Positions 1 to 64,000 of a DNA stretch of 64,000 nt are shown in pieces. The stretch covers positions 102,538 to 166,537 of the forward strand of contig RECE01000212.1 in NCBI GenBank assembly GCA_007694165.1, read 5' to 3'. The notes under the pieces were generated by a model. The model did not search any database. It saw nothing but the letters and a program-made list of their open reading frames with translations, and had not been told where the DNA came from. Position numbers and translations under genes: made by a program. This stretch comes from Bacteroidota bacterium (lineage in GTDB: Bacteria > Bacteroidota > Bacteroidia > Bacteroidales > UBA7960). Position 1 is the stretch's first letter; each line of letters opens with the position of its first letter.

Positions 1-759
1 CTCAGGAGTTGCCTGGAAAACATTGCCAAGCAGCTGTTTTTGCGAAGAATGACCCAAAAGATGCAGGTGGAAGGCAAGCAAATCCGGTTTCAGTTTCTCT
101 CTGTACTCTCTCATGAGTTGAAATCTCCCATCAATGCTGTAGAAGGCTACCTGAAACTGATGCAGGACAAACGAAACGGTGACCTTATGGATGACTATAA
201 GGATATGATTGACAGATCACTGACTCGCATCAATGAAATGAGGAGCCTTATCCTTGACCTGCTGGATTTTACCAAAATTGAATCAGGGAAAAAGACCAGA
301 AACATCAAACCTGTTTACCTGTGCGAGATTGCAGGCAGATGTATGGACCTGGTGCAGCCTCTTTGTATTCAAAAAGATATTGATATTCACCTCAATTGTA
401 ACGATAAAGTTTCTTTTAAGGCAGATGTCCAGGAGATGGAGATTATCTTCAACAACCTTCTCTCTAATGCAGTAAAATACAATAATCAAGGCGGACGTAT
501 TGATATAAACCTTACCAGGGAAAGCGGAGATACGATTGTATCTGTTACCGATACCGGAATTGGTATGGAAAGAAGTGATATCGAAAAGTTATTTGAAGAT
601 TTTGTAAGAATTAAAAGTGAACAAACCAAACATATCAGCGGCACTGGTCTGGGTTTGTCAATTGTGAAAAAAATTGCAGATTTGTATGGTGCATCCATAT
701 TGGTAGACAGTGAACCGGGAAAGGGGAGCACATTTACGATAAGGTTCCCTGAAAATTAA
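1..759 (+). CDS. Sensor histidine kinase, C-terminal portion (HisKA + HATPase_c); 5' end outside the window
   Basis: The frame is open from nt 1, and the ORF track starts at an internal Met (nt 40). H-box FLSVLSHELKSPINAV, N-box NLLSNAVKYN, G-boxes VTDTGIGM and GTGLGLSIVKK. Confidence 0.85.
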   Translation, partial: LRSCLENIAKQLFLRRMTQKMQVEGKQIRFQFLSVLSHELKSPINAVEGYLKLMQDKRNGDLMDDYKDMIDRSLTRINEMRSLILDLLDFTKIESGKKTRNIKPVYLCEIAGRCMDLVQPLCIQKDIDIHLNCNDKVSFKADVQEMEIIFNNLLSNAVKYNNQGGRIDINLTRESGDTIVSVTDTGIGMERSDIEKLFEDFVRIKSEQTKHISGTGLGLSIVKKIADLYGASILVDSEPGKGSTFTIRFPEN

Positions 760-799
760 CTTTCTAAAACAAGTACTCACAAACTTATACAACGTTTTA

Positions 800-1444
800 A
801 TGGACCCAAAGAAAACCCGCGATTTACCGGGTAAAACCATAGAAAGGCTCAGCCAGTATCGCCGGATACTCTTTAACAGTATCAACGAGGGTAAGACCAA
901 TATTTACTCTCACGAACTGGCAAAAGTGATGAATCTGACCCCTGTGCAGGTGAGAAGAGATCTTATGCTTATTGGCTATTCCGGAAGCCAAAGCAAGGGA
1001 TATGTCATCAAAGATTTGATTGCACTTATTGGTAGTATCATTGACAGCAAAGAACCTCAGAATGTTGCTATAGTTGGAATGGGAAACCTGGGCAGGGCTA
1101 TTACCAGTTATTTCTCAGGAAAAAGAGACCGACTTTCCATAGTAGCAGCTTTTGACAATGACACCCAGAAAACCGATCGAATCATTGGCGGGGTACCTTG
1201 TCATCATATCAACAAAATCAGTGAAGTAATACCTGCCATGAATATCAAAATGGCCATTCTAACCGTAGCCCCCGAAGGTACCTTTGATGTGGCGAAAATG
1301 CTTATGAACGCAGGTGTAAAGGGATTGCTTAACTATACTTCTGTACCGCTTACCGTACCAGATAATATCCACCTGGAAGAATATGATATCATAACTTCAC
1401 TGGAGAAACTTGCTTTCTTTGTTAAGCAGGATTTTGATGAATGA
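800..1444 (+). CDS. rex: Redox-sensing transcriptional repressor Rex
   Basis: 214 aa. N-terminal wHTH (TIERLSQYRRIL, LAKVMNLTPVQVRRDL) followed by a Rossmann motif VAIVGMGNLGRA. Length and layout are typical of Rex. Confidence 0.85.
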   Translation: MDPKKTRDLPGKTIERLSQYRRILFNSINEGKTNIYSHELAKVMNLTPVQVRRDLMLIGYSGSQSKGYVIKDLIALIGSIIDSKEPQNVAIVGMGNLGRAITSYFSGKRDRLSIVAAFDNDTQKTDRIIGGVPCHHINKISEVIPAMNIKMAILTVAPEGTFDVAKMLMNAGVKGLLNYTSVPLTVPDNIHLEEYDIITSLEKLAFFVKQDFDE

Positions 1445-1484
1445 TTTGATATTTTTGCCTTCCAAACCCATTAATTATTAAGGA

Positions 1485-2402
1485 ATGAGAGTTTTTAAAA
1501 ACACACAGGAAGCATCAGGGAAAATAAAAAACGCAGTAGTTACTACAGGTACCTTTGATGGGGTACATGTGGGACATAAAGTAATTATTGACAGACTCAA
1601 ACAACTTGCGGAAGAAATAGGAGGGGAGTCAACCCTGGTTACTTTTTATCCCCATCCGCGCAAGGTCTTGTATCCTGATCAAAAAGACCTCAGACTCATT
1701 AATTCGCAGGAAGAGAAAATTGAACTGCTCTCCAAAACAGGTCTTGAAAACCTGGTTATCATTCCATTTTCTGTAGAGTTTTCAAAAACCACGGGACACG
1801 ATTTTATTACCGACATTCTCATCGGAAATCTGAACGCGAAAATCATCATTGTGGGACAAAACCACCATTTCGGATATAACCGATCTGGTGACTTTTCCTA
1901 TCTTGATAAACTCAGCCGTGAATTGGATTTCAAAGTCGAAGACATTCCTCTAAAGGACATTGAGAATGAAACCGTTAGTTCCACCAAAATAAGGAACGCA
2001 CTGACTCAGGGCAACATAATGAGAGCCAATGCTTACCTTGACCATCAGTATATCATCACCGGTACCATGAAAAATTCCGTTGAACTCAAAGGTATTGACA
2101 GTAGCGGGTATTTTTCTGTTGAGATTGAAGAAGAAGAAAAGCTGGTGCCACCGCCAGGAGTATACGCTACCAATATTTTGCTCAATGCAGACAGCCTGAA
2201 ATCAATGACCGTTATTACCGAAAAAGAGGGGCAAAGAATCGTAAATAACACCTTGATTTATGATAAGATAAACATCATAGATAAAAGGGCGACGCTGTAT
2301 TTCTACAAAAAAATAAAAGGCCCGGAGATACTTATGGACGGCATGATTGACAGTTCGGAGATAGAAGATGCAAGGGAGGATGTAGATGAATTATTGTATT
2401 GA
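1485..2402 (+). CDS. ribF: RibF-family FAD synthetase (FMN adenylyltransferase) with a divergent C-terminal riboflavin-kinase-like domain
   Basis: 305 aa. The N-terminal nucleotidyltransferase motif TTGTFDGVHVGH is present. The C-terminal half keeps PPPGVYA, but I cannot find the PTAN flavokinase motif. Confidence 0.8.
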   Translation: MRVFKNTQEASGKIKNAVVTTGTFDGVHVGHKVIIDRLKQLAEEIGGESTLVTFYPHPRKVLYPDQKDLRLINSQEEKIELLSKTGLENLVIIPFSVEFSKTTGHDFITDILIGNLNAKIIIVGQNHHFGYNRSGDFSYLDKLSRELDFKVEDIPLKDIENETVSSTKIRNALTQGNIMRANAYLDHQYIITGTMKNSVELKGIDSSGYFSVEIEEEEKLVPPPGVYATNILLNADSLKSMTVITEKEGQRIVNNTLIYDKINIIDKRATLYFYKKIKGPEILMDGMIDSSEIEDAREDVDELLY

Positions 2403-2415
2403 TAAATAATGTGAA

Positions 2416-3207
2416 ATGACCGAAAACGCAGAAGACAACTTCAAAGTGGTATTCCTGGGAACAGGAACTTCTACAGGTGTGCCTGTGGTAGCTTGCGACT
2501 GTGAAGTTTGCCGAAGCACGGATTCGCGCGATCGCCGCCTTCGGACTTCCGTAATGATAACAATCAATGGTCAGAATTTTGTAATTGACTGTGGCCCTGA
2601 TTTCCGCTACCAGATGATCAGAGAAAAAGTGGAAGATATCTCGGCTATTATTTTTACACACGGGCACAGAGATCATATTGCCGGGCTCGATGATGTGAGG
2701 GCATTTAATTATGTGCTCAACAAAACAGTTAATGTATTTGCCAGTGAAGAAGTCGTAGACTCCATAAAACGCGAATTCCCCTATATCTTTACAGAAAAAC
2801 GGTTCTTTGGGGCACCACAACTTGAGTTTCATATTATCAACAACAGCAAATTTATTGTGGAAGATGTGGAATTTACCCCCATTGAAGTATTGCATCACAA
2901 ACTGAAAGTATTTGGATTTCGTATAGGAGCATTTTCTTATATCACCGATGCAAATTTTATTTCGGAGGAAGAAAAAAAGAAGCTGGCAGGTTCTGATATC
3001 CTGGTCATCAATGCCCTGCGAAAATCCAAACACATCAGCCATTTTTCCCTTGAGGAGGCCGTGGAGATAATCAAAGAGGTAAATCCCCGCAAGGCTTACA
3101 TTACCCACCTTAGCCATTTTATAGGGCTACACGCCAATATTCAGAAAGACCTGCCTGAAAACATTTTTCTTGCCTATGATGGACTTAATGTAGAAGTAGA
3201 ATCCTGA
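2416..3207 (+). CDS. MBL-fold metallo-hydrolase (PhnP/GPMB-like)
   Basis: 263 aa. HxHxDH motif in IIFTHGHRDHIAG, and an N-terminal VVFLGTGTSTGVP strand typical of this fold. Confidence 0.8.
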   Translation: MTENAEDNFKVVFLGTGTSTGVPVVACDCEVCRSTDSRDRRLRTSVMITINGQNFVIDCGPDFRYQMIREKVEDISAIIFTHGHRDHIAGLDDVRAFNYVLNKTVNVFASEEVVDSIKREFPYIFTEKRFFGAPQLEFHIINNSKFIVEDVEFTPIEVLHHKLKVFGFRIGAFSYITDANFISEEEKKKLAGSDILVINALRKSKHISHFSLEEAVEIIKEVNPRKAYITHLSHFIGLHANIQKDLPENIFLAYDGLNVEVES

Positions 3208-3303
3208 GTCATCGCTATACTTTTTTTGCGAAAAAATCCCCATTGCATCTGAAAAATCTCCAAAATATATCAGGCAGATACTATAGCCTGTTTAAAATTT
3301 CCG

Positions 3304-3311
3304 TATTTTTG
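3304..3311 (+). promoter_or_regulatory. Bacteroidota -7 promoter box (TAnnTTTG) upstream of hydG
   Basis: TATTTTTG lies about 29 nt upstream of the hydG ATG. The motif alone is weak evidence. Confidence 0.35.
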
Positions 3312-3339
3312 TACCGTAATTACCGAAATAAACATTGAG

Positions 3340-4767
3340 ATGATATACTACCCTGAAAAATACAACATTAAGGATGAACGAATGAAGCCATTCATTGATC
3401 CTGACGAAATTTGGAATTATATCAATAATACACCCTCAGACAAAGAAAGAGTGCGTGAAGTTATCAAACTTTCGCTGGGCAAGAAGAGGCTGTCGCTGGA
3501 AGAAACAGCGGTTTTACTCAACGCCACCGACCCCGAGCTGATAGAAGAAATAAAAGAAGGTGCCAGAACCCTGAAAGAAAAAGTTTACGGGGAGAGAATT
3601 GTTCTTTTTGCTCCTTTATATGTAGGAGACTTATGTACCAATAATTGCCAGTATTGTGGCTTCCGGTCTGAAAACAAGGGCATGAAGCGCATTACCCTCA
3701 ACAGGGAACAACTCATTGAAGAAACTACAGCACTGATTGATCAGGGGCACAAAAGGCTGATCCTGGTCTATGGCGAACATCCTAAGTATTCAGCCGAATT
3801 TATTGCTGAAACCGTTGATATTGTTTACAATGTTAAACATGCCAACGGGGAAATAAGGAGAGTGAACATCAATGCTGCTCCCTTTGATATTCCGGGCTTC
3901 CGAACTATTAAGGATTCAGGAATAGGAACTTTCCAGATTTTTCAGGAAACCTATCATGAACCTACCTATGCAAAGGTGCACCTTGGCGGCGTAAAGCGCA
4001 ACTACGAGTGGAGGCTTACTTCACTTGACCGTGCACAGGAGGCAGGTATCGATGATGTGGGTATTGGTGCACTTTTCGGGCTTTATGACTGGCGTTTTGA
4101 AGTGCTGAGCCTGGTAAGACATGTAAACCACTTTGAAGCAGTTTACAATGTAGGACCCCATACCATAAGTTTTCCGCGCATCCAGAATGCCATGTCTCTT
4201 AACATCGACCAGGAACATCTGGTTTCAGATGATGAGTTTGTCAGGCTGGTATCCATTCTTCGCCTTGCGGTACCTTATACAGGGATGATTCTTACAGCAC
4301 GCGAACCAAAACATATCCGCGATCAGGTATTGCGGTTCGGAGTCTCCCAGATTGATGGAGGTACAAACCTGGAGTTGGGCGGATATTCTAAAGGAAAAAA
4401 GCAAACACAGGATTTATCCATGGAGCAATTTCAAATCAATGATAACCGGTCATTGAACGAAATCATGGACGAACTCATTAAAACCGGGTACATCCCTTCA
4501 TTCTGCACGGCCTGTTACAGGCTGGGGCGCACAGGAGAACACTTTATGGAGTTCTCTGTCCCCGGATTTATCAAAAGATTTTGTTCTCCCAATGCACTCA
4601 TTACCCTGGCCGAATATCTTGAAGATTATGCTCCTGCCGATACCAAAGAGAGTGGCTACAAACTACTTGAACAGAAAATCCATGAATTGTCCAAACATCA
4701 GAATGTTGATAAATTGAGAGAGAATGTAGAAATGGTGAAAGCTGGAAAAAGAGATCTCTATTTTTAG
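3340..4767 (+). CDS. hydG: [FeFe]-hydrogenase H-cluster radical-SAM maturase HydG (tyrosine lyase)
   Basis: 475 aa. Radical-SAM CX3CX2C (CTNNCQYC). The C-terminal CX2CX22C (CTAC-22 residues-C) is counted directly in the sequence and separates HydG from ThiH. An alternative start at Met15 (nt 3382) is possible. Confidence 0.8.
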   Translation: MIYYPEKYNIKDERMKPFIDPDEIWNYINNTPSDKERVREVIKLSLGKKRLSLEETAVLLNATDPELIEEIKEGARTLKEKVYGERIVLFAPLYVGDLCTNNCQYCGFRSENKGMKRITLNREQLIEETTALIDQGHKRLILVYGEHPKYSAEFIAETVDIVYNVKHANGEIRRVNINAAPFDIPGFRTIKDSGIGTFQIFQETYHEPTYAKVHLGGVKRNYEWRLTSLDRAQEAGIDDVGIGALFGLYDWRFEVLSLVRHVNHFEAVYNVGPHTISFPRIQNAMSLNIDQEHLVSDDEFVRLVSILRLAVPYTGMILTAREPKHIRDQVLRFGVSQIDGGTNLELGGYSKGKKQTQDLSMEQFQINDNRSLNEIMDELIKTGYIPSFCTACYRLGRTGEHFMEFSVPGFIKRFCSPNALITLAEYLEDYAPADTKESGYKLLEQKIHELSKHQNVDKLRENVEMVKAGKRDLYF

Positions 4768-4862
4768 TGTTACCGGGAGCTGTGTAATAACGATATCAAT
4801 GGTTGCTGATACTGATGATGCAATCACAAAACAAATAAAACCTATTATAACAAATTTGATAC

Positions 4863-5123
4863 ATGGCAAAGACAAAGATATTAGGTATAATGGTTTATGA
4901 CCGGATCAAAGAAGCCGGAAAAACCCAGGAGATACTTACAAGGTACGCATCCATCATACGCACACGACTTGGGTTTCATGAGTTGTCGCGTGAAGTTTGC
5001 AGCAGAGTAGGGACCATTTTGCTTGTCATGCAGGGTGAGCCTGAAATGATCGAGAAGTTTCAGCAGGAATTAGCTGAAATCGGAGGTATTGAGGTTCAGG
5101 TTATGGAGTTTCGTAATAGCTGA
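4863..5123 (+). CDS. Small ACT-like protein of the TM1266 type (putative iron-only hydrogenase system regulator), copy 1
   Basis: 86 aa. Pattern ILGIMV...ILTRYASIIRTRLGFHEL...GTILLVMQG...IGGIEVQVMEF, located directly downstream of hydG. The family assignment is from memory of TIGR03959-like proteins and was not checked with an HMM. Confidence 0.6.
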   Translation: MAKTKILGIMVYDRIKEAGKTQEILTRYASIIRTRLGFHELSREVCSRVGTILLVMQGEPEMIEKFQQELAEIGGIEVQVMEFRNS

Positions 5124-5169
5124 AACGATTATTTATCAATAAAGTGTTTACCGGAAAAACGATTTTACA

Positions 5170-5421
5170 ATGGAACAGTTGGTTATACTTGGCCTGATGA
5201 TACAGGAAAAAGAAAAACTTGCATTAAAACTGCAAAATATATTCAGCAAATATGGCTGCTGCATAAAAACCCGGTTAGGTTTAAATGAGCTCGATATACC
5301 GGAAACAGGAAGTGCCGGACTTATTCTTCTGGAACTAATGGGAGACAGAGAAGAATGCCTCAGACTGGAGAATGAAATCCTTGCCCTGGAGGGCGTCAAA
5401 GTGCGAAAAATGACCTTTTAA
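5170..5421 (+). CDS. Small ACT-like TM1266-type protein, copy 2 (tandem paralog)
   Basis: 83 aa and colinear with copy 1: ILGLMI...IFSKYGCCIKTRLGLNEL...GLILLELMG...LEGVKVRKMTF. About one third of positions look identical by eye. Confidence 0.55.
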   Translation: MEQLVILGLMIQEKEKLALKLQNIFSKYGCCIKTRLGLNELDIPETGSAGLILLELMGDREECLRLENEILALEGVKVRKMTF

Positions 5422-5495
5422 ATTAATTTTTTCAAAAATACTAACGCTGTTTGCTATCTGGTAATCAGGAATACAAATCGCAACAACTAATATCT

Positions 5496-5903
5496 ATGGC
5501 CAAAATTGTTCATTTATCCGAAGCTGCCTCTCTGGCAATTCACTCCATGGTTTTGATAGCAAAATCCGACATTCATATCAATGTAAATATTCTTTCCAAG
5601 GAAATGGGAGCATCGCGCAATCATCTTGCAAAGGTACTTCAGCAACTGGTAAAACAAAACTTCCTGAGATCTGTAAGAGGACCCAGCGGTGGTTTTGTCC
5701 TTAATGTAAAACCTTCAGAAGTCACCATTCTTGATATTTATGAAGCTATTGAGGGAAAAATTGAGACGCCCCATTGTCCTCTCGACAGGCAAATATGCCC
5801 ATTTGACAAATGCCTTATGGGAGGCATGGTCAACTCTGTCACCCTTCAGTTTAAAGAGTATTTCAAGGAACAAACACTGGCAAAATTTATCAACGAGGCC
5901 TAA
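5496..5903 (+). CDS. Rrf2-family transcriptional regulator with a Cys triad (IscR/NsrR-like)
   Basis: The start was moved from TTG 5451 to ATG 5496 (MAKIVHLSEAASLAIH). The wHTH segment reads LSKEMGASRNHLAKVLQQL. The candidate cluster ligands are CPLDRQICPFDKC. Confidence 0.8.
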   Translation: MAKIVHLSEAASLAIHSMVLIAKSDIHINVNILSKEMGASRNHLAKVLQQLVKQNFLRSVRGPSGGFVLNVKPSEVTILDIYEAIEGKIETPHCPLDRQICPFDKCLMGGMVNSVTLQFKEYFKEQTLAKFINEA

Positions 5904-6036
5904 TCATTTGCTATTTTCTGCTGTTGAGTTTACCATGCCTGAAAAAAAGATTTACAGTGTTCATTAAACCTTTCTCTTATAATTCAATCAAAGGAGCAAA
6001 ACAAATCAATTTTGTAACTTTAAATATTGAATTATC

Positions 6037-6513
6037 ATGAAAACAAAAAAACTGATTTTTATTGCAGCACTTTTTATTGTGTTTATGTCCGTGGATTCAT
6101 TCGGACAAAGGGGAAAGGGAGCAAACCAGGGAGAATGCATGTTGCCTGATCTGACAGAAGAGCAGCAGACAAAAGTAAGTGCTTTGCGCACCGAAAGAAT
6201 TGCAGCTTCAACTCAACACCGGGCAGAGATGGATGAACTGAGAGCCCAAAAAAGAACGCTCACGCTGGCAGAAGCCCCTGATATGAATAAGGTCAATTCC
6301 ATCATAGATCAAATGGCAGCAAAACGCGCTGTGCAAATGAAATCGCAGGCAGAACACCGCCAGGAAGTGAGAAAGTTACTTACCCCGGATCAAAGAGTTA
6401 TTTTTGACAGCAATGCACGTGGACGAATGGGTCAGAGGGAAGGTTACAGAAGTTCTGAAGGCCGCGGACAGGGAAGGTCCAACGATGATATGCGCAGAGG
6501 CAGAAGAAGGTAA
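6037..6513 (+). CDS. Periplasmic Spy/CpxP-family (LTXXQ-motif) protein
   Basis: 158 aa with a signal peptide (MKTKKLIFIAALFIVFMSVDSFG). Two LTxxQ motifs (LTEEQQ, LTPDQR) and an Arg/Gly-rich tail. Confidence 0.6.
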   Translation: MKTKKLIFIAALFIVFMSVDSFGQRGKGANQGECMLPDLTEEQQTKVSALRTERIAASTQHRAEMDELRAQKRTLTLAEAPDMNKVNSIIDQMAAKRAVQMKSQAEHRQEVRKLLTPDQRVIFDSNARGRMGQREGYRSSEGRGQGRSNDDMRRGRRR

Positions 6514-6540
6514 AACATCTGTTAAGATATAGTTTATAAA

Positions 6541-6581
6541 AGCACAAAAGCCCGGAAAACCGGGCTTTTGTGCTTTTATTT
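6541..6581 (+). terminator. Rho-independent terminator
   Basis: Perfect 15-bp stem AGCACAAAAGCCCGG / CCGGGCTTTTGTGCT with an AAAA loop, followed by TTTATTT. Confidence 0.85.
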
Positions 6582-6836
6582 GCGATGATACTGATCAGTA
6601 AAGATTAAGGGTTTCACGGTTCTTTTTATGGTAAATACACGGTGCTGCAGGGTAAAATAATTTTCTACTTTAGCGAGCATCTGACGCTTTTGTAATAGGA
6701 TGGTCGACTAACAGATCATTAAAAATCGTTCTATGGTGAAACTGTGATGGATAATAATCGTATCCTTGACAGTAGGCGATTAATTTCCCAAAACAAAGCC
6801 CCTTATAAAAACTACATTAAAAACTGTCTTATTGCA

Positions 6837-8102
6837 ATGAAAAGAGCTACCCTGATAAGAAAATTAATTATTATTTCAATTATACTTGCTTCGTTCATTT
6901 ACAGCACAAAAGCCGGGGAAACACCTGTAACCATAAAGCCCTATGGATATGTGAGCTATGAAATACTCTATGACACATACCGCTCCCATGATACACGCGA
7001 TGGTGAGCTCTATCTTTTCCCTCAAAGGCCTGTTTTTGATATCAACGGCAATGATATCAATAAAAGGTCAAAGCTTAATATGCTTGCTGTTCAATCAAGA
7101 TTTGGTATCAACATTAGTGGCCCTGATGTATTTGGTGCTCAAACCACTGCACGTATTGAAGCCGATTTTTTTGCCACACACCAGGATTATGTCAGACTGC
7201 TTAGACTCAGGCATGCTTTTGTAAGGTTGCAATGGGAAAGCACGGAGTTGATTTTGGGCAATACCTTTCACCCAACCTTTGTATTGGACTGCTTTCCCTC
7301 AACCGTTTCTTTCGCTGCTGCAGTTCCTTTTCACCCTCTGAACCGTTCTCCTCAAATAAGGCTTACACAGGATTTTGCTTCTGATTTTTCTGCTTCTGTT
7401 TCCTTTTTGATGCACGGATATCATAACAGTGCCGGCCCTAATGACCAACAGCGAAATTCCGGTTTGCCCGATTCGCAATTACAACTCAGATACAATCCTG
7501 CCAATTTACTTTTGGGTGTAACCGCCGGTTACAAATTCCTCTCTCCACGTGATGTTACAGGTGGAAATGTGGCAACCAGTAAAAATGTGGGTTCTTATAA
7601 TCTTCAGGCGTTTTCAAAAATAACCACGCTGCCCGTCACCATGAAGTTTGAGGCACTGTACGGTGAAAATATGAGCAATTTTGTTATGATAGGTGGGTAT
7701 GGCGCCAAAGGTACTCCTGAGGATGGAATAAATCCTGATTTCTGGAACAGCGATTATGATTATGCAAACCTTAAAACCCTTTCTTTGTGGACAGACATTC
7801 ACTCCAACAGCAAAGTGCTGCAGTGGGGATTATTTGCCGGTTATACTGAAAATCTGGGTTCTGATGATCCATTTTTGACCATTCTGGGGGCAGGATTGCT
7901 TCGTTATGCAGACTTACACTATCTGTACCGGGTTTCTCCCAGGCTGACTTACTTTGCATCAAAGAATTTCAGTTTTGGTGCTGAAGTTGCCTATTACAGT
8001 GCAGTATACGCGGAAGAGTTTGATATCAAAAGAAAACCCACACAGTCAATGGATCCGGCGATCAATTATCATACTATTCTTTTCGCAAAGTATACCTTTT
8101 GA
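6837..8102 (+). CDS. Putative outer-membrane beta-barrel porin
   Basis: The start was moved to ATG 6837 (MKRATLIRKLIIISIILASFIYSTKA signal peptide). The body shows an alternating hydrophobic pattern and ends in aromatic residues (AKYTF). No specific family is recognised. Confidence 0.5.
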   Translation: MKRATLIRKLIIISIILASFIYSTKAGETPVTIKPYGYVSYEILYDTYRSHDTRDGELYLFPQRPVFDINGNDINKRSKLNMLAVQSRFGINISGPDVFGAQTTARIEADFFATHQDYVRLLRLRHAFVRLQWESTELILGNTFHPTFVLDCFPSTVSFAAAVPFHPLNRSPQIRLTQDFASDFSASVSFLMHGYHNSAGPNDQQRNSGLPDSQLQLRYNPANLLLGVTAGYKFLSPRDVTGGNVATSKNVGSYNLQAFSKITTLPVTMKFEALYGENMSNFVMIGGYGAKGTPEDGINPDFWNSDYDYANLKTLSLWTDIHSNSKVLQWGLFAGYTENLGSDDPFLTILGAGLLRYADLHYLYRVSPRLTYFASKNFSFGAEVAYYSAVYAEEFDIKRKPTQSMDPAINYHTILFAKYTF

Positions 8103-8137
8103 TAATCTAAAAAAAAAGAGTTTTCTTGTCATTTATA

Positions 8138-8186
8138 TTAACCCCTGCTAAAGGTCTTTTTCCAAAGGCCCGTTAGCAGGGGTTAA
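8138..8186. terminator. Long hairpin between convergent genes (probable bidirectional terminator)
   Basis: 13-bp outer stem TTAACCCCTGCTA / TAGCAGGGGTTAA with a further imperfect inner stem. There is no strong U-tract on either side. Confidence 0.5.
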
Positions 8187-8211
8187 TCTTAGTGATATTT
8201 ATGTTGCGAAT

Positions 8212-9315
8212 TTATACACCGGCAAGCAGGAGAGGGAGTTTCTCCTCCAGATCATAATAATCCAGGTTTCTGCCGATTATGATGCCATTCTGGTCAACCA
8301 AAACATTTTGGGGGATGCTTCTGACAGCATATTCAGCTGCAGGTCCACTCTGCCATCCCTGCAGGTCGCTTACCTGGGGCCATTTAAGCCCATCCTCCTC
8401 AATTCCGCGCACCCAGGCTTCATGGGTTCTGTCGAGCGATACGCCCAATACTTCAAATCCCTCACCCCCAAACTTCTCATAAATCCTTACCAGTTCGGGA
8501 TTGGAATCTCTGCAATAGGGACACCATGACGCCCAGAAACTGATTAGCACCACCTGCCCCTGAAAATTGGACAGTGATATGGATTCTCCCTCCGTATTGT
8601 TTAGTGTAAAATCAATGGCCGGATTACCTGTGGCAACCCGTCTGAGGGTATTGAGGTTTTTTTCCATTTCATCGTAATACCTTGTGCCTTGCAATGATGT
8701 ATCAAATACTGCGAAAATCTTCTCCAGCTCTTCGGGGCTTGCCCCATGCGACAATTGCCTTTGTGCAATGAAAACCGATACAGCCATATCAGGATACTCC
8801 CTGATAAAAGAAAGAACTTCTTCTTTTTTTCGTTCACGAAGTTCGTCGCTCATTTTTCTGAACTCTGCTATGGCTTCCGCATTACCGGCTTTTTCTGCCT
8901 CACCCAATTCGCTTTGCACATATCGGGATCGTTCATCGTATGGGGCTACCAAATCGCCTAACTGTGTAAATATGTCATGCGACTTAGATCCTTCAACGGT
9001 ATACACCAGGGGCTCTCTTTGCGTGATGTTGAGCTGTATTTCGGAATTTTCCATGAATACTGCAATCCTTCCGGGTACTCCATCGATTCTGACATAGTAC
9101 ATCTGGGGAGAATCCATGGTACCCTCAAAAGTAAATACGCCGTTGTAAATGCGGGCGGAGTCCAAATCCACCATCTGTCCGGAAACCCGATCCTGAAGGT
9201 AAGCCAATCCGGCGATCTGCCCCTCAACTTCACCGCGCAAGGTATACTTTTCTTTTAGCGGAGACTGGCATGCAAAAAGTGCTGTAGCCAGCAACAAAAC
9301 AATAGTTTTTCTCAT
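8212..9315 (-). CDS. TlpA-family thiol:disulfide oxidoreductase lipoprotein (thioredoxin fold)
   Basis: 367 aa. Lipobox LLATALFAC and redox motif FWASWCPYC in the C-terminal thioredoxin-like domain. Confidence 0.8.
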   Translation of the reverse strand: MRKTIVLLLATALFACQSPLKEKYTLRGEVEGQIAGLAYLQDRVSGQMVDLDSARIYNGVFTFEGTMDSPQMYYVRIDGVPGRIAVFMENSEIQLNITQREPLVYTVEGSKSHDIFTQLGDLVAPYDERSRYVQSELGEAEKAGNAEAIAEFRKMSDELRERKKEEVLSFIREYPDMAVSVFIAQRQLSHGASPEELEKIFAVFDTSLQGTRYYDEMEKNLNTLRRVATGNPAIDFTLNNTEGESISLSNFQGQVVLISFWASWCPYCRDSNPELVRIYEKFGGEGFEVLGVSLDRTHEAWVRGIEEDGLKWPQVSDLQGWQSGPAAEYAVRSIPQNVLVDQNGIIIGRNLDYYDLEEKLPLLLAGV

Positions 9316-9331
9316 GATTAGTGTTATTTAA

Positions 9332-10837
9332 TTAGTGTTTATTAAGTAGGTTGTTGTAAATATTCTCGTTATCCTCTGCCTTATTTGTTATCTTACTCAC
9401 CAAAATTGTCACAAGAAATGCAACGAAAAATGCAGGAACAAGTTCATATATAAAATCCTTGAGAAATTCGATGCGGTTCCATACCATCACTATAACAGAT
9501 CCGGATATTATCCCTGCAATAACACCCTTGCGTGTTACATTTTTCCAGTACAATGCCAGAATGGAAGTTGGCCCCAAAGCTGCACCCAGTCCTGCCCATG
9601 CAAATAAGACCAGCCAGAATACAATATCTTCGGCCAGGAAAGCCAGCACAAGAGACAGTATAACTAAAAGAAGAACAGACCACCTGCTGATAGCAACCAG
9701 TTTCTGCTGGCTGATTTGCTTTTCTTTTTGAAAGAGTTTTTCGTAAATATCTCTTACAAGTGCCGATGCCGCCACCAGTAATTGTGAATCGGCGGTAGAC
9801 ATAATGGCCGCAAAAATGGAGGCAATAACAACCCCAAACATCACAGGGTGCAGATGTTCGCTTGCAAGGGCAGGATAAAGGTTTTCTGCATCCTGAAGGG
9901 GAAGCATGGACGTATCTGGAAAATATATCCTGCCTGCCATGCCTGTAAATAAGGCTCCTGTGGCCATCAATACATTGGCAGTAGTACCCACATAGGCTGT
10001 CATCTTTAGTTTTTCAGGGTCTTTTATCGACATATAGCGGGCTATAATGTGTGGATTGCCCACGGAGCCCAGTCCGATACCCAGAAAACCAATAAGAGCC
10101 CCGGTACCCAGTGAAAAAGCATTTGTAAACTGCCCCCCAGGGGTATAAATTAGCGATGCTTGCTGGTAAAATGCAGCAAAACCACCCAGGTGGATGATTA
10201 CAATAACCGGAAGCACAAGCAGGGCAATCACCATGATAACGCCTTGTATGGTGTCAGTTACGCTTACGGCAAGAAAACCACCCACGATGGTATAAAAAAG
10301 AATGATTATGGCAGTCAGCAAAATCCCCTGAGAGGGAGTAAGATCGAAACCGGCACTGAAAGTCTTGCCGCCTGCCACAAATTGTGCTGAAACATAGGCC
10401 AGCATAAATATGATGATGATTGCCGAAACCAATGCCCTTAAAACGCCTGTGCGGTCAGCAAAGCGTTCTTCAAAAAAGTCAGGAATGGTGATACAGTCCG
10501 TTTTTTCGCTAAACCTCCTCAGGCGAGGGGCATAATAAAAGAAAAGAAAGAATTCGGCTATGATGTATCCTGCAGCTGCCCAAAGAGCTGAAAATCCCAT
10601 TGCGTAAGACATGCCGGTAAAGCCCAAAAGCAACCATGCACTGCGACCGCTCACAACAGCTGAAATGGCCACCACAAACATGTTCATTTGCCGGCCACCA
10701 ATAAAAAAGTTGCTTATACCTTTAGATGAAAAACGTGCTGCCAGCAAACCTACAACAACAATCAATACCAGGTATCCGATGAATGCGAGCAGTGCCTGAT
10801 CTCCTACATGTATTATCAGAGATTGGGGTTCTTCCAT
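9332..10837 (-). CDS. Sodium:solute symporter family transporter (PutP/PanF-like)
   Basis: 501 aa and highly hydrophobic with multiple TM segments. Overall resemblance to SSS-family proline/pantothenate symporters. Confidence 0.8.
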   Translation of the reverse strand: MEEPQSLIIHVGDQALLAFIGYLVLIVVVGLLAARFSSKGISNFFIGGRQMNMFVVAISAVVSGRSAWLLLGFTGMSYAMGFSALWAAAGYIIAEFFLFFYYAPRLRRFSEKTDCITIPDFFEERFADRTGVLRALVSAIIIIFMLAYVSAQFVAGGKTFSAGFDLTPSQGILLTAIIILFYTIVGGFLAVSVTDTIQGVIMVIALLVLPVIVIIHLGGFAAFYQQASLIYTPGGQFTNAFSLGTGALIGFLGIGLGSVGNPHIIARYMSIKDPEKLKMTAYVGTTANVLMATGALFTGMAGRIYFPDTSMLPLQDAENLYPALASEHLHPVMFGVVIASIFAAIMSTADSQLLVAASALVRDIYEKLFQKEKQISQQKLVAISRWSVLLLVILSLVLAFLAEDIVFWLVLFAWAGLGAALGPTSILALYWKNVTRKGVIAGIISGSVIVMVWNRIEFLKDFIYELVPAFFVAFLVTILVSKITNKAEDNENIYNNLLNKH

Positions 10838-10910
10838 GCGTGTGGTTTTTGAAAAACAAGCATTGATAAATCTTGCGTCTAAAGTAACAAATATTCTTTG
10901 TACTTCATAC

Positions 10911-11663
10911 TTATATTATCTCGATGCTCTCTTTTCGAATCCAGCCAATATTTCCATTGGGAAGAGATATTTCTTTCCAATCGCCCAGCGTGTTGCGAAT
11001 ATTTACCCTGGTTCCTTCATGCATGAGAAAAAGATCCGGACTCTGCGCCGAAGGAGAACTTTTTGCGGTAACCCGGGTTTGCATGATGATGGCCTCCTTT
11101 TCTGAGGTAAGCCTGTTGTATTGCTTTTGTGCAAAAATCAGCGACAATGCTCCTGAAGCAAAAACCAGCAACATTACATAAAATGAGACCTTTTTGAGTA
11201 TAACTGTTCTTGAAAAAAGATAAACGGAGGTAACACCCAGAAATGCAATGATAAGTATAATGGAGGTTATGGCCCACCCATCGCTGCCCTGAAGCGACAC
11301 GGCAGCTCTCCACCATCGGTCGTAAAACAATTCGGGGCGCTGATCAAGCCTGTCAACTATCCGGCTTCTTGCCAAAGCAAGGTTGTGAGCTGTATCTTCA
11401 TCTGAAGGTCTCAATCTCAGGGCACGCTCATAGTTTAAAATGGCTGGCCCGATCATGTTGTTTTTATAATAGGCATTGCCCAGGTTATAATACAAATCGG
11501 CAGAAACCAATCCTTCTTCAAGAATTTGCTCATACAACTCTACCGCATAACTGTATTCACTTCGCTTATAAGCCTCATTGGCTTCATTGAGCAATTCATT
11601 AGGTGTTGCAGCATAGGAATGCTGCACAAGGACCAATAAAAATAAAATCAAGTACCGTTTCAT
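10911..11663 (-). CDS. batE: BatE-like protein (TPR repeats + TM + C-terminal SH3-like domain)
   Basis: The start was moved to ATG 11663 (MKRYLILFLLVLVQHSYA). TPR segment YNLGNAYYKNN. C-terminal segment GDWKEISLPNGNIGWIRKESIE. It is the last gene of the Bat operon. Confidence 0.75.
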   Translation of the reverse strand: MKRYLILFLLVLVQHSYAATPNELLNEANEAYKRSEYSYAVELYEQILEEGLVSADLYYNLGNAYYKNNMIGPAILNYERALRLRPSDEDTAHNLALARSRIVDRLDQRPELFYDRWWRAAVSLQGSDGWAITSIILIIAFLGVTSVYLFSRTVILKKVSFYVMLLVFASGALSLIFAQKQYNRLTSEKEAIIMQTRVTAKSSPSAQSPDLFLMHEGTRVNIRNTLGDWKEISLPNGNIGWIRKESIEII

Positions 11664-11664
11664 T

Positions 11665-13494
11665 TTATGTCTGTTTGTTTCGTAAGTCCTTTTCAATGGT
11701 TACAATGGTGTTCAGCGCTTTGTGATAAATGTCTGCCATACGATCTTCCTTCTCACCCGGAGCAAAACGTGCAAATTCACAGTCATTGAGTGTTGCCATA
11801 AAACTATCAGACAATTCCTGCTTTACCTTTTTGGCCCTGAAAGCTCCCTCCACATTTTCTTTGTTGAGAATCGATACAGGTATGCTTAGCTTATCGGAAA
11901 GGTATCCCCACAAGGCCTTGAAAATTTCATCATAAAAATCATTCTCTTGCTTTTTATCCAGAAATGTCTTTGATTTCCTTAACCTTTTGCGAGCCAGTTT
12001 CTCTGCTTTTTTGTTCCTCAGAAGCTCCTGATTGGCCTGCAGTTTTATCTGATTGCGCAGGTGAATCACAAAAAAGAAAAACAGCAGGAAAGGTACAATT
12101 ATCAATATCCAGAATAAGTTGCTTCCGAAAAAAACAGAACCTGCGGGTGTAAGAACGATATTGCCTGTGCGGATATACCTGATATCGGAACCCAGCAATT
12201 TGATAGCTTCCTGGCTGATGGCGCCGGGAGTGGTGCCCGGTAAAACCGTTTCACCCGATACCTGAAGCACAAATTGCGAAATCGGTTTCCGGACATACCT
12301 TTCTGCCTGTGGATCAAAATACACAAACTCCGACTCCGGGATTACAAATTCACCGGCTGTTCGTGGAATCATCACGTAATCATAGGTTCTGGAGCCACTA
12401 ACTCCAGATGTTGTATTTCGTATGTTATCGGATATGTTGGGGTCGAATACTTCAAGGTTGGCAGGAAAATTTAAAGAAGGTTTTTCCAGCATCCTCATAT
12501 TCCCTCTGCCAGAAATGGCAATGCTAAGATTTACAGCATCGTTTACGTTAAGATCTTTTTGATTTACAGAAGCATTGACTTCAAAATCGGTACCCACCAT
12601 TCCGGAAAAAGAAGCAGGTCGGTTTTGGGTTGGCAAAGCTTTTACATTGAGGGTTAACGCATTAGATTCTATGGTTTGGCGGGCTTGACGGCCACCAAAT
12701 GCTGAGCCACTGAAAAAATCATCTATAAGGCTTTGCCGTCTTTGTGCCGGTAAACTTACCACCAGTTCCGTCTGGAGTGGTTCAATCCTCAGCTCTCCGC
12801 TGCGCTGCGGGAAGACTGCAACACGGTAAATTTCTGCAACCCGGTAGGTTTGTCCGTTAATAACCTCGGTGCGGGTTTGTGGCTGTCCGGGGGCTGTTAT
12901 ATTTTCTGTCCAGAATCCTCTGTAAGAAGGCAACCTGTCAATAGAATACTGGTTTACGGTTACCCTTGTATAAAGTGTATAGGAAATAATAACCTGCTGC
13001 CCCTGGTAGGGGCTTAGCGTGCTTGCAGTGGCTCTGATATAAAGATCGCTGTCTGAAGCTTGTGAAGGCTGTTCGGTCCTTTCCTGTGAAGGAGGGGAGG
13101 ATGGGGGAGTGGTGCCCGGCCTTACCCTTACTGTAAGTGAGTTTGAGCGGTGACTTTCGCCGTCGACGGTAATCTGTGCAGGAGCAATGGTAAAAGTTCC
13201 TTCTTCAGCACCCTGCAATACATAGGTATAGCTGAATGACTCTGTAACGGTTGTTCTTCCATTGATCATCTGCATAGAAGTACTTGATGACTGGCTGGGG
13301 CCGGAAAGCACCCTGAAACCTCTGATATCAGGGGCCCTGAAATCTGATGGCCGGGCATTTACCTGGTAGGTAAGCCTGAACCTTTCTCCTGCAGCTACTT
13401 CTGAGGGCGCCGATGCGGTGAATTCGATTTCGCCGGCCCATAATGACAGGGGGAGAAGAGTCCACAGGAATAACGTTATAATTATTTTTTGCAT
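11665..13494 (-). CDS. batD: BatD-like oxygen-tolerance protein
   Basis: The start was moved to ATG 13494 (MQKIIITLFLWTLLPLSLWA signal peptide). Large extracytoplasmic region, one C-terminal TM (LFWILIIVPFLLFFFFVI) and a basic tail. Its operon position lies between batC and batE. Confidence 0.75.
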   Translation of the reverse strand: MQKIIITLFLWTLLPLSLWAGEIEFTASAPSEVAAGERFRLTYQVNARPSDFRAPDIRGFRVLSGPSQSSSTSMQMINGRTTVTESFSYTYVLQGAEEGTFTIAPAQITVDGESHRSNSLTVRVRPGTTPPSSPPSQERTEQPSQASDSDLYIRATASTLSPYQGQQVIISYTLYTRVTVNQYSIDRLPSYRGFWTENITAPGQPQTRTEVINGQTYRVAEIYRVAVFPQRSGELRIEPLQTELVVSLPAQRRQSLIDDFFSGSAFGGRQARQTIESNALTLNVKALPTQNRPASFSGMVGTDFEVNASVNQKDLNVNDAVNLSIAISGRGNMRMLEKPSLNFPANLEVFDPNISDNIRNTTSGVSGSRTYDYVMIPRTAGEFVIPESEFVYFDPQAERYVRKPISQFVLQVSGETVLPGTTPGAISQEAIKLLGSDIRYIRTGNIVLTPAGSVFFGSNLFWILIIVPFLLFFFFVIHLRNQIKLQANQELLRNKKAEKLARKRLRKSKTFLDKKQENDFYDEIFKALWGYLSDKLSIPVSILNKENVEGAFRAKKVKQELSDSFMATLNDCEFARFAPGEKEDRMADIYHKALNTIVTIEKDLRNKQT

Positions 13495-13511
13495 AGCTTT
13501 TATAAGTTTGC

Positions 13512-14189
13512 TTACCACTGCCTTTCTGGTCTCAATGGTTGTCTTTGCTTTTCTTCTCTTTCAATTTTTTGCTGAATCTCCTGTTCCTGCTGATTTAAAG
13601 CATCCAGAATACGCTCTGCATCCTGGGGTGAAATCTGATCAGGTCTGGGGCGTTCCTGTTGTTGCTGCTCTTCATCCGGATCCCCTGGCTGCTGATCCTG
13701 CTGGTCGTCCTGTTGCTGATCATCCTGATCTCCTTCCTGTTGCTGTTGTTGCTGCTGCTCCTGCAGCAATTCAAGAGCATAGGCCAGATTGTGCCTTGTA
13801 TCGTTGTCTTCAGGTCTTATGCGCAAAGCATTTTTATATGCTTCAATCCCCTCCTGGATTTGTTGCGATCCTACATTGGCATTGCCAAGGTTGTGAAATA
13901 CATCCGCTTTTTTACTTTCCGGCAATTCCTTATGGACAAGCCCTTCAAGAATATTAGCCGCTTCTTCATATCTTCCCTGCTTATACAATGTATTGGCAAG
14001 ATTGTAAAGGGCTTTGGTATTCTGAGGATTGGCTTCCAGGGCTTTGCGAAAATTCAATTCTGCTTCCTGGAAATTTTCAGATCTATATTCCCTGGTTCCC
14101 CGTCTTATATCAGCATTTTCCTGCTGAGACAATAGCAAAGGGATATTCAAAGATGTAATGATAATAAAAAATACAATTTGTTTTAACAT
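13512..14189 (-). CDS. batC: BatC-like TPR protein with an acidic/Gln-rich tail
   Basis: 225 aa. Signal/TM segment, TPR repeats (ALYNLANTLYKQGRYEEA) and a low-complexity run QEQQQQQQQEGDQDDQQQDDQQDQQ. Confidence 0.75.
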   Translation of the reverse strand: MLKQIVFFIIITSLNIPLLLSQQENADIRRGTREYRSENFQEAELNFRKALEANPQNTKALYNLANTLYKQGRYEEAANILEGLVHKELPESKKADVFHNLGNANVGSQQIQEGIEAYKNALRIRPEDNDTRHNLAYALELLQEQQQQQQQEGDQDDQQQDDQQDQQPGDPDEEQQQQERPRPDQISPQDAERILDALNQQEQEIQQKIEREEKQRQPLRPERQW

Positions 14190-14212
14190 CTTGTCAGCAT
14201 TATTTTAAGATT

Positions 14213-15253
14213 TCACGAAACGTCAAAGAGTTTGATCCTGTTGAGCCACTTACTTTTTCTTTCAAAAATAAGAAACTCCAGCACCAGAAAGATGATAGCA
14301 AGTGCAAGGAAATAGTGGAACCTGCTTTCATATTCAGAAAAATGGGCAGTTTCAAATTCCTGCTGTTCCATCTCCCTGATTTGCTGCATAATCCGGTTAA
14401 GGCCTATATCAGCTCCTGTACCGGCTTGAAATATTCCACCGCCTTTTTCGGCAATAGCCCTGAGCATGGGCTCATCAAAACGACTTATGACGGTGTTTCC
14501 CTGTGCATCACGAAGAAACCCCGAGAGCTGATTGTTTTGATATACCGGGATAGGAGCCCCCTGCGATGTTCCTACTCCAACAGAGTGAATTACGATTCCT
14601 TGCTCACGCGCTCTTTCAACCACTGGCAGAGGATCATCCTGGTGATTTTCTCCGTCGGAAACAAGAATAATAACCCTGCTCCCTGCTTCGGAACGCGAAA
14701 AGCTGGCAATACTTCTTTCCAGGGCGGCACCAATAGCTGTGCCCTGGATTTGAATACTTTCGGTATTTACCGTCCGTAATATCATTTTTGCTGCCTCACG
14801 GTCACTGGTGAGAGGCACCTGGGTTACGGCGCTACCTGCAAATATTACCAGAGCTACCCGGTCATTCTCCAGCTGATCTATCAATCGGCCCACAGCCATT
14901 TTGGACCTTTCCATACGGTTGGGCCTGATGTCCTCGGCAAGCATGCTTCGACTCACGTCAAGGGCCACTACAATATCTACTCCGGTTTGTTTTATATCCT
15001 CGGTTTTGTAGCCAAGCTGGGGGTTCACTGCCGCCATTACAAGCGATGAGAATGCAAGCATAAAAAGAACCAGTTTCAGCCACGGTCTTCTCACTGAATG
15101 CATAGGCATCATTCGGTCAACAATTCCTGTATCGCCAAGCCTTAAAAGCTTCTTTTTTCGATGCAAATTAGCAAGGATAAAAACCAGCAGAAAAACAGGA
15201 ATTACCAAAAATAAATAGAAATACTCCTGATTTTCAAACCTTAAAAAGTCCAT
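14213..15253 (-). CDS. batB: BatB-like von Willebrand factor A domain membrane protein
   Basis: 346 aa. N-terminal TM segments, MIDAS motif DIVVALDVSRSM and a C-terminal TM. Confidence 0.8.
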   Translation of the reverse strand: MDFLRFENQEYFYLFLVIPVFLLVFILANLHRKKKLLRLGDTGIVDRMMPMHSVRRPWLKLVLFMLAFSSLVMAAVNPQLGYKTEDIKQTGVDIVVALDVSRSMLAEDIRPNRMERSKMAVGRLIDQLENDRVALVIFAGSAVTQVPLTSDREAAKMILRTVNTESIQIQGTAIGAALERSIASFSRSEAGSRVIILVSDGENHQDDPLPVVERAREQGIVIHSVGVGTSQGAPIPVYQNNQLSGFLRDAQGNTVISRFDEPMLRAIAEKGGGIFQAGTGADIGLNRIMQQIREMEQQEFETAHFSEYESRFHYFLALAIIFLVLEFLIFERKSKWLNRIKLFDVS

Positions 15254-15281
15254 ATCTAAACAATTACTTTATTATTCAAAT

Positions 15282-16277
15282 TTAAGTAGTCACCCTTAAC
15301 CATGTTTTTCTCAGAATAAACTCCAGCCCGGCCAGCATCATTGCCAGCAACACCAGTGGCAGGTATTCGTCATTTTTACGTGCAAATTCCATTACATCAA
15401 TTTTTGACCGTTCCATCTGGTCAATCTCACGGTAAATTTCTTCCAGCGCTTTTTGGTTATCAGCCCAAAAATATCTTCCACCTGTTATTCTGGCCATTTC
15501 TTCCAATAGCTCTTCATCAACAGGAATTTCAACATCCCTGTATTGTGTGCCAAAAGGAGTCTGAAAAGGGTAGGGGACCGCCCCGTGGCTGCCCACCCCA
15601 ACCGTATAAACCCTTATATTTTGCATTTGTGCAATTTCTGCTGCCGTAAGCGGGTCAATAACTCCGGTATTGTTGATTCCATCAGTTAACAGTATGATAA
15701 CTTTGCTGATGGCATCACTCTCTCTGAGCCGGTTGATAGCTGTTGCAAGTCCGTCGCCAATGGCGGTGCCATCTTCCACCATTCCGGTATGTACTGTTCT
15801 TAACAAATCGGTCAGCAAGAGATGGTCGGTGGTAAGGGGTACCAGGGTAAAACTTTCACCACTAAAAACGGTAACTCCAATCCTGTCACCCGGTCTCATT
15901 CTCACAAAATCAAGTGCAGTGGCTTTTGCTGCCTCCATGCGGTTAGGTTGAAAATCAGCAGCCAGCATCGAACCGGAAATGTCCAGCGATATTACTATAT
16001 CAATGCCTTCAATACTTACATCCTGCATACGTGAGGTAGATTGCGGCCTGGCAAGCGCAACAATGAGTAGCGAGAGCACCAGCATTCTCAGGATAAACGG
16101 GAAGTGAATCAGATTAAGCCTGGAACTTTTTCTTACGCTTTGCAGGAAAGCTGAATGTGAATATTGCATCTCTGCATGCATATAGCGGTTGCGCATAAGA
16201 TAGAATCCTGCAAGCAATGGGACTGCAAGTAAAAAATAGAGAAAGGGTTGATATTCAAATGTTATTTCCGAAAACAT
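15282..16277 (-). CDS. batA: BatA-like von Willebrand factor A domain membrane protein
   Basis: 331 aa. N-terminal TM segments, MIDAS motif DIVISLDISGSM and a C-terminal TM. Confidence 0.8.
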   Translation of the reverse strand: MFSEITFEYQPFLYFLLAVPLLAGFYLMRNRYMHAEMQYSHSAFLQSVRKSSRLNLIHFPFILRMLVLSLLIVALARPQSTSRMQDVSIEGIDIVISLDISGSMLAADFQPNRMEAAKATALDFVRMRPGDRIGVTVFSGESFTLVPLTTDHLLLTDLLRTVHTGMVEDGTAIGDGLATAINRLRESDAISKVIILLTDGINNTGVIDPLTAAEIAQMQNIRVYTVGVGSHGAVPYPFQTPFGTQYRDVEIPVDEELLEEMARITGGRYFWADNQKALEEIYREIDQMERSKIDVMEFARKNDEYLPLVLLAMMLAGLEFILRKTWLRVTT

Positions 16278-16330
16278 CCCGTATGGTTTGTTAATGATTA
16301 ATTATCCTAAAATTGTTGCCGGTAAAGGCA

Positions 16331-17299
16331 TTACACTTCTTTTTTGTTGATATCTGAATCAGCATTTTCGATGTTGGTTTGCCGGGTATCATTGACAAAC
16401 TCAAAAGCCATATCCATTGATATTTCATTATCTGTAGAACCGGGTTGGTGTTTGGCAAATTTCACCAAATCAGCAAGGGTAAGTATTTCCTGAAGACCCT
16501 CTCCGTTTTTTATCATTTCAGGTTTGTTTCTCATGGCCAGCATAATTTCTGCTGTTGTCATCTCCATGGCACCCACCTTAAATCGTTTTTCCAGATAACG
16601 ACGTATAATATCGGTCAATTGTATATGGTATTCTTTTACTTTTCCTTGCTGCCAGAGTTTTTGGGCCTTGAGTTTCTCCAGACTGCTTATGGCAGCAATG
16701 TGAGCCGGTATATCCGGCTTCTCCCATATTGATTGGGGCACGGGTTGTTTTTTTCTCTTTTTCCAGTACCTTAGGGCCAGCCATACCAGAATCACGAGTA
16801 AGATTACTCCCAGGATATAATACTTTAATTCTGCCAGGGTAACGGGAGCAGAAAGGATGTCCTTGATATCTTTGAGGTCAGTATGCTCCTCTATAGAAAA
16901 GGTGTCAACCTCAAGAAGCATGGGTTCTGATTCGATAACCAGTGTATCACCATTTTCAAGTAAAAGAAATTCTACAGGGGCAATGGCATGATAGCCTTCT
17001 TCCCATGAAGTTACGCGAAGCGTTCTTTGCAACCTCACAAATCCCCGGGTATCTGACCTTAAAGTGTCAGTTGTACCATAGTTGAGGATTTCAATTTTTT
17101 CATTGATCACTTCATTGAATACGGGCATCTGCAAAATGCTTTTTGCAGGTATTTCCACATCAAAAGTAAGGGTAACATGTTCTCCCATTACTATTTTGTG
17201 TGGATCCAGGGAGGTATTAACCTGCTGCCCGCATAGCCCGGAGTAGATAAAAAAAAGAAAAACCGTTAAACCAATCAATAAACTTTTATCCCTTTGCAT
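16331..17299 (-). CDS. Membrane protein of the MoxR/Bat cluster (possibly DUF4381-like)
   Basis: 322 aa. Signal peptide, an extracytoplasmic domain, one central TM (YYILGVILLVILVWLAL) followed by RYWKKRKK, and a cytoplasmic tail. It holds the conserved slot between DUF58 and batA. Confidence 0.55.
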   Translation of the reverse strand: MQRDKSLLIGLTVFLFFIYSGLCGQQVNTSLDPHKIVMGEHVTLTFDVEIPAKSILQMPVFNEVINEKIEILNYGTTDTLRSDTRGFVRLQRTLRVTSWEEGYHAIAPVEFLLLENGDTLVIESEPMLLEVDTFSIEEHTDLKDIKDILSAPVTLAELKYYILGVILLVILVWLALRYWKKRKKQPVPQSIWEKPDIPAHIAAISSLEKLKAQKLWQQGKVKEYHIQLTDIIRRYLEKRFKVGAMEMTTAEIMLAMRNKPEMIKNGEGLQEILTLADLVKFAKHQPGSTDNEISMDMAFEFVNDTRQTNIENADSDINKKEV

Positions 17300-17354
17300 A
17301 ATTAGCTGTTGATGTCTGGAATGAAAACGCTGGGTTGCTGATAAATCTCACCTG

Positions 17355-18221
17355 TTATATTCGTCTTTTAAAAAGGCCAATCAAAGGAGGCACATAATCC
17401 TGATGTGTTGCAATGCTGGTAAAATCCACAGATGCCTTGCGGAAAATATTGAGAAGGTATCGTTCATGATTTGCATTCCATCGGGCAAGCTCCTGTCTGA
17501 AACTGCTACTGGAGGTATCTGCCCATACCAGGCTGCCGGTCTCTGCGTCTTTGAGTCTCATAATACCTGCCGCTGGTATATGTCTTTCAAGTTCATCAAA
17601 TACCCGGATACCCACCAGATCATGTTTCTTGCTGACTATGGAGAGGGCATCTTCAAATCCCTTATCCTGAAAGTCAGAAATCAAAAATGCTATGGACCTT
17701 TTTTTTATCACATTACGCATGTATTTTAGTGCTTCACCGATATCAGTGCCTTGTTCCCGGGGTTTGAAGTCAATCAACTCCCTGATAATTCTCAGAATAT
17801 GACTTGTACCTTTCTTTGGGGGTATGAATTTTTCAATGGTACTGCTGAAAAAAATCACACCTACTTTATCATTGTTTTGTATGGCCGAAAAGGCAAGAAC
17901 TGCTGAAATTTCAGTTACCATCTCTTCTTTGAGCCTGAGCCGTGAACCAAATGCATTGGAGCCACTTACATCAATAAGCAGCATAACCGTAAGCTCTCTT
18001 TCTTCCTCAAAAATCTTGACATAGGGATGGTTAAATCGTGCGGTAACATTCCAGTCAATCGAACGGATGTCATCGCCAAACTGGTACTCCCTTACCTCAG
18101 TAAAAGCCATTCCTTTGCCTTTAAAAGCACTTTGATAGCTCCCGGCAAAAACCTGGTTGGAAATACCCTTGGTTTTTATTTCGATTTTGCGAACTTTCTT
18201 GATGAGCTCTTTGGTTTCCAT
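17355..18221 (-). CDS. DUF58-family protein (MoxR-associated, VWA-like)
   Basis: 288 aa with REYQFGDDIRSIDWNVTAR, characteristic of DUF58. It sits immediately downstream of moxR. Confidence 0.8.
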   Translation of the reverse strand: METKELIKKVRKIEIKTKGISNQVFAGSYQSAFKGKGMAFTEVREYQFGDDIRSIDWNVTARFNHPYVKIFEEERELTVMLLIDVSGSNAFGSRLRLKEEMVTEISAVLAFSAIQNNDKVGVIFFSSTIEKFIPPKKGTSHILRIIRELIDFKPREQGTDIGEALKYMRNVIKKRSIAFLISDFQDKGFEDALSIVSKKHDLVGIRVFDELERHIPAAGIMRLKDAETGSLVWADTSSSSFRQELARWNANHERYLLNIFRKASVDFTSIATHQDYVPPLIGLFKRRI

Positions 18222-18293
18222 AGAAAATGATTAGCGGAAAAGATATTTAGCCTGATAGTTAGGATTAGCTATACAGCAACCTGAAAGATACCT

Positions 18294-19277
18294 TTAAGGT
18301 ACTTCAATTGTATTGAGTATTTCAGTGATGATGTCTTCAGAAGTAACGTTTTCTGCTTCTGCTTCATAGGTAAGGCCTATTCTGTGCCTCAATACATCAG
18401 GGCAAACCGCCCTGATATCTTCAGGTATAACATATCCTCTGCGCCTGATAAATGCATAGGCTTTGGCTGCCAGAGCAATATTTATACTGGCGCGTGGAGA
18501 GCCCCCATAACTGATGAGTGGTTCCAGTTTTGAAAGTTTGTGCTCAGCCGGGAATCGTGTAGAAAAGACGATATCTGTAATATAGTTTTCTATTTTTTCA
18601 TCCAGGTAAACTTCTCTGACTACCTCTCTGGCTTTTAATATATCTTGTGTGCCCAGCACTGGAGTAGTCTTGGGAAATTCACCCATGACGTTTTGCCGGA
18701 TGATACGTTTTTCCTCTTCTTTGTTGGGATAACTGATAACAACTTTGAGCATAAAACGGTCGACCTGGGCTTCAGGCAGGGGATAGGTACCCTCTTGTTC
18801 AATGGGGTTTTCAGTAGCCAGTACCAGGAAGGGTTCCTCCAGGGCAAATGTTTGGTCACCAATGGTTACCTGTCTTTCCTGCATAGCCTCCAGTAATGCA
18901 CTTTGTACTTTTGCAGGCGCGCGGTTAATTTCATCTGCAAGGATAAAATTGGCAAATACCGGCCCTTTTTTCACCACGAACTCCTCTGACCTTTGCGAAT
19001 AAATCATGGTGCCGATAAGGTCGGCAGGTAATAGATCCGGTGTAAACTGTATACGGCTAAACCGGGCTTTAATACTGTTAGCCAGGGATTTAATAGCCAG
19101 TGTTTTTGCCAGGCCGGGCACACCCTCAAGCAATATATGGCCATTGGCCAACAGCCCGATCAGGAGTTTATCCACCATATCTTTCTGACCCACAATGACC
19201 TTTTTCATTTCCATGGACAGAATATCTACAAAGGTGCTTTCCTGTTGTATTTTTTCATTCAATTCCCTGATATCCAT
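18294..19277 (-). CDS. MoxR-family AAA+ ATPase
   Basis: 327 aa. Walker A GVPGLAKT and Walker B ILADEINR. It is the first gene of the Bat operon. Confidence 0.9.
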   Translation of the reverse strand: MDIRELNEKIQQESTFVDILSMEMKKVIVGQKDMVDKLLIGLLANGHILLEGVPGLAKTLAIKSLANSIKARFSRIQFTPDLLPADLIGTMIYSQRSEEFVVKKGPVFANFILADEINRAPAKVQSALLEAMQERQVTIGDQTFALEEPFLVLATENPIEQEGTYPLPEAQVDRFMLKVVISYPNKEEEKRIIRQNVMGEFPKTTPVLGTQDILKAREVVREVYLDEKIENYITDIVFSTRFPAEHKLSKLEPLISYGGSPRASINIALAAKAYAFIRRRGYVIPEDIRAVCPDVLRHRIGLTYEAEAENVTSEDIITEILNTIEVP

Positions 19278-19306
19278 AATATGTTTTAAAGTTTAAAATT
19301 TAGCTG

Positions 19307-19314
19307 CAAATTTA
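19307..19314 (-). promoter_or_regulatory. -7 promoter box (TAAATTTG on the minus strand) upstream of moxR
   Basis: Exact TAnnTTTG match about 30 nt upstream of the moxR ATG. Confidence 0.4.
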
Positions 19315-19680
19315 GAATAGTCGTAGCCTGATTCGTATTTTTAACAAGTTAAAGTATGTTAAGCCGCTGGTTAAAAAAAATTAGCGAGTCTTTGCCAGGT
19401 AAAAACATGCGGTATTTAACAATACTTTAACCTCTCAAAAACAGCATTCCCTTTTTTTTATATTAAACATTGGCCTAAAGCATATACTTTCACAATTGAA
19501 GGTATGCATTTCAAACAATGAACGCCACGTTAATAATAACTTAAGGAATGGAGAAAAATTTGATTCCAGACAAAAAAAAACCGGGAAAGCTTTCCATTTG
19601 CATGGAAGATTTAATAATGCGGCATAATTTGCTTGTATTGTGTATATTTGTGATGATTATTAACCCCAAAATTTACAACT

Positions 19681-20274
19681 ATGCGCGTAAAACTAATTGG
19701 ATTATTGGCTGTAGCTTTGCTGTTTGCAGCATGTGGGCCACGTACACAGCCAGCAGAAGATTTTACAGAGCAACCTCCGGGCTTGCTTGAACTTGAGGCT
19801 CATGAAGCCTTTTTCAATAACCTGGCCAGTTTGTGTGGACAAACGTTTGCCGGCGAACAAACCTATCGCAGTCACCATGGCGAAAGCTGGGCAGGCAGGA
19901 GCATGATTATGTATGTAACGGTTTGTGAAGATGATCACATACATATTCCTTTTCATGTAGATGATGATCAATCCCGCACATGGATGTTTACTGCAGAGGA
20001 TGGCAATCTTGTTTTCAGGCATCAGCATCTGCATGAAGACGGCACTCATGAAGAAGGATCTATGTACGGAGGTGTAGCCAATGCTGAAGGAAATGCATTT
20101 GTTCAGTATTTTCCTGCTGATGAATTCACAGCATCAGTAATTGAAGGTGGCGGCGGTAATTTATGGATTGTTTCCATGGACGAGCAAATGACATATTTTT
20201 CTTACCGTTTAGACCGGGATGGCGAGAAGAGATTTGAAATTGTTTTTGATTTAAGAAATCCATTGGTCAATTAA
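19681..20274 (+). CDS. Hypothetical His/Asp-rich lipoprotein
   Basis: 197 aa. Lipobox LLFAAC, and His clusters SHHGE, DDHIHIPFHVDDD and RHQHLHEDGTHEE. No family recognised. Confidence 0.55.
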   Translation: MRVKLIGLLAVALLFAACGPRTQPAEDFTEQPPGLLELEAHEAFFNNLASLCGQTFAGEQTYRSHHGESWAGRSMIMYVTVCEDDHIHIPFHVDDDQSRTWMFTAEDGNLVFRHQHLHEDGTHEEGSMYGGVANAEGNAFVQYFPADEFTASVIEGGGGNLWIVSMDEQMTYFSYRLDRDGEKRFEIVFDLRNPLVN

Positions 20275-20297
20275 GAGTGGATTTTTTCTATTCCTTT

Positions 20298-20334
20298 AAA
20301 ACACCAGCGTATTTTGGCTGGTGTTTTTTTTTTG
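20298..20334 (+). terminator. Rho-independent terminator
   Basis: Stem AAAACACCAGC / GCTGGTGTTTT followed by a T-run of about 10. Confidence 0.8.
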
Positions 20335-20644
20335 CTTCAGAATTTCAGGGGTATTGTATTTATGGTCATCCAGAATTCGATTTATCCCGGCACAAGTCAG
20401 CAGAGTTGTTTTTATGCGAATCTCAGAGAGGTATCGCAAGGAAAATAATTGTAACAATAGCTCTACACATTGCTTTTGTCTGTTCTACACAATGTGGTAA
20501 TACATTCACAAATTGTAGAAAACCCTTGTCTTTATGTTTTCAAAATTAAGGGTACATATAGGGTGGATGAATTTTTCAAGCCTTGTTATTAATGCCAGCC
20601 CTTATTGTCTCATAATTTATATTATGTTAAATAGAAGTTTCGTA

Positions 20645-20676
20645 AAGAAAGGTGGCTCCTGTTTGCCACCTTTCTT
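20645..20676. terminator. 12-bp hairpin downstream of the TPR gene (strand ambiguous)
   Basis: AAGAAAGGTGGC / GCCACCTTTCTT with an 8-nt loop. The T-rich tract (ATTTTGCTT) lies on the plus-strand side only. Confidence 0.45.
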
Positions 20677-20702
20677 ATTTTGCTTATGTCATTGGGTAAA
20701 AA

Positions 20703-21935
20703 CTATTCTTCTTCAGGGCCTCCGAATTTTTCCTTCCAGATTTGGTTGGTTTCTTCCAGTTTTTCATTTTGCCCTGTTCTCATATACAATTCTCTAAGAG
20801 ACCTCAAAACAATTTCATAATTGTCATCATCTTCATCAATCAAAGTTAATGCTTCCTCAAGGTATGGCTGAGCATTTTCACTCCATACCTCTTTGGATTT
20901 TTCTTCAAGCGCTGAAGACTTTTTCAGGTTTTCTGTAGTGTACCCACCCCTCAAAATGTTATCTGCTTGCAGAAACAATTGAATACCCTGATTAAAGTAA
21001 AGTGCACCAAGATTGTAAATGGCATCGAAATAGTCCTCTCTTAACTCTATAGCTTTTTTATACGATTTAATGGCCTCGCCGTATGCAAACTCTCTCTCCT
21101 CCTTGCTAAAAACAGTGTCTTTTGACATTTGATCAAAATTAACAGCAAAAGCATAATGGAGATTTGCATTTTCGGGATCTCTCTCAATGGCCAGTTCAAG
21201 AACCCTGCGTGCTTCAGGAATATTTCCTGAGGTTAGGTGAACATTGGCTTCAGCAAATATAAGGTCCAGATTTTCAGGATATAACGCTCTTCCTTTACTG
21301 ATCCATTCTTCTGCTTGTTCAAAATCTTGTTTTCGAAGGCTTAACCCAGCCAGTGAACTATACAAAAAAGGTTGATCATACTCATACTCAGCCGTTTTTG
21401 CATAAAGATCATAGGCTTCATCGAACAAGCCGGCGATTTCAGCTGAAAGTCCTGCATTATAAAGCGTTGCTGTATCAATGGAACCAAATGACTCACTTAC
21501 CTTGTAAGATTTGAAAAAAGCATTGCTTGCCCGTGCATAAGCCTCATCATTATAGGCTATAGCTCCTTCATTAAAAAAGGCTTCTGACAGCACCAAAAGA
21601 GTTTGTTGGATATCAAGGTAGTTTAGGTTGTTTACATCAAGCTTTTCAGCCTTATTGATCGACTCAAAAGCTATATCCAGCGGTTTTTCTGCAAGTTGAC
21701 CAATTGCAGGGTCTTCTGCGGTAGCGATTTCGATCATAATCCTTGCATGGGTTACCCAGGTGGCTGCATCATTTTTGGTTGAAGCATCCGTAACAGCATT
21801 CTGAATGTGCTCAAATGCTTGTTCAATGTTTCCTCTGTTCAGCTGCCGATTGGCTCTGGTAACCTCTCTTTTCTGTGCGTTTACCATTTCTACGGCAAAC
21901 AAACACAATATTACTAAAACTGCGATTTTTTTCAT
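20703..21935 (-). CDS. Secreted TPR-repeat protein
   Basis: 410 aa. Signal peptide MKKIAVLVILCLFAVEMVNA and multiple TPR-like repeats (ANLHYAFAVNF, AIYNLGALYFNQG). Confidence 0.65.
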   Translation of the reverse strand: MKKIAVLVILCLFAVEMVNAQKREVTRANRQLNRGNIEQAFEHIQNAVTDASTKNDAATWVTHARIMIEIATAEDPAIGQLAEKPLDIAFESINKAEKLDVNNLNYLDIQQTLLVLSEAFFNEGAIAYNDEAYARASNAFFKSYKVSESFGSIDTATLYNAGLSAEIAGLFDEAYDLYAKTAEYEYDQPFLYSSLAGLSLRKQDFEQAEEWISKGRALYPENLDLIFAEANVHLTSGNIPEARRVLELAIERDPENANLHYAFAVNFDQMSKDTVFSKEEREFAYGEAIKSYKKAIELREDYFDAIYNLGALYFNQGIQLFLQADNILRGGYTTENLKKSSALEEKSKEVWSENAQPYLEEALTLIDEDDDNYEIVLRSLRELYMRTGQNEKLEETNQIWKEKFGGPEEE

Positions 21936-22053
21936 TGTCGATTCGTTTTTGTTGTTTAAGATTCAAATAAAACTTCTACAAATGTAGTATAAATTGAAAA
22001 ATTGCAAATTACTTCCCGGTAATTTAGTTGATTAATGTTATATTTCAATTACT

Positions 22054-24594
22054 CTATTCTATCTCGGGAGTATTGTCTTCAATATTATCAAAAGTTGTTC
22101 CATTTTCGGATTCTTCAGTATCAACGGCATCTTCAGCAGGTATTTCTATATTTTCTGCTTTTTCCTGTACTTTGGCCACCGCTGCTATGGTATCATCCTT
22201 TCTCAGATTAATAAGTCTTACACCCTGTGTTGCTCTGCCCATGTTTCTCAACCCGGATACTGACAAACGGATAGTGATACCTGATTTGTTGATGATCATC
22301 AAATCATCGGTATCGGAAACGCTGACCATGGCAATCAGTTGTCCGGTTTTTTCTGTAATATTGAGGGTTTTAACTCCTTTTCCTCCTCTGTTTGTAATTC
22401 GGTATTCCTGCAGGAAGGATCTTTTCCCATAGCCGTTTTCAGAAACTACCAGCAATGAACTTTCCAGATCATTAACACAAACCATGCTCACAACTTCATC
22501 GCTTTCACCTGTCAAAGTGATTCCTTTAACTCCTGAGGCGCCTCTTCCCAGGGCTCTGATAATATTTTCCGGGAAACGAATAGCTTTACCATTTTTGGCA
22601 GCAATAAGGATTTCACTTTCTCCGTTGGTCAGGCTGGCTTCCAGCAGTTCATCCCCTTCACGTATATTTATGGCGATAATACCGTTGGCACGTGGCCTTG
22701 AATATGCTTCAAGAGATGTTTTTTTGATGATACCTTTTTTAGTACACAAAATAATGAAATTATTGCTGATGTACTCTTTATCTGTAAGGTCCTTTACATT
22801 TACAAAGGCTTTTACCTTATCGTCAGTGGGTATATTTATCAGGTTTTGAATGGGTCTGCCTTTGGTGTTTTTGGCTCCTTCAGGAATTTCGAACACTCTT
22901 TTCCAGTAGCATTTACCCTGTTCGGTAAAGAAAATAAGGTAATTATGGTTGGTAGCATGGAAAAGGTATTCCACAAAATCTTCTACACGGGTAGTGGAGC
23001 CTTTTGAACCGGTACCTCCCCTGGCCTGGGTGCGGAACTCTGCCAGCGGTGTTCTTTTGATATAGCCCATGCGCGAAACAGTAATAACCATATCATCATC
23101 AGCTATGGTATCCTCTATTCTGAAATCATTGGCAGTATATTCAATTTCGGTGCGTGTTTCGTCACCAAACTTATCTTTAAGTTCTTTAAGTTCTTCCTTA
23201 ATGATCTCCATTCGCAGATCTAAATTGTCCAGGATACTTTTGAAATAATCTATTCTCTTGAGCAGTTCTTCGTACTCTTCCTTAATCTTTTCAATTTCAA
23301 GACCGGTAAGTCTTTGCAATTGCATGGCAAGAATAGCACGTGCCTGTAGTTCTGACAAGCTAAAACTGTCAATTAGTCCGTTTCTGGCAATTTCCGGTGT
23401 TTTACTTGATCGGATAAGTTGAATCACTGCATCAAGGTTGTCAAGGGCTATTATCAGTCCTTCCAGAATATGCGCCCTTTTTTGGGCTTCGCGCAATTCG
23501 TATTCGGTGCGGCGAACCACAATCTCATGTCTGTGCTCAACATAGTATTTTATAATGTCTTTTAGGTTGAGCATTTCGGGCCTGCCTTTTACCAATGCAA
23601 TATTATTTACATTGAATGCGGTTTGCAGGGCAGTGTGCTGATACAACTGGTTAAGTACAACATTGGGTACGGCGTCTCTTCGCAGCTCATACACGATACG
23701 CATACCTTTTCTGTCTGACTCATCTCTTATATCAGTAATCCCATCAATTTTTTTATCATTGACCAGGTCGGCAGTTTTTTTGATCATTTCTGCTTTATTT
23801 ACCTGGTAGGGTATGGAGGTAACAATTATGGTTTGTTTACCCGCATCTTCACCTTCCACTATGGCCTCTCCCCTTACCACAATCCTGCCTCTTCCGGTAC
23901 GGTAAGCTTCTTTAACGCCATCATGTCCGTATATAAGACCACCTGTGGGAAAGTCAGGACCTTTGATGAATTGCATAAGCTCATCAATGGTAATGTCAAC
24001 GTTATCGATGTAGGCAATAGTACCATCAATAACTTCTGAAAGGTTGTGCGGAGGCATATTGGTAGCCATACCCACGGCAATACCGCTGGCTCCGTTGATA
24101 AGCAGATTGGGTACCTTTGCGGGCAATACTGTTGGTTCCTCAAGGGTATCATCAAAGTTAAGCTGCATATCCACAGTCTCTTTGTCTAAATCGGCAAGAA
24201 TTTCTTCTGAAATTTTCCTCAGCCTGGCTTCGGTATAACGCATGGCAGCCGGGCTGTCGCCGTCTATACTACCAAAGTTACCCTGACCATCTACCAGGGG
24301 GTAACGCAACGACCAGGGTTGCGCCATCCTGACCATCGCATCGTAAACAGAGCTGTCGCCGTGTGGATGATACTTACCCAGCACCTCCCCTACTATCCTG
24401 GCGGATTTTTTGTAGGGTCTGTTACTGAATGTACCCAGCTCTGACATTCCAAAAAGAACTCTCCGGTGAACAGGTTTCAACCCGTCTCTTACATCCGGAA
24501 GTGCCCTGGAAACGATTACTGACATTGCGTAATCGATATAGGCACTCTTCATTTGATCTTCAATATTTACCTTTGTTATTCTTTCGTCTGACAT
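22054..24594 (-). CDS. gyrA: DNA gyrase subunit A
   Basis: 846 aa. Active-site region [15 protein letters not shown], GyrA-box-type C-terminal beta-pinwheel repeats and an acidic tail. Confidence 0.97.
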
Positions 24595-24874
24595 ACTTTT
24601 TGTTTAGTATTTTTCCTACTAATTGGGAGTTCGGTTTTCCAAGCACGAAATTACGCTTTTTTTGTGTAAAAACTGAGCATGACAATTCGTCCGATAGAAC
24701 TATTTGCTAACAAAACGGCATTTTTTTTGTTAATAAGACCATATTGCTGAATTTACTGTCAAATACCCTGTTAAATCCTGCTTTGAGTTTCAACCTTTTG
24801 AGCCTGGATACCCTTTCACAGATATTGTGAATAAAAAATGTAAATCTTTCAGTCGATTTAGTTAATATTGTATA

Positions 24875-24882
24875 TACTTTTG
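24875..24882 (+). promoter_or_regulatory. -7 promoter box (TACTTTTG) upstream of clpC
   Basis: Exact TAnnTTTG match about 48 nt upstream of the ATG. Confidence 0.35.
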
Positions 24883-24929
24883 ATAACCCAAATACCTGTT
24901 TTTACTAATAATTTATCGCAATTACAATT

Positions 24930-27470
24930 ATGGAAGCGAAATTTTCCCCAAGAGTCAAAGATGTAATCACCTATAGTCGTGAGGAAGCCATTCGAAATGG
25001 TAACGATTATATTGGTATTGAGCATCTTCTACTCGGTATTATCAGAGAAGGAGAAGGCCTTGCCATCCAGATATTAGTCAACCTGGGAGTTGATCTCAAA
25101 AAGATTAAATCTACCATTGAAAAAACCATCCGTACAGACTCCAAAAAAAACCGGAATGTTGATAATCTCCCGCTGGTGAAGCAAGCTGAGAGAGTCTTAA
25201 AAATAACCTACCTGGAAGCCAAAGTCTTCAATAGCGAAGTGATTGGTACTGAGCACCTGCTGCTTTCCATCTTAAAGGACAAGGAAAATCTTGCCACCCG
25301 GCTTTTGTTGCAAAACGACATAGATTATGAAAGTGTCAAGGATGAAATAGTGTTGCTCAAAAACAATCCTGAAGAGGGTAAATTGGGTGGCCTGAATCCC
25401 AAAAGTGAGCTTTCACATAGCAGCGAGGATGATGAATCTTCAGAAGGTGGTGGTTTTGGCGGTAGTGGTTTCAAGAAATATTCGGATAAATCTAAAACCC
25501 CGGTTCTGGACAATTTCGGAAGAGACCTTACCAAAGCTGCAGAAGAAGATCGTCTGGATCCTGTTGTGGGTCGTGAGAAGGAACTTGAGCGTATTGCTCA
25601 AATCCTTTCCAGGAGAAAAAAGAACAACCCCATACTTATAGGTGAACCTGGAGTAGGTAAATCTGCTATTGCCGAAGGCCTTGCCTTGCGAATTGTGCAG
25701 CGAAAAGTATCAAGGGCACTGTTCAACAAAAGGATTGTTACCCTGGATATTGCATCCCTGGTGGCCGGAACCAAGTATCGTGGTCAGTTTGAAGAACGGA
25801 TGAAAGCCCTGCTCAATGAGCTGGAAAAAACTCCCGACGTAATCCTGTTTATTGATGAGTTGCATACCATTGTTGGTGCTGGTGGAGCCAGTGGCTCGCT
25901 GGATGCCTCCAATATGTTTAAGCCGGCACTGGCACGTGGTGAAATTCAATGTATTGGTGCTACTACCTTAGACGAATACAGACAGCATATTGAGAAAGAT
26001 GGTGCACTGGAAAGAAGATTCCAGAAAGTGCTTATCGAACCCACATCTGCCGAAGAAACCATCGAAATTCTCAACAACATTAAGAAAAAATATGAGGACC
26101 ATCACCTGGTTACATACTCTCCTGAGGCAATAAAAGCCTGTGTAAGTCTTACCAATCGCTATGTTAGCGACAGATGTCTGCCCGACAAAGCTATTGATGC
26201 CCTTGACGAGGCAGGTTCAAGAGTACATATTACCAACATACGTGTTCCTGAAAATATTATCAATATTGAATCACGCATCGATGTTGTGCGGGAGGAAAAG
26301 ACCAAGGCTATAAAAAGCCAGAAATACGAACAGGCAGCTAAATTCAGGGATCAGGAACGAGAGTTAATGGATTTGCTGGAAAAAGAAAAAAAAGCATGGG
26401 AAGAAGAGTCCCAGCTTCACCGTGAAGTGGTTACCGAGCAGAATGTTTCTGAAGTGGTATCCATGATTACCGGTGTGCCTGTGCAAAGAATTGCACTCAA
26501 CGAAAGTCAGCGACTCATCAGCATGGAAGCGGATTTGGAGAAAAGTGTTATCGGTCAGAATGACGCCATCAAAAAAGTGGTGCAGTCTATTCGCCGCAAT
26601 CGTGCCGGATTGAAAGACCCCGGCAAACCCATTGGTTCCTTTATTTTCCTTGGTCCCACAGGGGTTGGTAAAACACACCTTGCCAAAGTATTGTCAAAGC
26701 ACCTGTTTGATTCTGACGATGCCATCATCCGGATTGATATGAGCGAGTATATGGAAAAATTCGCCGTAAGTCGTTTGATTGGTGCACCTCCCGGATATGT
26801 GGGATATGAAGAAGGTGGGCAGTTGACTGAAAAAGTGAGAAGAAAACCCTATTCTGTGCTTCTGCTTGATGAGATTGAAAAAGCTCACCCGGATGTGTTT
26901 CATTTGCTATTGCAAATGCTTGATGATGGACAGCTTACTGATAGCCTGGGACGCAGAATCGACTTTAAGAATACCATTATTATCATGACCTCAAATATCG
27001 GATCGCGCCAGTTGAAAGACTTTGGCATGGGAGTAGGATTTAATACTACTGCCAAGCAGTCCAGAACAAAAGAGTATACGCAGAGCGTTATTGAAAACGC
27101 TTTGAAGAAATCTTTTGCTCCTGAATTTCTTAACCGGGTAGATGATATTGTTATTTTTGAAAACCTTGAAAAGGAAGATATCTTCAAAATCATCGATATT
27201 GAACTGGCTCACCTTTACAATCGTATCGAAAACCTGGGTTACAAGGTTGTCCTATCAGACAAAGCCAAAGAATATATCGCCGAAAAAGGATGGGATTCAG
27301 CATTTGGTGCAAGGCCTCTCAAGAGAGCTATCCAGAAGTACCTTGAAGACCCCCTTGCCGAGGAAATCATTAAATCTCAAGTGGATGAAGGAGATGAAAT
27401 TCATGTGGACTTTGATCCCGATAATGAAGAAATCATCGTTCTGCCCAAAAAACTCGAAAAAACCGATTAG
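24930..27470 (+). CDS. clpC: ATP-dependent Clp protease ATP-binding subunit ClpC
   Basis: 846 aa. Duplicated Clp_N repeats, two AAA modules ([16 protein letters not shown]) and a UVR-like linker ([15 protein letters not shown]). Confidence 0.92.
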
Positions 27471-27497
27471 CAAAAAAAACATTAAAATGTCTTTTGG

Positions 27498-27531
27498 AAC
27501 CGGATCCTCACCATGGGGTCCGGTTTTTTTA
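27498..27531 (+). terminator. Rho-independent terminator of clpC
   Basis: Stem AACCGGATCC / GGGGTCCGGTT (one G-U pair) followed by TTTTTTTAT. Confidence 0.75.
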
Positions 27532-27657
27532 TTTGTTCCTGATTTTTAGCAAAACCGGTTTTCCTGTTTGATGCATTGATTTTTGGATTACTTGGCGGAA
27601 AAGTAAATAATCCGATTTTTTAATCATAAATTCACATGTAAATTGGATTGTGTTTAG

Positions 27658-27665
27658 TAGTTTTG
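27658..27665 (+). promoter_or_regulatory. -7 promoter box (TAGTTTTG) upstream of the TonB-dependent receptor
   Basis: Exact TAnnTTTG match about 61 nt upstream of ATG 27726. Confidence 0.35.
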
Positions 27666-27725
27666 AATTCTATTTCGAAAACAAACACATACAATTCAAC
27701 CAAATTATTATAAATCATTGTAATT

Positions 27726-30497
27726 ATGAATAAAAAGCTTTACATGAATTTTCTGATTCTTCTTGCGTGTCTTTTTATTGTAGATGTTCAGGCGCAGGAA
27801 TTGCAGTTAAGAGGTACTGTTCGCGACATGTCGGATCAGCAAACCCTGCCAGGTGTAAACGTAACCGTTAAGGGAACTACCACGGGCACTGTAACGGATA
27901 TCAATGGTCAGTATACCATTACGGCAGATACAGGCTCTGTGCTGGTATTTACCTTCGTGGGTATGCAGCGCAAAGAAGTTGAGGTAGATGGCAGTACGAG
28001 GGTTCTCAACGTGGACCTGCTACCTGAAGTTGCTCTTCTGCAGGAGTTTGTGGTGGCTATTTCGGCCATTGCCCGCGACAGGGAAACCCCGGTAGCCATT
28101 TCTACCATCAGCGCTGAAGTAATCAGCGAACGGTTGGGTTCGCAGGAGTTTCCGGAAATTCTCAAATCAACGCCCAGTGTTTATGCAACCAAAGATGGCG
28201 GAGGGTTTGGTGACGGACGCATCAACATGCGGGGGTTCGACTCCAACAACATTGGCGTTTTGATCAATGGAGTTCCCGTAAACGATATGGAAAACGGAAG
28301 GGTTTACTGGTCAAACTGGGCCGGTTTATCTGATGTAACACAGACCATGCAGGTGCAGCGTGGATTGGGAGCCTCAAGGCTTGCCATAAGCTCCGTAGGA
28401 GGAACTATCAATATTGTAACCCAAACCACAGATGCGAGAAAAGGGGGTACTGTTTTTTATGGCTTTGGACACGATGGCTATGAAAGAAGGTCGGTATCAC
28501 TGTCGACCGGTTTAATGGACAACGGCTGGACCGTTACAGCATTGGGCGGAAGAACAACAGGACAGGGTTTTGTAGATGGAACTGAGTTTGACGGGTGGTC
28601 GTATTTTTTCAATGCTTCAAAACAGCTAAGCGATCGGCACATTGTTAGTTTTACTGCATTTGGTGCCCCACAGTGGCACAATCAACGCTGGCCCCGTCAA
28701 CTTATTCAAACTTTCAGAGAACACGAAAGAGGCATTCGTTATAACCCTTCACAGGGTTTGCTCAATGGGCAGTCCTTTAACTCGGCGCACAATGAGTACC
28801 ATAAACCTCAAATCTCTATGAATCATTTCTGGTCTGTAAGCCCCAATACAACCCTGTCAACAGCAGCCTATGCATCCATCTCTTCAGGTGGAGGACGCAG
28901 GATGGTTGGACCTAACAACAACTGGTACCAGTTTGACCGAAATACCGGTTTACCTACAGGAGATACCAAGCTTACCCCCTATGGTTTACTGGACTTTGAT
29001 TATGCTGTGGAACAAAACAGCTTGTCGCCTAATGGTTCACGTGTAATTGTAGCCAACGCCACCAATGAGCATGACTGGTACGGCATTTTGTCTTCATTGC
29101 AAACAGAGCAAGGGAACTTCAGATATACCGGTGGTTTGGACCTTCGTTATTACAGAGGATACCATTACCAGGAGATAACAGATTTGCTGGGAGGTACCCA
29201 CTACCAGGATGTCATGACCAGGGAAAATCAGATTCATAACATTGACCGCTCAGTAGTAAGTCGCAATGTTAACCGGGAAACCTCGGCAAGGCTAACCATA
29301 GGCGATAAAATTGCTTATCATGACCTGGGAGAAGTAGCCTGGGGTGGTTTATTTGCTCAGGCAGAATATGTAAGTGACCAGTACTCGGCTTTTATTTCCG
29401 GTACCTTATCCAACACCAGCTACCGTCGTACCGATTATTTTCTTTATTACGATGAGGATTCGCCGGAAAGACCAAAACTTTTAGCAGAAGCTGATGAATT
29501 CTTCAACCAGGCTGCTGCAGCAGAGCAACAAGGCGATTCTGTAGCTTATGTCTCCTACATGAATAATTACAACAGCATTATGAATATGCAGGCCCTTCAG
29601 CCCCAGCAGTCAGACTGGATCGACTTTCTGGCATGGAGTATTAAAGGGGGTGCCAACTATAATATCAGTGCCCGACACAATGTTTTTGCCAATGCAGGAT
29701 ATTTTACCCGTGCACCGTTTTTCAGGTTTGCTTTTGTTGGATTTACCAATGTAACCAACCCCGGGGTTAACCATGAAAGGGTTATTTCTTCTGAAATAGG
29801 ATACGGATACCGCTCCCCCCTTCTGGCTGCCAATGTAATCCTTTACCGCACTGAATGGCTCGACAAGGCACTGGTTAGAAACCTCGGACAGGGTGTTATC
29901 GCCAACATTACGGGTCTGGATGCCCTTCACCAGGGTTTGGAAATCGATTTTACCATCAGACCTGAACGCAGACTTGAAATCAGGGGTATGTTCTCCTATG
30001 GTGACTGGAAATGGCAGGATGACCTGATTGCCGAAGTATTTGATGAAGACCAGGTTTTTCTTGATAGTATCCAGGTATATGCAAAGGGATTAATGGTGGG
30101 AAATTCTGCACAAATCACAGCAGCATTAGGGCTTTCCTATGAATTATTACCCAATGTAAGGTTAGGAGTGGATGCAAACCATTATGACAGGCTCTTTGCT
30201 GACTTCAACGTAGAAGACCGGGGTGATATTAATCTTAGAGGCCAGGATTCATGGCAAATGCCCGCCTATCAAATGGTAGACCTCAGCCTGCGATACAGGT
30301 TCAAAATCGCCGGGTTGGATGCTACTTTGCAGGCCAATATCAACAACCTCTTTAATACTGAGGCCATCAGAGATGCTACTGATGGGGTATACATTGACCC
30401 CAAAACAAATGAACGCATCCTGGGACGTCCTGATGTTGCTACTGTTTACTACGGCTGGGGACGCACATGGACCACCTCTTTTCGTGTAAGATTTTAA
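27726..30497 (+). CDS. TonB-dependent outer-membrane receptor (CarboxypepD_reg + plug + barrel)
   Basis: 923 aa. Signal peptide, N-terminal domain LRGTVRDMSDQQTLPGVNVTVKGTTTGTVTDINGQYTI, a plug region and a terminal aromatic residue (FRVRF). Confidence 0.88.
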   Translation: MNKKLYMNFLILLACLFIVDVQAQELQLRGTVRDMSDQQTLPGVNVTVKGTTTGTVTDINGQYTITADTGSVLVFTFVGMQRKEVEVDGSTRVLNVDLLPEVALLQEFVVAISAIARDRETPVAISTISAEVISERLGSQEFPEILKSTPSVYATKDGGGFGDGRINMRGFDSNNIGVLINGVPVNDMENGRVYWSNWAGLSDVTQTMQVQRGLGASRLAISSVGGTINIVTQTTDARKGGTVFYGFGHDGYERRSVSLSTGLMDNGWTVTALGGRTTGQGFVDGTEFDGWSYFFNASKQLSDRHIVSFTAFGAPQWHNQRWPRQLIQTFREHERGIRYNPSQGLLNGQSFNSAHNEYHKPQISMNHFWSVSPNTTLSTAAYASISSGGGRRMVGPNNNWYQFDRNTGLPTGDTKLTPYGLLDFDYAVEQNSLSPNGSRVIVANATNEHDWYGILSSLQTEQGNFRYTGGLDLRYYRGYHYQEITDLLGGTHYQDVMTRENQIHNIDRSVVSRNVNRETSARLTIGDKIAYHDLGEVAWGGLFAQAEYVSDQYSAFISGTLSNTSYRRTDYFLYYDEDSPERPKLLAEADEFFNQAAAAEQQGDSVAYVSYMNNYNSIMNMQALQPQQSDWIDFLAWSIKGGANYNISARHNVFANAGYFTRAPFFRFAFVGFTNVTNPGVNHERVISSEIGYGYRSPLLAANVILYRTEWLDKALVRNLGQGVIANITGLDALHQGLEIDFTIRPERRLEIRGMFSYGDWKWQDDLIAEVFDEDQVFLDSIQVYAKGLMVGNSAQITAALGLSYELLPNVRLGVDANHYDRLFADFNVEDRGDINLRGQDSWQMPAYQMVDLSLRYRFKIAGLDATLQANINNLFNTEAIRDATDGVYIDPKTNERILGRPDVATVYYGWGRTWTTSFRVRF

Positions 30498-30659
30498 TGA
30501 CAAAAGATTTTTATAATAAATAATATTTCCAGACTATGAAACATCCATGATTAAGCTTGAAACACACACGAGGATGACTTTTGGGAAAACCAATTGGTTA
30601 TCAGCGAATAAAGGAAGTTTTGGATGTTCCATCTAGCCACTTTAAAAATTTTTAGACAG

Positions 30660-32000
30660 ATGAAATACAATAGAAAAAATTGGATGTGGGTATTTTTTAT
30701 AAGCATCTTTTTGTTTATATCCTGTGACCCCAATAAAGACCTGTACCACGACCTGGATGAAATGGCAGGGCCCTATAATGAAGAAATTGATTATACAATA
30801 ACACTTACCGACTATGACCGACTTGGCGGCTTTATGCGCGAATATAATGCTTTCAGCGATAGTTTCCCTGCCAAAGAATTTGTCCCCCTGGTCCTGACCA
30901 TGCGCTATCCTACCTTACTGGAAGGAAGTGTGGCACAGGTTACCTTTAACCATTTCCTGCTCTATCCCGATTGGTGGGATGCAGGGTTTGGGTATGTTTT
31001 TACTACTGAAGACTATATTGCGGTTTTCGGAGTCACTGGTTCCCGGTTTTTTTACCCAGATAATCCGGCACGCAATAATATCCCTTTTATGGCTGATGAT
31101 TTATTTCCTGATGCAGATGAGGGTGACAGAGAGAATGTAATTTATGACTTCAGAGTAGGCGGAGAGACTTTCCAGTACCTTGATGTATATGAGTTCGACG
31201 GATCCTCCTGGAGCTGGATTGAAACCATAGAAAACCTCCCCTATGTAGGATATGAACTTGAAGATGCAGATTATAAACACTGGGGCACAGGTATTTCTCA
31301 GTTTAACAGATTCAATGAAAACAATCCGCCAGAGGAGTATTTACCCTCATTTCTGAGAAACCTTTTGCCCTTCGCCGTAGCCGGAGATGAGCAGGTTCTG
31401 CGTTTCAGGTATTTTAATGGTACCCAGACTTTAAACATTAAAGACAAATATCATTTTGCGGACCCCCACTGGGTAAAGGTTCCTTATTTTATTGAAGTTA
31501 CCGAGCAGTATATCTTTGGTGCTGAAGGCTGGGCATTTGATCCTACAATTAGTTTCGTAATGGACAGGGCCGATTATCAATACCTGGTAGACATCGACCC
31601 CATAGGACAGCAGGAATTCGCTTATGCTGATTTTGCTTATTATTACGGGGCAAGTGCATTTTACAGAAATTTTGACATAAGACTGCTTAGCCGCAGGCTC
31701 GACAAACTTGCCAATGGAGAATATGCCGATTCCGCCCTGGCAGAAATATTTAATTCAGAAGGTGCTGAAGCAGCCGTTGATGAAATGATGAGAAGAATCA
31801 ATGAAGAAGGAATCATTGCCCTGCTGCAGCACAAATACCCTGACGCGACTCCAGAGGTGGATGGTATTGAAGTGCTGTTTTTCGTCTCTTATGAAACTTT
31901 TGGAGATAACTGGACGCGAACCAACCCGACCGTTGAGTATCGTTGTGTGGCTGCCGGAACTCCGCCCCAGTTTGAAATTGTTGAAAAAGAGGGAGAATAA
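30660..32000 (+). CDS. Hypothetical surface lipoprotein downstream of the TonB-dependent receptor
   Basis: The start was moved to ATG 30660 (MKYNRKNWMWVFFISIFLFISC lipobox). Acidic and aromatic-rich. No SusD-like TPR pattern is recognised. Confidence 0.55.
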   Translation: MKYNRKNWMWVFFISIFLFISCDPNKDLYHDLDEMAGPYNEEIDYTITLTDYDRLGGFMREYNAFSDSFPAKEFVPLVLTMRYPTLLEGSVAQVTFNHFLLYPDWWDAGFGYVFTTEDYIAVFGVTGSRFFYPDNPARNNIPFMADDLFPDADEGDRENVIYDFRVGGETFQYLDVYEFDGSSWSWIETIENLPYVGYELEDADYKHWGTGISQFNRFNENNPPEEYLPSFLRNLLPFAVAGDEQVLRFRYFNGTQTLNIKDKYHFADPHWVKVPYFIEVTEQYIFGAEGWAFDPTISFVMDRADYQYLVDIDPIGQQEFAYADFAYYYGASAFYRNFDIRLLSRRLDKLANGEYADSALAEIFNSEGAEAAVDEMMRRINEEGIIALLQHKYPDATPEVDGIEVLFFVSYETFGDNWTRTNPTVEYRCVAAGTPPQFEIVEKEGE

Positions 32001-32035
32001 AGTCCTGGTTTCATAACAATCTGAACTTCTCATAT

Positions 32036-32075
32036 AAAAAAGACTGTCTCAATTATCGGGACAGTCTTTTTTTAT
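32036..32075 (+). terminator. Rho-independent terminator
   Basis: Stem AAGACTGTC / GACAGTCTT followed by TTTTTTTAT. Confidence 0.8.
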
Positions 32076-32250
32076 TTGCATGATTTGCTGACAGGTTTAA
32101 TGGATTCGTAAATGCGAAACATGAGACCACGAAGTAGCAGCGAAGCTAAATCTCAAATCTGATAAGTTGCAACTACTCATCAGACCCTATAGCTCCCAAT
32201 TAAAGCGAGCTGGTTGCGATTGATATCTAAAGGAAGAAATATACTTACAT

Positions 32251-32291
32251 AAAAAAAAAACCGCCTCAGAAGCATCTCTGAGACGGTTTTT
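32251..32291 (-). terminator. Rho-independent terminator of the T9SS gene (minus strand)
   Basis: Stem CCGCCTCAGA / TCTGAGACGG. The single C/A mismatch on the plus strand becomes a G-U pair on the minus strand. A run of 10 T follows on the minus strand. Confidence 0.75.
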
Positions 32292-32325
32292 CAGGTTTGG
32301 GGAAATACCCCTTAGCATCTTGAAA

Positions 32326-34596
32326 TTACTTCTGAATCTGCAATTTGTAGTTGAGTACCTGCACACCAGAAACAATCTGCACAATGTAAATGCCTGTTTT
32401 GAGGCTTTCGGTTTCAATGGACACATGCTGACCATTTACCTGCTTGCTTTGGATCAACTGGCCATTGAGGTTGTAAATTCTGATTTGATCCATCGTATTC
32501 TCACCAGTTATGGTAACATGATTGCGTGCAGGGTTGGGATATACACTAAATCCTGCTGCTTCGAATTCCTGAACAGAAGTAGGTTCAAGGAAATCAGCCA
32601 GTGATCTGGGCTGCAATCTGGTTACTTCCCAACGCTGATGCAAAACACCTACAATATCTTTGGGAGTCGTAGGAATATCGGTTTCGAAATAATCCAACAG
32701 ACCAGGTGAATTGGGTGTTCTGATTACACCCTCGCCGGTAGCATCTACAATATAATAAGATTGATTGTGGGTAAAGATTTCTGAATCGGGAAATTCCTCA
32801 TGATCAAAATCGAAGGATACCATTCTTACCACTACCAACCTTCCGGCAATATCCTCAGAAAGTTGATCGAGTGTAACTTCCATGGGTTCAATTACATTGC
32901 CAGTGGTATTGGCCGGACCGGGGTCTTCTGTCAGAATCAATTGAAGCATATTCTGGAAAGTACTCAGGGTTCCGGTCAGATTAACGATACCATCATAATT
33001 GTTATATTCAGTGGTAATCACCGTGGGATTATTACCTTGATCTATAAGGATAGCAGCAGTATTGTCCTGGATATAGATTTGGCCTCTGTAACCCATTTGC
33101 ATATGGGTAATATAAACTTCTCCGGTAATTCTGTAAACGAGATCGCCATCCTCAGGATCCATATCATAGAGTTCAGCAATATTGGCTACTTCGATTGCTT
33201 CAGGAGCTTCTTCAATTTCAATATTGTCGATGTACCAGTTGTGAGAACCTGCGCCTTTGTATGCAAAAGCAATATACACTACTTTTCCTGCATAATCACT
33301 CAGACCCACAATTCGTTCTGTATAATTTTCGATGGGCGAAGCTGCCTCATACACCAGTTGGAAATCTCCATGTTCCGGATTACCACTGCCGGTAGAAATC
33401 ATAACACCACTGAGGCTTTCTCCCGGAGTGTAATTAGGCATAAAGCTGTTTTTCTGGAAAAATGTCAACAGCATTGCCTGATCTTCAGGAAGCTGAATCT
33501 GAGGGCTTACCAGCCATGATTCAGAATGGGCTGCTCCTCTGGCATGCAAAGCTGCATGATTACCATAGGGAGTATCACCTGTTACATTCCAGCTACCTGC
33601 TCCGTAAGCGAAATGTGCCCAGGTTGCAGGAGGTATGGTACCTGCTTCGAAACCTTCATCCCAGGGGAATCCTTCAACCAGGTCGGAAGATATTTCTACA
33701 ATTACAATGGTAACATTTAAATCTTCTTCTGAAACGGTAATGGTTCCCTGACGGGTGTAAAATCCTGCCTTTACAATGGTGTAAGCATGTGTACCTCCGG
33801 GTACATCAGCAAAGAAATAATCTCCTGCTGCATTGGTTTGACCCATAAGGGTAATAACGGCATCGTTAATTATATTGTCTTGCTCATCTGTCACAGTAAA
33901 AGTAACATCATAGGCTGCAAGCGCTTCAAAGTCGGCAGCAAACCTTGCGGAAAAGTAATCGCCGTCATTTCTGGAATTGGGTAGCCCTGTAATATTAAAA
34001 GGACCGGCAGGAATAGGAGTTCCAATATAGTCTACTCCAAAAAAAGTAGTTCTGAAGCTGGCCACATTATCGCCATCAGTAAACTCATAAACCTGGCCAT
34101 TGGCAAAGTTTACGCCCGGATTGGTAAAACTCACTTCGTTAATGGTTATCAGTCGCGACTGGTAATCCATAAAATTGGCAAGATACTCCGCCATGTCAAT
34201 CTCAATAGGTACCACCACATTATTATCTGAAGTTGCAGCTCCCGGATCTTGAGAAGGAACAAACTGCCTCATATTACCAAAAATGCTGATTGTACCGGTG
34301 AGTCCGGTAATACCATCATAAAGGCTATAGGAGGAGGTAATAACTCCAGGGTTGTCATCGATAAGAATACCTCCGGTTTCGTCCTGGATGTATTTCTGAT
34401 TTCGGAAAGTCTGCTGGAATGTCAATACAACTTCACCTGTTAATTCAAAAACAGTTTCGGTACCGAATTCCTGTTCAAGCAACTCCCCCATGGTCGCGAT
34501 GGGGACAATATCTTTCCCTCCTTCTGATGCATAGCTCTGGTAAGAAAACAGGCCGGCAAACATCAATAATAAACTAAAAATTGTAACTTTTTTCAT
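32326..34596 (-). CDS. T9SS-secreted surface protein with two OB-like domains, a CarboxypepD-like domain and a MAM/choice-of-anchor-J-like domain
   Basis: The start was moved to ATG 34596 (MKKVTIFSLLLMFAGLFSYQSYA). There is an internal duplication (ELTGEVVLTFQQTFRNQKYIQDETGGILIDD vs RITGEVYITHMQMGYRGQIYIQDNTAAILIDQ). The C-terminal sorting domain reads VYPNPARNHVTI...GIYIVQIVSG. Confidence 0.75.
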   Translation of the reverse strand: MKKVTIFSLLLMFAGLFSYQSYASEGGKDIVPIATMGELLEQEFGTETVFELTGEVVLTFQQTFRNQKYIQDETGGILIDDNPGVITSSYSLYDGITGLTGTISIFGNMRQFVPSQDPGAATSDNNVVVPIEIDMAEYLANFMDYQSRLITINEVSFTNPGVNFANGQVYEFTDGDNVASFRTTFFGVDYIGTPIPAGPFNITGLPNSRNDGDYFSARFAADFEALAAYDVTFTVTDEQDNIINDAVITLMGQTNAAGDYFFADVPGGTHAYTIVKAGFYTRQGTITVSEEDLNVTIVIVEISSDLVEGFPWDEGFEAGTIPPATWAHFAYGAGSWNVTGDTPYGNHAALHARGAAHSESWLVSPQIQLPEDQAMLLTFFQKNSFMPNYTPGESLSGVMISTGSGNPEHGDFQLVYEAASPIENYTERIVGLSDYAGKVVYIAFAYKGAGSHNWYIDNIEIEEAPEAIEVANIAELYDMDPEDGDLVYRITGEVYITHMQMGYRGQIYIQDNTAAILIDQGNNPTVITTEYNNYDGIVNLTGTLSTFQNMLQLILTEDPGPANTTGNVIEPMEVTLDQLSEDIAGRLVVVRMVSFDFDHEEFPDSEIFTHNQSYYIVDATGEGVIRTPNSPGLLDYFETDIPTTPKDIVGVLHQRWEVTRLQPRSLADFLEPTSVQEFEAAGFSVYPNPARNHVTITGENTMDQIRIYNLNGQLIQSKQVNGQHVSIETESLKTGIYIVQIVSGVQVLNYKLQIQK

Positions 34597-34783
34597 GATT
34601 CTCTGTTTGGTTAGTAATTTTGATTGAATTTGAATTTGAAAGATTGTATCATAACTCTTATTAATGTTCTTCATGGCAAATTTATGAATTTCTTTCAGGT
34701 TGAATAAATATATTCGTTTAAACTTTCATTAATAAAAAATATTCCATCTAATTGCCGGGTTAACTCCTGGCAGAAAGCGGTTG

Positions 34784-34799
34784 TAATTTTGTAACTTTG
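34784..34799 (+). promoter_or_regulatory. Two adjacent -7 promoter boxes (TAATTTTG, TAACTTTG) upstream of recF
   Basis: Both match TAnnTTTG exactly and lie 18-26 nt upstream of the recF ATG. Confidence 0.45.
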
Positions 34800-34816
34800 C
34801 CTTTTAAGTTTTTCCT

Positions 34817-35938
34817 ATGCATATTCACTCCCTTTCGTTGCTCCAGTTTAAAAATTACCCGCAGACAAATCTTGGTTTTGTGCCTGGAATCAACTGCTTT
34901 ACAGGCAACAACGGAACAGGAAAAACCAACATTCTTGATGCGGTTTACTATCTTTCCTTCTGTAAGAGCTTCAGCAATGCTTCAGATATTCATAACATAT
35001 TGTTTGATGAAGAGTTCTTCATTATCCAGGGGCAGTACCGGGTAAATGGTGCTTCAGATGAATTGTATTGCAGCGTAAAAAGAGGTCAGAAGAAAGTGTT
35101 TAAGCGTAACAAGAAAGAGTATGAACGCTTGTCTGATCACATAGGCTCCTACCCTCTTGTATTGATTTACCCCGCAGATGTGCAACTGATACTTGGAGGC
35201 AGTGAAGAAAGGCGAAAATTTGTTGATGGTGTAATCTCACAATACAACAAAGAGTACCTCTATCGTTTGCTGGACTATAACAAGGCACTGCAGCAACGCA
35301 ACAGCCTTTTAAAGATTTTTGCACAAAAGAGGTATTTTGATGAGATTAGTCTTGAGATATGGGATGAACAGCTTCTAATCAACGGTACGTTTATCAACGA
35401 ACAGCGAAGAGCATTTTTTGATGGTTTCCGGGAAGTATTCACACGCAATCACAGCCAACTGAGCGGTAATGCCGATGAGCCGGATATTCTGTATGAATCC
35501 GGGTTGAATGATACCCCCTTTAAAACCTTGCTGAAAGAATCACGCAGGAAAGATCTTGCCTTACAGCATACCACCACAGGGATTCATAAAGACAACCTTG
35601 TTTTTTTGCTCAATGGGCAGCCCCTGAAAAAATTTGGAAGCCAGGGTCAGCAAAAAACTTATGTTATAGCCCTGAAACTTGCCCAATATCAGTTCATAAG
35701 AGAAATCAAACAACTCAAACCCATTTTGCTTTTTGACGACATCTTTGACAAGCTCGATCCCAACCGGGTTTCACTACTTATCAATATGGTAAGTGGTGAG
35801 GATTATGGTCAGGTGTTTATTACAGATACACATACTGAACGCCTGGAAAGTATTTTACAGAAAGTAAATATTCATTGCCGTATGTTTGATATTAAACAGG
35901 GTGAAGTAGCTTCGGTGAAAGACTTTGGCAACGAATAA
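34817..35938 (+). CDS. recF: DNA replication/repair protein RecF
   Basis: 373 aa. Begins LSLLQFKNY, with Walker A GNNGTGKTN, signature SQGQQKT and Walker B LLFDDIFDKLD. Confidence 0.93.
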   Translation: MHIHSLSLLQFKNYPQTNLGFVPGINCFTGNNGTGKTNILDAVYYLSFCKSFSNASDIHNILFDEEFFIIQGQYRVNGASDELYCSVKRGQKKVFKRNKKEYERLSDHIGSYPLVLIYPADVQLILGGSEERRKFVDGVISQYNKEYLYRLLDYNKALQQRNSLLKIFAQKRYFDEISLEIWDEQLLINGTFINEQRRAFFDGFREVFTRNHSQLSGNADEPDILYESGLNDTPFKTLLKESRRKDLALQHTTTGIHKDNLVFLLNGQPLKKFGSQGQQKTYVIALKLAQYQFIREIKQLKPILLFDDIFDKLDPNRVSLLINMVSGEDYGQVFITDTHTERLESILQKVNIHCRMFDIKQGEVASVKDFGNE

Positions 35939-35969
35939 AGACAGAAACAATCTATAAAAGTAAAAGCAC

Positions 35970-36260
35970 ATGAGAAAATCCAACGAACAAAGTCTGGGGG
36001 AAGTAATTCAGCAATTTATCAAGGCCTACAAAATTGAAGATAAAATTACTGAAGTCCAGATAAATTCGGCATGGGGCAAGGTAATGGGAGCCCAAATACA
36101 GAGTTTTACGGAGAAAATTGTATTTAAAGATAAGGTTCTTACGGTTTATCTTCGATCGGCGCCTTTGAGGGAAGAGCTATCCATGGCCAGGACAAAAATT
36201 ATTGAAAAGCTCAATGAGGAAGTCAAGAAAAAAGCTGTAAAAGAGCTGGTATTCAAATAA
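35970..36260 (+). CDS. DUF721-family protein (recF-associated)
   Basis: 96 aa in the usual position after recF, with motif W..VMG......T....FKD..L.V.L.S...R.EL. Confidence 0.7.
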   Translation: MRKSNEQSLGEVIQQFIKAYKIEDKITEVQINSAWGKVMGAQIQSFTEKIVFKDKVLTVYLRSAPLREELSMARTKIIEKLNEEVKKKAVKELVFK

Positions 36261-37191
36261 TTTCAACTTCAAGCCTGCTTTTCCTTATCCGAAGCACACG
36301 ACAGTTAACAGTTTCTGTATTTTTCAGAGTTTCCACCTGTTGTGGTTCAATGAACTGCTTAATGGGTTCTCCATGAGGGTCTTCCAGTACCAGAACATCC
36401 TGAATTGTTCCATCAGAAAAGTTCAATTTATGAATCTCCAGAGGCTTGAAAGCATAGGTCTCATCTTCTTTATACCAGGGATTTTCGGGCTCAAGAATGA
36501 AATACCCTTCTCCGGAAAATTTATCTATCCTGCAACGGATATGCTGCCCTTTCTTAAAGCCATAATGCACATAGTACTTTTTCTTCAGCACGTGACGACT
36601 TCCATCGGTAGCCTCCAGTATAAAATATTTTAACCCATCGGATGGGTTTATTTTCTCGTCTGTAATTAAAAACATACAGGAGCTTCCGGTTTGCAGTGTA
36701 CCTGTCCGGGATGGGCCATTTTCAAGACTTAAATACAGTTTTCCTTTTTTAATCCTATCCAGCCGGCACTGAACTTTCTGCTGGTTTTTAAGAAGATCAT
36801 TGTGTGAATCTACCCTTACTTTCCATTCATACCCCAAAACATCTCTTACCAGCAGGAAATTTTCATCATCCCCGATGATGCTTTTTTGCCTGCCCTCTCC
36901 AACCCGGTCAAAACTATACACTTCCCCTTCAGAATAGTGAGGATGCATTGGCTCCAGAAACATCCTTCCATCGCAATTAATCCTGTCTACCCTGCATTTA
37001 GTTTCCTGCCCGGGCTCAAAGCCATACTTTGTATAGAACCCGGCAGGCATAAGTACTTTATAACCCAGGGGATCCTGCATAACAAAATAAGACTCGTCTT
37101 CTCCCAAAGAAACGGTTTTTAAAATTGTAAAGAGATGGTAGCTTCCTTCGGCAAGGCGGGAGTTAGAGACGGTAAGGTTTCGTATTCGCAT
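36253..37191 (-). CDS. Hypothetical protein built from (A-B)x2 beta-barrel repeats, S1/OB-like (CvfB-like pattern)
   Basis: 312 aa. Four C-R-[VLI]-[DL]-R-I segments: KCRVDRINCDGRMFLEP, QCRLDRIKKGKLYLSL, RCRIDKFSGEGYFILEP and NCRVLRIRKSRLEVEI. The functional call is a guess. Confidence 0.4.
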   Translation of the reverse strand: MRIRNLTVSNSRLAEGSYHLFTILKTVSLGEDESYFVMQDPLGYKVLMPAGFYTKYGFEPGQETKCRVDRINCDGRMFLEPMHPHYSEGEVYSFDRVGEGRQKSIIGDDENFLLVRDVLGYEWKVRVDSHNDLLKNQQKVQCRLDRIKKGKLYLSLENGPSRTGTLQTGSSCMFLITDEKINPSDGLKYFILEATDGSRHVLKKKYYVHYGFKKGQHIRCRIDKFSGEGYFILEPENPWYKEDETYAFKPLEIHKLNFSDGTIQDVLVLEDPHGEPIKQFIEPQQVETLKNTETVNCRVLRIRKSRLEVEII

Positions 37192-37218
37192 TCAGCAGGA
37201 TGGTTTTGGCATATTAGA

Positions 37219-37824
37219 CTAAATATCAACAGATTGAACTATGATTCCTCCCTTTTTGATGATTTGAGATTTCATCTCTTCCCACCCCTTTTCATCAATA
37301 GGCCTTGTGGCATCTTCAATAAGAAAGAGTTTGAAGCCTTGCTCAATGGCATCAAGAGCTGTAAAACCAACACAAAAATCAGCTGCCAGTCCTCCCAGGA
37401 AAACCTCCTCAACTCCCCTACCCTTCAGGTAATCGGCAAGTCCTGTTGACTTTTTCTTACCATTGTCGAAAAATCCACTGTATGAGTCAATTTCCGGGTC
37501 TGTACCTTTGCGAAAGATAGCTTCAACCTTCAACGTATTAAGTTCTTTGGATATCTCAGCTCCTTTTTGCCCCTGAACACAATGGTCAGGCCACAGTATT
37601 TGTTCCATCCCTGCAAGTTCACCCTTATCAAAAGGCGCCTTACCCAAATGTCCTGAAGCAAAGCTCCCATGATTGGCTGGATGCCAGTCTTGTGTGGCCA
37701 CAATAAGCGGGAATTTGTCCTGCAGGTGGTTTAATACGGGAATAATCTTATCTCCATCGGGAACCGCAAGCGCACCCCCGGGCAAAAAATCATATTGAAC
37801 ATCAACCAGAACCAAAGCCTTCAT
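37219..37824 (-). CDS. pncA: Nicotinamidase/pyrazinamidase
   Basis: 201 aa with VLVDVQYDF, the metal site QDWHPANH and the catalytic Cys in LAADFCVGFTALDA. Confidence 0.9.
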   Translation of the reverse strand: MKALVLVDVQYDFLPGGALAVPDGDKIIPVLNHLQDKFPLIVATQDWHPANHGSFASGHLGKAPFDKGELAGMEQILWPDHCVQGQKGAEISKELNTLKVEAIFRKGTDPEIDSYSGFFDNGKKKSTGLADYLKGRGVEEVFLGGLAADFCVGFTALDAIEQGFKLFLIEDATRPIDEKGWEEMKSQIIKKGGIIVQSVDI

Positions 37825-37913
37825 AAGCGTATTTTTAATTTCAAGATGTGGATTGTATTCGCTACCTGTTTGACAATTGTTAGATATCCACTGAATGATT
37901 AGAAAAAAATGAA

Positions 37914-39320
37914 CTATTTATGCTTTAACAGGAGTTCATCTCTTGTTCTTAGCAGTTTTTCACTGATTCCCACTTTGTATATATGTGGAAAATCAAATCT
38001 TTGATGCTCTATGGGCAGAAGATGCAGGCGTTTTTTGAGTCTTTCATTTATTTCCATGGGAGTTTCGGGCTTGTTGTTAATCTCACCGTTTTTCATGGCA
38101 ACATAATACAATTCCTCACATTTAAACCCCTCCAGGCGCATAGATTTATGTTTTTCGAAGGGATTGATCATTACGTCTACATTTACTTCGTCTGCCAATA
38201 CAACGGCATCGCCCATAAACAAACCTTCCCTGTCAAAATACCTGAGAATCTTTTTTTTGCCGGGCAGGGTTGTTTTCTGAAGGTTATCAGAAATTTTCAG
38301 TACCGGAGTATCTTCGATGTAAGCCAGTTTATAAACCCCATCAAGGGCAGCTTCAGGCTTACCGGTTATCAGGCTAGTTCCTACACCAAAAATATCAATG
38401 GGTGCTTTTTGTTCCTGCAAACTCTTAATAACATATTCATCCAGTTGGTTGGAAACGATGATTTTCACATTTTCAAAACCATCATAATCGAGCATATCCC
38501 TGGCTTTTTTGGAAAGATAGGAAAGGTCACCGCTATCGAGCCTGATTCCCTTGAGGTTTTGCCCTTTGCTTCGCATTTCTTTTGCGACTTTAATAGCATT
38601 GGGAATACCACTGGAAAGGGTGTTGTAGGTATCTACCAGGAAAACGCTGTTGTCAGGAAACGAATCTGCATAAGCACGAAAAGCCGATTCTTCATCACCA
38701 AAGCTTTCGATAAAACTGTGGGCCATGGTTCCGGCATGAGGAATACCATATTGTTTGGAAGCCAATACATTGGAAGTACTGTTGAAACCTCCTATTATTG
38801 CTGCCCTGGAAGCTTGCATTGCACCAAAAGATTGTGCTCTTCGAAGGCCAAAATCACTCAAAACCCTCTTACCTGCGGCAAATCTTATCCTGCTTGCCTT
38901 GGTAGCAATGAGCGACTGAAAATTGAGTACGTTAAGCAAAAGTGTTTCAATCAGCTGTGTTTCAATCAGGCTCCCTTCTATCCGGGCCACCGGTTCAAAC
39001 GGGAACACTACGTCACCCTCCCTTACAGCATAGATATCCCCTTTAAATGAAAAGTCTTTCAGATAGTCAAGAAAACGGTTATCGAAACCAATGTCGTTAA
39101 GAAATTCGATATCGGACTCCAGAAACCTCATGTCCTTTATAAACTGAAGAAACTCCTGCAGACCTGCAAAAACAACATATCCGCCTTTAAATGGAATTCT
39201 TCTGAAAAAATAATCAAACCCTGCGGGTTTTGTATGCATTCCGTTGAGAAAATAAGACTGTGCCATTGTAAGCTGATACAAATCAGTATACAATGGAGAA
39301 ACCTGAGGGTTATAAAACAT
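37914..39320 (-). CDS. pncB: Nicotinate phosphoribosyltransferase
   Basis: 468 aa with N-terminal LYTDLYQLTMAQSYF, plus GTMAHSF and SDFGLRRA motifs typical of NAPRTase. Confidence 0.9.
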   Translation of the reverse strand: MFYNPQVSPLYTDLYQLTMAQSYFLNGMHTKPAGFDYFFRRIPFKGGYVVFAGLQEFLQFIKDMRFLESDIEFLNDIGFDNRFLDYLKDFSFKGDIYAVREGDVVFPFEPVARIEGSLIETQLIETLLLNVLNFQSLIATKASRIRFAAGKRVLSDFGLRRAQSFGAMQASRAAIIGGFNSTSNVLASKQYGIPHAGTMAHSFIESFGDEESAFRAYADSFPDNSVFLVDTYNTLSSGIPNAIKVAKEMRSKGQNLKGIRLDSGDLSYLSKKARDMLDYDGFENVKIIVSNQLDEYVIKSLQEQKAPIDIFGVGTSLITGKPEAALDGVYKLAYIEDTPVLKISDNLQKTTLPGKKKILRYFDREGLFMGDAVVLADEVNVDVMINPFEKHKSMRLEGFKCEELYYVAMKNGEINNKPETPMEINERLKKRLHLLPIEHQRFDFPHIYKVGISEKLLRTRDELLLKHK

Positions 39321-39346
39321 CCTTTTTAAGTTTTGCTGAAAATAAA

Positions 39347-39883
39347 TTAGAGTTCTTTCAAGGCTTTTATATGCATGGCATAGTCCCTTTCACTGAAAAT
39401 CACAAGCCGGATTTTCTTCACAAATTTCAGCGAAGGCATTTTGCTATATATGGCCTTCAGAGCAACCGGGGCAGCCTCCTCAATGGGATAGCCAAATACT
39501 CCGGTTGAAATGGCAGGAAAAGCAATGCTGCCAAGTTCATACTCCTCGCATAAATCCAATGCATTGGAATAGCAGTCTGCCAGGTATTTGTCATGGGGTA
39601 CATCTCTGTCGTAAACAGGGCCAAGCACATGAATTACATATTTATTGGGCAGGTTATAGGCTTTGGTAATAACTGCCTGTCCGGGTTTGATAGGCCCTTT
39701 GTCCATGGCCTCTTTTTCCAGTTCTGGCCCGGCAGCTTTATGGATAGCACCCGCCACACCTCCACCAACCCTTAAAAAAGCATTGGCAGCATTGGCAATG
39801 GCATCCATATCTTTTTGCATAACGATATCGCCCAAAGATACTTCAAGGCATGCTTTGCCATGTAATATCTGTTCTTTTTTCAT
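39347..39883 (-). CDS. Macro-domain protein (ADP-ribose / O-acetyl-ADP-ribose hydrolase, YmdB-like)
   Basis: 178 aa with NAANAFLRVGGGVAGAIHKAAG and AFPAISTGVFGYP. The ATG overlaps the NfeD stop (ATGA). Confidence 0.88.
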   Translation of the reverse strand: MKKEQILHGKACLEVSLGDIVMQKDMDAIANAANAFLRVGGGVAGAIHKAAGPELEKEAMDKGPIKPGQAVITKAYNLPNKYVIHVLGPVYDRDVPHDKYLADCYSNALDLCEEYELGSIAFPAISTGVFGYPIEEAAPVALKAIYSKMPSLKFVKKIRLVIFSERDYAMHIKALKEL

Positions 39884-41280
39884 GATTGTTCCTTTTGAAC
39901 TTTAACAACAAAAACCTGGGAGGTTTCATATTTGACAATTTTAACGGTTTCACCCTTGTCAATGTAGCCGGTTAAAGCCGTAGCATCATACACATCATCG
40001 TCCACTTCTACTTTTCCACTGGGCCGAAGCATGGTATAGGTCACACCGGTTTTCCCCAGCAGGTCACGCATCTTGATATTCACGGAAGAATAACCGGCAG
40101 ATGTATCCTGTATCGTATTAAGCGACAATGTGTTTCCTAATCTGCCATGAGAGGTTATCAGTTTTGCTCCAATATAAAAGGAGGATGACAGGGAGAGGAA
40201 GAAAGCAATGATAACGATAAGAAAAGCCTGACCAATTTCACTCATAGGTACACCGGTAAAATCAGGTCCCTGATTTCCTACCATGGCAAGGGCAAGGCCT
40301 GAAACCATGAAAATAATTCCTGTAATACCTGCAACACCAAATCCGGGCAGGGCAAAGATCTCCACCGCCACCAGCACAATTCCCAGTACAAAGATGATAA
40401 TCTCCCAATGCGATGCCAGTCCTTCTATGTAAAGAGGAGAAAAATATAACAGTGCAGCAGATGCTGCCAGCAGTATAGGAAATCCAACACCAGGGGTCTG
40501 CAGTTCAAAATAGATTCCACCCAGAATAAGCATTATGAGCAAACCACTTACTATGGGGTGAATCAGAAAATTGATTACCCTGTCCATTCCGGTAAGTTTT
40601 TGTTCAACAACAGTAAAGTTTTCGAAACCGGCAAGCTTGATTACTTCATCAATACTTTCAGCCATTCCTTCACAAAACCCCCATCGCATGGCTTCAGAGG
40701 AGGTAAAAGTGAGCACTTTGCCTTCATCAATCACTCCCTCAATTTCAATGGAAGGGTCAACCATGGCCTGGGCAATGTCGGGATCTCTGTCTTTGGCCTC
40801 AGCTGTAGAGCGCATCATAGAGCGCATATAAGATTGAAATTTATCAGGAACCACTTCGCCAGTTTGATCTACTACAGTGGCGGCACCAATATTGGCACCC
40901 GGGCGCATGTAGATGCGATCGGTGGCAATGGATATTAATGCGCCTGCAGAAGCTGCGTTGTTGTCAATGAAGACCATAACAGGAATTTTGGATTGCATTA
41001 TTCTTGTACGAATGGAATCGGCAATATCAACCTGACCACCGTATGTATTCATATGAATAAGAATTACATCAGCTCCCAGGGTATCAGCATCTTCAAATGC
41101 CCGCTGGGTGCGCCGTAAAGCCGGTGCAGCAATCTGCTCCTTTATATCAAATTTAAATATCAGAAATTCCTTGCCAGGGTTTTCTTCAATAAGCCGCGTA
41201 ATACGATCTTCGCGTGAGGAATATGAGTAAGACGCCCCCATCAGAATGATAACAAGTAAGAATAGAATTTTTTTTCCCAT
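39880..41280 (-). CDS. NfeD-family membrane-bound ClpP-class serine protease
   Basis: 466 aa. Signal/TM segment, ClpP-like domain (MNTYGGQV, NNAASAGALI), four or more TM segments and a C-terminal OB domain (GKVEVDDDVYDA). Confidence 0.85.
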   Translation of the reverse strand: MGKKILFLLVIILMGASYSYSSREDRITRLIEENPGKEFLIFKFDIKEQIAAPALRRTQRAFEDADTLGADVILIHMNTYGGQVDIADSIRTRIMQSKIPVMVFIDNNAASAGALISIATDRIYMRPGANIGAATVVDQTGEVVPDKFQSYMRSMMRSTAEAKDRDPDIAQAMVDPSIEIEGVIDEGKVLTFTSSEAMRWGFCEGMAESIDEVIKLAGFENFTVVEQKLTGMDRVINFLIHPIVSGLLIMLILGGIYFELQTPGVGFPILLAASAALLYFSPLYIEGLASHWEIIIFVLGIVLVAVEIFALPGFGVAGITGIIFMVSGLALAMVGNQGPDFTGVPMSEIGQAFLIVIIAFFLSLSSSFYIGAKLITSHGRLGNTLSLNTIQDTSAGYSSVNIKMRDLLGKTGVTYTMLRPSGKVEVDDDVYDATALTGYIDKGETVKIVKYETSQVFVVKVQKEQS

Positions 41281-41450
41281 GATTTTACGGAATTAATCAA
41301 ATACTTTTTGGTTATTAATAACTAGTATGTAACAAGCAAATGGGTTCATTGTTGCATAAGAGGAAGCTTTGAGTGTCAGAATTGCCGGTTTTATCAACTC
41401 CTTTTTTTTTCAGCGAAAAGAACCAATTTTGCCCATATGTTTTCCTTTGC

Positions 41451-41505
41451 GAAAATAAAAAGAAAAAGCCACTAAAACACGCTTTAAGCAAGGTATTTTA
41501 GTGAC
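41451..41505 (-). terminator. Rho-independent terminator of fsa/tal (minus strand)
   Basis: Stem CACTAAAA / TTTTAGTG (plus-strand coordinates 41470-41503). It is followed on the minus strand by CTTTTTCTTTTTATTTT. Confidence 0.65.
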
Positions 41506-41532
41506 TTCTCCAAGTCTTGTATAAAATGGGTT

Positions 41533-42183
41533 TTATTGCTTGTTATGATCCGCAAGAAATTTTTCCAGACCTATATCGGTAAGGGGGTGTTTGAGCAGAC
41601 CAAGGATGGGTTCCAATGGACAGGTAACAACATCAGCGCCCGCTTCCGCGCACTTGATGATGTGCATGCTGTTGCGTATACTTGCAGCAAGAACCTCAGT
41701 TTCAAAACCATGAATGGTATAAATATTCACAATTTGTTGAATCAACTCCACTCCATCGTAGGAAACATCGTCAAGTCTTCCAATAAAGGGACTAACATAA
41801 GTTGCTCCTGCTTTGGCAGCCAGTAAGGCTTGTCCGGCTGAGAATACCAGGGTACAGTTGGTTTTTATTCCTTTGTCGGTAAAATACCGAATAGCTTTGA
41901 TTCCATCTTTGATCATCGGCACTTTTACCACAATCTGGGGATGAAGCTCAGCCAGTGCATGGCCTTCTTTGATTATACCCTCAAAATCTGTAGCAATAAC
42001 TTCAGCACTTACATCTCCATCTACGATATTACAGATATCCACATAGTGTTGCATTACTCTATCATGCCCTTTGATTCCTTCTTTGGCCATCAGGGATGGG
42101 TTGGTGGTAACTCCGTCAAGAATGCCAAAATCGTTTGCTTCCCTGATTTGATCCAGGTTGGCTGTATCAATAAAAAACTTCAT
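41533..42183 (-). CDS. Fructose-6-phosphate aldolase / transaldolase (Fsa/TalC family)
   Basis: The real start is ATG 42183 (MKFFIDTANLDQIREANDFGILDGVTTNPSL), with the Schiff-base Lys region IVVKVPM. The ORF-track extension to 42360 overlaps the SRP RNA. Confidence 0.92.
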   Translation of the reverse strand: MKFFIDTANLDQIREANDFGILDGVTTNPSLMAKEGIKGHDRVMQHYVDICNIVDGDVSAEVIATDFEGIIKEGHALAELHPQIVVKVPMIKDGIKAIRYFTDKGIKTNCTLVFSAGQALLAAKAGATYVSPFIGRLDDVSYDGVELIQQIVNIYTIHGFETEVLAASIRNSMHIIKCAEAGADVVTCPLEPILGLLKHPLTDIGLEKFLADHNKQ

Positions 42184-42230
42184 AGGATATGTTTTTAGGA
42201 ATGTATAAATGCAAAAAGGGTATAAAAAAA

Positions 42231-42321
42231 GCAAGCCCGGCATCGCACCGCTACGACCGCCTACCCTTGCTACCTTCCGGTCCTGGGGGAGTTCAGCAGG
42301 AGCTGGTCGTACCAGACTTGC
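42231..42321 (-). ncRNA. ffs: Signal recognition particle RNA (small/4.5S type)
   Basis: The minus strand reads GCAAGTCTGGTACGACCAGCTCCTGCTGAACTCCCCCAGGACCGGAAGGTAGCAAGGGTAGGCGGTCGTAGCGGTGCGATGCCGGGCTTGC. It contains the conserved CAGG-CCGGAAGG-AGCA helix-8 core with a GGAA tetraloop. The 5' and 3' ends pair (GCAAGTC/GGCTTGC, GGTACGACC/GGTCGTAGC). A T-run follows and a -7 box lies just upstream. Confidence 0.85.
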
Positions 42322-42326
42322 GAGTG

Positions 42327-42334
42327 CAAAAGTA
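42327..42334 (-). promoter_or_regulatory. -7 promoter box (TACTTTTG on the minus strand) for the SRP RNA
   Basis: Exact TAnnTTTG match ending 6 nt before the inferred 5' end of the SRP RNA. Confidence 0.55.
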
Positions 42335-42522
42335 TAAAAAATTGCCGACCTGACAAGCATCAGATGTTTTTTTTTGAAAAATTTATTGGGCCTGAATTAG
42401 ATGGTTGTGTTTTTTTCAAAAATATCGCGTGTTAACATGTCGTATGTATAAAAGCATTATTTTTGTCATGTAATTTCACTGATTATTTTACCTTAATTAA
42501 TTAATCATTAATGACCTAAACG

Positions 42523-43068
42523 ATGGAAAATTCTGAAATCAAAAACTCTGGAGGATTGGTTAAACCTGCCATTAATCATGCACTTATTATATCTGCTGCA
42601 TTGATAATTCTCACCCTGGTAATGTATCTTACAGGCAATATTCAGAACCGGATAGGTTCGTGGGTATCCTACGCAATTCTTATTGGCGGAGTTGTTTACG
42701 CTTTGATAAACTATCGCAATGAAACCCTGGGTGGTTATATCAGTTATGGAAGAGTGGTAGGCTACAGTGTTGTTCTGGGGCTTTTCATTGGTATCATTAC
42801 CGGTGCCTTTACCTTTCTCCTGTATGGGTTTATATCACCTGAGCTTGTTGAAGAAGCCCGGTTGGAGGCAGAAAGACGCTTGTACCGCAGCAATCCCGAT
42901 ATTGATTATGATATGGCCCAGGGAATTCTTAAAATGCAATACTGGTTGGCTAAACCTTATGTGCTGTTTATGATGAGTATTCTGGGTGGAGCAATTCAAG
43001 GAGTTTTGATAGGCTTAATAGCGGGAATTTTTGTAAAGAAAACCGATCCGGATGCTTTTGATGTATAG
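42523..43068 (+). CDS. Small multi-pass membrane protein (possibly DUF4199)
   Basis: 181 aa with four hydrophobic segments. The family name is recalled, not verified. Confidence 0.5.
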   Translation: MENSEIKNSGGLVKPAINHALIISAALIILTLVMYLTGNIQNRIGSWVSYAILIGGVVYALINYRNETLGGYISYGRVVGYSVVLGLFIGIITGAFTFLLYGFISPELVEEARLEAERRLYRSNPDIDYDMAQGILKMQYWLAKPYVLFMMSILGGAIQGVLIGLIAGIFVKKTDPDAFDV

Positions 43069-43106
43069 TTATTGAAGAACAAGACCTTAACTGGTTAAAA
43101 AGATTA

Positions 43107-43162
43107 GGGGCTGAGTAAAACGCCATAACCAGGCGACTATACTTCAGCCCCATTTTTGTTTT
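43107..43162 (+). terminator. Terminator-like hairpin between convergent genes
   Basis: Stem GGGGCTGA / TCAGCCCC with a long loop that contains an inner CGCC/GGCG stem. Followed by ATTTTTGTTTT. Confidence 0.55.
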
Positions 43163-43190
43163 ACTTCCGTAAGTTCGGATAATAACCCTC

Positions 43191-43946
43191 CTATTCCTTA
43201 TCAATAAAGTCTACGGCAAAATTAATTACGTAAGACCGTCGCATTCGTGGATGTTCCTCAATGGCGACTCCCACTTTCCGGTAGGAAGGATCCATCTGGT
43301 TTTTTCGGTGCCCCCTGTTTTTCACTCCATCATCTATCATCAGGCTCATAATGGCTTCGTGAGCATTGGTAGTTCCCCAGTGAAGGTTTTCAGACAAACC
43401 TTTGATCCATTGCCCATGACGTGAGGCTCTGGCGCTCATTCCTCCCATGCCCTCATGGCTTGCAGTAGCGGTTTTTTTCATGTAGCGGGCATGGTCGGCC
43501 GAGGCCTTGCTCAATCCTTTAGAAGGGTACAATAAGGGTTGTGGTTCTGTTTCAAGATATTCAAGATACAATTCTCTTACCGCTTCAATCCCTTCACGTG
43601 TTCTTAAGGGAGTTCGTCCCGGGAAACGAAACAATGTTCCGTCAAAATACTGCAGTCTCGGAAAAACATATAGTTTGGCATATTTGGGAGGATCATAGCG
43701 GGTAAGGTTCATGGCAAGAATCAGGTTCTTCTCATCATCAGACAGGTAGTCAGCATCTTTGCCGGTATTGAGTTTTTCTGCAGGCCAACCGTCTTCTGCA
43801 AGATAAGCTTCATATTCCAAATTGGAGAAGCCATCAAAATCCTGCAAATGCATGGAATCTCTTTCCTGGGCAAAAACAGGATTAATGGATAGCAAAACAA
43901 TTAAAGTAATTTTTGCAATGGCTAAGGATAACGATGAATAGTTCAT
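43191..43946 (-). CDS. Secreted CAP/SCP/PR1-like domain protein
   Basis: 251 aa. Signal peptide, and a C-terminal CAP-like segment HEGMGGMSARASRHG...ENLHWG...MIDDGVKNRGHRKNQMDP. Confidence 0.7.
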   Translation of the reverse strand: MNYSSLSLAIAKITLIVLLSINPVFAQERDSMHLQDFDGFSNLEYEAYLAEDGWPAEKLNTGKDADYLSDDEKNLILAMNLTRYDPPKYAKLYVFPRLQYFDGTLFRFPGRTPLRTREGIEAVRELYLEYLETEPQPLLYPSKGLSKASADHARYMKKTATASHEGMGGMSARASRHGQWIKGLSENLHWGTTNAHEAIMSLMIDDGVKNRGHRKNQMDPSYRKVGVAIEEHPRMRRSYVINFAVDFIDKE

Positions 43947-44236
43947 ATGGTTATGGATTTAATTTTGTGCAATCTGATTGCGAAAAAAATACATTGAATA
44001 CAAATAACATAACCCCGTTTTCACCAAAAAATTATACGCCGGGCTATTGATCCAAAGATAATATGGAAATTAGAGTCTGAAAAAAATAATTATCTGATTA
44101 TCTTTGCGGGTTGTTTAAGAAGGGGTTAAGGAAGCGCGTTTTCAAAGGTTAATGCCTCCTTTCCCGGTTCTTACAGATAGCCAAATAAGTATAAAAAGAC
44201 AAAAACCCTAATATTCATACTAACCGATTTTCAATC

Positions 44237-46879
44237 ATGAAGGAACTTCCCAAGCAATACACTCCAAAGCAAACAGAAGAAAAATGGTACAAACACTGGA
44301 TGGAAAAGGGCTATTTTAAGTCTTCACCCGACGAAAGAGAAGCCTACTGTATTACCATCCCGCCACCAAACGTTACGGGAGTTCTTCATATGGGGCACAT
44401 GCTCAACAATACCCTTCAGGATGTATTGGTTCGTCGTGCACGTATGCAGGGCAAAAATGCATGCTGGGTTCCCGGAACTGATCATGCCTCCATTGCAACT
44501 GAGGCCAAGGTGGTAAATAAGCTGAAAGAAGAAGGAATAGACAAAAACACCCTCAGCAGGGAGCAGTTCCTCGAGCACGCATGGGAGTGGAAGGAAAAAC
44601 ATGGTGGAATCATCCTGGAACAGCTCAAGAAACTTGGAGCATCATGCGATTGGGACCGTACAGCTTTTACCATGGATGAAACCTTGTCATCATCAGTAAT
44701 AAAAACCTTTGTTGATTTATATAATAAAGGGCTTATATACCGTGGCGTTCGTATGGTAAACTGGGATCCCAAAGCCCTTACCGCACTCTCTGATGAAGAG
44801 GTTATACACAAAGAGGTTCAGTCGAAGTTTTATTATTTGCGCTACCTGATAGAAGGTACTGAAGATGAATACGTAACCATTGCCACCACCCGTCCGGAAA
44901 CCATCCTGGGTGATACTGCCATCTGTGTGCACCCTGAAGATGAAAGGTTTCAGCATCTTAAGGGAAGGAAGGCGCTGGTTCCACTGATCAATCGTCCCAT
45001 ACCCTTTATTTTTGATGAATACGTTGACCGCGAATTTGGAACAGGTGCCCTGAAAGTTACTCCTGCCCATGACATCAATGACTATAATCTTGGGATTAAG
45101 CACAACCTGCCCACCATTGATATCTTCAATGATAACGGTACGTTGAATGAAAAAGCTGAAATCTATATCGGCGAGGATCGGTTTGTGGTAAGAAAGAAAA
45201 TTTCAAAGGAACTGGAAGCAAAAGGCCACCTGGTAAAACTGGAAGAAATAACCAACAACATTGGCTATTCGGAGCGCACCGATGAGGTAATCGAACCTAA
45301 ACTCTCTTTGCAGTGGTTTATGAAAATGGAAGAGATGGCCAAACCTGCTCTTGATGTTGTAATGGACGATACCATTAAATTTTATCCGCCAAGGATGAAG
45401 AACATTTACCGTCACTGGATGGAGAATGTTCGCGACTGGTGCATCAGCCGGCAGTTATGGTGGGGTCACCGTATTCCGGCCTGGTATCTGCCCACAGGTG
45501 AAGTTGTAGTAGCAGAAACTGCCCCGGAAGCGCTGTTGGTAGCCCGCGATAAATACAACAGCACCCTCTCGGTTGAAGAGCTTACACAGGATGAAGATGT
45601 TCTTGACACCTGGTTCAGCTCCTGGTTGTGGCCCATTTCTGTGTTTGATGGTATCAACAACCCCGACAATGAAGACATTAAATATTATTATCCCACCAAT
45701 GATATGGTGACTGCGCCTGAAATTCTGTTTTTCTGGGTCGCCCGCATGATCATGGCAGGTTTGGAATACCGTAAGGAGATTCCTTTTAAAAACGTTTACC
45801 TGCACGGTATCGTAAGAGATAAGCAGGGCCGGAAAATGTCGAAATCTTTGGGCAATTCACCCGATCCACTGGATTTGATTGACCAGTACGGTGCGGATGG
45901 TGTAAGGGTAGGTATGCTGTTTTCTTCTCCTGCCGGCAATGATCTTCTTTTTGATGAAGGTTTGTGTGAGCAGGGAAGAAACTTTTGCAACAAAATCTGG
46001 AATGCATTTCGTTTGACCCAGGGTTGGGAAATTGATGAAAACCTTGCTCAACCCCATAGCAGCAAAGTAGCTGTAGAATGGTTTGAATCCAGTTTCAACA
46101 AAGCACTTGCGCAGATTGAAGACCACTTTTCAAAATACCGCATGACAGATGCTCTGATGGCTGTTTACAAGCTTATCTGGGACGATTTCTGCTCGTGGTA
46201 CCTGGAAATGATAAAGCCTGCTTACCTGCAACCCATCGACAGGAAAAGCTATGATCAAACAATAAGCTTGTTCAATAAGCTTCTTAAGGTTCTGCATCCG
46301 TTTATGCCCTTTATTTCGGAAGAAATCTACCAGCATATCCGCAACGAGGATGAACCCGAAAGCATCATGATTGCCATGACACCCCTGCCCCAAAGCATTG
46401 ATGAAGCATTGCTGGCACGTTTTGATTTTGCCTCACAGGCAGTAATGGCCATCAGGAACCTGCGCCAGGAAAAGGGCATTGCTCAAAAGATCAGTATTGA
46501 CCTGCTCATTCGTAAAAACAATGACGATGCCCCTGATACTACCTTTGATGATCTGGTAAGCAAACTTTGCAATCTCGGTAAGATAGAATACGTAGCGGAA
46601 AAACCTTTGGATGCTTTCAATTTCATCATCAAAACCACCGAGTTTTTTGTGCCGGTAACGCAGGATATTGATGTAGAGGCCGAAGTGGCAAAAATCAAGC
46701 AGGAGATTCAATACCAGAATGGCTTCCTTACTGCTGTAATGAAAAAGCTCGGCAACGAACGCTTTGTCAACAATGCTCCCGATCAGGTTGTTGCCATTGA
46801 AAAGAAAAAACAAGCCGATGCGGAGTCCAAAATCAAGGTGCTTGAAGAACAGCTCAAAAGTCTTGAAGGAAAGCTTTAG
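44237..46879 (+). CDS. valS: Valine--tRNA ligase
   Basis: 880 aa. HIGH-type motif [17 protein letters not shown] motif, and a C-terminal coiled coil. Confidence 0.97.
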
Positions 46880-46900
46880 GTTGCACCAGCTAAACAAATA

Positions 46901-46946
46901 AAAAACACCCCCGTAATGATAGTGCTTTACGGGGGTGTTTTTTTTT
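46901..46946. terminator. Bidirectional rho-independent terminator (valS / TonB-dependent receptor)
   Basis: 12-bp stem ACACCCCCGTAA / TTACGGGGGTGT, flanked by an A-run upstream and a T-run downstream. Confidence 0.85.
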
Positions 46947-46965
46947 CAGGCTGTTGATTCAGGTT

Positions 46966-49431
46966 TTAAAACCCATAGCTAACTCCTGCCGATACAAATC
47001 TGGGCATACCAACCCTGATTCCCTGGGGCCTGCGTGTAACGATGTATCTTTCATTGAGAAGATTCTTCACACTTACATTAAAGCCAAGCCCTGTACCACT
47101 GTGTTTGTACCAGGCTGATAGATTTGCAATCATATAGGGGTCGAGCTTACCGATTCTGCCATTGGCAGTGGCCTGCACATAATTATATGAATTGTCTGCC
47201 TGGTTGATTTGGATCCATTGGTATACATCGTTGGTATTCAAAGCATCGGTGTATTGACTCCCTGTGTAGTTGGCAGAAAGTCTGACGCCCCATCCGGCAG
47301 CATTTTCCAGGATAAAAGCGGCGGCCATGGTAAGCTCAGGAGCGTAAGGAGTGTGATTTCCATTGACATTCACATAGACATTATCCAAACCTTCCTGCTG
47401 TGCTACTTTACTGAGTACATAACGGTCACTGGAAAAAACAGAGTTTACCCATGTCCCTGCAAAGCTGACCTGCGCACCCCAGTTTTGTGGCAAATATTCA
47501 TCGAAAGGAAGCAGCATTGAGAGCTCCATACCTCTGTGCAAGGTCTCACCCCCGTTCACATATCCGGTACCCATACCTCCTGAGGATTCAGAGACAGGGA
47601 TGACCTGGTTGGAGAAATTCATCATAAACAGGGCGTACTCCCACTCCATTTTGCCAAAGTTTAGCCTTGCACCAATTTCTGTGTTCCAGCTTTTTTCAGC
47701 ATCAAGCTGCAGGTCTGCTCCGTCGTTGCTGATGGCATCCTTGGTTCGGGGAGGCGCAAAACCCCTGTGGATACCGGCAAAGAGTCCCAGGTTATTGGTA
47801 AAGTTATAGTTAACACCTGCACCGGGAATTAATGCGTAAACTTCTGAGTTTGCATGTATGAGGGTGTCAGTATAGTTAAGGCGCATGATTTCGCGTCCAT
47901 ACCAAAGGTTTTCATTGCGGAGACCTGCAGTAAATGAAAGTTTTTCATTGACCAGGAGATTGTTTTGTACAAATGCACTTACTGCATGACCTGTGCGCAC
48001 TTCATCTTCCCTCAGGTTGCCCGACTGATAAGCCACCGAAGTTCCTACTACCCTTTGTTCAAAGGCTTTTTCGTAAAGGTATCGCACACCTGCATCGGTT
48101 TTCATGGTCAAATTTCCAATATCATAATGTACCGACATACGTGGTTCTGCCCCAAATACTTCAAACTGACGATTTCTCTGCCCTGTACTGTTGCGCAGGT
48201 ATATGGCACCGTCTCTCTCACCTTCAAATCCAAGAGGATCTCCTGTTATATTGGAAGCATTCGCATTGTAGGTAAAATCCTGTCTGTTCCAGTTTCTCAC
48301 AGTAGAATATGCAAATACGGTGGTATTGAGTTGCAGCCTGTCAACCGGGTTGTATTTATGGATGGCACTTGCAGCATAACGACGTATGTGCAGGTCATCA
48401 TCGGGAGCAATTCTCAAATCGTCCATTTCTCCTGATGAAAACATGGGTTGGGTTAGCCCTACATAAGTTGAATTGGAGCTCTCATCATATATCCCCACTT
48501 TAAAAGATACAATGGAAACGGGTGATAAACGACTCTGGAGCTTGGTATTAAAATCGTGAAACCTAAAAGCAGTAGGGCCAAAATTTTCGGCTTGTTTACG
48601 CTGAAAATCTACAGTAAAGCCAAAGTTCTCGATGGTATTTCCATAAGAAAACTGCGTATTGAAAAACCCTTTGTCTCCTGCCCTGATATCCATTCTCCCT
48701 TCACCTTGCTTTGGAGGATCGGTGGTAAGGAAGTTAATGACACCCCCAATAGTTTGGGGTCCAAACAAAATGGTTCCATTCCCTTTTAGTATCTCAACGC
48801 CACTCATGCGGTCTATACTTGGAGTGAAATACATCTCAGGCTCTCCATATGGAGCCAGGGCAACGGGGATACCATCTTCAAGTATAAGGACATTGCGGCT
48901 TTTGTCCGGGTCAAGGCCCCTGATGCCAATATTTGCTCTGAGGCCGGCACCCTCCTCCTCTACTACGTGAATGCCGGGAACATTTCTCAATACTTCATTG
49001 CCACTGAGAGGAAGGGTAGTTCTGAGTTCCGCAGCGTCAATTACACTTGCCGAGCCGGGCAGGTATCTCAGCAAACCGATTCTGCTGCCTGAAACCAATA
49101 CCTGATCCAGCAAAAGATAATCCTGCTCTATTTCTATTACAATGAAATCTCCATACTTTTCTGCATCAAAATCCTGATAGATAGTTTTGTATCCCAGTCC
49201 TTTTACGCCAAGGCGTAGGCTCTCTGCAGCGGGTGCCACAAGGTTAAAATTTCCATCCTTATCGGTGGAAACACCCTTGCCTGTACCTGCTACATACACT
49301 GCAGCAAAAGGAACTCCTTTGTTATCATTGATAACCTGACCTTTGATGAGTAACTGACCCGCTGATACTCCAAAAGGGAAAAGCAAAATTAACATAAGAA
49401 GAATAACTGGTAATTTTTTAAATCTTTTCAT
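46966..49431 (-). CDS. TonB-dependent outer-membrane receptor (CarboxypepD_reg + plug + barrel)
   Basis: 821 aa. Signal peptide, IKGQVINDNKGVPFAAVYVAGTGKGVSTDKDGNFNL, a plug region and a terminal GVSYGF. Confidence 0.88.
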   Translation of the reverse strand: MKRFKKLPVILLMLILLFPFGVSAGQLLIKGQVINDNKGVPFAAVYVAGTGKGVSTDKDGNFNLVAPAAESLRLGVKGLGYKTIYQDFDAEKYGDFIVIEIEQDYLLLDQVLVSGSRIGLLRYLPGSASVIDAAELRTTLPLSGNEVLRNVPGIHVVEEEGAGLRANIGIRGLDPDKSRNVLILEDGIPVALAPYGEPEMYFTPSIDRMSGVEILKGNGTILFGPQTIGGVINFLTTDPPKQGEGRMDIRAGDKGFFNTQFSYGNTIENFGFTVDFQRKQAENFGPTAFRFHDFNTKLQSRLSPVSIVSFKVGIYDESSNSTYVGLTQPMFSSGEMDDLRIAPDDDLHIRRYAASAIHKYNPVDRLQLNTTVFAYSTVRNWNRQDFTYNANASNITGDPLGFEGERDGAIYLRNSTGQRNRQFEVFGAEPRMSVHYDIGNLTMKTDAGVRYLYEKAFEQRVVGTSVAYQSGNLREDEVRTGHAVSAFVQNNLLVNEKLSFTAGLRNENLWYGREIMRLNYTDTLIHANSEVYALIPGAGVNYNFTNNLGLFAGIHRGFAPPRTKDAISNDGADLQLDAEKSWNTEIGARLNFGKMEWEYALFMMNFSNQVIPVSESSGGMGTGYVNGGETLHRGMELSMLLPFDEYLPQNWGAQVSFAGTWVNSVFSSDRYVLSKVAQQEGLDNVYVNVNGNHTPYAPELTMAAAFILENAAGWGVRLSANYTGSQYTDALNTNDVYQWIQINQADNSYNYVQATANGRIGKLDPYMIANLSAWYKHSGTGLGFNVSVKNLLNERYIVTRRPQGIRVGMPRFVSAGVSYGF

Positions 49432-49799
49432 AAGTAGACTTGAAATTAGAATGGTAATTGTAAGTTGAAAAGGTGATTATTATGATATTTATTTATTATG
49501 TATTATTCTGGTACCTGATTGCTTATACGTTTTTTAAAAAAACACTCTAAAACACCGGCATATTTGCATCACTGCAACTTAAAGGTAAGATAGAGTGCTT
49601 TTTCAGGAATTAACGTGTGATTTTTGTTACTAACTTTTACAGTAGACTATAATGACAGGACAAAAGTAATACCTTGGTTAGTAGCAGTCAATCCCTAAAA
49701 GTAGGGAAATTGAATGCCAGAATATAGCTGAAATCAGGGATAAAAGAATGACATTATCATTGCCAGGGTAGTATTTACACCTTCTGGGCAGGAAATAAT

Positions 49800-50561
49800 T
49801 TACTCATACAATTCATCTATATCTGCCTGGCACAGTTCCCAAATCAAATGACTTATTCTTTGGGTTAAATCACTGAAATACTGTAGACCTTTTTCTTTTG
49901 TCGCCGCACGGGGATTCCCGATGCCGGTATCATCAGTTACCTGCGTCCACTTGCGTTCAGTCCAGGCCAGCCCTTCAGAGAAAGCTTTGATTTTATTCTT
50001 TTTCTCCTTCCCTGTTCCCCATTTTTCGTGTGGCAAAACCAAATCGGGTTGCAAATACAACATCAGGCTTGTTTCCATTTCGCCGGCATGGTCGCCCGGT
50101 TCTTCAAAATATTTTGATTTAACATCATGCTGATACCAATTGGAAACACACAAAAACATCCCGGGATATTTTACGCCCAACTCCCTGAGTATAGGCTTAA
50201 ATTCATTGCCTCCATGGCTGTTCAGAATCAAAAGTTTGAAAATTTTCTGGTGATGCAACCCGTCAATGATGTCGGAAAGAATAGCGAACTGCGTGCCGGG
50301 ATTTATATTTATATTGAGATATACATCACGCTGACCTGTGTTTACTCCGTAGGGTATGGTAGGCAAAACCATCACCTTTGCTCCCTTTTCCCATGCCAGG
50401 CGGGCCGATTCAGCAGCAAGAAAGTCTGCTTCAATATTATCAGTAGCATAAGGCAAATGATAGTTATGGGCTTCAGTAGCACCCCAGGGTAAAACTGCCA
50501 GCTCAATTTTTTCATTTTTAAGAACATCCCAATGGCTTTCAGCAAGAATATAAGGCTTCAT
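49800..50561 (-). CDS. Creatininase-family amidohydrolase
   Basis: The start was moved from TTG 50600 to ATG 50561 (MKPYILAE). Family motif LPWGATEAHNYHLPYATD, plus NSHGGN and GDHAGEMETS. Confidence 0.8.
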   Translation of the reverse strand: MKPYILAESHWDVLKNEKIELAVLPWGATEAHNYHLPYATDNIEADFLAAESARLAWEKGAKVMVLPTIPYGVNTGQRDVYLNININPGTQFAILSDIIDGLHHQKIFKLLILNSHGGNEFKPILRELGVKYPGMFLCVSNWYQHDVKSKYFEEPGDHAGEMETSLMLYLQPDLVLPHEKWGTGKEKKNKIKAFSEGLAWTERKWTQVTDDTGIGNPRAATKEKGLQYFSDLTQRISHLIWELCQADIDELYE

Positions 50562-50784
50562 GGTGTTTTTGTTTCTATCGTATATAATATTTGGGTTCAA
50601 TTTTATCCCTTTCTGGTGGATCTAAATCGACTTCTGCAGGAAATGGCTTTTGACTATCTTTCTACTGCAATATAATAAAAACAGCGGAAATATCTTCAGA
50701 TATTTTATTCTATCAAACAAGGTCAGCACCCCTGCATACTTTATTATGCAAAAAAACAAACTTTTTGTAATGTTTCGGTTCAAC

Positions 50785-50962
50785 TGTATAGTCCGGTGGC
50801 GACTTTTTTGTTCGCCTCCGGACTAAAAAGCGCAGCAATGCCTTAGCCCGGAAGGGAGCTTAGAGTCCCGACCGGGCAGAAACACTGATCATCCGGTAAC
50901 AAATCTAAGCTCGCCCCGATGGTTTTAAAGTCGTCCGGCGACTCCAGGTTCGCCTGACGATT
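50785..50962. other. GC-rich structured island with two homologous hairpins flanking a central stem. Unassigned ncRNA or MITE/REP-like element
   Basis: Hairpin A is AGTCCGGTGGCGAC-TTTTTT-GTTCGCCTCCGGACT (50790-50824). Hairpin B is TCGTCCGGCGAC-TCCAG-GTTCGCCTGACGA (50931-50960). The central 9-bp stem is GAGCTTAGA (50856-50864) / TCTAAGCTC (50904-50912). There is no ORF of 60 aa or more. Strand undetermined. Confidence 0.35.
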
Positions 50963-51080
50963 AATGACCATATACAAACAGCAATAAATCAAATTGCGAA
51001 CAAAATATTAACAATATTTTCCTTATATTCGTCAAAGTATAATACAATAAGTTCAAATTATAACACAATAAATATCTATT

Positions 51081-52862
51081 ATGAAACGTCATAATCCACT
51101 TTTTGTACAATTAATATCGGCTATACTGTTAACTGGCTTTTTTTCATTTCAATCTCATGCAAGGAGTTTTACCATGAGTGCACTGGATGTAAACATTCAG
51201 CTGCAGGAGGATGGAACCATGCTGGTGGAAGAACACCGGGAGTTTACTTTCCAGGGAAGGTTCTCTGAAGTTTTCCGCACTTTCCCCCTCCACGGGCAGG
51301 CAACCTTCAGCAACTTCAGAGTGCTGGAAAACGGGCAACCATACCCCTTGTCTGACAGCAAATCGCCGGGAACCTTCATGATTGACGAGAAAACCAACGA
51401 TATTGAAGTGCGTATTTTCATGAATTCTGTTGATACTATCCGGACCTTTACTGTGCAGTTTGAAGCAAGAGGTGCGGTTCAACGATATGAAGATGCCGTT
51501 TTGCTTTACTATCAGATTATTTCTGATGAATGGACCCAGGCCATCTTCGATATAGATGTGCGTATTGTTCCACCGGGAAATCTGTCCGCTGGGGAGCCGG
51601 CCCATTGGGTGCATGGTTCACTGGAGGCTGTTTCTGCCATCAGGGAAAATGGTGTAGTAGAGATTGAGCTGGAACATTTACCCCGTCACCGGTTTCTGGA
51701 AATCAGAGCCCTTTACCCCCCTGAAGCCTTTGCGCTTATGCCTGTACTGCCTGGAAATATAAGAGAAGAAGTTATGCTGGAAGCTTCACAACTGGCAGAG
51801 GAAGCCAATCAAAGGCGCCTGGAGGCCATCGAAAAAGAGAAACGAAGGGTAGAACGTTTTAAGCTGGGACGCCAAATAGCATTGCCATTGGCCCTGCTGG
51901 TTTTGTTTTTCTGGGTATGGCTGTTTAGGAAATACCACACAAAACCTGTTATCAGCAACAAGGAAGAAGTATTTTCAAAGTTGCCGGAAAAAGATTTGCC
52001 GGCCCTTGTATCTTATCTCTTCTTTCAAACATCAGTTGTTTCAAATGCACTGGTGTCTACCCTGTTTCATCTTGCCTACAGAGGGTTTGTAACCATAAAG
52101 GAAGAAGAAAAATCCGATATCACTTTTTATTTGAACAGGAAGGAATTTGAAACCCGGAAGGATGAGCTGAAAGAGTATGAGCAAAAACTCCTGACCTATT
52201 TGTTTGAAGATCTTACCCCGGTGCAGGATAAAATCAGTTTGAAATATATCAAAAGCAAAAGCACCCGGATGCAAACATTCTTTCCCAAATGGAAAAAACT
52301 TGTGGTTGAAGAAGCGAAAAAGAAAGAATGGTACAATGAAGAAAGCAAAAAGGGAAGAAATACGGGCCTGATAGTAAGCTTTATCCTGTTCTTTATATTT
52401 TTTGCTTCGGTGATTTTATTTGGCCCATGGATGCTGATTCCTATGGCGATGACATTTGCTTTTCTGATAGGATCATTTTTCATCTATCATCGCACAGAAA
52501 AAGGCGAAATAGCCTACCGGCAATGGAAAAACCTCCGGAAGCAACTTAAAAAGAAAAAGTTCTCTCCAACCACAGAGAAACTTGATCAGGCAAGTATCAA
52601 TGAGTATTTAATTTACGGAACTGCATTGGCCCTGGGTACCGGATTCAATAAAAGATTGTTTAATCATGTGGAGCAAACAGGAAACCAATCCTATATCTAC
52701 TGGATACTTCTGCACCAGGCAAACATGAATTCCTTTGGCAAAACAATCAACAAAATCATCACCACTACCGGAACAACCATGAGCAGTTCGACCGGCGCAG
52801 GGGGTGGAGGAACTATGGGTGGCGGCGGAGGTGCCGCTTCGGGGGGTGGTGGTGCCAGGTAA
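51081..52862 (+). CDS. DUF2207-family membrane protein
   Basis: 593 aa. Signal peptide, an extracytoplasmic N-domain, TM segments and a Gly-rich C-terminus STGAGGGGTMGGGGGAASGGGGAR typical of DUF2207. Confidence 0.75.
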   Translation: MKRHNPLFVQLISAILLTGFFSFQSHARSFTMSALDVNIQLQEDGTMLVEEHREFTFQGRFSEVFRTFPLHGQATFSNFRVLENGQPYPLSDSKSPGTFMIDEKTNDIEVRIFMNSVDTIRTFTVQFEARGAVQRYEDAVLLYYQIISDEWTQAIFDIDVRIVPPGNLSAGEPAHWVHGSLEAVSAIRENGVVEIELEHLPRHRFLEIRALYPPEAFALMPVLPGNIREEVMLEASQLAEEANQRRLEAIEKEKRRVERFKLGRQIALPLALLVLFFWVWLFRKYHTKPVISNKEEVFSKLPEKDLPALVSYLFFQTSVVSNALVSTLFHLAYRGFVTIKEEEKSDITFYLNRKEFETRKDELKEYEQKLLTYLFEDLTPVQDKISLKYIKSKSTRMQTFFPKWKKLVVEEAKKKEWYNEESKKGRNTGLIVSFILFFIFFASVILFGPWMLIPMAMTFAFLIGSFFIYHRTEKGEIAYRQWKNLRKQLKKKKFSPTTEKLDQASINEYLIYGTALALGTGFNKRLFNHVEQTGNQSYIYWILLHQANMNSFGKTINKIITTTGTTMSSSTGAGGGGTMGGGGGAASGGGGAR

Positions 52863-53035
52863 GGATATAGCAATCCTCATTGTGGAATTTCAAATTCCAC
52901 TCAGCCATGGCTCAACAGCAGGCTATTTGATAAATTCCGCCAGTTATCATCCTTCAAATGTTGGGGTCATGCACTCCCTCCCTGCTCGCAGCGAGGGATG
53001 CCGAAAGGCAGGGTGGACCCAATACTTTTACACAC

Positions 53036-53076
53036 AAAAAAAACCGCCTCAAAATTTCTTTTGAGACGGTTTTTTT
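53036..53076. terminator. Bidirectional terminator (tRNA-Leu operon on minus, DUF2207 on plus)
   Basis: Stem CCGCCTCAAAA / TTTTGAGACGG with loop TTTC. An A-run lies upstream and a T-run downstream. The C/A mismatch on plus becomes G-U on minus. Confidence 0.75.
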
Positions 53077-53079
53077 ATG

Positions 53080-53163
53080 TGCCCAGAACAGGACTCGAAC
53101 CTGCACGTACTTGCATACACTAGTCCCTGAAACTAGCGCGTCTACCAATTTCGCCATCTGGGC
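53080..53163 (-). tRNA. tRNA-Leu (anticodon CAG)
   Basis: Hand-folded cloverleaf. Acceptor stem GCCCAGA/TCTGGGC, anticodon arm CTAGT-TTCAGGG-ACTAG, a long variable arm, and T-arm GCAGG-TTCGAGT-CCTGT. No encoded CCA. Confidence 0.92.
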
Positions 53164-53186
53164 TGATGTTGGTATAGTTAAAAAAA

Positions 53187-53273
53187 TGGTGCCCAGGACA
53201 AGAGTCGAACTTGCACAAGCTTGCGCTCACTACCCCCTCAAAGTAGCGTGTCTACCAATTTCACCACCTGGGC
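53187..53273 (-). tRNA. tRNA-Leu (anticodon GAG), CCA encoded
   Basis: Acceptor stem GCCCAGG/CCTGGGC, anticodon arm CTACT-TTGAGGG-GGTAG, a long variable arm, T-arm GCAAG-TTCGACT-CTTGT, and a 3' ACCA. Confidence 0.92.
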
Positions 53274-53592
53274 ATTTTTTTATTAAAACCTTTTGAAAAG
53301 TGCCAAAGAACGCTGTTATTCTTTTTTCAAAATGTTTGGCAAAGGTAAAAAATCTTTCTTTACATGCAAGACAAATATTTCATTTTTTTCATCCGACCTG
53401 TATATGTTGCTGATATTGCGGTTTTAGAGGTTTTGCGGCGTGTTATCTTTTCTTTGTTTGGCTGCTTTTGCTGTCTGTTTTCTGGTAATTTCGGAGCGTT
53501 TTTTGCTGAAATTTCCCGGAATATTCGTATCTGAAATCCAGAATTCAGGCTTTGATTTCAGGAAGATCTGCAGGGAAAACAAATATTTTCGA

Positions 53593-53600
53593 TAGATTTG
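53593..53600 (+). promoter_or_regulatory. -7 promoter box (TAGATTTG)
   Basis: Exact TAnnTTTG match 13 nt upstream of ATG 53613, implying a short leader. Confidence 0.4.
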
Positions 53601-53612
53601 CAAAAAAAATGT

Positions 53613-54149
53613 ATGACTACAGATAACCCCATACTATCGCGACAGGTAATAGAAATGATTACCGTGGCCCACGAATATTGCCTCTTTTTTGAAGAAGCGG
53701 AAAAACATTCAAGGGAAGATATATTCTCTTATTTTCAGAAAATTGCCCCCCTGCTCTATCTCAAAGGGGCGGTATTGCCTGATGATGTGGAGGCAGATCC
53801 TGAATATGCCGAAAGATTTGTGAATGAAGAACAATGGGAAGCCATTTTTAAAGTGCTGCGTGAAAAATTTGGTGACCAGGATGTGTACTATGTGCACGAT
53901 CACAATTTTGACAGCCAGCCCACCAGCCTGTCTGAAAATATAACTGATGTATACCAGGACATGAAAGATTTCGTGATGTTATACCAGAAAGCCCCCATCC
54001 AGAGCAAGGCATGTGCTGTGGCAGAGTTGCAAAAGCTTTTCGAAAACCACTGGGGAAACCGGTTGCTCAGCGCCCTGAATGCAGTCCACAGCTTGCTGTA
54101 CAGAGATTCTATTGACCCTGAATTGCTGGGCGATTGGGAACTGGAATAG
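53613..54149 (+). CDS. Hypothetical cytoplasmic protein (possibly DUF5063)
   Basis: The start was moved from TTG 53598 to ATG 53613 (MTTDNPILSRQ). Acidic and helical, with no signal peptide. The family name is recalled only. Confidence 0.5.
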   Translation: MTTDNPILSRQVIEMITVAHEYCLFFEEAEKHSREDIFSYFQKIAPLLYLKGAVLPDDVEADPEYAERFVNEEQWEAIFKVLREKFGDQDVYYVHDHNFDSQPTSLSENITDVYQDMKDFVMLYQKAPIQSKACAVAELQKLFENHWGNRLLSALNAVHSLLYRDSIDPELLGDWELE

Positions 54150-54160
54150 GACATTGCAAA

Positions 54161-54199
54161 ATACAAAAACCCTGCAGATGCTTCGCAGCAGCTGCAGGG
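54161..54199 (-). terminator. Rho-independent terminator of GLUG paralog 1
   Basis: On the minus strand: CCCTGCAG-CTGCTGCGAAGCAT-CTGCAGGG followed by TTTTTGTATTTT. Confidence 0.8.
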
Positions 54200-54202
54200 C
54201 AA

Positions 54203-54224
54203 GGTTCACCAAAACCAAAATCAA
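54203..54224 (-). repeat. Conserved 22-nt 3'-flank motif, copy 1 (mRNA sense TTGATTTTGGTTTTGGTGAACC)
   Basis: 22/22 identical to 56975-56996. It lies between the stop codon and the terminator hairpin. Confidence 0.9.
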
Positions 54225-54227
54225 TCA

Positions 54228-56720
54228 TTAATATACCTGAATCTTTCGGGCGATGACTTCATCGCCGTAAAAGACCACGGTATAGATTCCCTTTTGCAGG
54301 CCGGAAAGGTCAACAAAGGTAACCTGTCCCGGCTCTGCACTCTTGCTGTATACCATTTTCCCCAGCATATCGTAAATTTGAAAATTTATGTTTTTATGGC
54401 CACCTGTAAGTATGCGGAAATGCCCATTGTTTGGGTTGGGAAACAACCTTATGTCTTCTGTTATATCGGTTCGGGTATAAACGCTGATGGTTTTTGAATA
54501 TTCGAAATCACCATTGAAATCGGTTTGTTTAAGCCGATAGTAAGCTAGCCCGTCAAGAGGCTCATGGTCCATGTACTTGTAATGATTAATCTGGCTGGTA
54601 GTCCCCGCCCCGGTTTTTGTGCCAATGGAGTTAAATTGAACCCCATCGCGGCTTCTTTCAATGGTGAAGAAATCGTTGTTGAGCTCGGCAGCTGTGACCC
54701 AACTTAGAGCTACTGCATCTTCCACGGCTTTGCCATCAAAGGAAAGCAGGACTATGGGCATGGGTGTGGAAGCATCGGAAGCTGTCCACTGGCTGAAGGA
54801 TGTGACATTCTTTGCTACCAGTTTTTTTTCACCAATATTCTCGGAATATACAATTTCCCAGGGCAGCCAACCATCTCCATCTTTTACCCTTTTGAAGAGC
54901 GACAAGGCTGGGTTGACATCGGCTTCCTGCAATTCTCCCAGAAAATAATGGAAGGTAACGGTCGCATTCAGTTCTGAAGGGAGTTCTGTAGGCGTAATCG
55001 TAAACCATCGCATGATGCTTTTTGCCTCATCGCTTCCGGCAAGCTCGCTGTGGCCGCGTTCGATGGTAACTTCCATATCCTTGTTGGTATTGATTCCGAG
55101 CCCAATACCTGCGATATTGAGATGCTCCCCGCTGATGTTTTGCACCCTGATAATTTTTCCACTGGCGCCAAACACCCGTGAAGACGAATTATATTCTTCC
55201 TTTTCAATCAGCATAGCATCTGCTCCCAACAGGGTGATAGTAAATCCATTCAAATCAAGAAAGCCCAATTCCAATGTCAGATTTCCCTTTACAGTAATAT
55301 CGCCTGCCAGGTTTACATTATTGGGATTTTCAATGGTGAGATTTTCGAAAATCAGCGAGGGGATTTGTTGTGTCTTTTGGCCTGCAAGGATCAGCCGGCC
55401 ATTATCTGGTGTCAGTATTTCAGATGGTTGCTGAGTGTCACCATCAAACTCCAACTTACCGGAAATAGATAATGAACCGACAAGAGTAATTTTTGCACCA
55501 GAACCCAGAGTTAAATCCTGAATAGAAAAATCAGCACCTAACGTTGGCCAGGCATTGGCTCCGATCAAGTTCTCTGGTTTTATAACAATAACTGCATTGC
55601 CATCAGTTGAAGGAATAGTACTTTCATGCCAGTTAGCAGCTTCATTCCAATCATTATCGGTGTGCCCGGTCCATGTCCAGATATTGGTTGAAACGGGTGG
55701 ATTTTCCCGTAAGGTGGGGTTGTCGGTCCCCATAATCCAGATATTTGCAAAATCCCAATCTTCAAAACTGCTTTGTATTTTCATGTGAACTTCAGAAAGA
55801 GCAACTCCTTCGCCATTGTTGGGCTGGACTGACAAAAAGTAGCTGGAAATAACTGTTCCACTGTGTTGATTCTGTCCTCCAAAGCCCAGTAATCCCCCTA
55901 TTCTTGTGTCAGTGCCACTAACCGTTCCCATAGCGAAACTATTGATAATAATCCCCCGGAATTCTACACAACCTGCAAGACCTCCTATGCGTTCTGCACC
56001 TTCACCAGCGGTTACACTGCCCAGGGCATAAGAGTTGCTGATGAGTCCTTTCTGATTGCATCCCGTCAAACCTCCATATTTAATTTTATTGGGGTCAGAA
56101 TTTGGTGCCATAGAAACATCCACATTCGTCCAGCAAGCGAATATAACCGGGCGAAAACTCTCTGCATTGGCATTGTTGAGTCGATAACTGTTGTTGGAAC
56201 CTACCAGGCCTCCTACGGCAGCATTGCCCTTCACAAAGCCTTCTGCTCCTCCATCTACCGAGCAATACTCTATGCGTGTATTCTGGTTGCCTGTTACACG
56301 TCCTGCGAGCGCACCCGTTCCCCTGCCTCCGGTCACTTTTACATTTACAAGTTTGATGTTTCGGAGCGTAGTATGCCCGTTATCATCCATCCCTACATGA
56401 CCAAATAAGCCAACATTGGCTACATCAGGCCTATAGATGGTCAGATTGCTGATGGTAAAACCTTGACCGTCATAATGGCCGGTAAAACGTTTATCGGTTC
56501 CATTTGCGGCAATAGGCACCCAATTTCCGTAGCCTGACAGATCAATATTTTGAGTTTGGAGAAACCATGCATCAGTGTAGTTTCTTACGTTATTGAGATG
56601 CGCTGGTAATGCCACCTGAAAAGGATTTAATTTAGTTCCAGTGCCTCCTGCAAATTCTGTTGCCATAAGTGAAATTGTGCAACTAAGCAGAATCAACAGT
56701 GTAAAGTATATTTTTTTCAT
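54228..56720 (-). CDS. GLUG-motif, T9SS-secreted surface protein, paralog 1
   Basis: The start was moved to ATG 56720 (MKKIYFTLLILLSCTISLMA). GLUG-type repeats VGGLVGSNNS, YGGLTGCNQKG, IGGLAGCVEF and IGGLLGFGG. C-terminal sorting domain LFPNPNNGHFRI...GIYTVVFYG. Confidence 0.8.
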   Translation of the reverse strand: MKKIYFTLLILLSCTISLMATEFAGGTGTKLNPFQVALPAHLNNVRNYTDAWFLQTQNIDLSGYGNWVPIAANGTDKRFTGHYDGQGFTISNLTIYRPDVANVGLFGHVGMDDNGHTTLRNIKLVNVKVTGGRGTGALAGRVTGNQNTRIEYCSVDGGAEGFVKGNAAVGGLVGSNNSYRLNNANAESFRPVIFACWTNVDVSMAPNSDPNKIKYGGLTGCNQKGLISNSYALGSVTAGEGAERIGGLAGCVEFRGIIINSFAMGTVSGTDTRIGGLLGFGGQNQHSGTVISSYFLSVQPNNGEGVALSEVHMKIQSSFEDWDFANIWIMGTDNPTLRENPPVSTNIWTWTGHTDNDWNEAANWHESTIPSTDGNAVIVIKPENLIGANAWPTLGADFSIQDLTLGSGAKITLVGSLSISGKLEFDGDTQQPSEILTPDNGRLILAGQKTQQIPSLIFENLTIENPNNVNLAGDITVKGNLTLELGFLDLNGFTITLLGADAMLIEKEEYNSSSRVFGASGKIIRVQNISGEHLNIAGIGLGINTNKDMEVTIERGHSELAGSDEAKSIMRWFTITPTELPSELNATVTFHYFLGELQEADVNPALSLFKRVKDGDGWLPWEIVYSENIGEKKLVAKNVTSFSQWTASDASTPMPIVLLSFDGKAVEDAVALSWVTAAELNNDFFTIERSRDGVQFNSIGTKTGAGTTSQINHYKYMDHEPLDGLAYYRLKQTDFNGDFEYSKTISVYTRTDITEDIRLFPNPNNGHFRILTGGHKNINFQIYDMLGKMVYSKSAEPGQVTFVDLSGLQKGIYTVVFYGDEVIARKIQVY

Positions 56721-56722
56721 AT

Positions 56723-56742
56723 CCTTTGGATTTTGGTGAAAC
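56723..56742 (-). repeat. 5'-leader motif of paralog 1 (mRNA sense GTTTCACCAAAATCCAAAGG), complementary to the 3'-flank motif
   Basis: It ends 3 nt before the ATG. It forms 12 contiguous pairs (one G-U) plus 3 more with TTGATTTTGGTTTTGGTGAACC. Confidence 0.7.
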
Positions 56743-56926
56743 ATGATGATAAATCATCGTTGAGTTATACAAAAATGGCCATATAACTTATTGTAAACAA
56801 CAGTGGTACCCCTTGAATTTATGATATTTTTGCGGGTACTAATACCTGTTTAATTAGTGTAGGAAAGGCGTGCTGGAAATCAGGGGCCGTAACAGGTTGG
56901 GAGCTCAATGAAAGCTTATGGGGATA

Positions 56927-56969
56927 AGAAAATTAAGAAAACGCGCAGGTGCTTCTCAGCAGCTGCGCG
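56927..56969 (-). terminator. Rho-independent terminator of GLUG paralog 2
   Basis: On the minus strand: CGCGCAG-CTGCTGAGAAGCAC-CTGCGCG followed by TTTTCTTAATTTT. The stem covaries relative to copy 1. Confidence 0.8.
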
Positions 56970-56974
56970 CAAAT

Positions 56975-56996
56975 GGTTCACCAAAACCAAAATCAA
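56975..56996 (-). repeat. Conserved 22-nt 3'-flank motif, copy 2
   Basis: Identical to 54203-54224. Confidence 0.9.
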
Positions 56997-56999
56997 AAT

Positions 57000-59516
57000 T
57001 TAATAAACCTGTATCTTATGGGTAATTAACTCTGTATCAAAAAACACCAGGGTATAAATTCCCTGCTTGAGCTGGGGCAAAGAAACATGGTTAACCATGC
57101 CTGCCCGGGCTACCGAAGTGTAAACTGTTCGGCCCTGCATATCAAATATTTTATAATCTATCGCTTTCTCTCCTGCTGCAACAATGTTGAAATTGCCATT
57201 GCTGGGATTCGGGTATACCTTCATATCAGCAAGTGCTGCCTTTTGGGTATAGACAGATACAATATTGGAATATTCAAAATCACCGTTATAATCCGTTTGT
57301 TTCAGGCGGTAATAAGACAACCCGGTTAGCGGTTCATGGTCTATCACTGCATAATGGTTTGCATGGCTTGTGGTGCCTGCCCCCTGCACGAAATGAATGG
57401 CTTCAAAATCCACTCCGTTAACACTTCTCTCAACCGTAAAAAAATCATTGTTGATTTCTGCGGCAGTAACCCAGCTCACTTCAACCTCGTGGTTAAGGGG
57501 GGTAGCCTCAAAAGAGAGCAATACAATGGGCAGCGGAGAGTCGGAGCTTCCTGCGGTCCAGGTGCTGAATTCATTGACATTTTCCGCTGTGAGTTTCTGG
57601 TTGAGGGCGTCTAACTCAGAAGGTACCCAAACCCACTCTGTTTCATTGCTTTTTCTTTTAAAAAGAGAGAAGTTGTCATTCTCCCCATAGATATTCAGTT
57701 CGCTGGTAAAGTAATGGAATACCAGTGTAGCATTCAAATCTTCATTGGTGGCAGGTTCAATATTGAACCACCTTAATATACTTTTCGACTCGTCGGTGCC
57801 GTTGAGTTCACCATGGCCTCTTTCTATAAGGGTCAGCCCCATATCTTTGCTGCTGGTAATTTCCAGTCCTATTCCGGCTATTTGGCCTGAGGGATTGTTG
57901 AGGATACGCAGAGTGCGGATTACTCCACTGCTTCCGTATACCCTTGAAGAAATATTTTCACCTTCTTTTTCCTGCAATTCGGCATCTTCTCCCAGGGTAA
58001 TTTCATATCCGCTCAAATCCAGCTGGCCGCTGGTCATTTTAAGCAAGCCATTGACATAAATACTGCCTGAAAGCTGTACATTGCTGATATTGTTTATTAC
58101 CAGGTTTTCAAATGTCATGGCCGGAAGATATTGACGATCGCTTCCGGAGAGTTCTATGTATCCTTTGCCGGTGATACTGCCTGTTCCGGTCGATTCATTG
58201 CCACCAAGCAGTTTCCCTGTAATGACAATCGCTGCATCTTCATGCTCAAGGTTCAGACTGGCATTGTCTTCTATTGAAAGTTCATTGATGATAATTAGTT
58301 GAGAAATCACAGGCTGATTAGGTGTCCCTCCTGGTATTACTACCATATCCAGATTTGCAGGAACCCCTTCCGGTGTCCAGTTTTCAGGATTTGTCCATGC
58401 ATTATCTTTGCTGCCGTTCCAGGATTTTTCCGTTTTGGCAGAATTGGTTTCGTCTCTGAAGGCCGGAAATCCGTAATTTACGTTGGTCTCTGTTTTCCAG
58501 ATGGTGTAAAAGTCCCAGTTCTGATAACTTTGGGCATTCTGCATTTGTGCCGTAGTGAGGCCGATAGCACCCAGAGAGTTTAAGTCAGAAGGATTGTTAT
58601 CTGTATTCCAGTAAGAGTTGACAATAACTCCCATGTTTCTGCCCAACCCCAGACTGCCAATAAACCCGCCTGTATTCGATGAATTGTCGGCATAAACCCC
58701 GGAAGTGGAGTAAGAGTTGATAACAATACCACGCAAATCAACACAACCGACCAAACCGCCCACATATGAAACCTCTGCGTCATTGATGGTAACGTCGCCC
58801 ATGGCGTAGCTGTGCGAAATCATTCCTTTCTGGTTGCATCCTACCAGTCCGCCAAACTTAATTTTCCCGGCTGAGTATTCTGAACGGAGCAAAACACTTA
58901 CATCAGCACTGCATTGAAAAATCACTGGCCTGAAACCTTCTGCAGCAAGAGATGTTTCCATAAAACTGTTGTTGGAGCCTACAAGACCTCCGGTGGCAGC
59001 ATCACCCCTTACATACCCCATCGCCACAGAGCAGTTTTCAATGCGGGTATTCTGATTTCCTGTTACTCTTCCCACCAATGCACCTGTTCCACGTCCTCCT
59101 ATTACAATTACATTTTGCAGTACAATATTTTTCAAAGTTGTGGAACCATTCCCTTTTTCTCCAATATGACCAAAAAGACCAACATTATGATTACCCGGTT
59201 GTACAATGGTCAGGTTGCTAATGTTAAAACCATTGCCATCGTAATGCCCGGTAAAATTGTTTCCCATCTCATTGTTTTGTCGGTTTCCCCCAATGGGAAT
59301 CCAATAGTTTCCCATGTTGAAAGGCACCACATTGAGGTTGATATCTGCAATCTGAAGAAAATGTTTGTCAAGATGGTTTCTTGCTTCATTCAAATGTTGA
59401 GCAGTGGCTACCAGAAAGGGGTCTTCTGAAGTACCATTTCCTCCGGCAAAATCAACTGCCTGTAAACTAAAGATGCTTATCAGCATCAGGGCGAGAGTTA
59501 TGTATATCTTTTTCAT
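57000..59516 (-). CDS. GLUG-motif, T9SS-secreted surface protein, paralog 2
   Basis: 838 aa. Signal peptide MKKIYITLALMLISIFSLQA. GLUG-type repeats TGGLVGSNNS, FGGLVGCNQKG and VGGLVGCVDL. C-terminal sorting domain VYPNPSNGNFNI...GIYTLVFFD. Confidence 0.85.
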   Translation of the reverse strand: MKKIYITLALMLISIFSLQAVDFAGGNGTSEDPFLVATAQHLNEARNHLDKHFLQIADINLNVVPFNMGNYWIPIGGNRQNNEMGNNFTGHYDGNGFNISNLTIVQPGNHNVGLFGHIGEKGNGSTTLKNIVLQNVIVIGGRGTGALVGRVTGNQNTRIENCSVAMGYVRGDAATGGLVGSNNSFMETSLAAEGFRPVIFQCSADVSVLLRSEYSAGKIKFGGLVGCNQKGMISHSYAMGDVTINDAEVSYVGGLVGCVDLRGIVINSYSTSGVYADNSSNTGGFIGSLGLGRNMGVIVNSYWNTDNNPSDLNSLGAIGLTTAQMQNAQSYQNWDFYTIWKTETNVNYGFPAFRDETNSAKTEKSWNGSKDNAWTNPENWTPEGVPANLDMVVIPGGTPNQPVISQLIIINELSIEDNASLNLEHEDAAIVITGKLLGGNESTGTGSITGKGYIELSGSDRQYLPAMTFENLVINNISNVQLSGSIYVNGLLKMTSGQLDLSGYEITLGEDAELQEKEGENISSRVYGSSGVIRTLRILNNPSGQIAGIGLEITSSKDMGLTLIERGHGELNGTDESKSILRWFNIEPATNEDLNATLVFHYFTSELNIYGENDNFSLFKRKSNETEWVWVPSELDALNQKLTAENVNEFSTWTAGSSDSPLPIVLLSFEATPLNHEVEVSWVTAAEINNDFFTVERSVNGVDFEAIHFVQGAGTTSHANHYAVIDHEPLTGLSYYRLKQTDYNGDFEYSNIVSVYTQKAALADMKVYPNPSNGNFNIVAAGEKAIDYKIFDMQGRTVYTSVARAGMVNHVSLPQLKQGIYTLVFFDTELITHKIQVY

Positions 59517-59518
59517 GA

Positions 59519-59542
59519 CTTTGGCTTTTATCTGGTGAACGG
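59519..59542 (-). repeat. 5'-leader motif of paralog 2 (mRNA sense CCGTTCACCAGATAAAAGCCAAAG)
   Basis: It ends 2 nt before the ATG. GTTCACCAGA gives 10 contiguous pairs (one G-U) with the 3'-flank motif, and CCAAA can pair with a second UUUGG. Confidence 0.6.
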
Positions 59543-60022
59543 TGGGTGCCGTGTTGGAACCCTTTTTGATATTACAAATTTGACAATCTAAAACACTGTA
59601 AACAACCGTGTTAACCCCCTAAATAAAAGTCAAAAAGCAAGTAAAATTACGCATCCCAAAACAGTTGTTTTGCATTACGGGTCTACAGGTAGCCTTTGTA
59701 AAAATATTTTCTATTTAATGCAAAAACAGACAGTTACCAAGGGTCTGATAAAAAAGTTTTTGATGCATTAGATGCAGGACGATAAGACGAAACTGTATAT
59801 GAATACTTCGATATGAAGGCAACGAAGCACGGGATTAACCCCTGCTCATAGCTTAAATTTTGGGTAATTCCTCTGTGAGGAAGCAACCGATATTTATATA
59901 TCTTTGCCTGAATGAATGGCTTTGTGAAGGAAAAATGCAATAATTTGATTTGATTTTAAACACTATGCAATAATCAAGTGTTAACATAGTTTGTTAATGA
60001 AAACCCTGCAAAATTGAATATT

Positions 60023-61441
60023 ATGACATTGAAAAAACTATTTTTCAGCGCTTTTATCAGTTTGATAATTTTCAGCTGCGCCCTTGCCGACAAAGGGGTG
60101 AATGGTTACAGAATAGATGTAAAAGTACAAGGCATACAGGACACTGTGGCTTTTATGGCCTATCATTTTGGCAACCGGCAATACGTGCTCGATACGGTAA
60201 GGGTTGACCATCAGGGCAGGTTTACTTTCGAAGGAGAACAATCCCTGGATAAAGGAATGTATATGGTGGTTTTGCCGGGTCAGGTATATTTTGAGATCCT
60301 GGTAGATCATAATCAGCACTTTGGCGTGGAGACGGTAATGAATGAATTCATTAGCACCATGCAATTTGTGGGTTCACCACAGAATGAAGCCTTCTACGGG
60401 TATATGCAATTTATCAGGCAGCAGGGAGAGCAAAGCGGCCCCTTGCGCGCCGAATTGCAGGAAGCCGGCCTCACTGGCGAAAGAAGAGAACAAATACGCA
60501 CTGAACTGGCTGTGCTTGATGAAAGGGTAAAAAATGAGCAAAACAGAATCATAGAAATGTTTCCCGATGGCCTTTTCAGCAAAATTCTGCTGGCCCAGCA
60601 AGAGCCTCCCATGCCCGAAGCACCATCCAGGGAAGACGGAACACCGAACCATGAACTTATGTATCACTTGTATAAAAAAGCTTTCTGGGAAAACATAGAT
60701 TTTGCGGATGACCGATTGTTGAGAACTCCCATTTTTCATGCAAAGCTCAACCAATACTTTACCCGTGTGGTGATGCAAATGCCCGATAGTATAATCGCAG
60801 AGGCCGATCGCATTGTGGAAAAATCACGTGCCCATGACGAAGTATTCAAATACACTGTTTTCTACCTTACCAATACCTTTGAACGGTCTCAAATCATGGG
60901 AATGGATGCGGTGTTTGTGCACATGGTGGAGAATTATTACATGACCGGGCAGGCTCACTGGGTAAATGAAGAACAATTGCAGAAGATTTCTGAACGTGCC
61001 ATGGCTCTCAAGCCGCTACTTATCGGTAAAGTTGCCCCCGATATTAACATGTTTAAGCCCGACAACTCAAGACTTAGCTTGCACAATGTGGATACGAAAT
61101 TTACAGTGGTCTATTTCTGGGACTCTGAATGCGGACACTGCAAGCGACAAACACCCGTGCTGAAGGATTTCTATAAGCGCATGAATCCAAGAGGTGTGGA
61201 AATTTTTGCTGTCAACACCGAAGCTGACAGAAACAAATGGCTTTCGTATGTGGAGAAAAACAACCTGGAGTGGATCAATGTGAATGACCCAGCCAATCGC
61301 TCAGGTTTTCGTGATAAGTATGATATATGGGCCACACCGTTGATTTTTTTGCTGGATGAAGACAAGCGGATTATCGCCAAGCGAATCACCATAGAACAAA
61401 TGGAAGAGATTATCAACATGGAATTGCAGCGCATGAATTGA
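60023..61441 (+). CDS. TlpA/thioredoxin-like lipoprotein with a large N-terminal domain
   Basis: The start was moved from TTG 60014 to ATG 60023 (MTLKKLFFSAFISLIIFSC lipobox). Redox motif in VVYFWDSECGHCKRQTP. Confidence 0.75.
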   Translation: MTLKKLFFSAFISLIIFSCALADKGVNGYRIDVKVQGIQDTVAFMAYHFGNRQYVLDTVRVDHQGRFTFEGEQSLDKGMYMVVLPGQVYFEILVDHNQHFGVETVMNEFISTMQFVGSPQNEAFYGYMQFIRQQGEQSGPLRAELQEAGLTGERREQIRTELAVLDERVKNEQNRIIEMFPDGLFSKILLAQQEPPMPEAPSREDGTPNHELMYHLYKKAFWENIDFADDRLLRTPIFHAKLNQYFTRVVMQMPDSIIAEADRIVEKSRAHDEVFKYTVFYLTNTFERSQIMGMDAVFVHMVENYYMTGQAHWVNEEQLQKISERAMALKPLLIGKVAPDINMFKPDNSRLSLHNVDTKFTVVYFWDSECGHCKRQTPVLKDFYKRMNPRGVEIFAVNTEADRNKWLSYVEKNNLEWINVNDPANRSGFRDKYDIWATPLIFLLDEDKRIIAKRITIEQMEEIINMELQRMN

Positions 61442-61471
61442 TAAAATCCATTTTTGTTTTGAATCATAAAC

Positions 61472-61514
61472 AACGACTCCGTTGCTCCGGAAATACCGGC
61501 ACAACGGAGTCGTT
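61472..61514. terminator. Bidirectional terminator hairpin between convergent genes
   Basis: 13-bp stem AACGACTCCGTTG / CAACGGAGTCGTT with an inner CCGG/CCGG stem. Confidence 0.7.
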
Positions 61515-61569
61515 CTGTTGAAAAGCACATTGATGCAGGGCTTTATTAGCCAGTAAGCAGGTAAACTTG

Positions 61570-63105
61570 TTACATGTGTTCTTTCCTGAGCAAATCCATG
61601 ATGGTTTTTACGGGATTAAAGGTAGCCAGCGGTACTTCCACAAACAGCGTTATCCAGTTGGCCATGGCACCATTCCATAATCCGGGTAATTCCTGCGCTT
61701 TCAGCTCCCTGCCATCCTTGCTCTTCTGGCTTATGAAACCGGTACTTGGCTCCACATATTTGAGCAGGTCAAAAGCCTCTCCCCTGTAGTCTTTTAACCC
61801 ACAAACCAAATCAACGGGATTGAAGTGTGTAGCTTTTTCGAAAATCTCTTTTTGATGAGGATCAGCTTGATTCACCTGAGATGATTCAACAATTTGTAAT
61901 GAGCGGGTTTTGTCGTTGGGGTTTTCAACCCAGAAAGGTCCGCCACCAGGTTCTCCCACATTTTTCACCATACCGCATATCCTTACGGGTCTGTTGAGGA
62001 GATCTTTCATCACAGGAATGCCCTCGGCTCTTCCTTCAGGGAGCAATTTGGGGTCTATAAAAAGTTTCTCAATGGCAAAACTACGCATCTCAGCATATTC
62101 TACCAGGCTCATAGTGCCGTCGTCAATGGCTTTTAGTGCCCCGTGAATTTTCTCCAGCAACTGAATCAGCATTCCTCCCAGTGCCTTCTTATACTGGTAG
62201 GTTTGATCTTTCAAAGAATCGGGTACCACATTGTCAATATTCTTGATAAAAACAACATCTTCTTTTATCTCATTCAGGTTTTGAATCAGTGCACCATGGC
62301 CGCCCGGCCTAAAGAGCAAACTATTGTCTGCTTCCCTGAAAGGTTTGTTTTCCAAATCAACTGCCAGTGTATCTGTTGAGGGTTTCTGGACCGAAAACTT
62401 GATTTCGAACCGATAACCAAAGTTTCCTTCATACACTTTAAGTATATCTCCAACATGGTTTACAAAGCGGCCTCTGTGTTCGGAAGAAACTGTAAAATGC
62501 AATTTCACTGTGCCTTCATTGTCGCAGGCATACTGGGCACCTTCCACCAGGTGTTCTTCCACAGGAGTTCGAATGCTGTCTTCGTATCGGTGAAATTTAA
62601 GCAGCCCTTTGGGCAACATGGCATAGCCAAGTCCATCATCATCCAAAAGCGTATTCAGCAGCGGAAGGTAATCCCCTTTTTCCACAAGCTCATCAGCATT
62701 CATTCCCATGTCATTTATCAGTGCAGACAAATCTTCCCAGAAAGCAAACAACTTTATTTGCTGAAAGAACTGAACAGCAGTTTTGTCTTCCTGCATAACA
62801 ACTTGCGCAGATATCCCCTGCTGAAGTTTCTCTCTCCAGCTAAACAAATCCTTAAACATTCGCGTGGCGGCACCACTGGCGGGGACAAACTTAAGAATAC
62901 CAAGTTTACCTGCCCCTTCTTCAAAATAATTTATATAGCCTTTAAGTTCTTTACCTTCGATTTTCAGGATACCCGACGATATAGTTGCGGGCGCTGCCAG
63001 TTGGATAAAAGGAAATCCTTCTTCAAAATTTCGAATTTGTTCAAGTGCTGTTTCTTCGGAAATTCCCTTCTTATTAAGTTGCAATAAATCTTCTTGTGTA
63101 AACAT
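61570..63105 (-). CDS. UDP-sugar-pyrophosphorylase-like nucleotidyltransferase (possibly DUF4301)
   Basis: 511 aa. FVPASGAATRMFKDLF and LLFRPGGHGALIQNL resemble the UDPGP-family NTP-binding motifs. The DUF name is recalled only. Confidence 0.55.
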   Translation of the reverse strand: MFTQEDLLQLNKKGISEETALEQIRNFEEGFPFIQLAAPATISSGILKIEGKELKGYINYFEEGAGKLGILKFVPASGAATRMFKDLFSWREKLQQGISAQVVMQEDKTAVQFFQQIKLFAFWEDLSALINDMGMNADELVEKGDYLPLLNTLLDDDGLGYAMLPKGLLKFHRYEDSIRTPVEEHLVEGAQYACDNEGTVKLHFTVSSEHRGRFVNHVGDILKVYEGNFGYRFEIKFSVQKPSTDTLAVDLENKPFREADNSLLFRPGGHGALIQNLNEIKEDVVFIKNIDNVVPDSLKDQTYQYKKALGGMLIQLLEKIHGALKAIDDGTMSLVEYAEMRSFAIEKLFIDPKLLPEGRAEGIPVMKDLLNRPVRICGMVKNVGEPGGGPFWVENPNDKTRSLQIVESSQVNQADPHQKEIFEKATHFNPVDLVCGLKDYRGEAFDLLKYVEPSTGFISQKSKDGRELKAQELPGLWNGAMANWITLFVEVPLATFNPVKTIMDLLRKEHM

Positions 63106-63177
63106 AGCTCGTTTTTCGTTTTAAATTATCTTGTAAATGCCTTAAACTGTATTGATTCAATGTATTTTGTTACAACA

Positions 63178-63567
63178 TCAAGGTGCCAAAGAAGTATCTT
63201 CTTCACGCACAAGCATAAGGATGGCAGAATGGGGTACAATATTATATTTTTGTTTATCAAACTCAATTTCAAACGCACTATCCTGGAGGTAAACGGCCAA
63301 ATCACCTTCACACACCTGTAAGGGAAAATACTTCAGGTTATCTCTTGATTCTTTCCAGGGCTCATCACTGTCAATGGGTGCAGGAATGGGATAGCCCGGT
63401 CCCGCTTTGATAACATAACCGCTTTGAATTTTACGCTTTTCTTCAACTCCGGGAGGCAAATACAACCCCCCTTTGGTTCTTTCTGTTGCCGACTTGGGTT
63501 TTATCAACACCCTGTCTCCTATTAATATAAACTTATTAAGGTCATCACCATCAATTTTCAGTAACAT
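63178..63567 (-). CDS. GroES-family (cpn10-like) protein, long stand-alone form
   Basis: 129 aa. GDRVLIKPKSATERTKGGLYLP matches the cpn10 N-terminal and mobile-loop pattern, and later EGDLAVY and AILMLV follow it too. No groEL lies downstream. Confidence 0.6.
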   Translation of the reverse strand: MLLKIDGDDLNKFILIGDRVLIKPKSATERTKGGLYLPPGVEEKRKIQSGYVIKAGPGYPIPAPIDSDEPWKESRDNLKYFPLQVCEGDLAVYLQDSAFEIEFDKQKYNIVPHSAILMLVREEDTSLAP

Positions 63568-63803
63568 ATTCTGTAGTTTATTTTTATATGTTTACAATGA
63601 ATAACGTTTTAACTATCGGTAAAAAGCAATACACAAACCTAAGGATTTTTAACCAATAAATTGTGCTAAAATCTTTTTAACAGCACAATTTTAGAACAAT
63701 AATCTTGCGTTTATGTTATGTTAAGTATAGGTAAAATGCACTTAACCCGAATGTTTTGCCTGCTCCCTAAAAAAATGTTGAACTTTCTAAAAATCATACC
63801 ACC

Positions 63804-64000
63804 ATGAAGAAAAGGCTTTTATTAATGAGTAATTCGACCAATTATGGCGAAAAGTATTTAGGCTATGCTCGTAAACACATAAAGGATTTTTTGGGCAGGG
63901 ATATCCGAAAAATTGCCTTCGTACCTTATGCGGCTGTTGATATTTCCTACATTGAATATACCAATCAGGTAAGTGATGTTTTTTCTGAACTTGACTACAG
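63804..64000 (+). CDS. pepE: Dipeptidase E (peptidase S51), N-terminal fragment; continues beyond the window
   Basis: My own translation gives MKKRLLLMSNSTNYGEKYLGYARKHIKDFLGRDIRKIAFVPYAAV.... The LLLxSNST start and FVPYA pattern match PepE. The frame is open to the window end. Confidence 0.7.
   Translation, partial: MKKRLLLMSNSTNYGEKYLGYARKHIKDFLGRDIRKIAFVPYAAVDISYIEYTNQVSDVFSELDY

Follow-up and report, generated by a model that had tools for sequence, protein, structure and literature searches.

A conserved 3′-UTR element after tandem GLUG/T9SS genes of uncultured Bacteroidota, with predicted complementarity to their own translation start regions

Tandem genes and their upstream regions

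The window (the whole 64-kb stretch of DNA that we analysed) contains two paralogous genes on the minus strand, A and B, whose stop codons lie 2772 nt apart, as an earlier note on this DNA had reported.

Gene A: 57000..59516, minus strand; 838-aa GLUG-motif protein with a signal peptide and a T9SS type A C-terminal sorting domain (ORF, Pfam and TIGR04183)
Gene B: 54228..56720, minus strand; 830-aa paralogue of A, 47% identical
Promoter block of gene A: 59573..59617, minus strand; GGGTTAACACGGTTGTTTACAG ... CAAATTTGTA
Promoter block of gene B: 56768..56812, minus strand

Pfam detected Glug and Por_Secre_tail domains in both proteins, and hits to PF18962 (E 1e-10 to 1e-11) and TIGR04183 identify both as T9SS type A cargo. 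Both N-termini read MKKIY and then turn hydrophobic. Gene B also has an in-frame upstream ATG at 56744, the start used by the NCBI annotation; judging by the sequence, this start is probably too far upstream, and the counterpart of this ATG in gene L001b is out of frame. Orthologues of the A type are 59-71% identical to the gene A protein.

Across the 2.8-kb duplicated unit, the coding sequences of A and B share 54% of their nucleotides and the proteins 47% of their residues. The proteins have thus diverged as the earlier note had it, slightly further than its estimate of half to two thirds of positions identical. Its claim that the flanks are better conserved than the genes held for the 3′ element (76% nucleotide identity versus 54% for the coding sequence), the promoter block and the leader motif, but not for the upstream region as a whole (45%). 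The upstream block common to both genes, also seen earlier, spans 45 nt and is 73% identical (repeat D9). In gene A it comprises a GTTG resembling a -33 box and, about 20 nt away, a CAnnTTTG resembling a -7 box, and it is kept in orthologues; from the known TTTG / TAnnTTTG consensus, we take it to be a Bacteroidota sigma-A-type promoter.

The 3′ element and its distribution

Each gene is followed by an element in which a U/G-rich tract precedes a hairpin and a U-run.

3′ element of gene A: 56933..56996, minus strand; tract plus terminator, about 64 nt, beginning 3 nt past the stop codon
3′ element of gene B: 54162..54224, minus strand; beginning 3 nt past the stop codon
U/G-rich tract of element A: 56975..56996, minus strand; UUGAUUUUGGUUUUGGUGAACC
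U/G-rich tract of element B: 54203..54224, minus strand; 22-mer identical to that of element A
Terminator hairpin of element A: 56941..56970, minus strand; 8-bp lower stem, 2x2 internal loop, GCU/AGC apical stem and GAGA tetraloop
U-run of element A: 56933-56940, minus strand; directly after the hairpin
Terminator hairpin of element B: 54170..54199, minus strand; stem CCCUGCAG/CUGCAGGG and GCGA tetraloop
U-run of element B: 54161-54169, minus strand; directly after the hairpin

The CM R1 scored elements A and B at 89.2 bits (E 1.4e-17) and 81.9 bits (E 6.5e-16), respectively. The 22-mer TTGATTTTGGTTTTGGTGAACC was indeed exact in both copies (54203-54224 and 56975-56996) and formed the longest identical run in the aligned A and B units; no further match with three or fewer mismatches occurred in the 64-kb window, and none in 100 shuffles. 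In all, we identified 17 distinct element copies from about ten Bacteroidota MAGs and metagenome contigs, each directly downstream of a GLUG/T9SS gene of about 840 aa. A 16-nt core, UUGGUUUUGGUGAACC, was invariant in all of them (17/17). The tract began 5-21 nt past the stop codon and ended 3-5 nt ahead of the terminator stem, and because the element keeps no constant frame relative to the gene, it is non-coding. Variants in the 5′ part of the tract were found in L002b (GAUAUUGG) and L003b (GAAUUUGG), and the leaders do not mirror them.

Further analysis of the hairpin supported the stem compensation that had been noticed between the two copies, with five pairs showing compensatory changes and 98.4% of alignment cells paired. 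The covariation score was 0.364, versus 0.138 in shuffles (0 of 500 as high) and at most 0.104 in slid controls. The conserved apex and the T-run were also confirmed, although what had been described as a loop is a 3-bp apical stem, GCU/AGC, capped by a GNRA-type GNGA tetraloop. This GCU-GNGA-AGC apex is fixed across copies, with N of GNGA as the sole variable loop base. The hairpin of element A folded at an MFE of -26 kcal/mol (z -3.9), and z values ranged from -3.7 to -4.4 in three of the four copies folded, with -1.5 in L002b. The stem forms G-U pairs only on the sense strand, and the opposite strand has no T-run beside the hairpin. The hairpin thus has the features of an intrinsic (Rho-independent) terminator and is the predicted transcript end. 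Since the stem covaries and its G-U pairs occur on the sense strand only, sequence comparison showed strong purifying selection on the element at the RNA level.

The carriers form a clade of uncultured Bacteroidota with the element at a syntenic locus; several of the carrier MAGs derive from sediment samples. Their GLUG proteins are 44-78% identical to those in the window, and the neighbouring AhpC-like proteins only 66-71%. Each locus holds one to three copies (single in L004, L009 and L015), and two to three events on a rough NJ tree explain presence and absence. The motif does occur at orthologous loci in other genomes, in most cases together with the leader motif. The full element is also no generic repeat, a possibility the earlier note had raised: the 64 kb hold two copies, each after this gene family, and nine true stretches were found among 185,579 species genomes, every one after a GLUG gene. 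Within unrelated coding sequence, 91 viral contigs contained the bare 16-mer, never scoring above 35 bits. R1 found no match in 80 distant GLUG/T9SS loci, in the dispersed paralogues L096, L097, L099 and L100, in the syntenic orthologues L101 and L104, or elsewhere in the 64-kb window, including another T9SS cargo gene. Rfam 15 gave no match to the element at the gathering threshold over the whole window, or at E<=10 over 54100-57100. On this sequence comparison, the segment of about 64 nt is a previously uncatalogued conserved 3′-UTR RNA element.

Tandem paralogues can exchange short tracts, so the identity of the two copies might simply reflect recent tandem duplication or local gene conversion, with no function at all. 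We give this account next to no credence: the core is invariant in about ten genomes despite diverged flanking non-coding DNA and terminator stems, and conversion within one genome is therefore insufficient. A second account concerns DNA. The invariant core contains a GGTT...AACC inverted repeat, and the leaders carry GTTCACCAAAAC-like copies, so the quasi-palindrome GGTT-N6-AACC and its imperfect leader copy might bind a dimeric transcription factor as a roadblock or a loop. Such an operator seems very improbable, as a fixed site just past the stop codon and 3-5 nt ahead of the terminator is hard to rationalise, holds also in terminal and single-copy genes facing a convergent gene, and would require an atypical 2.5-kb loop; the locus has no linked regulator gene.

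Predicted pairing between the tract and the leaders

Both leaders carry a motif complementary to the 3′ tract, as the earlier note had claimed, with its end coordinates off by 1-2 nt.

Leader motif of gene A: 59519..59540, minus strand; GUUCACCAGAUAAAAGCCAAAG, complementary to the 3′ tract and reaching to 2 nt before the AUG
Leader motif of gene B: 56724..56742, minus strand; GUUUCACCAAAAUCCAAAG, ending 3 nt before the AUG

RNAduplex predicted 20 pairs for gene A (17 Watson-Crick and 3 G-U, with one 5-nt bulge; -25.6 kcal/mol, z -6.1, spanning -24..0) and 16 pairs for gene B (15 Watson-Crick and 1 G-U, with one bulge; -18.1 kcal/mol, z -3.3, spanning -20..-4). We scanned the window in about 25,600 overlapping 40-nt segments, which were merged into non-overlapping sites with the two perfect antisense self-matches excluded; leaders A and B ranked 2nd and 19th, respectively. 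The chance that an 8-mer equals one of the 15 8-mers of a 22-mer is about 2e-4.

Across genomes, the duplex was predicted in all motif-bearing genes with a readable leader (13/13). It lay at about -26..+1 relative to the AUG in 12 of the 13 and at -34..-14 in L015, with energies of -13.9 to -25.6 kcal/mol. Against the background of the gene's own locus, z ranged from -2.0 to -6.1 in 12 of the 13 genes and was -1.6 in L014b; in the seven homologues that lack the element, it was only -1.5 to +2.3. The predicted complementarity to the initiation region is thus specific to element-bearing genes. In L103, the promoter block and UUUUUGGUUUUGGU are kept, but neither the GAACC end nor the GUUCACCA leader box is present. 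The leaders are homologous, and the 12 agreeing cases are therefore not independent. The leader box drifts (GUUCACCA, GUUUCACCA, UAUUCACCA, GUUUCAUUA, GUUCACCU, AUCCACCA) and also shows indels and bulges; in L009, a CC->UU change preserves pairing through G-U. No compensatory changes between tract and leader were found among motif-bearing genes, because the 3′ core never varies. A matched exchange that would preserve the pairing is UGGUGAAC->UGGACAAC in the tract with GUUCACCA->GUUGUCCA in the leader.

An independent repeat search recovered the tract/leader pairs as inverted repeats I3 (21 nt, 81%) and I6 (20 nt, 85%, 228 nt apart), which bracket gene B and its promoter segment. Surface proteins of Bacteroidota are often phase-variable, and a site-specific recombinase acting on these repeats might flip each coding sequence relative to its promoter, or flip the 228-bp promoter segment that separates A's 3′ motif from B's leader, and thereby vary the phase of a surface protein. 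The two arms differ greatly, however: over 16-22 nt the 3′ arm never varies, and the leader arm shares about 8 nt with indels, which argues against recombination, since recombining arms should homogenise. L004, L009 and L015 have no partner upstream of the promoter, and promoter inversion is therefore not the conserved role. In agreement with the earlier note, none of the principal window ORFs of at least 150-170 aa showed a recombinase domain by Pfam (a scan of ORFs other than nested ones and the one at 27726-30497), nor did any called gene within about 5 kb in seven orthologous loci (L002-L004 and L101-L104); a distant global invertase could still act here. Every one of the 13 genes whose leader is readable has the same (ON) orientation to promoter and terminator, in consensus assemblies that hide minority orientations, and the G-U pairs and U-run are sense-strand RNA constraints. 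DNA inversion is thus a disfavoured and unlikely reading, with a slim chance at most.

The complementarity might instead be minor or incidental, with the 3′ end acting in trans as an sRNA whose main targets lie elsewhere in the genome. sRNAs with several targets typically have invariant seeds, and the dispersed paralogue L100 has a AUUCACCAAACC leader and itself lacks a 3′ element. Within the 64-kb window, however, the tract pairs well with no other translation start region; the best non-self sites are antisense to coding sequence, and the translation initiation regions of conserved neighbour genes pair at background. We consider this version doubtful.

Alternatively, the tract and the GNRA-capped apex might form a site for an RNA-binding protein or ribonuclease that governs mRNA stability, 3′ processing or localisation; the likeness to the leader would then be secondary, and the leader could hold a weaker site for a related factor. 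The 16 invariant nucleotides and the invariant apical stem-loop exceed the constraint expected from a drifting leader box, L014b keeps the element without the leader box, and within the tract, UUUUGG is directly repeated and a small hairpin presenting UGGU may form. Such a protein site leaves unexplained why the tract and the conserved leader box are exact reverse complements and why complementarity is restricted to motif-bearing genes, and no candidate protein is linked to the locus. This reading is possible, if rather unlikely.

Our preferred reading, to which we give about an even chance, is that of an autoregulatory 3′-UTR element or 3′-UTR-derived sRNA that would mask the initiation region of both paralogues. 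Here the tract would base-pair with the A/C-rich initiation region, which has no Shine-Dalgarno (SD) sequence. In a cis version, the 5′ and 3′ UTRs of one mRNA would pair; in a trans version, the 3′ end would accumulate as an sRNA of about 60 nt that targets both paralogues. Either way, 30S binding would be blocked, giving negative feedback or cross-repression on the dose of secreted protein. Bacteroidia start translation without an SD, and mRNA structure near the start tunes initiation (PMC6847099). In Bacteroides, sRNAs built from a single-stranded 5′ stretch and a terminator act as repressors that bind close to start codons (PMC11697453). Both autoregulatory 3′-UTR sRNAs (PMC7398697) and 5′-3′ UTR pairing (PMC3868564) are established mechanisms.

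The earlier proposal of a 3′-UTR-derived sRNA is partly supported, as a tract and an intrinsic terminator directly past the stop codon fit that architecture. Its single-stranded seed calls for qualification, since the tract is also predicted to form a weak 5-bp hairpin, GGUUU/GAACC, in which it may be partly sequestered. By eye, we saw no convincing TAnnTTTG promoter upstream of the tract. The RNase E-type cleavage consensus is RN↓WUU, and GA↓UUU within the tract may resemble such a site.

Pairing with its own leader would need far less constraint than the tract shows, which implies another partner, either a protein or other targets. A speculative extension, which strikes us as unlikely, makes the element the hub of a post-transcriptional circuit that would be new to Bacteroidota. 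The identical seed, released by or presented in cis on each GLUG/T9SS mRNA, would mask the SD-less starts of its own gene and of the tandem paralogues, with the fixed GNRA-capped apex as the docking site for a dedicated protein. Because the tract lies about 5-21 nt from the stop codon, terminating ribosomes would transiently unmask it, coupling repression to translation. The outcome would be either a ceiling on the combined dose of this fast-evolving family of surface proteins, or repression of the paralogues by one another in a bistable or mutually exclusive expression switch.

To our knowledge, few Bacteroidota sRNA families have been studied (GibS, FopS and MasB), and post-transcriptional control in the phylum is poorly mapped. 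If true, the preferred reading would provide a clean, testable case of 3′-to-5′ mRNA feedback in Bacteroidota, and RNA-family catalogues would gain a new entry in the element. The finding is narrow in scope, at about ten uncultured MAGs, with a function read from sequence.

Comparison with known systems

As in Bacteroidota invertons, short inverted repeats flank each surface-protein coding sequence as well as a 228-bp segment that contains a promoter. Unlike invertons, the GLUG loci have unequally conserved arms, a single observed orientation, RNA-type constraints and no recombinase found.

FopS and GibS of Bacteroides thetaiotaomicron belong to the same phylum; they are multicopy and repress near the start codons of outer-membrane or surface protein mRNAs (PMC11697453, PMC7366714). 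FopS-14 is a 3′-end derived member, 9 of the 14 FopS genes are free-standing, intergenic and driven by promoters of their own, and they target SusC mRNAs (PMC11697453). By contrast, the GLUG element is always fused to one gene family. According to its paper, the FopS structure was deposited in Rfam (PMC11697453), and our negative Rfam 15 result covers FopS only if it is included there.

As in Staphylococcus aureus icaR, the ribosome-binding region of the mRNA is predicted to be complementary to a motif in its own 3′ UTR, and for icaR, pairing of the two has been proposed to block initiation (PMC3868564); the hbs 5′/3′-UTR interaction in B. subtilis is a further precedent (PMC5737220). The GLUG mRNAs differ from icaR in having no SD and in a U/G-rich tract that abuts the stop codon, faces an A/C-rich leader and is common to the tandem paralogue. 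The icaR mRNA reportedly uses an anti-SD UCCCC motif in a long 3′ UTR, and RNase III.

In OppZ and CarZ of Vibrio cholerae (Hoyos et al. 2020, PMC7398697), a conserved pairing tract is immediately followed by the intrinsic terminator of the mRNA, and the candidate pairing tract of the GLUG element has the same place. OppZ and CarZ are RNase E-processed and Hfq-dependent and have no sequence similarity to the GLUG element. They are said to act on internal cistrons and to trigger Rho termination, whereas the candidate target of the GLUG element is the start region of its own monocistronic gene; we know of no Hfq or ProQ in Bacteroidota. As with OppZ and CarZ, the predicted target of the GLUG element lies within the same transcript family, which would give negative feedback.

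Tandem GLUG genes A and B and their flanks

The window carries two co-directional paralogues, A and B, whose proteins are 47% identical and whose aligned coding DNA is 54% identical. We mapped the genes and their conserved flanks as follows.

Features of genes A and B in the window
59516..57000, minus strand: gene A, 838 aa, with signal peptide, GLUG motifs and T9SS type A C-terminal sorting domain
56720..54228, minus strand: gene B, 830 aa, with signal peptide, GLUG motifs and T9SS type A C-terminal sorting domain
56975-56996 (A) and 54203-54224 (B), minus strand: 22-mer TTGATTTTGGTTTTGGTGAACC (mRNA strand) directly 3' of the stop codon, identical in both copies
59573-59617 (A) and 56768-56812 (B), minus strand: promoter-region block, (G)GGGTTAACACnGTTGTTTACAG, about 17 nt, then CAnnTTTGTA

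The 22-mer is the longest identical run across the entire 2.8-kb repeat unit, and with up to three mismatches allowed the window has no match beyond its A and B copies. A hairpin and then a T-run follow both copies, and GTT(T)CACCA...CCAAAG lies just 5' of the ATG in both leaders. The earlier note had described these identical 22-mers, terminator hairpins and leader motifs, as well as a shared upstream block; all were recovered, the leader motifs 1-2 nt away from its coordinates and the block as 45 nt common to both promoters. Its statement that the flanks are better conserved than the genes held for the 3' 22-mer but not for the upstream region overall, which is 45% identical between A and B and thus not above gene conservation.

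The promoter block was kept 5' of every motif-bearing GLUG gene (window, L001-L004 and L014), as well as in the orthologous locus L103, and had diverged in L101, L104 and L016. Within it, GGGGTTAAC, located 5' of a -33-like GTTG, could be a regulator site. The NCBI annotation places the first codon of the B protein (P0001, 838 aa) at 56744, an in-frame ATG, and thereby translates the leader motif (MFHQNPKD-MKK...); in the close relative L001b, the same upstream ATG is out of frame and opens a uORF of 8 codons that ends in ATGA. The true start of B is probably 56720. In the signal-peptide codons of A, the palindrome GATGCTGATAAGCATC (59472-59487, minus) resembles the terminator apex (GCTGAGAAGC); since it occurs in no orthologue and is unique to this genome, the likeness is probably coincidental.

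Conservation and specificity of the 3' element

We retrieved homologues of B and fetched their contigs. The locus was syntenic, with one to three GLUG genes, an AhpC-TSA/DUF4369 gene divergent upstream and often a DUF5063 gene convergent downstream. The window has two DUF4369/AhpC-TSA thioredoxin-like paralogues, at 8212-9315 (minus) and 60014-61441 (plus), the second being the conserved divergent neighbour. We also scanned 185,579 species genomes for the pattern GGTTTTGGTGAACC-N8-20-GCTGNGAAG, which yielded 11 stretches. Nine of them were in Bacteroidota MAGs, and in all nine the motif lay 5-21 nt 3' of the stop codon of a GLUG/T9SS ORF of about 840 aa. The other two, L005:194-233 (binned as Hyphomonas) and L010:4271-4310 (binned as Pirellulaceae), are homologous to each other, carry TTGGTTTTGGTGAACC and then GGCTGGGAAGGC with neither terminator hairpin nor GLUG gene, and are chance-level pattern matches. 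MAGs carrying the element include GCA_007131895.1 and GCA_011390785.1.

Aligning 17 distinct copies over 66 columns showed that the core TTGGTTTTGGTGAACC is invariant. In the lower stem of the hairpin, five of the eight pairs had compensatory changes and 98.4% of cells paired, with shuffled and slid controls far lower; conservation and covariation at orthologous loci, which the earlier note had proposed to look for, are thus both present. At the apex, GCU-GNGA-AGC is fixed: a GNRA-type tetraloop on a 3-bp stem, with N as the sole variable base. The G-U pairs and the U-run indicate that constraint acts on the sense-strand RNA. The AhpC-like neighbour protein in other loci is only 66-71% identical to that of the window, so the genomes are well diverged and the invariance of the element reflects selection rather than recency. 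Judged by these comparisons, the identity of the copies is more than local duplication, and a lack of any function is hardly credible.

The covariance model built from the aligned copies (R1) scored 78-89 bits on true copies and found no match in 80 loci of more distant GLUG/T9SS relatives, in four dispersed full-length paralogues (L096, L097, L099 and L100) or in the rest of the window, where a second T9SS cargo gene (32326-34674, minus; DUF5689 and Por_Secre_tail, 782 aa) had no 3' element. These absences rule out a general feature of T9SS cargo or GLUG proteins. The bare 16-mer occurred in 91 viral contigs (IMG/VR), where R1 reached at most 35 bits and the full element was found in none. 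Viral matches fell in several recurrent gene families with coding-like flanks (for example, GGTTTTGGTGAACC reads GFGEP in one frame); we therefore regard them as unrelated coding sequence and reject a phage or mobile origin. A generic repeat recurring at unrelated loci, the concern raised at the outset, is contradicted by the window, species-genome, R1 and viral searches alike: the full element follows GLUG genes only. Because stop-codon distances of 5-21 nt fall in every frame and indels occur between tract and hairpin, the element is non-coding rather than a read-through peptide. By inspection against the consensus, the core motifs of an integron attC or dif-like site did not fit. Rfam 15 gave no match to the element at the gathering threshold, nor at E<=10.

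Complementarity between the 3' tract and the translation start regions

The leader box GUUCACCA is exactly reverse-complementary to UGGUGAAC in the tract, and an A-rich stretch and CCAAAG 3' of the box lengthen the match, with bulges. When the window was scanned in about 25,600 overlapping segments and sites were merged, the A and B leaders ranked 2 and 19 among the non-self sites. The best non-self duplex (3741-3780, minus) is antisense to radical-SAM coding sequence and hence not an mRNA target. Tract-leader duplexes had predicted energies of -14.8 to -25.6 kcal/mol and, with each gene's own locus as background, z of -2.0 to -6.1 in 12 of 13 motif-bearing genes, these 12 agreeing leaders being homologous and not independent; the exception, L014b, has no leader box (z -1.6). 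Predicted duplexes span about -26 to +1 relative to the AUG (-34 to -14 in L015). Seven homologues without the 3' element reached only z -1.5 to +2.3, so A-richness alone is insufficient for the signal. In L009, a CC-to-UU change in the leader preserves pairing through G-U. L103 is informative: it retains the promoter block and a remnant of the element (UUUUUGGUUUUGGU) that has lost GAACC and the apex, and it lacks the leader box.

The window also contains a Bacteroidales-type small SRP RNA (42225-42330, minus; 77.7 bits), which overlaps the 5' end of a transaldolase ORF (41533-42360, minus) whose start is probably over-extended. Duplex energies were at background both for the start regions of the conserved AhpC/DUF4369 and DUF5063 neighbours and for the SRP RNA, none of which were retained as targets. 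GGUGAACC is similar to the complement of an extended 16S 3' tail (GGUGAUCC), as is the leader GUUCACCA to the tail itself; the window contains no 16S gene.

Complementary motifs bracketing a gene could instead be DNA inverted repeats serving site-specific inversion, as the earlier note had suggested for a cassette. We consider this improbable: conservation is uneven between the two arms, which also differ by indels; upstream of the promoter, single-copy loci offer no partner; every assembly has the same orientation; and no recombinase domain turned up in seven orthologous loci or, as that note had said, in the ORFs scanned across the window. A palindromic operator is equally improbable.

Across orthologues, the leader did not covary with the variable 5' end of the tract, and we saw no compensatory tract-leader changes, the 3' core being invariant in all copies. 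The tract is also predicted to fold into a weak GGUUU/GAACC hairpin. Its constraint exceeds what a drifting leader partner needs, which points to an additional partner, be it a protein or other targets. An element for protein recognition or stability in which the leader plays no part is unlikely, though the strongest competitor to pairing.

History and possible role of the element

Three syntenic single-copy orthologues have no intact element: it is absent from L101/L102 and L104 and degenerate in L103. In a rough NJ tree, motif-less genes did not form one outgroup, and L099 and L100 nested inside the B-type clade; the tandem element would therefore predate the A/B split, with two or three losses. 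A third tandem paralogue, L003:8999-11442, is broken up among three called genes of 338, 88 and 247 aa and is probably a pseudogene; it retains GGTCACCAAAAACC as its leader box, and its 3' element still reaches a full score (85 bits). The dispersed paralogue P0032 (L100:4800-5000), whose source metagenome also yielded L002 and L003, retains a related promoter and an AUUCACCAAACC leader, its own 3' element being absent. Should its genome also contain a carrier locus, P0032 could be targeted in trans. That the element is a trans-acting sRNA with other main targets is doubtful, more so than protein recognition.

From sequence comparison, this 3'UTR RNA element is genuine, conserved and previously uncatalogued, and its complementarity to the translation start of its own gene is likewise specific and conserved. 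The best-supported role, to which we give roughly even chances, is one in which every GLUG mRNA would use its 3' end to mask its own initiation region and that of the paralogue, causing negative feedback or cross-repression. Masking would occur either in cis or via a processed sRNA, in the latter case a discrete 3' species of about 60 nt beginning near UUGAUUUUGG.

The phylogenetic range of the element is narrow, and the kind of regulator is already known. Bacteroidia initiate translation without Shine-Dalgarno pairing, and mRNA structure close to the start tunes initiation (PMC6847099). Bacteroides sRNAs that combine a single-stranded, seed-bearing 5' stretch with a terminator act as repressors by binding close to start codons (PMC11697453, PMC7366714). 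In other systems, both autoregulatory 3'UTR-derived sRNAs (PMC7398697) and 5'-3' UTR pairing (PMC3868564, PMC5737220) are established.
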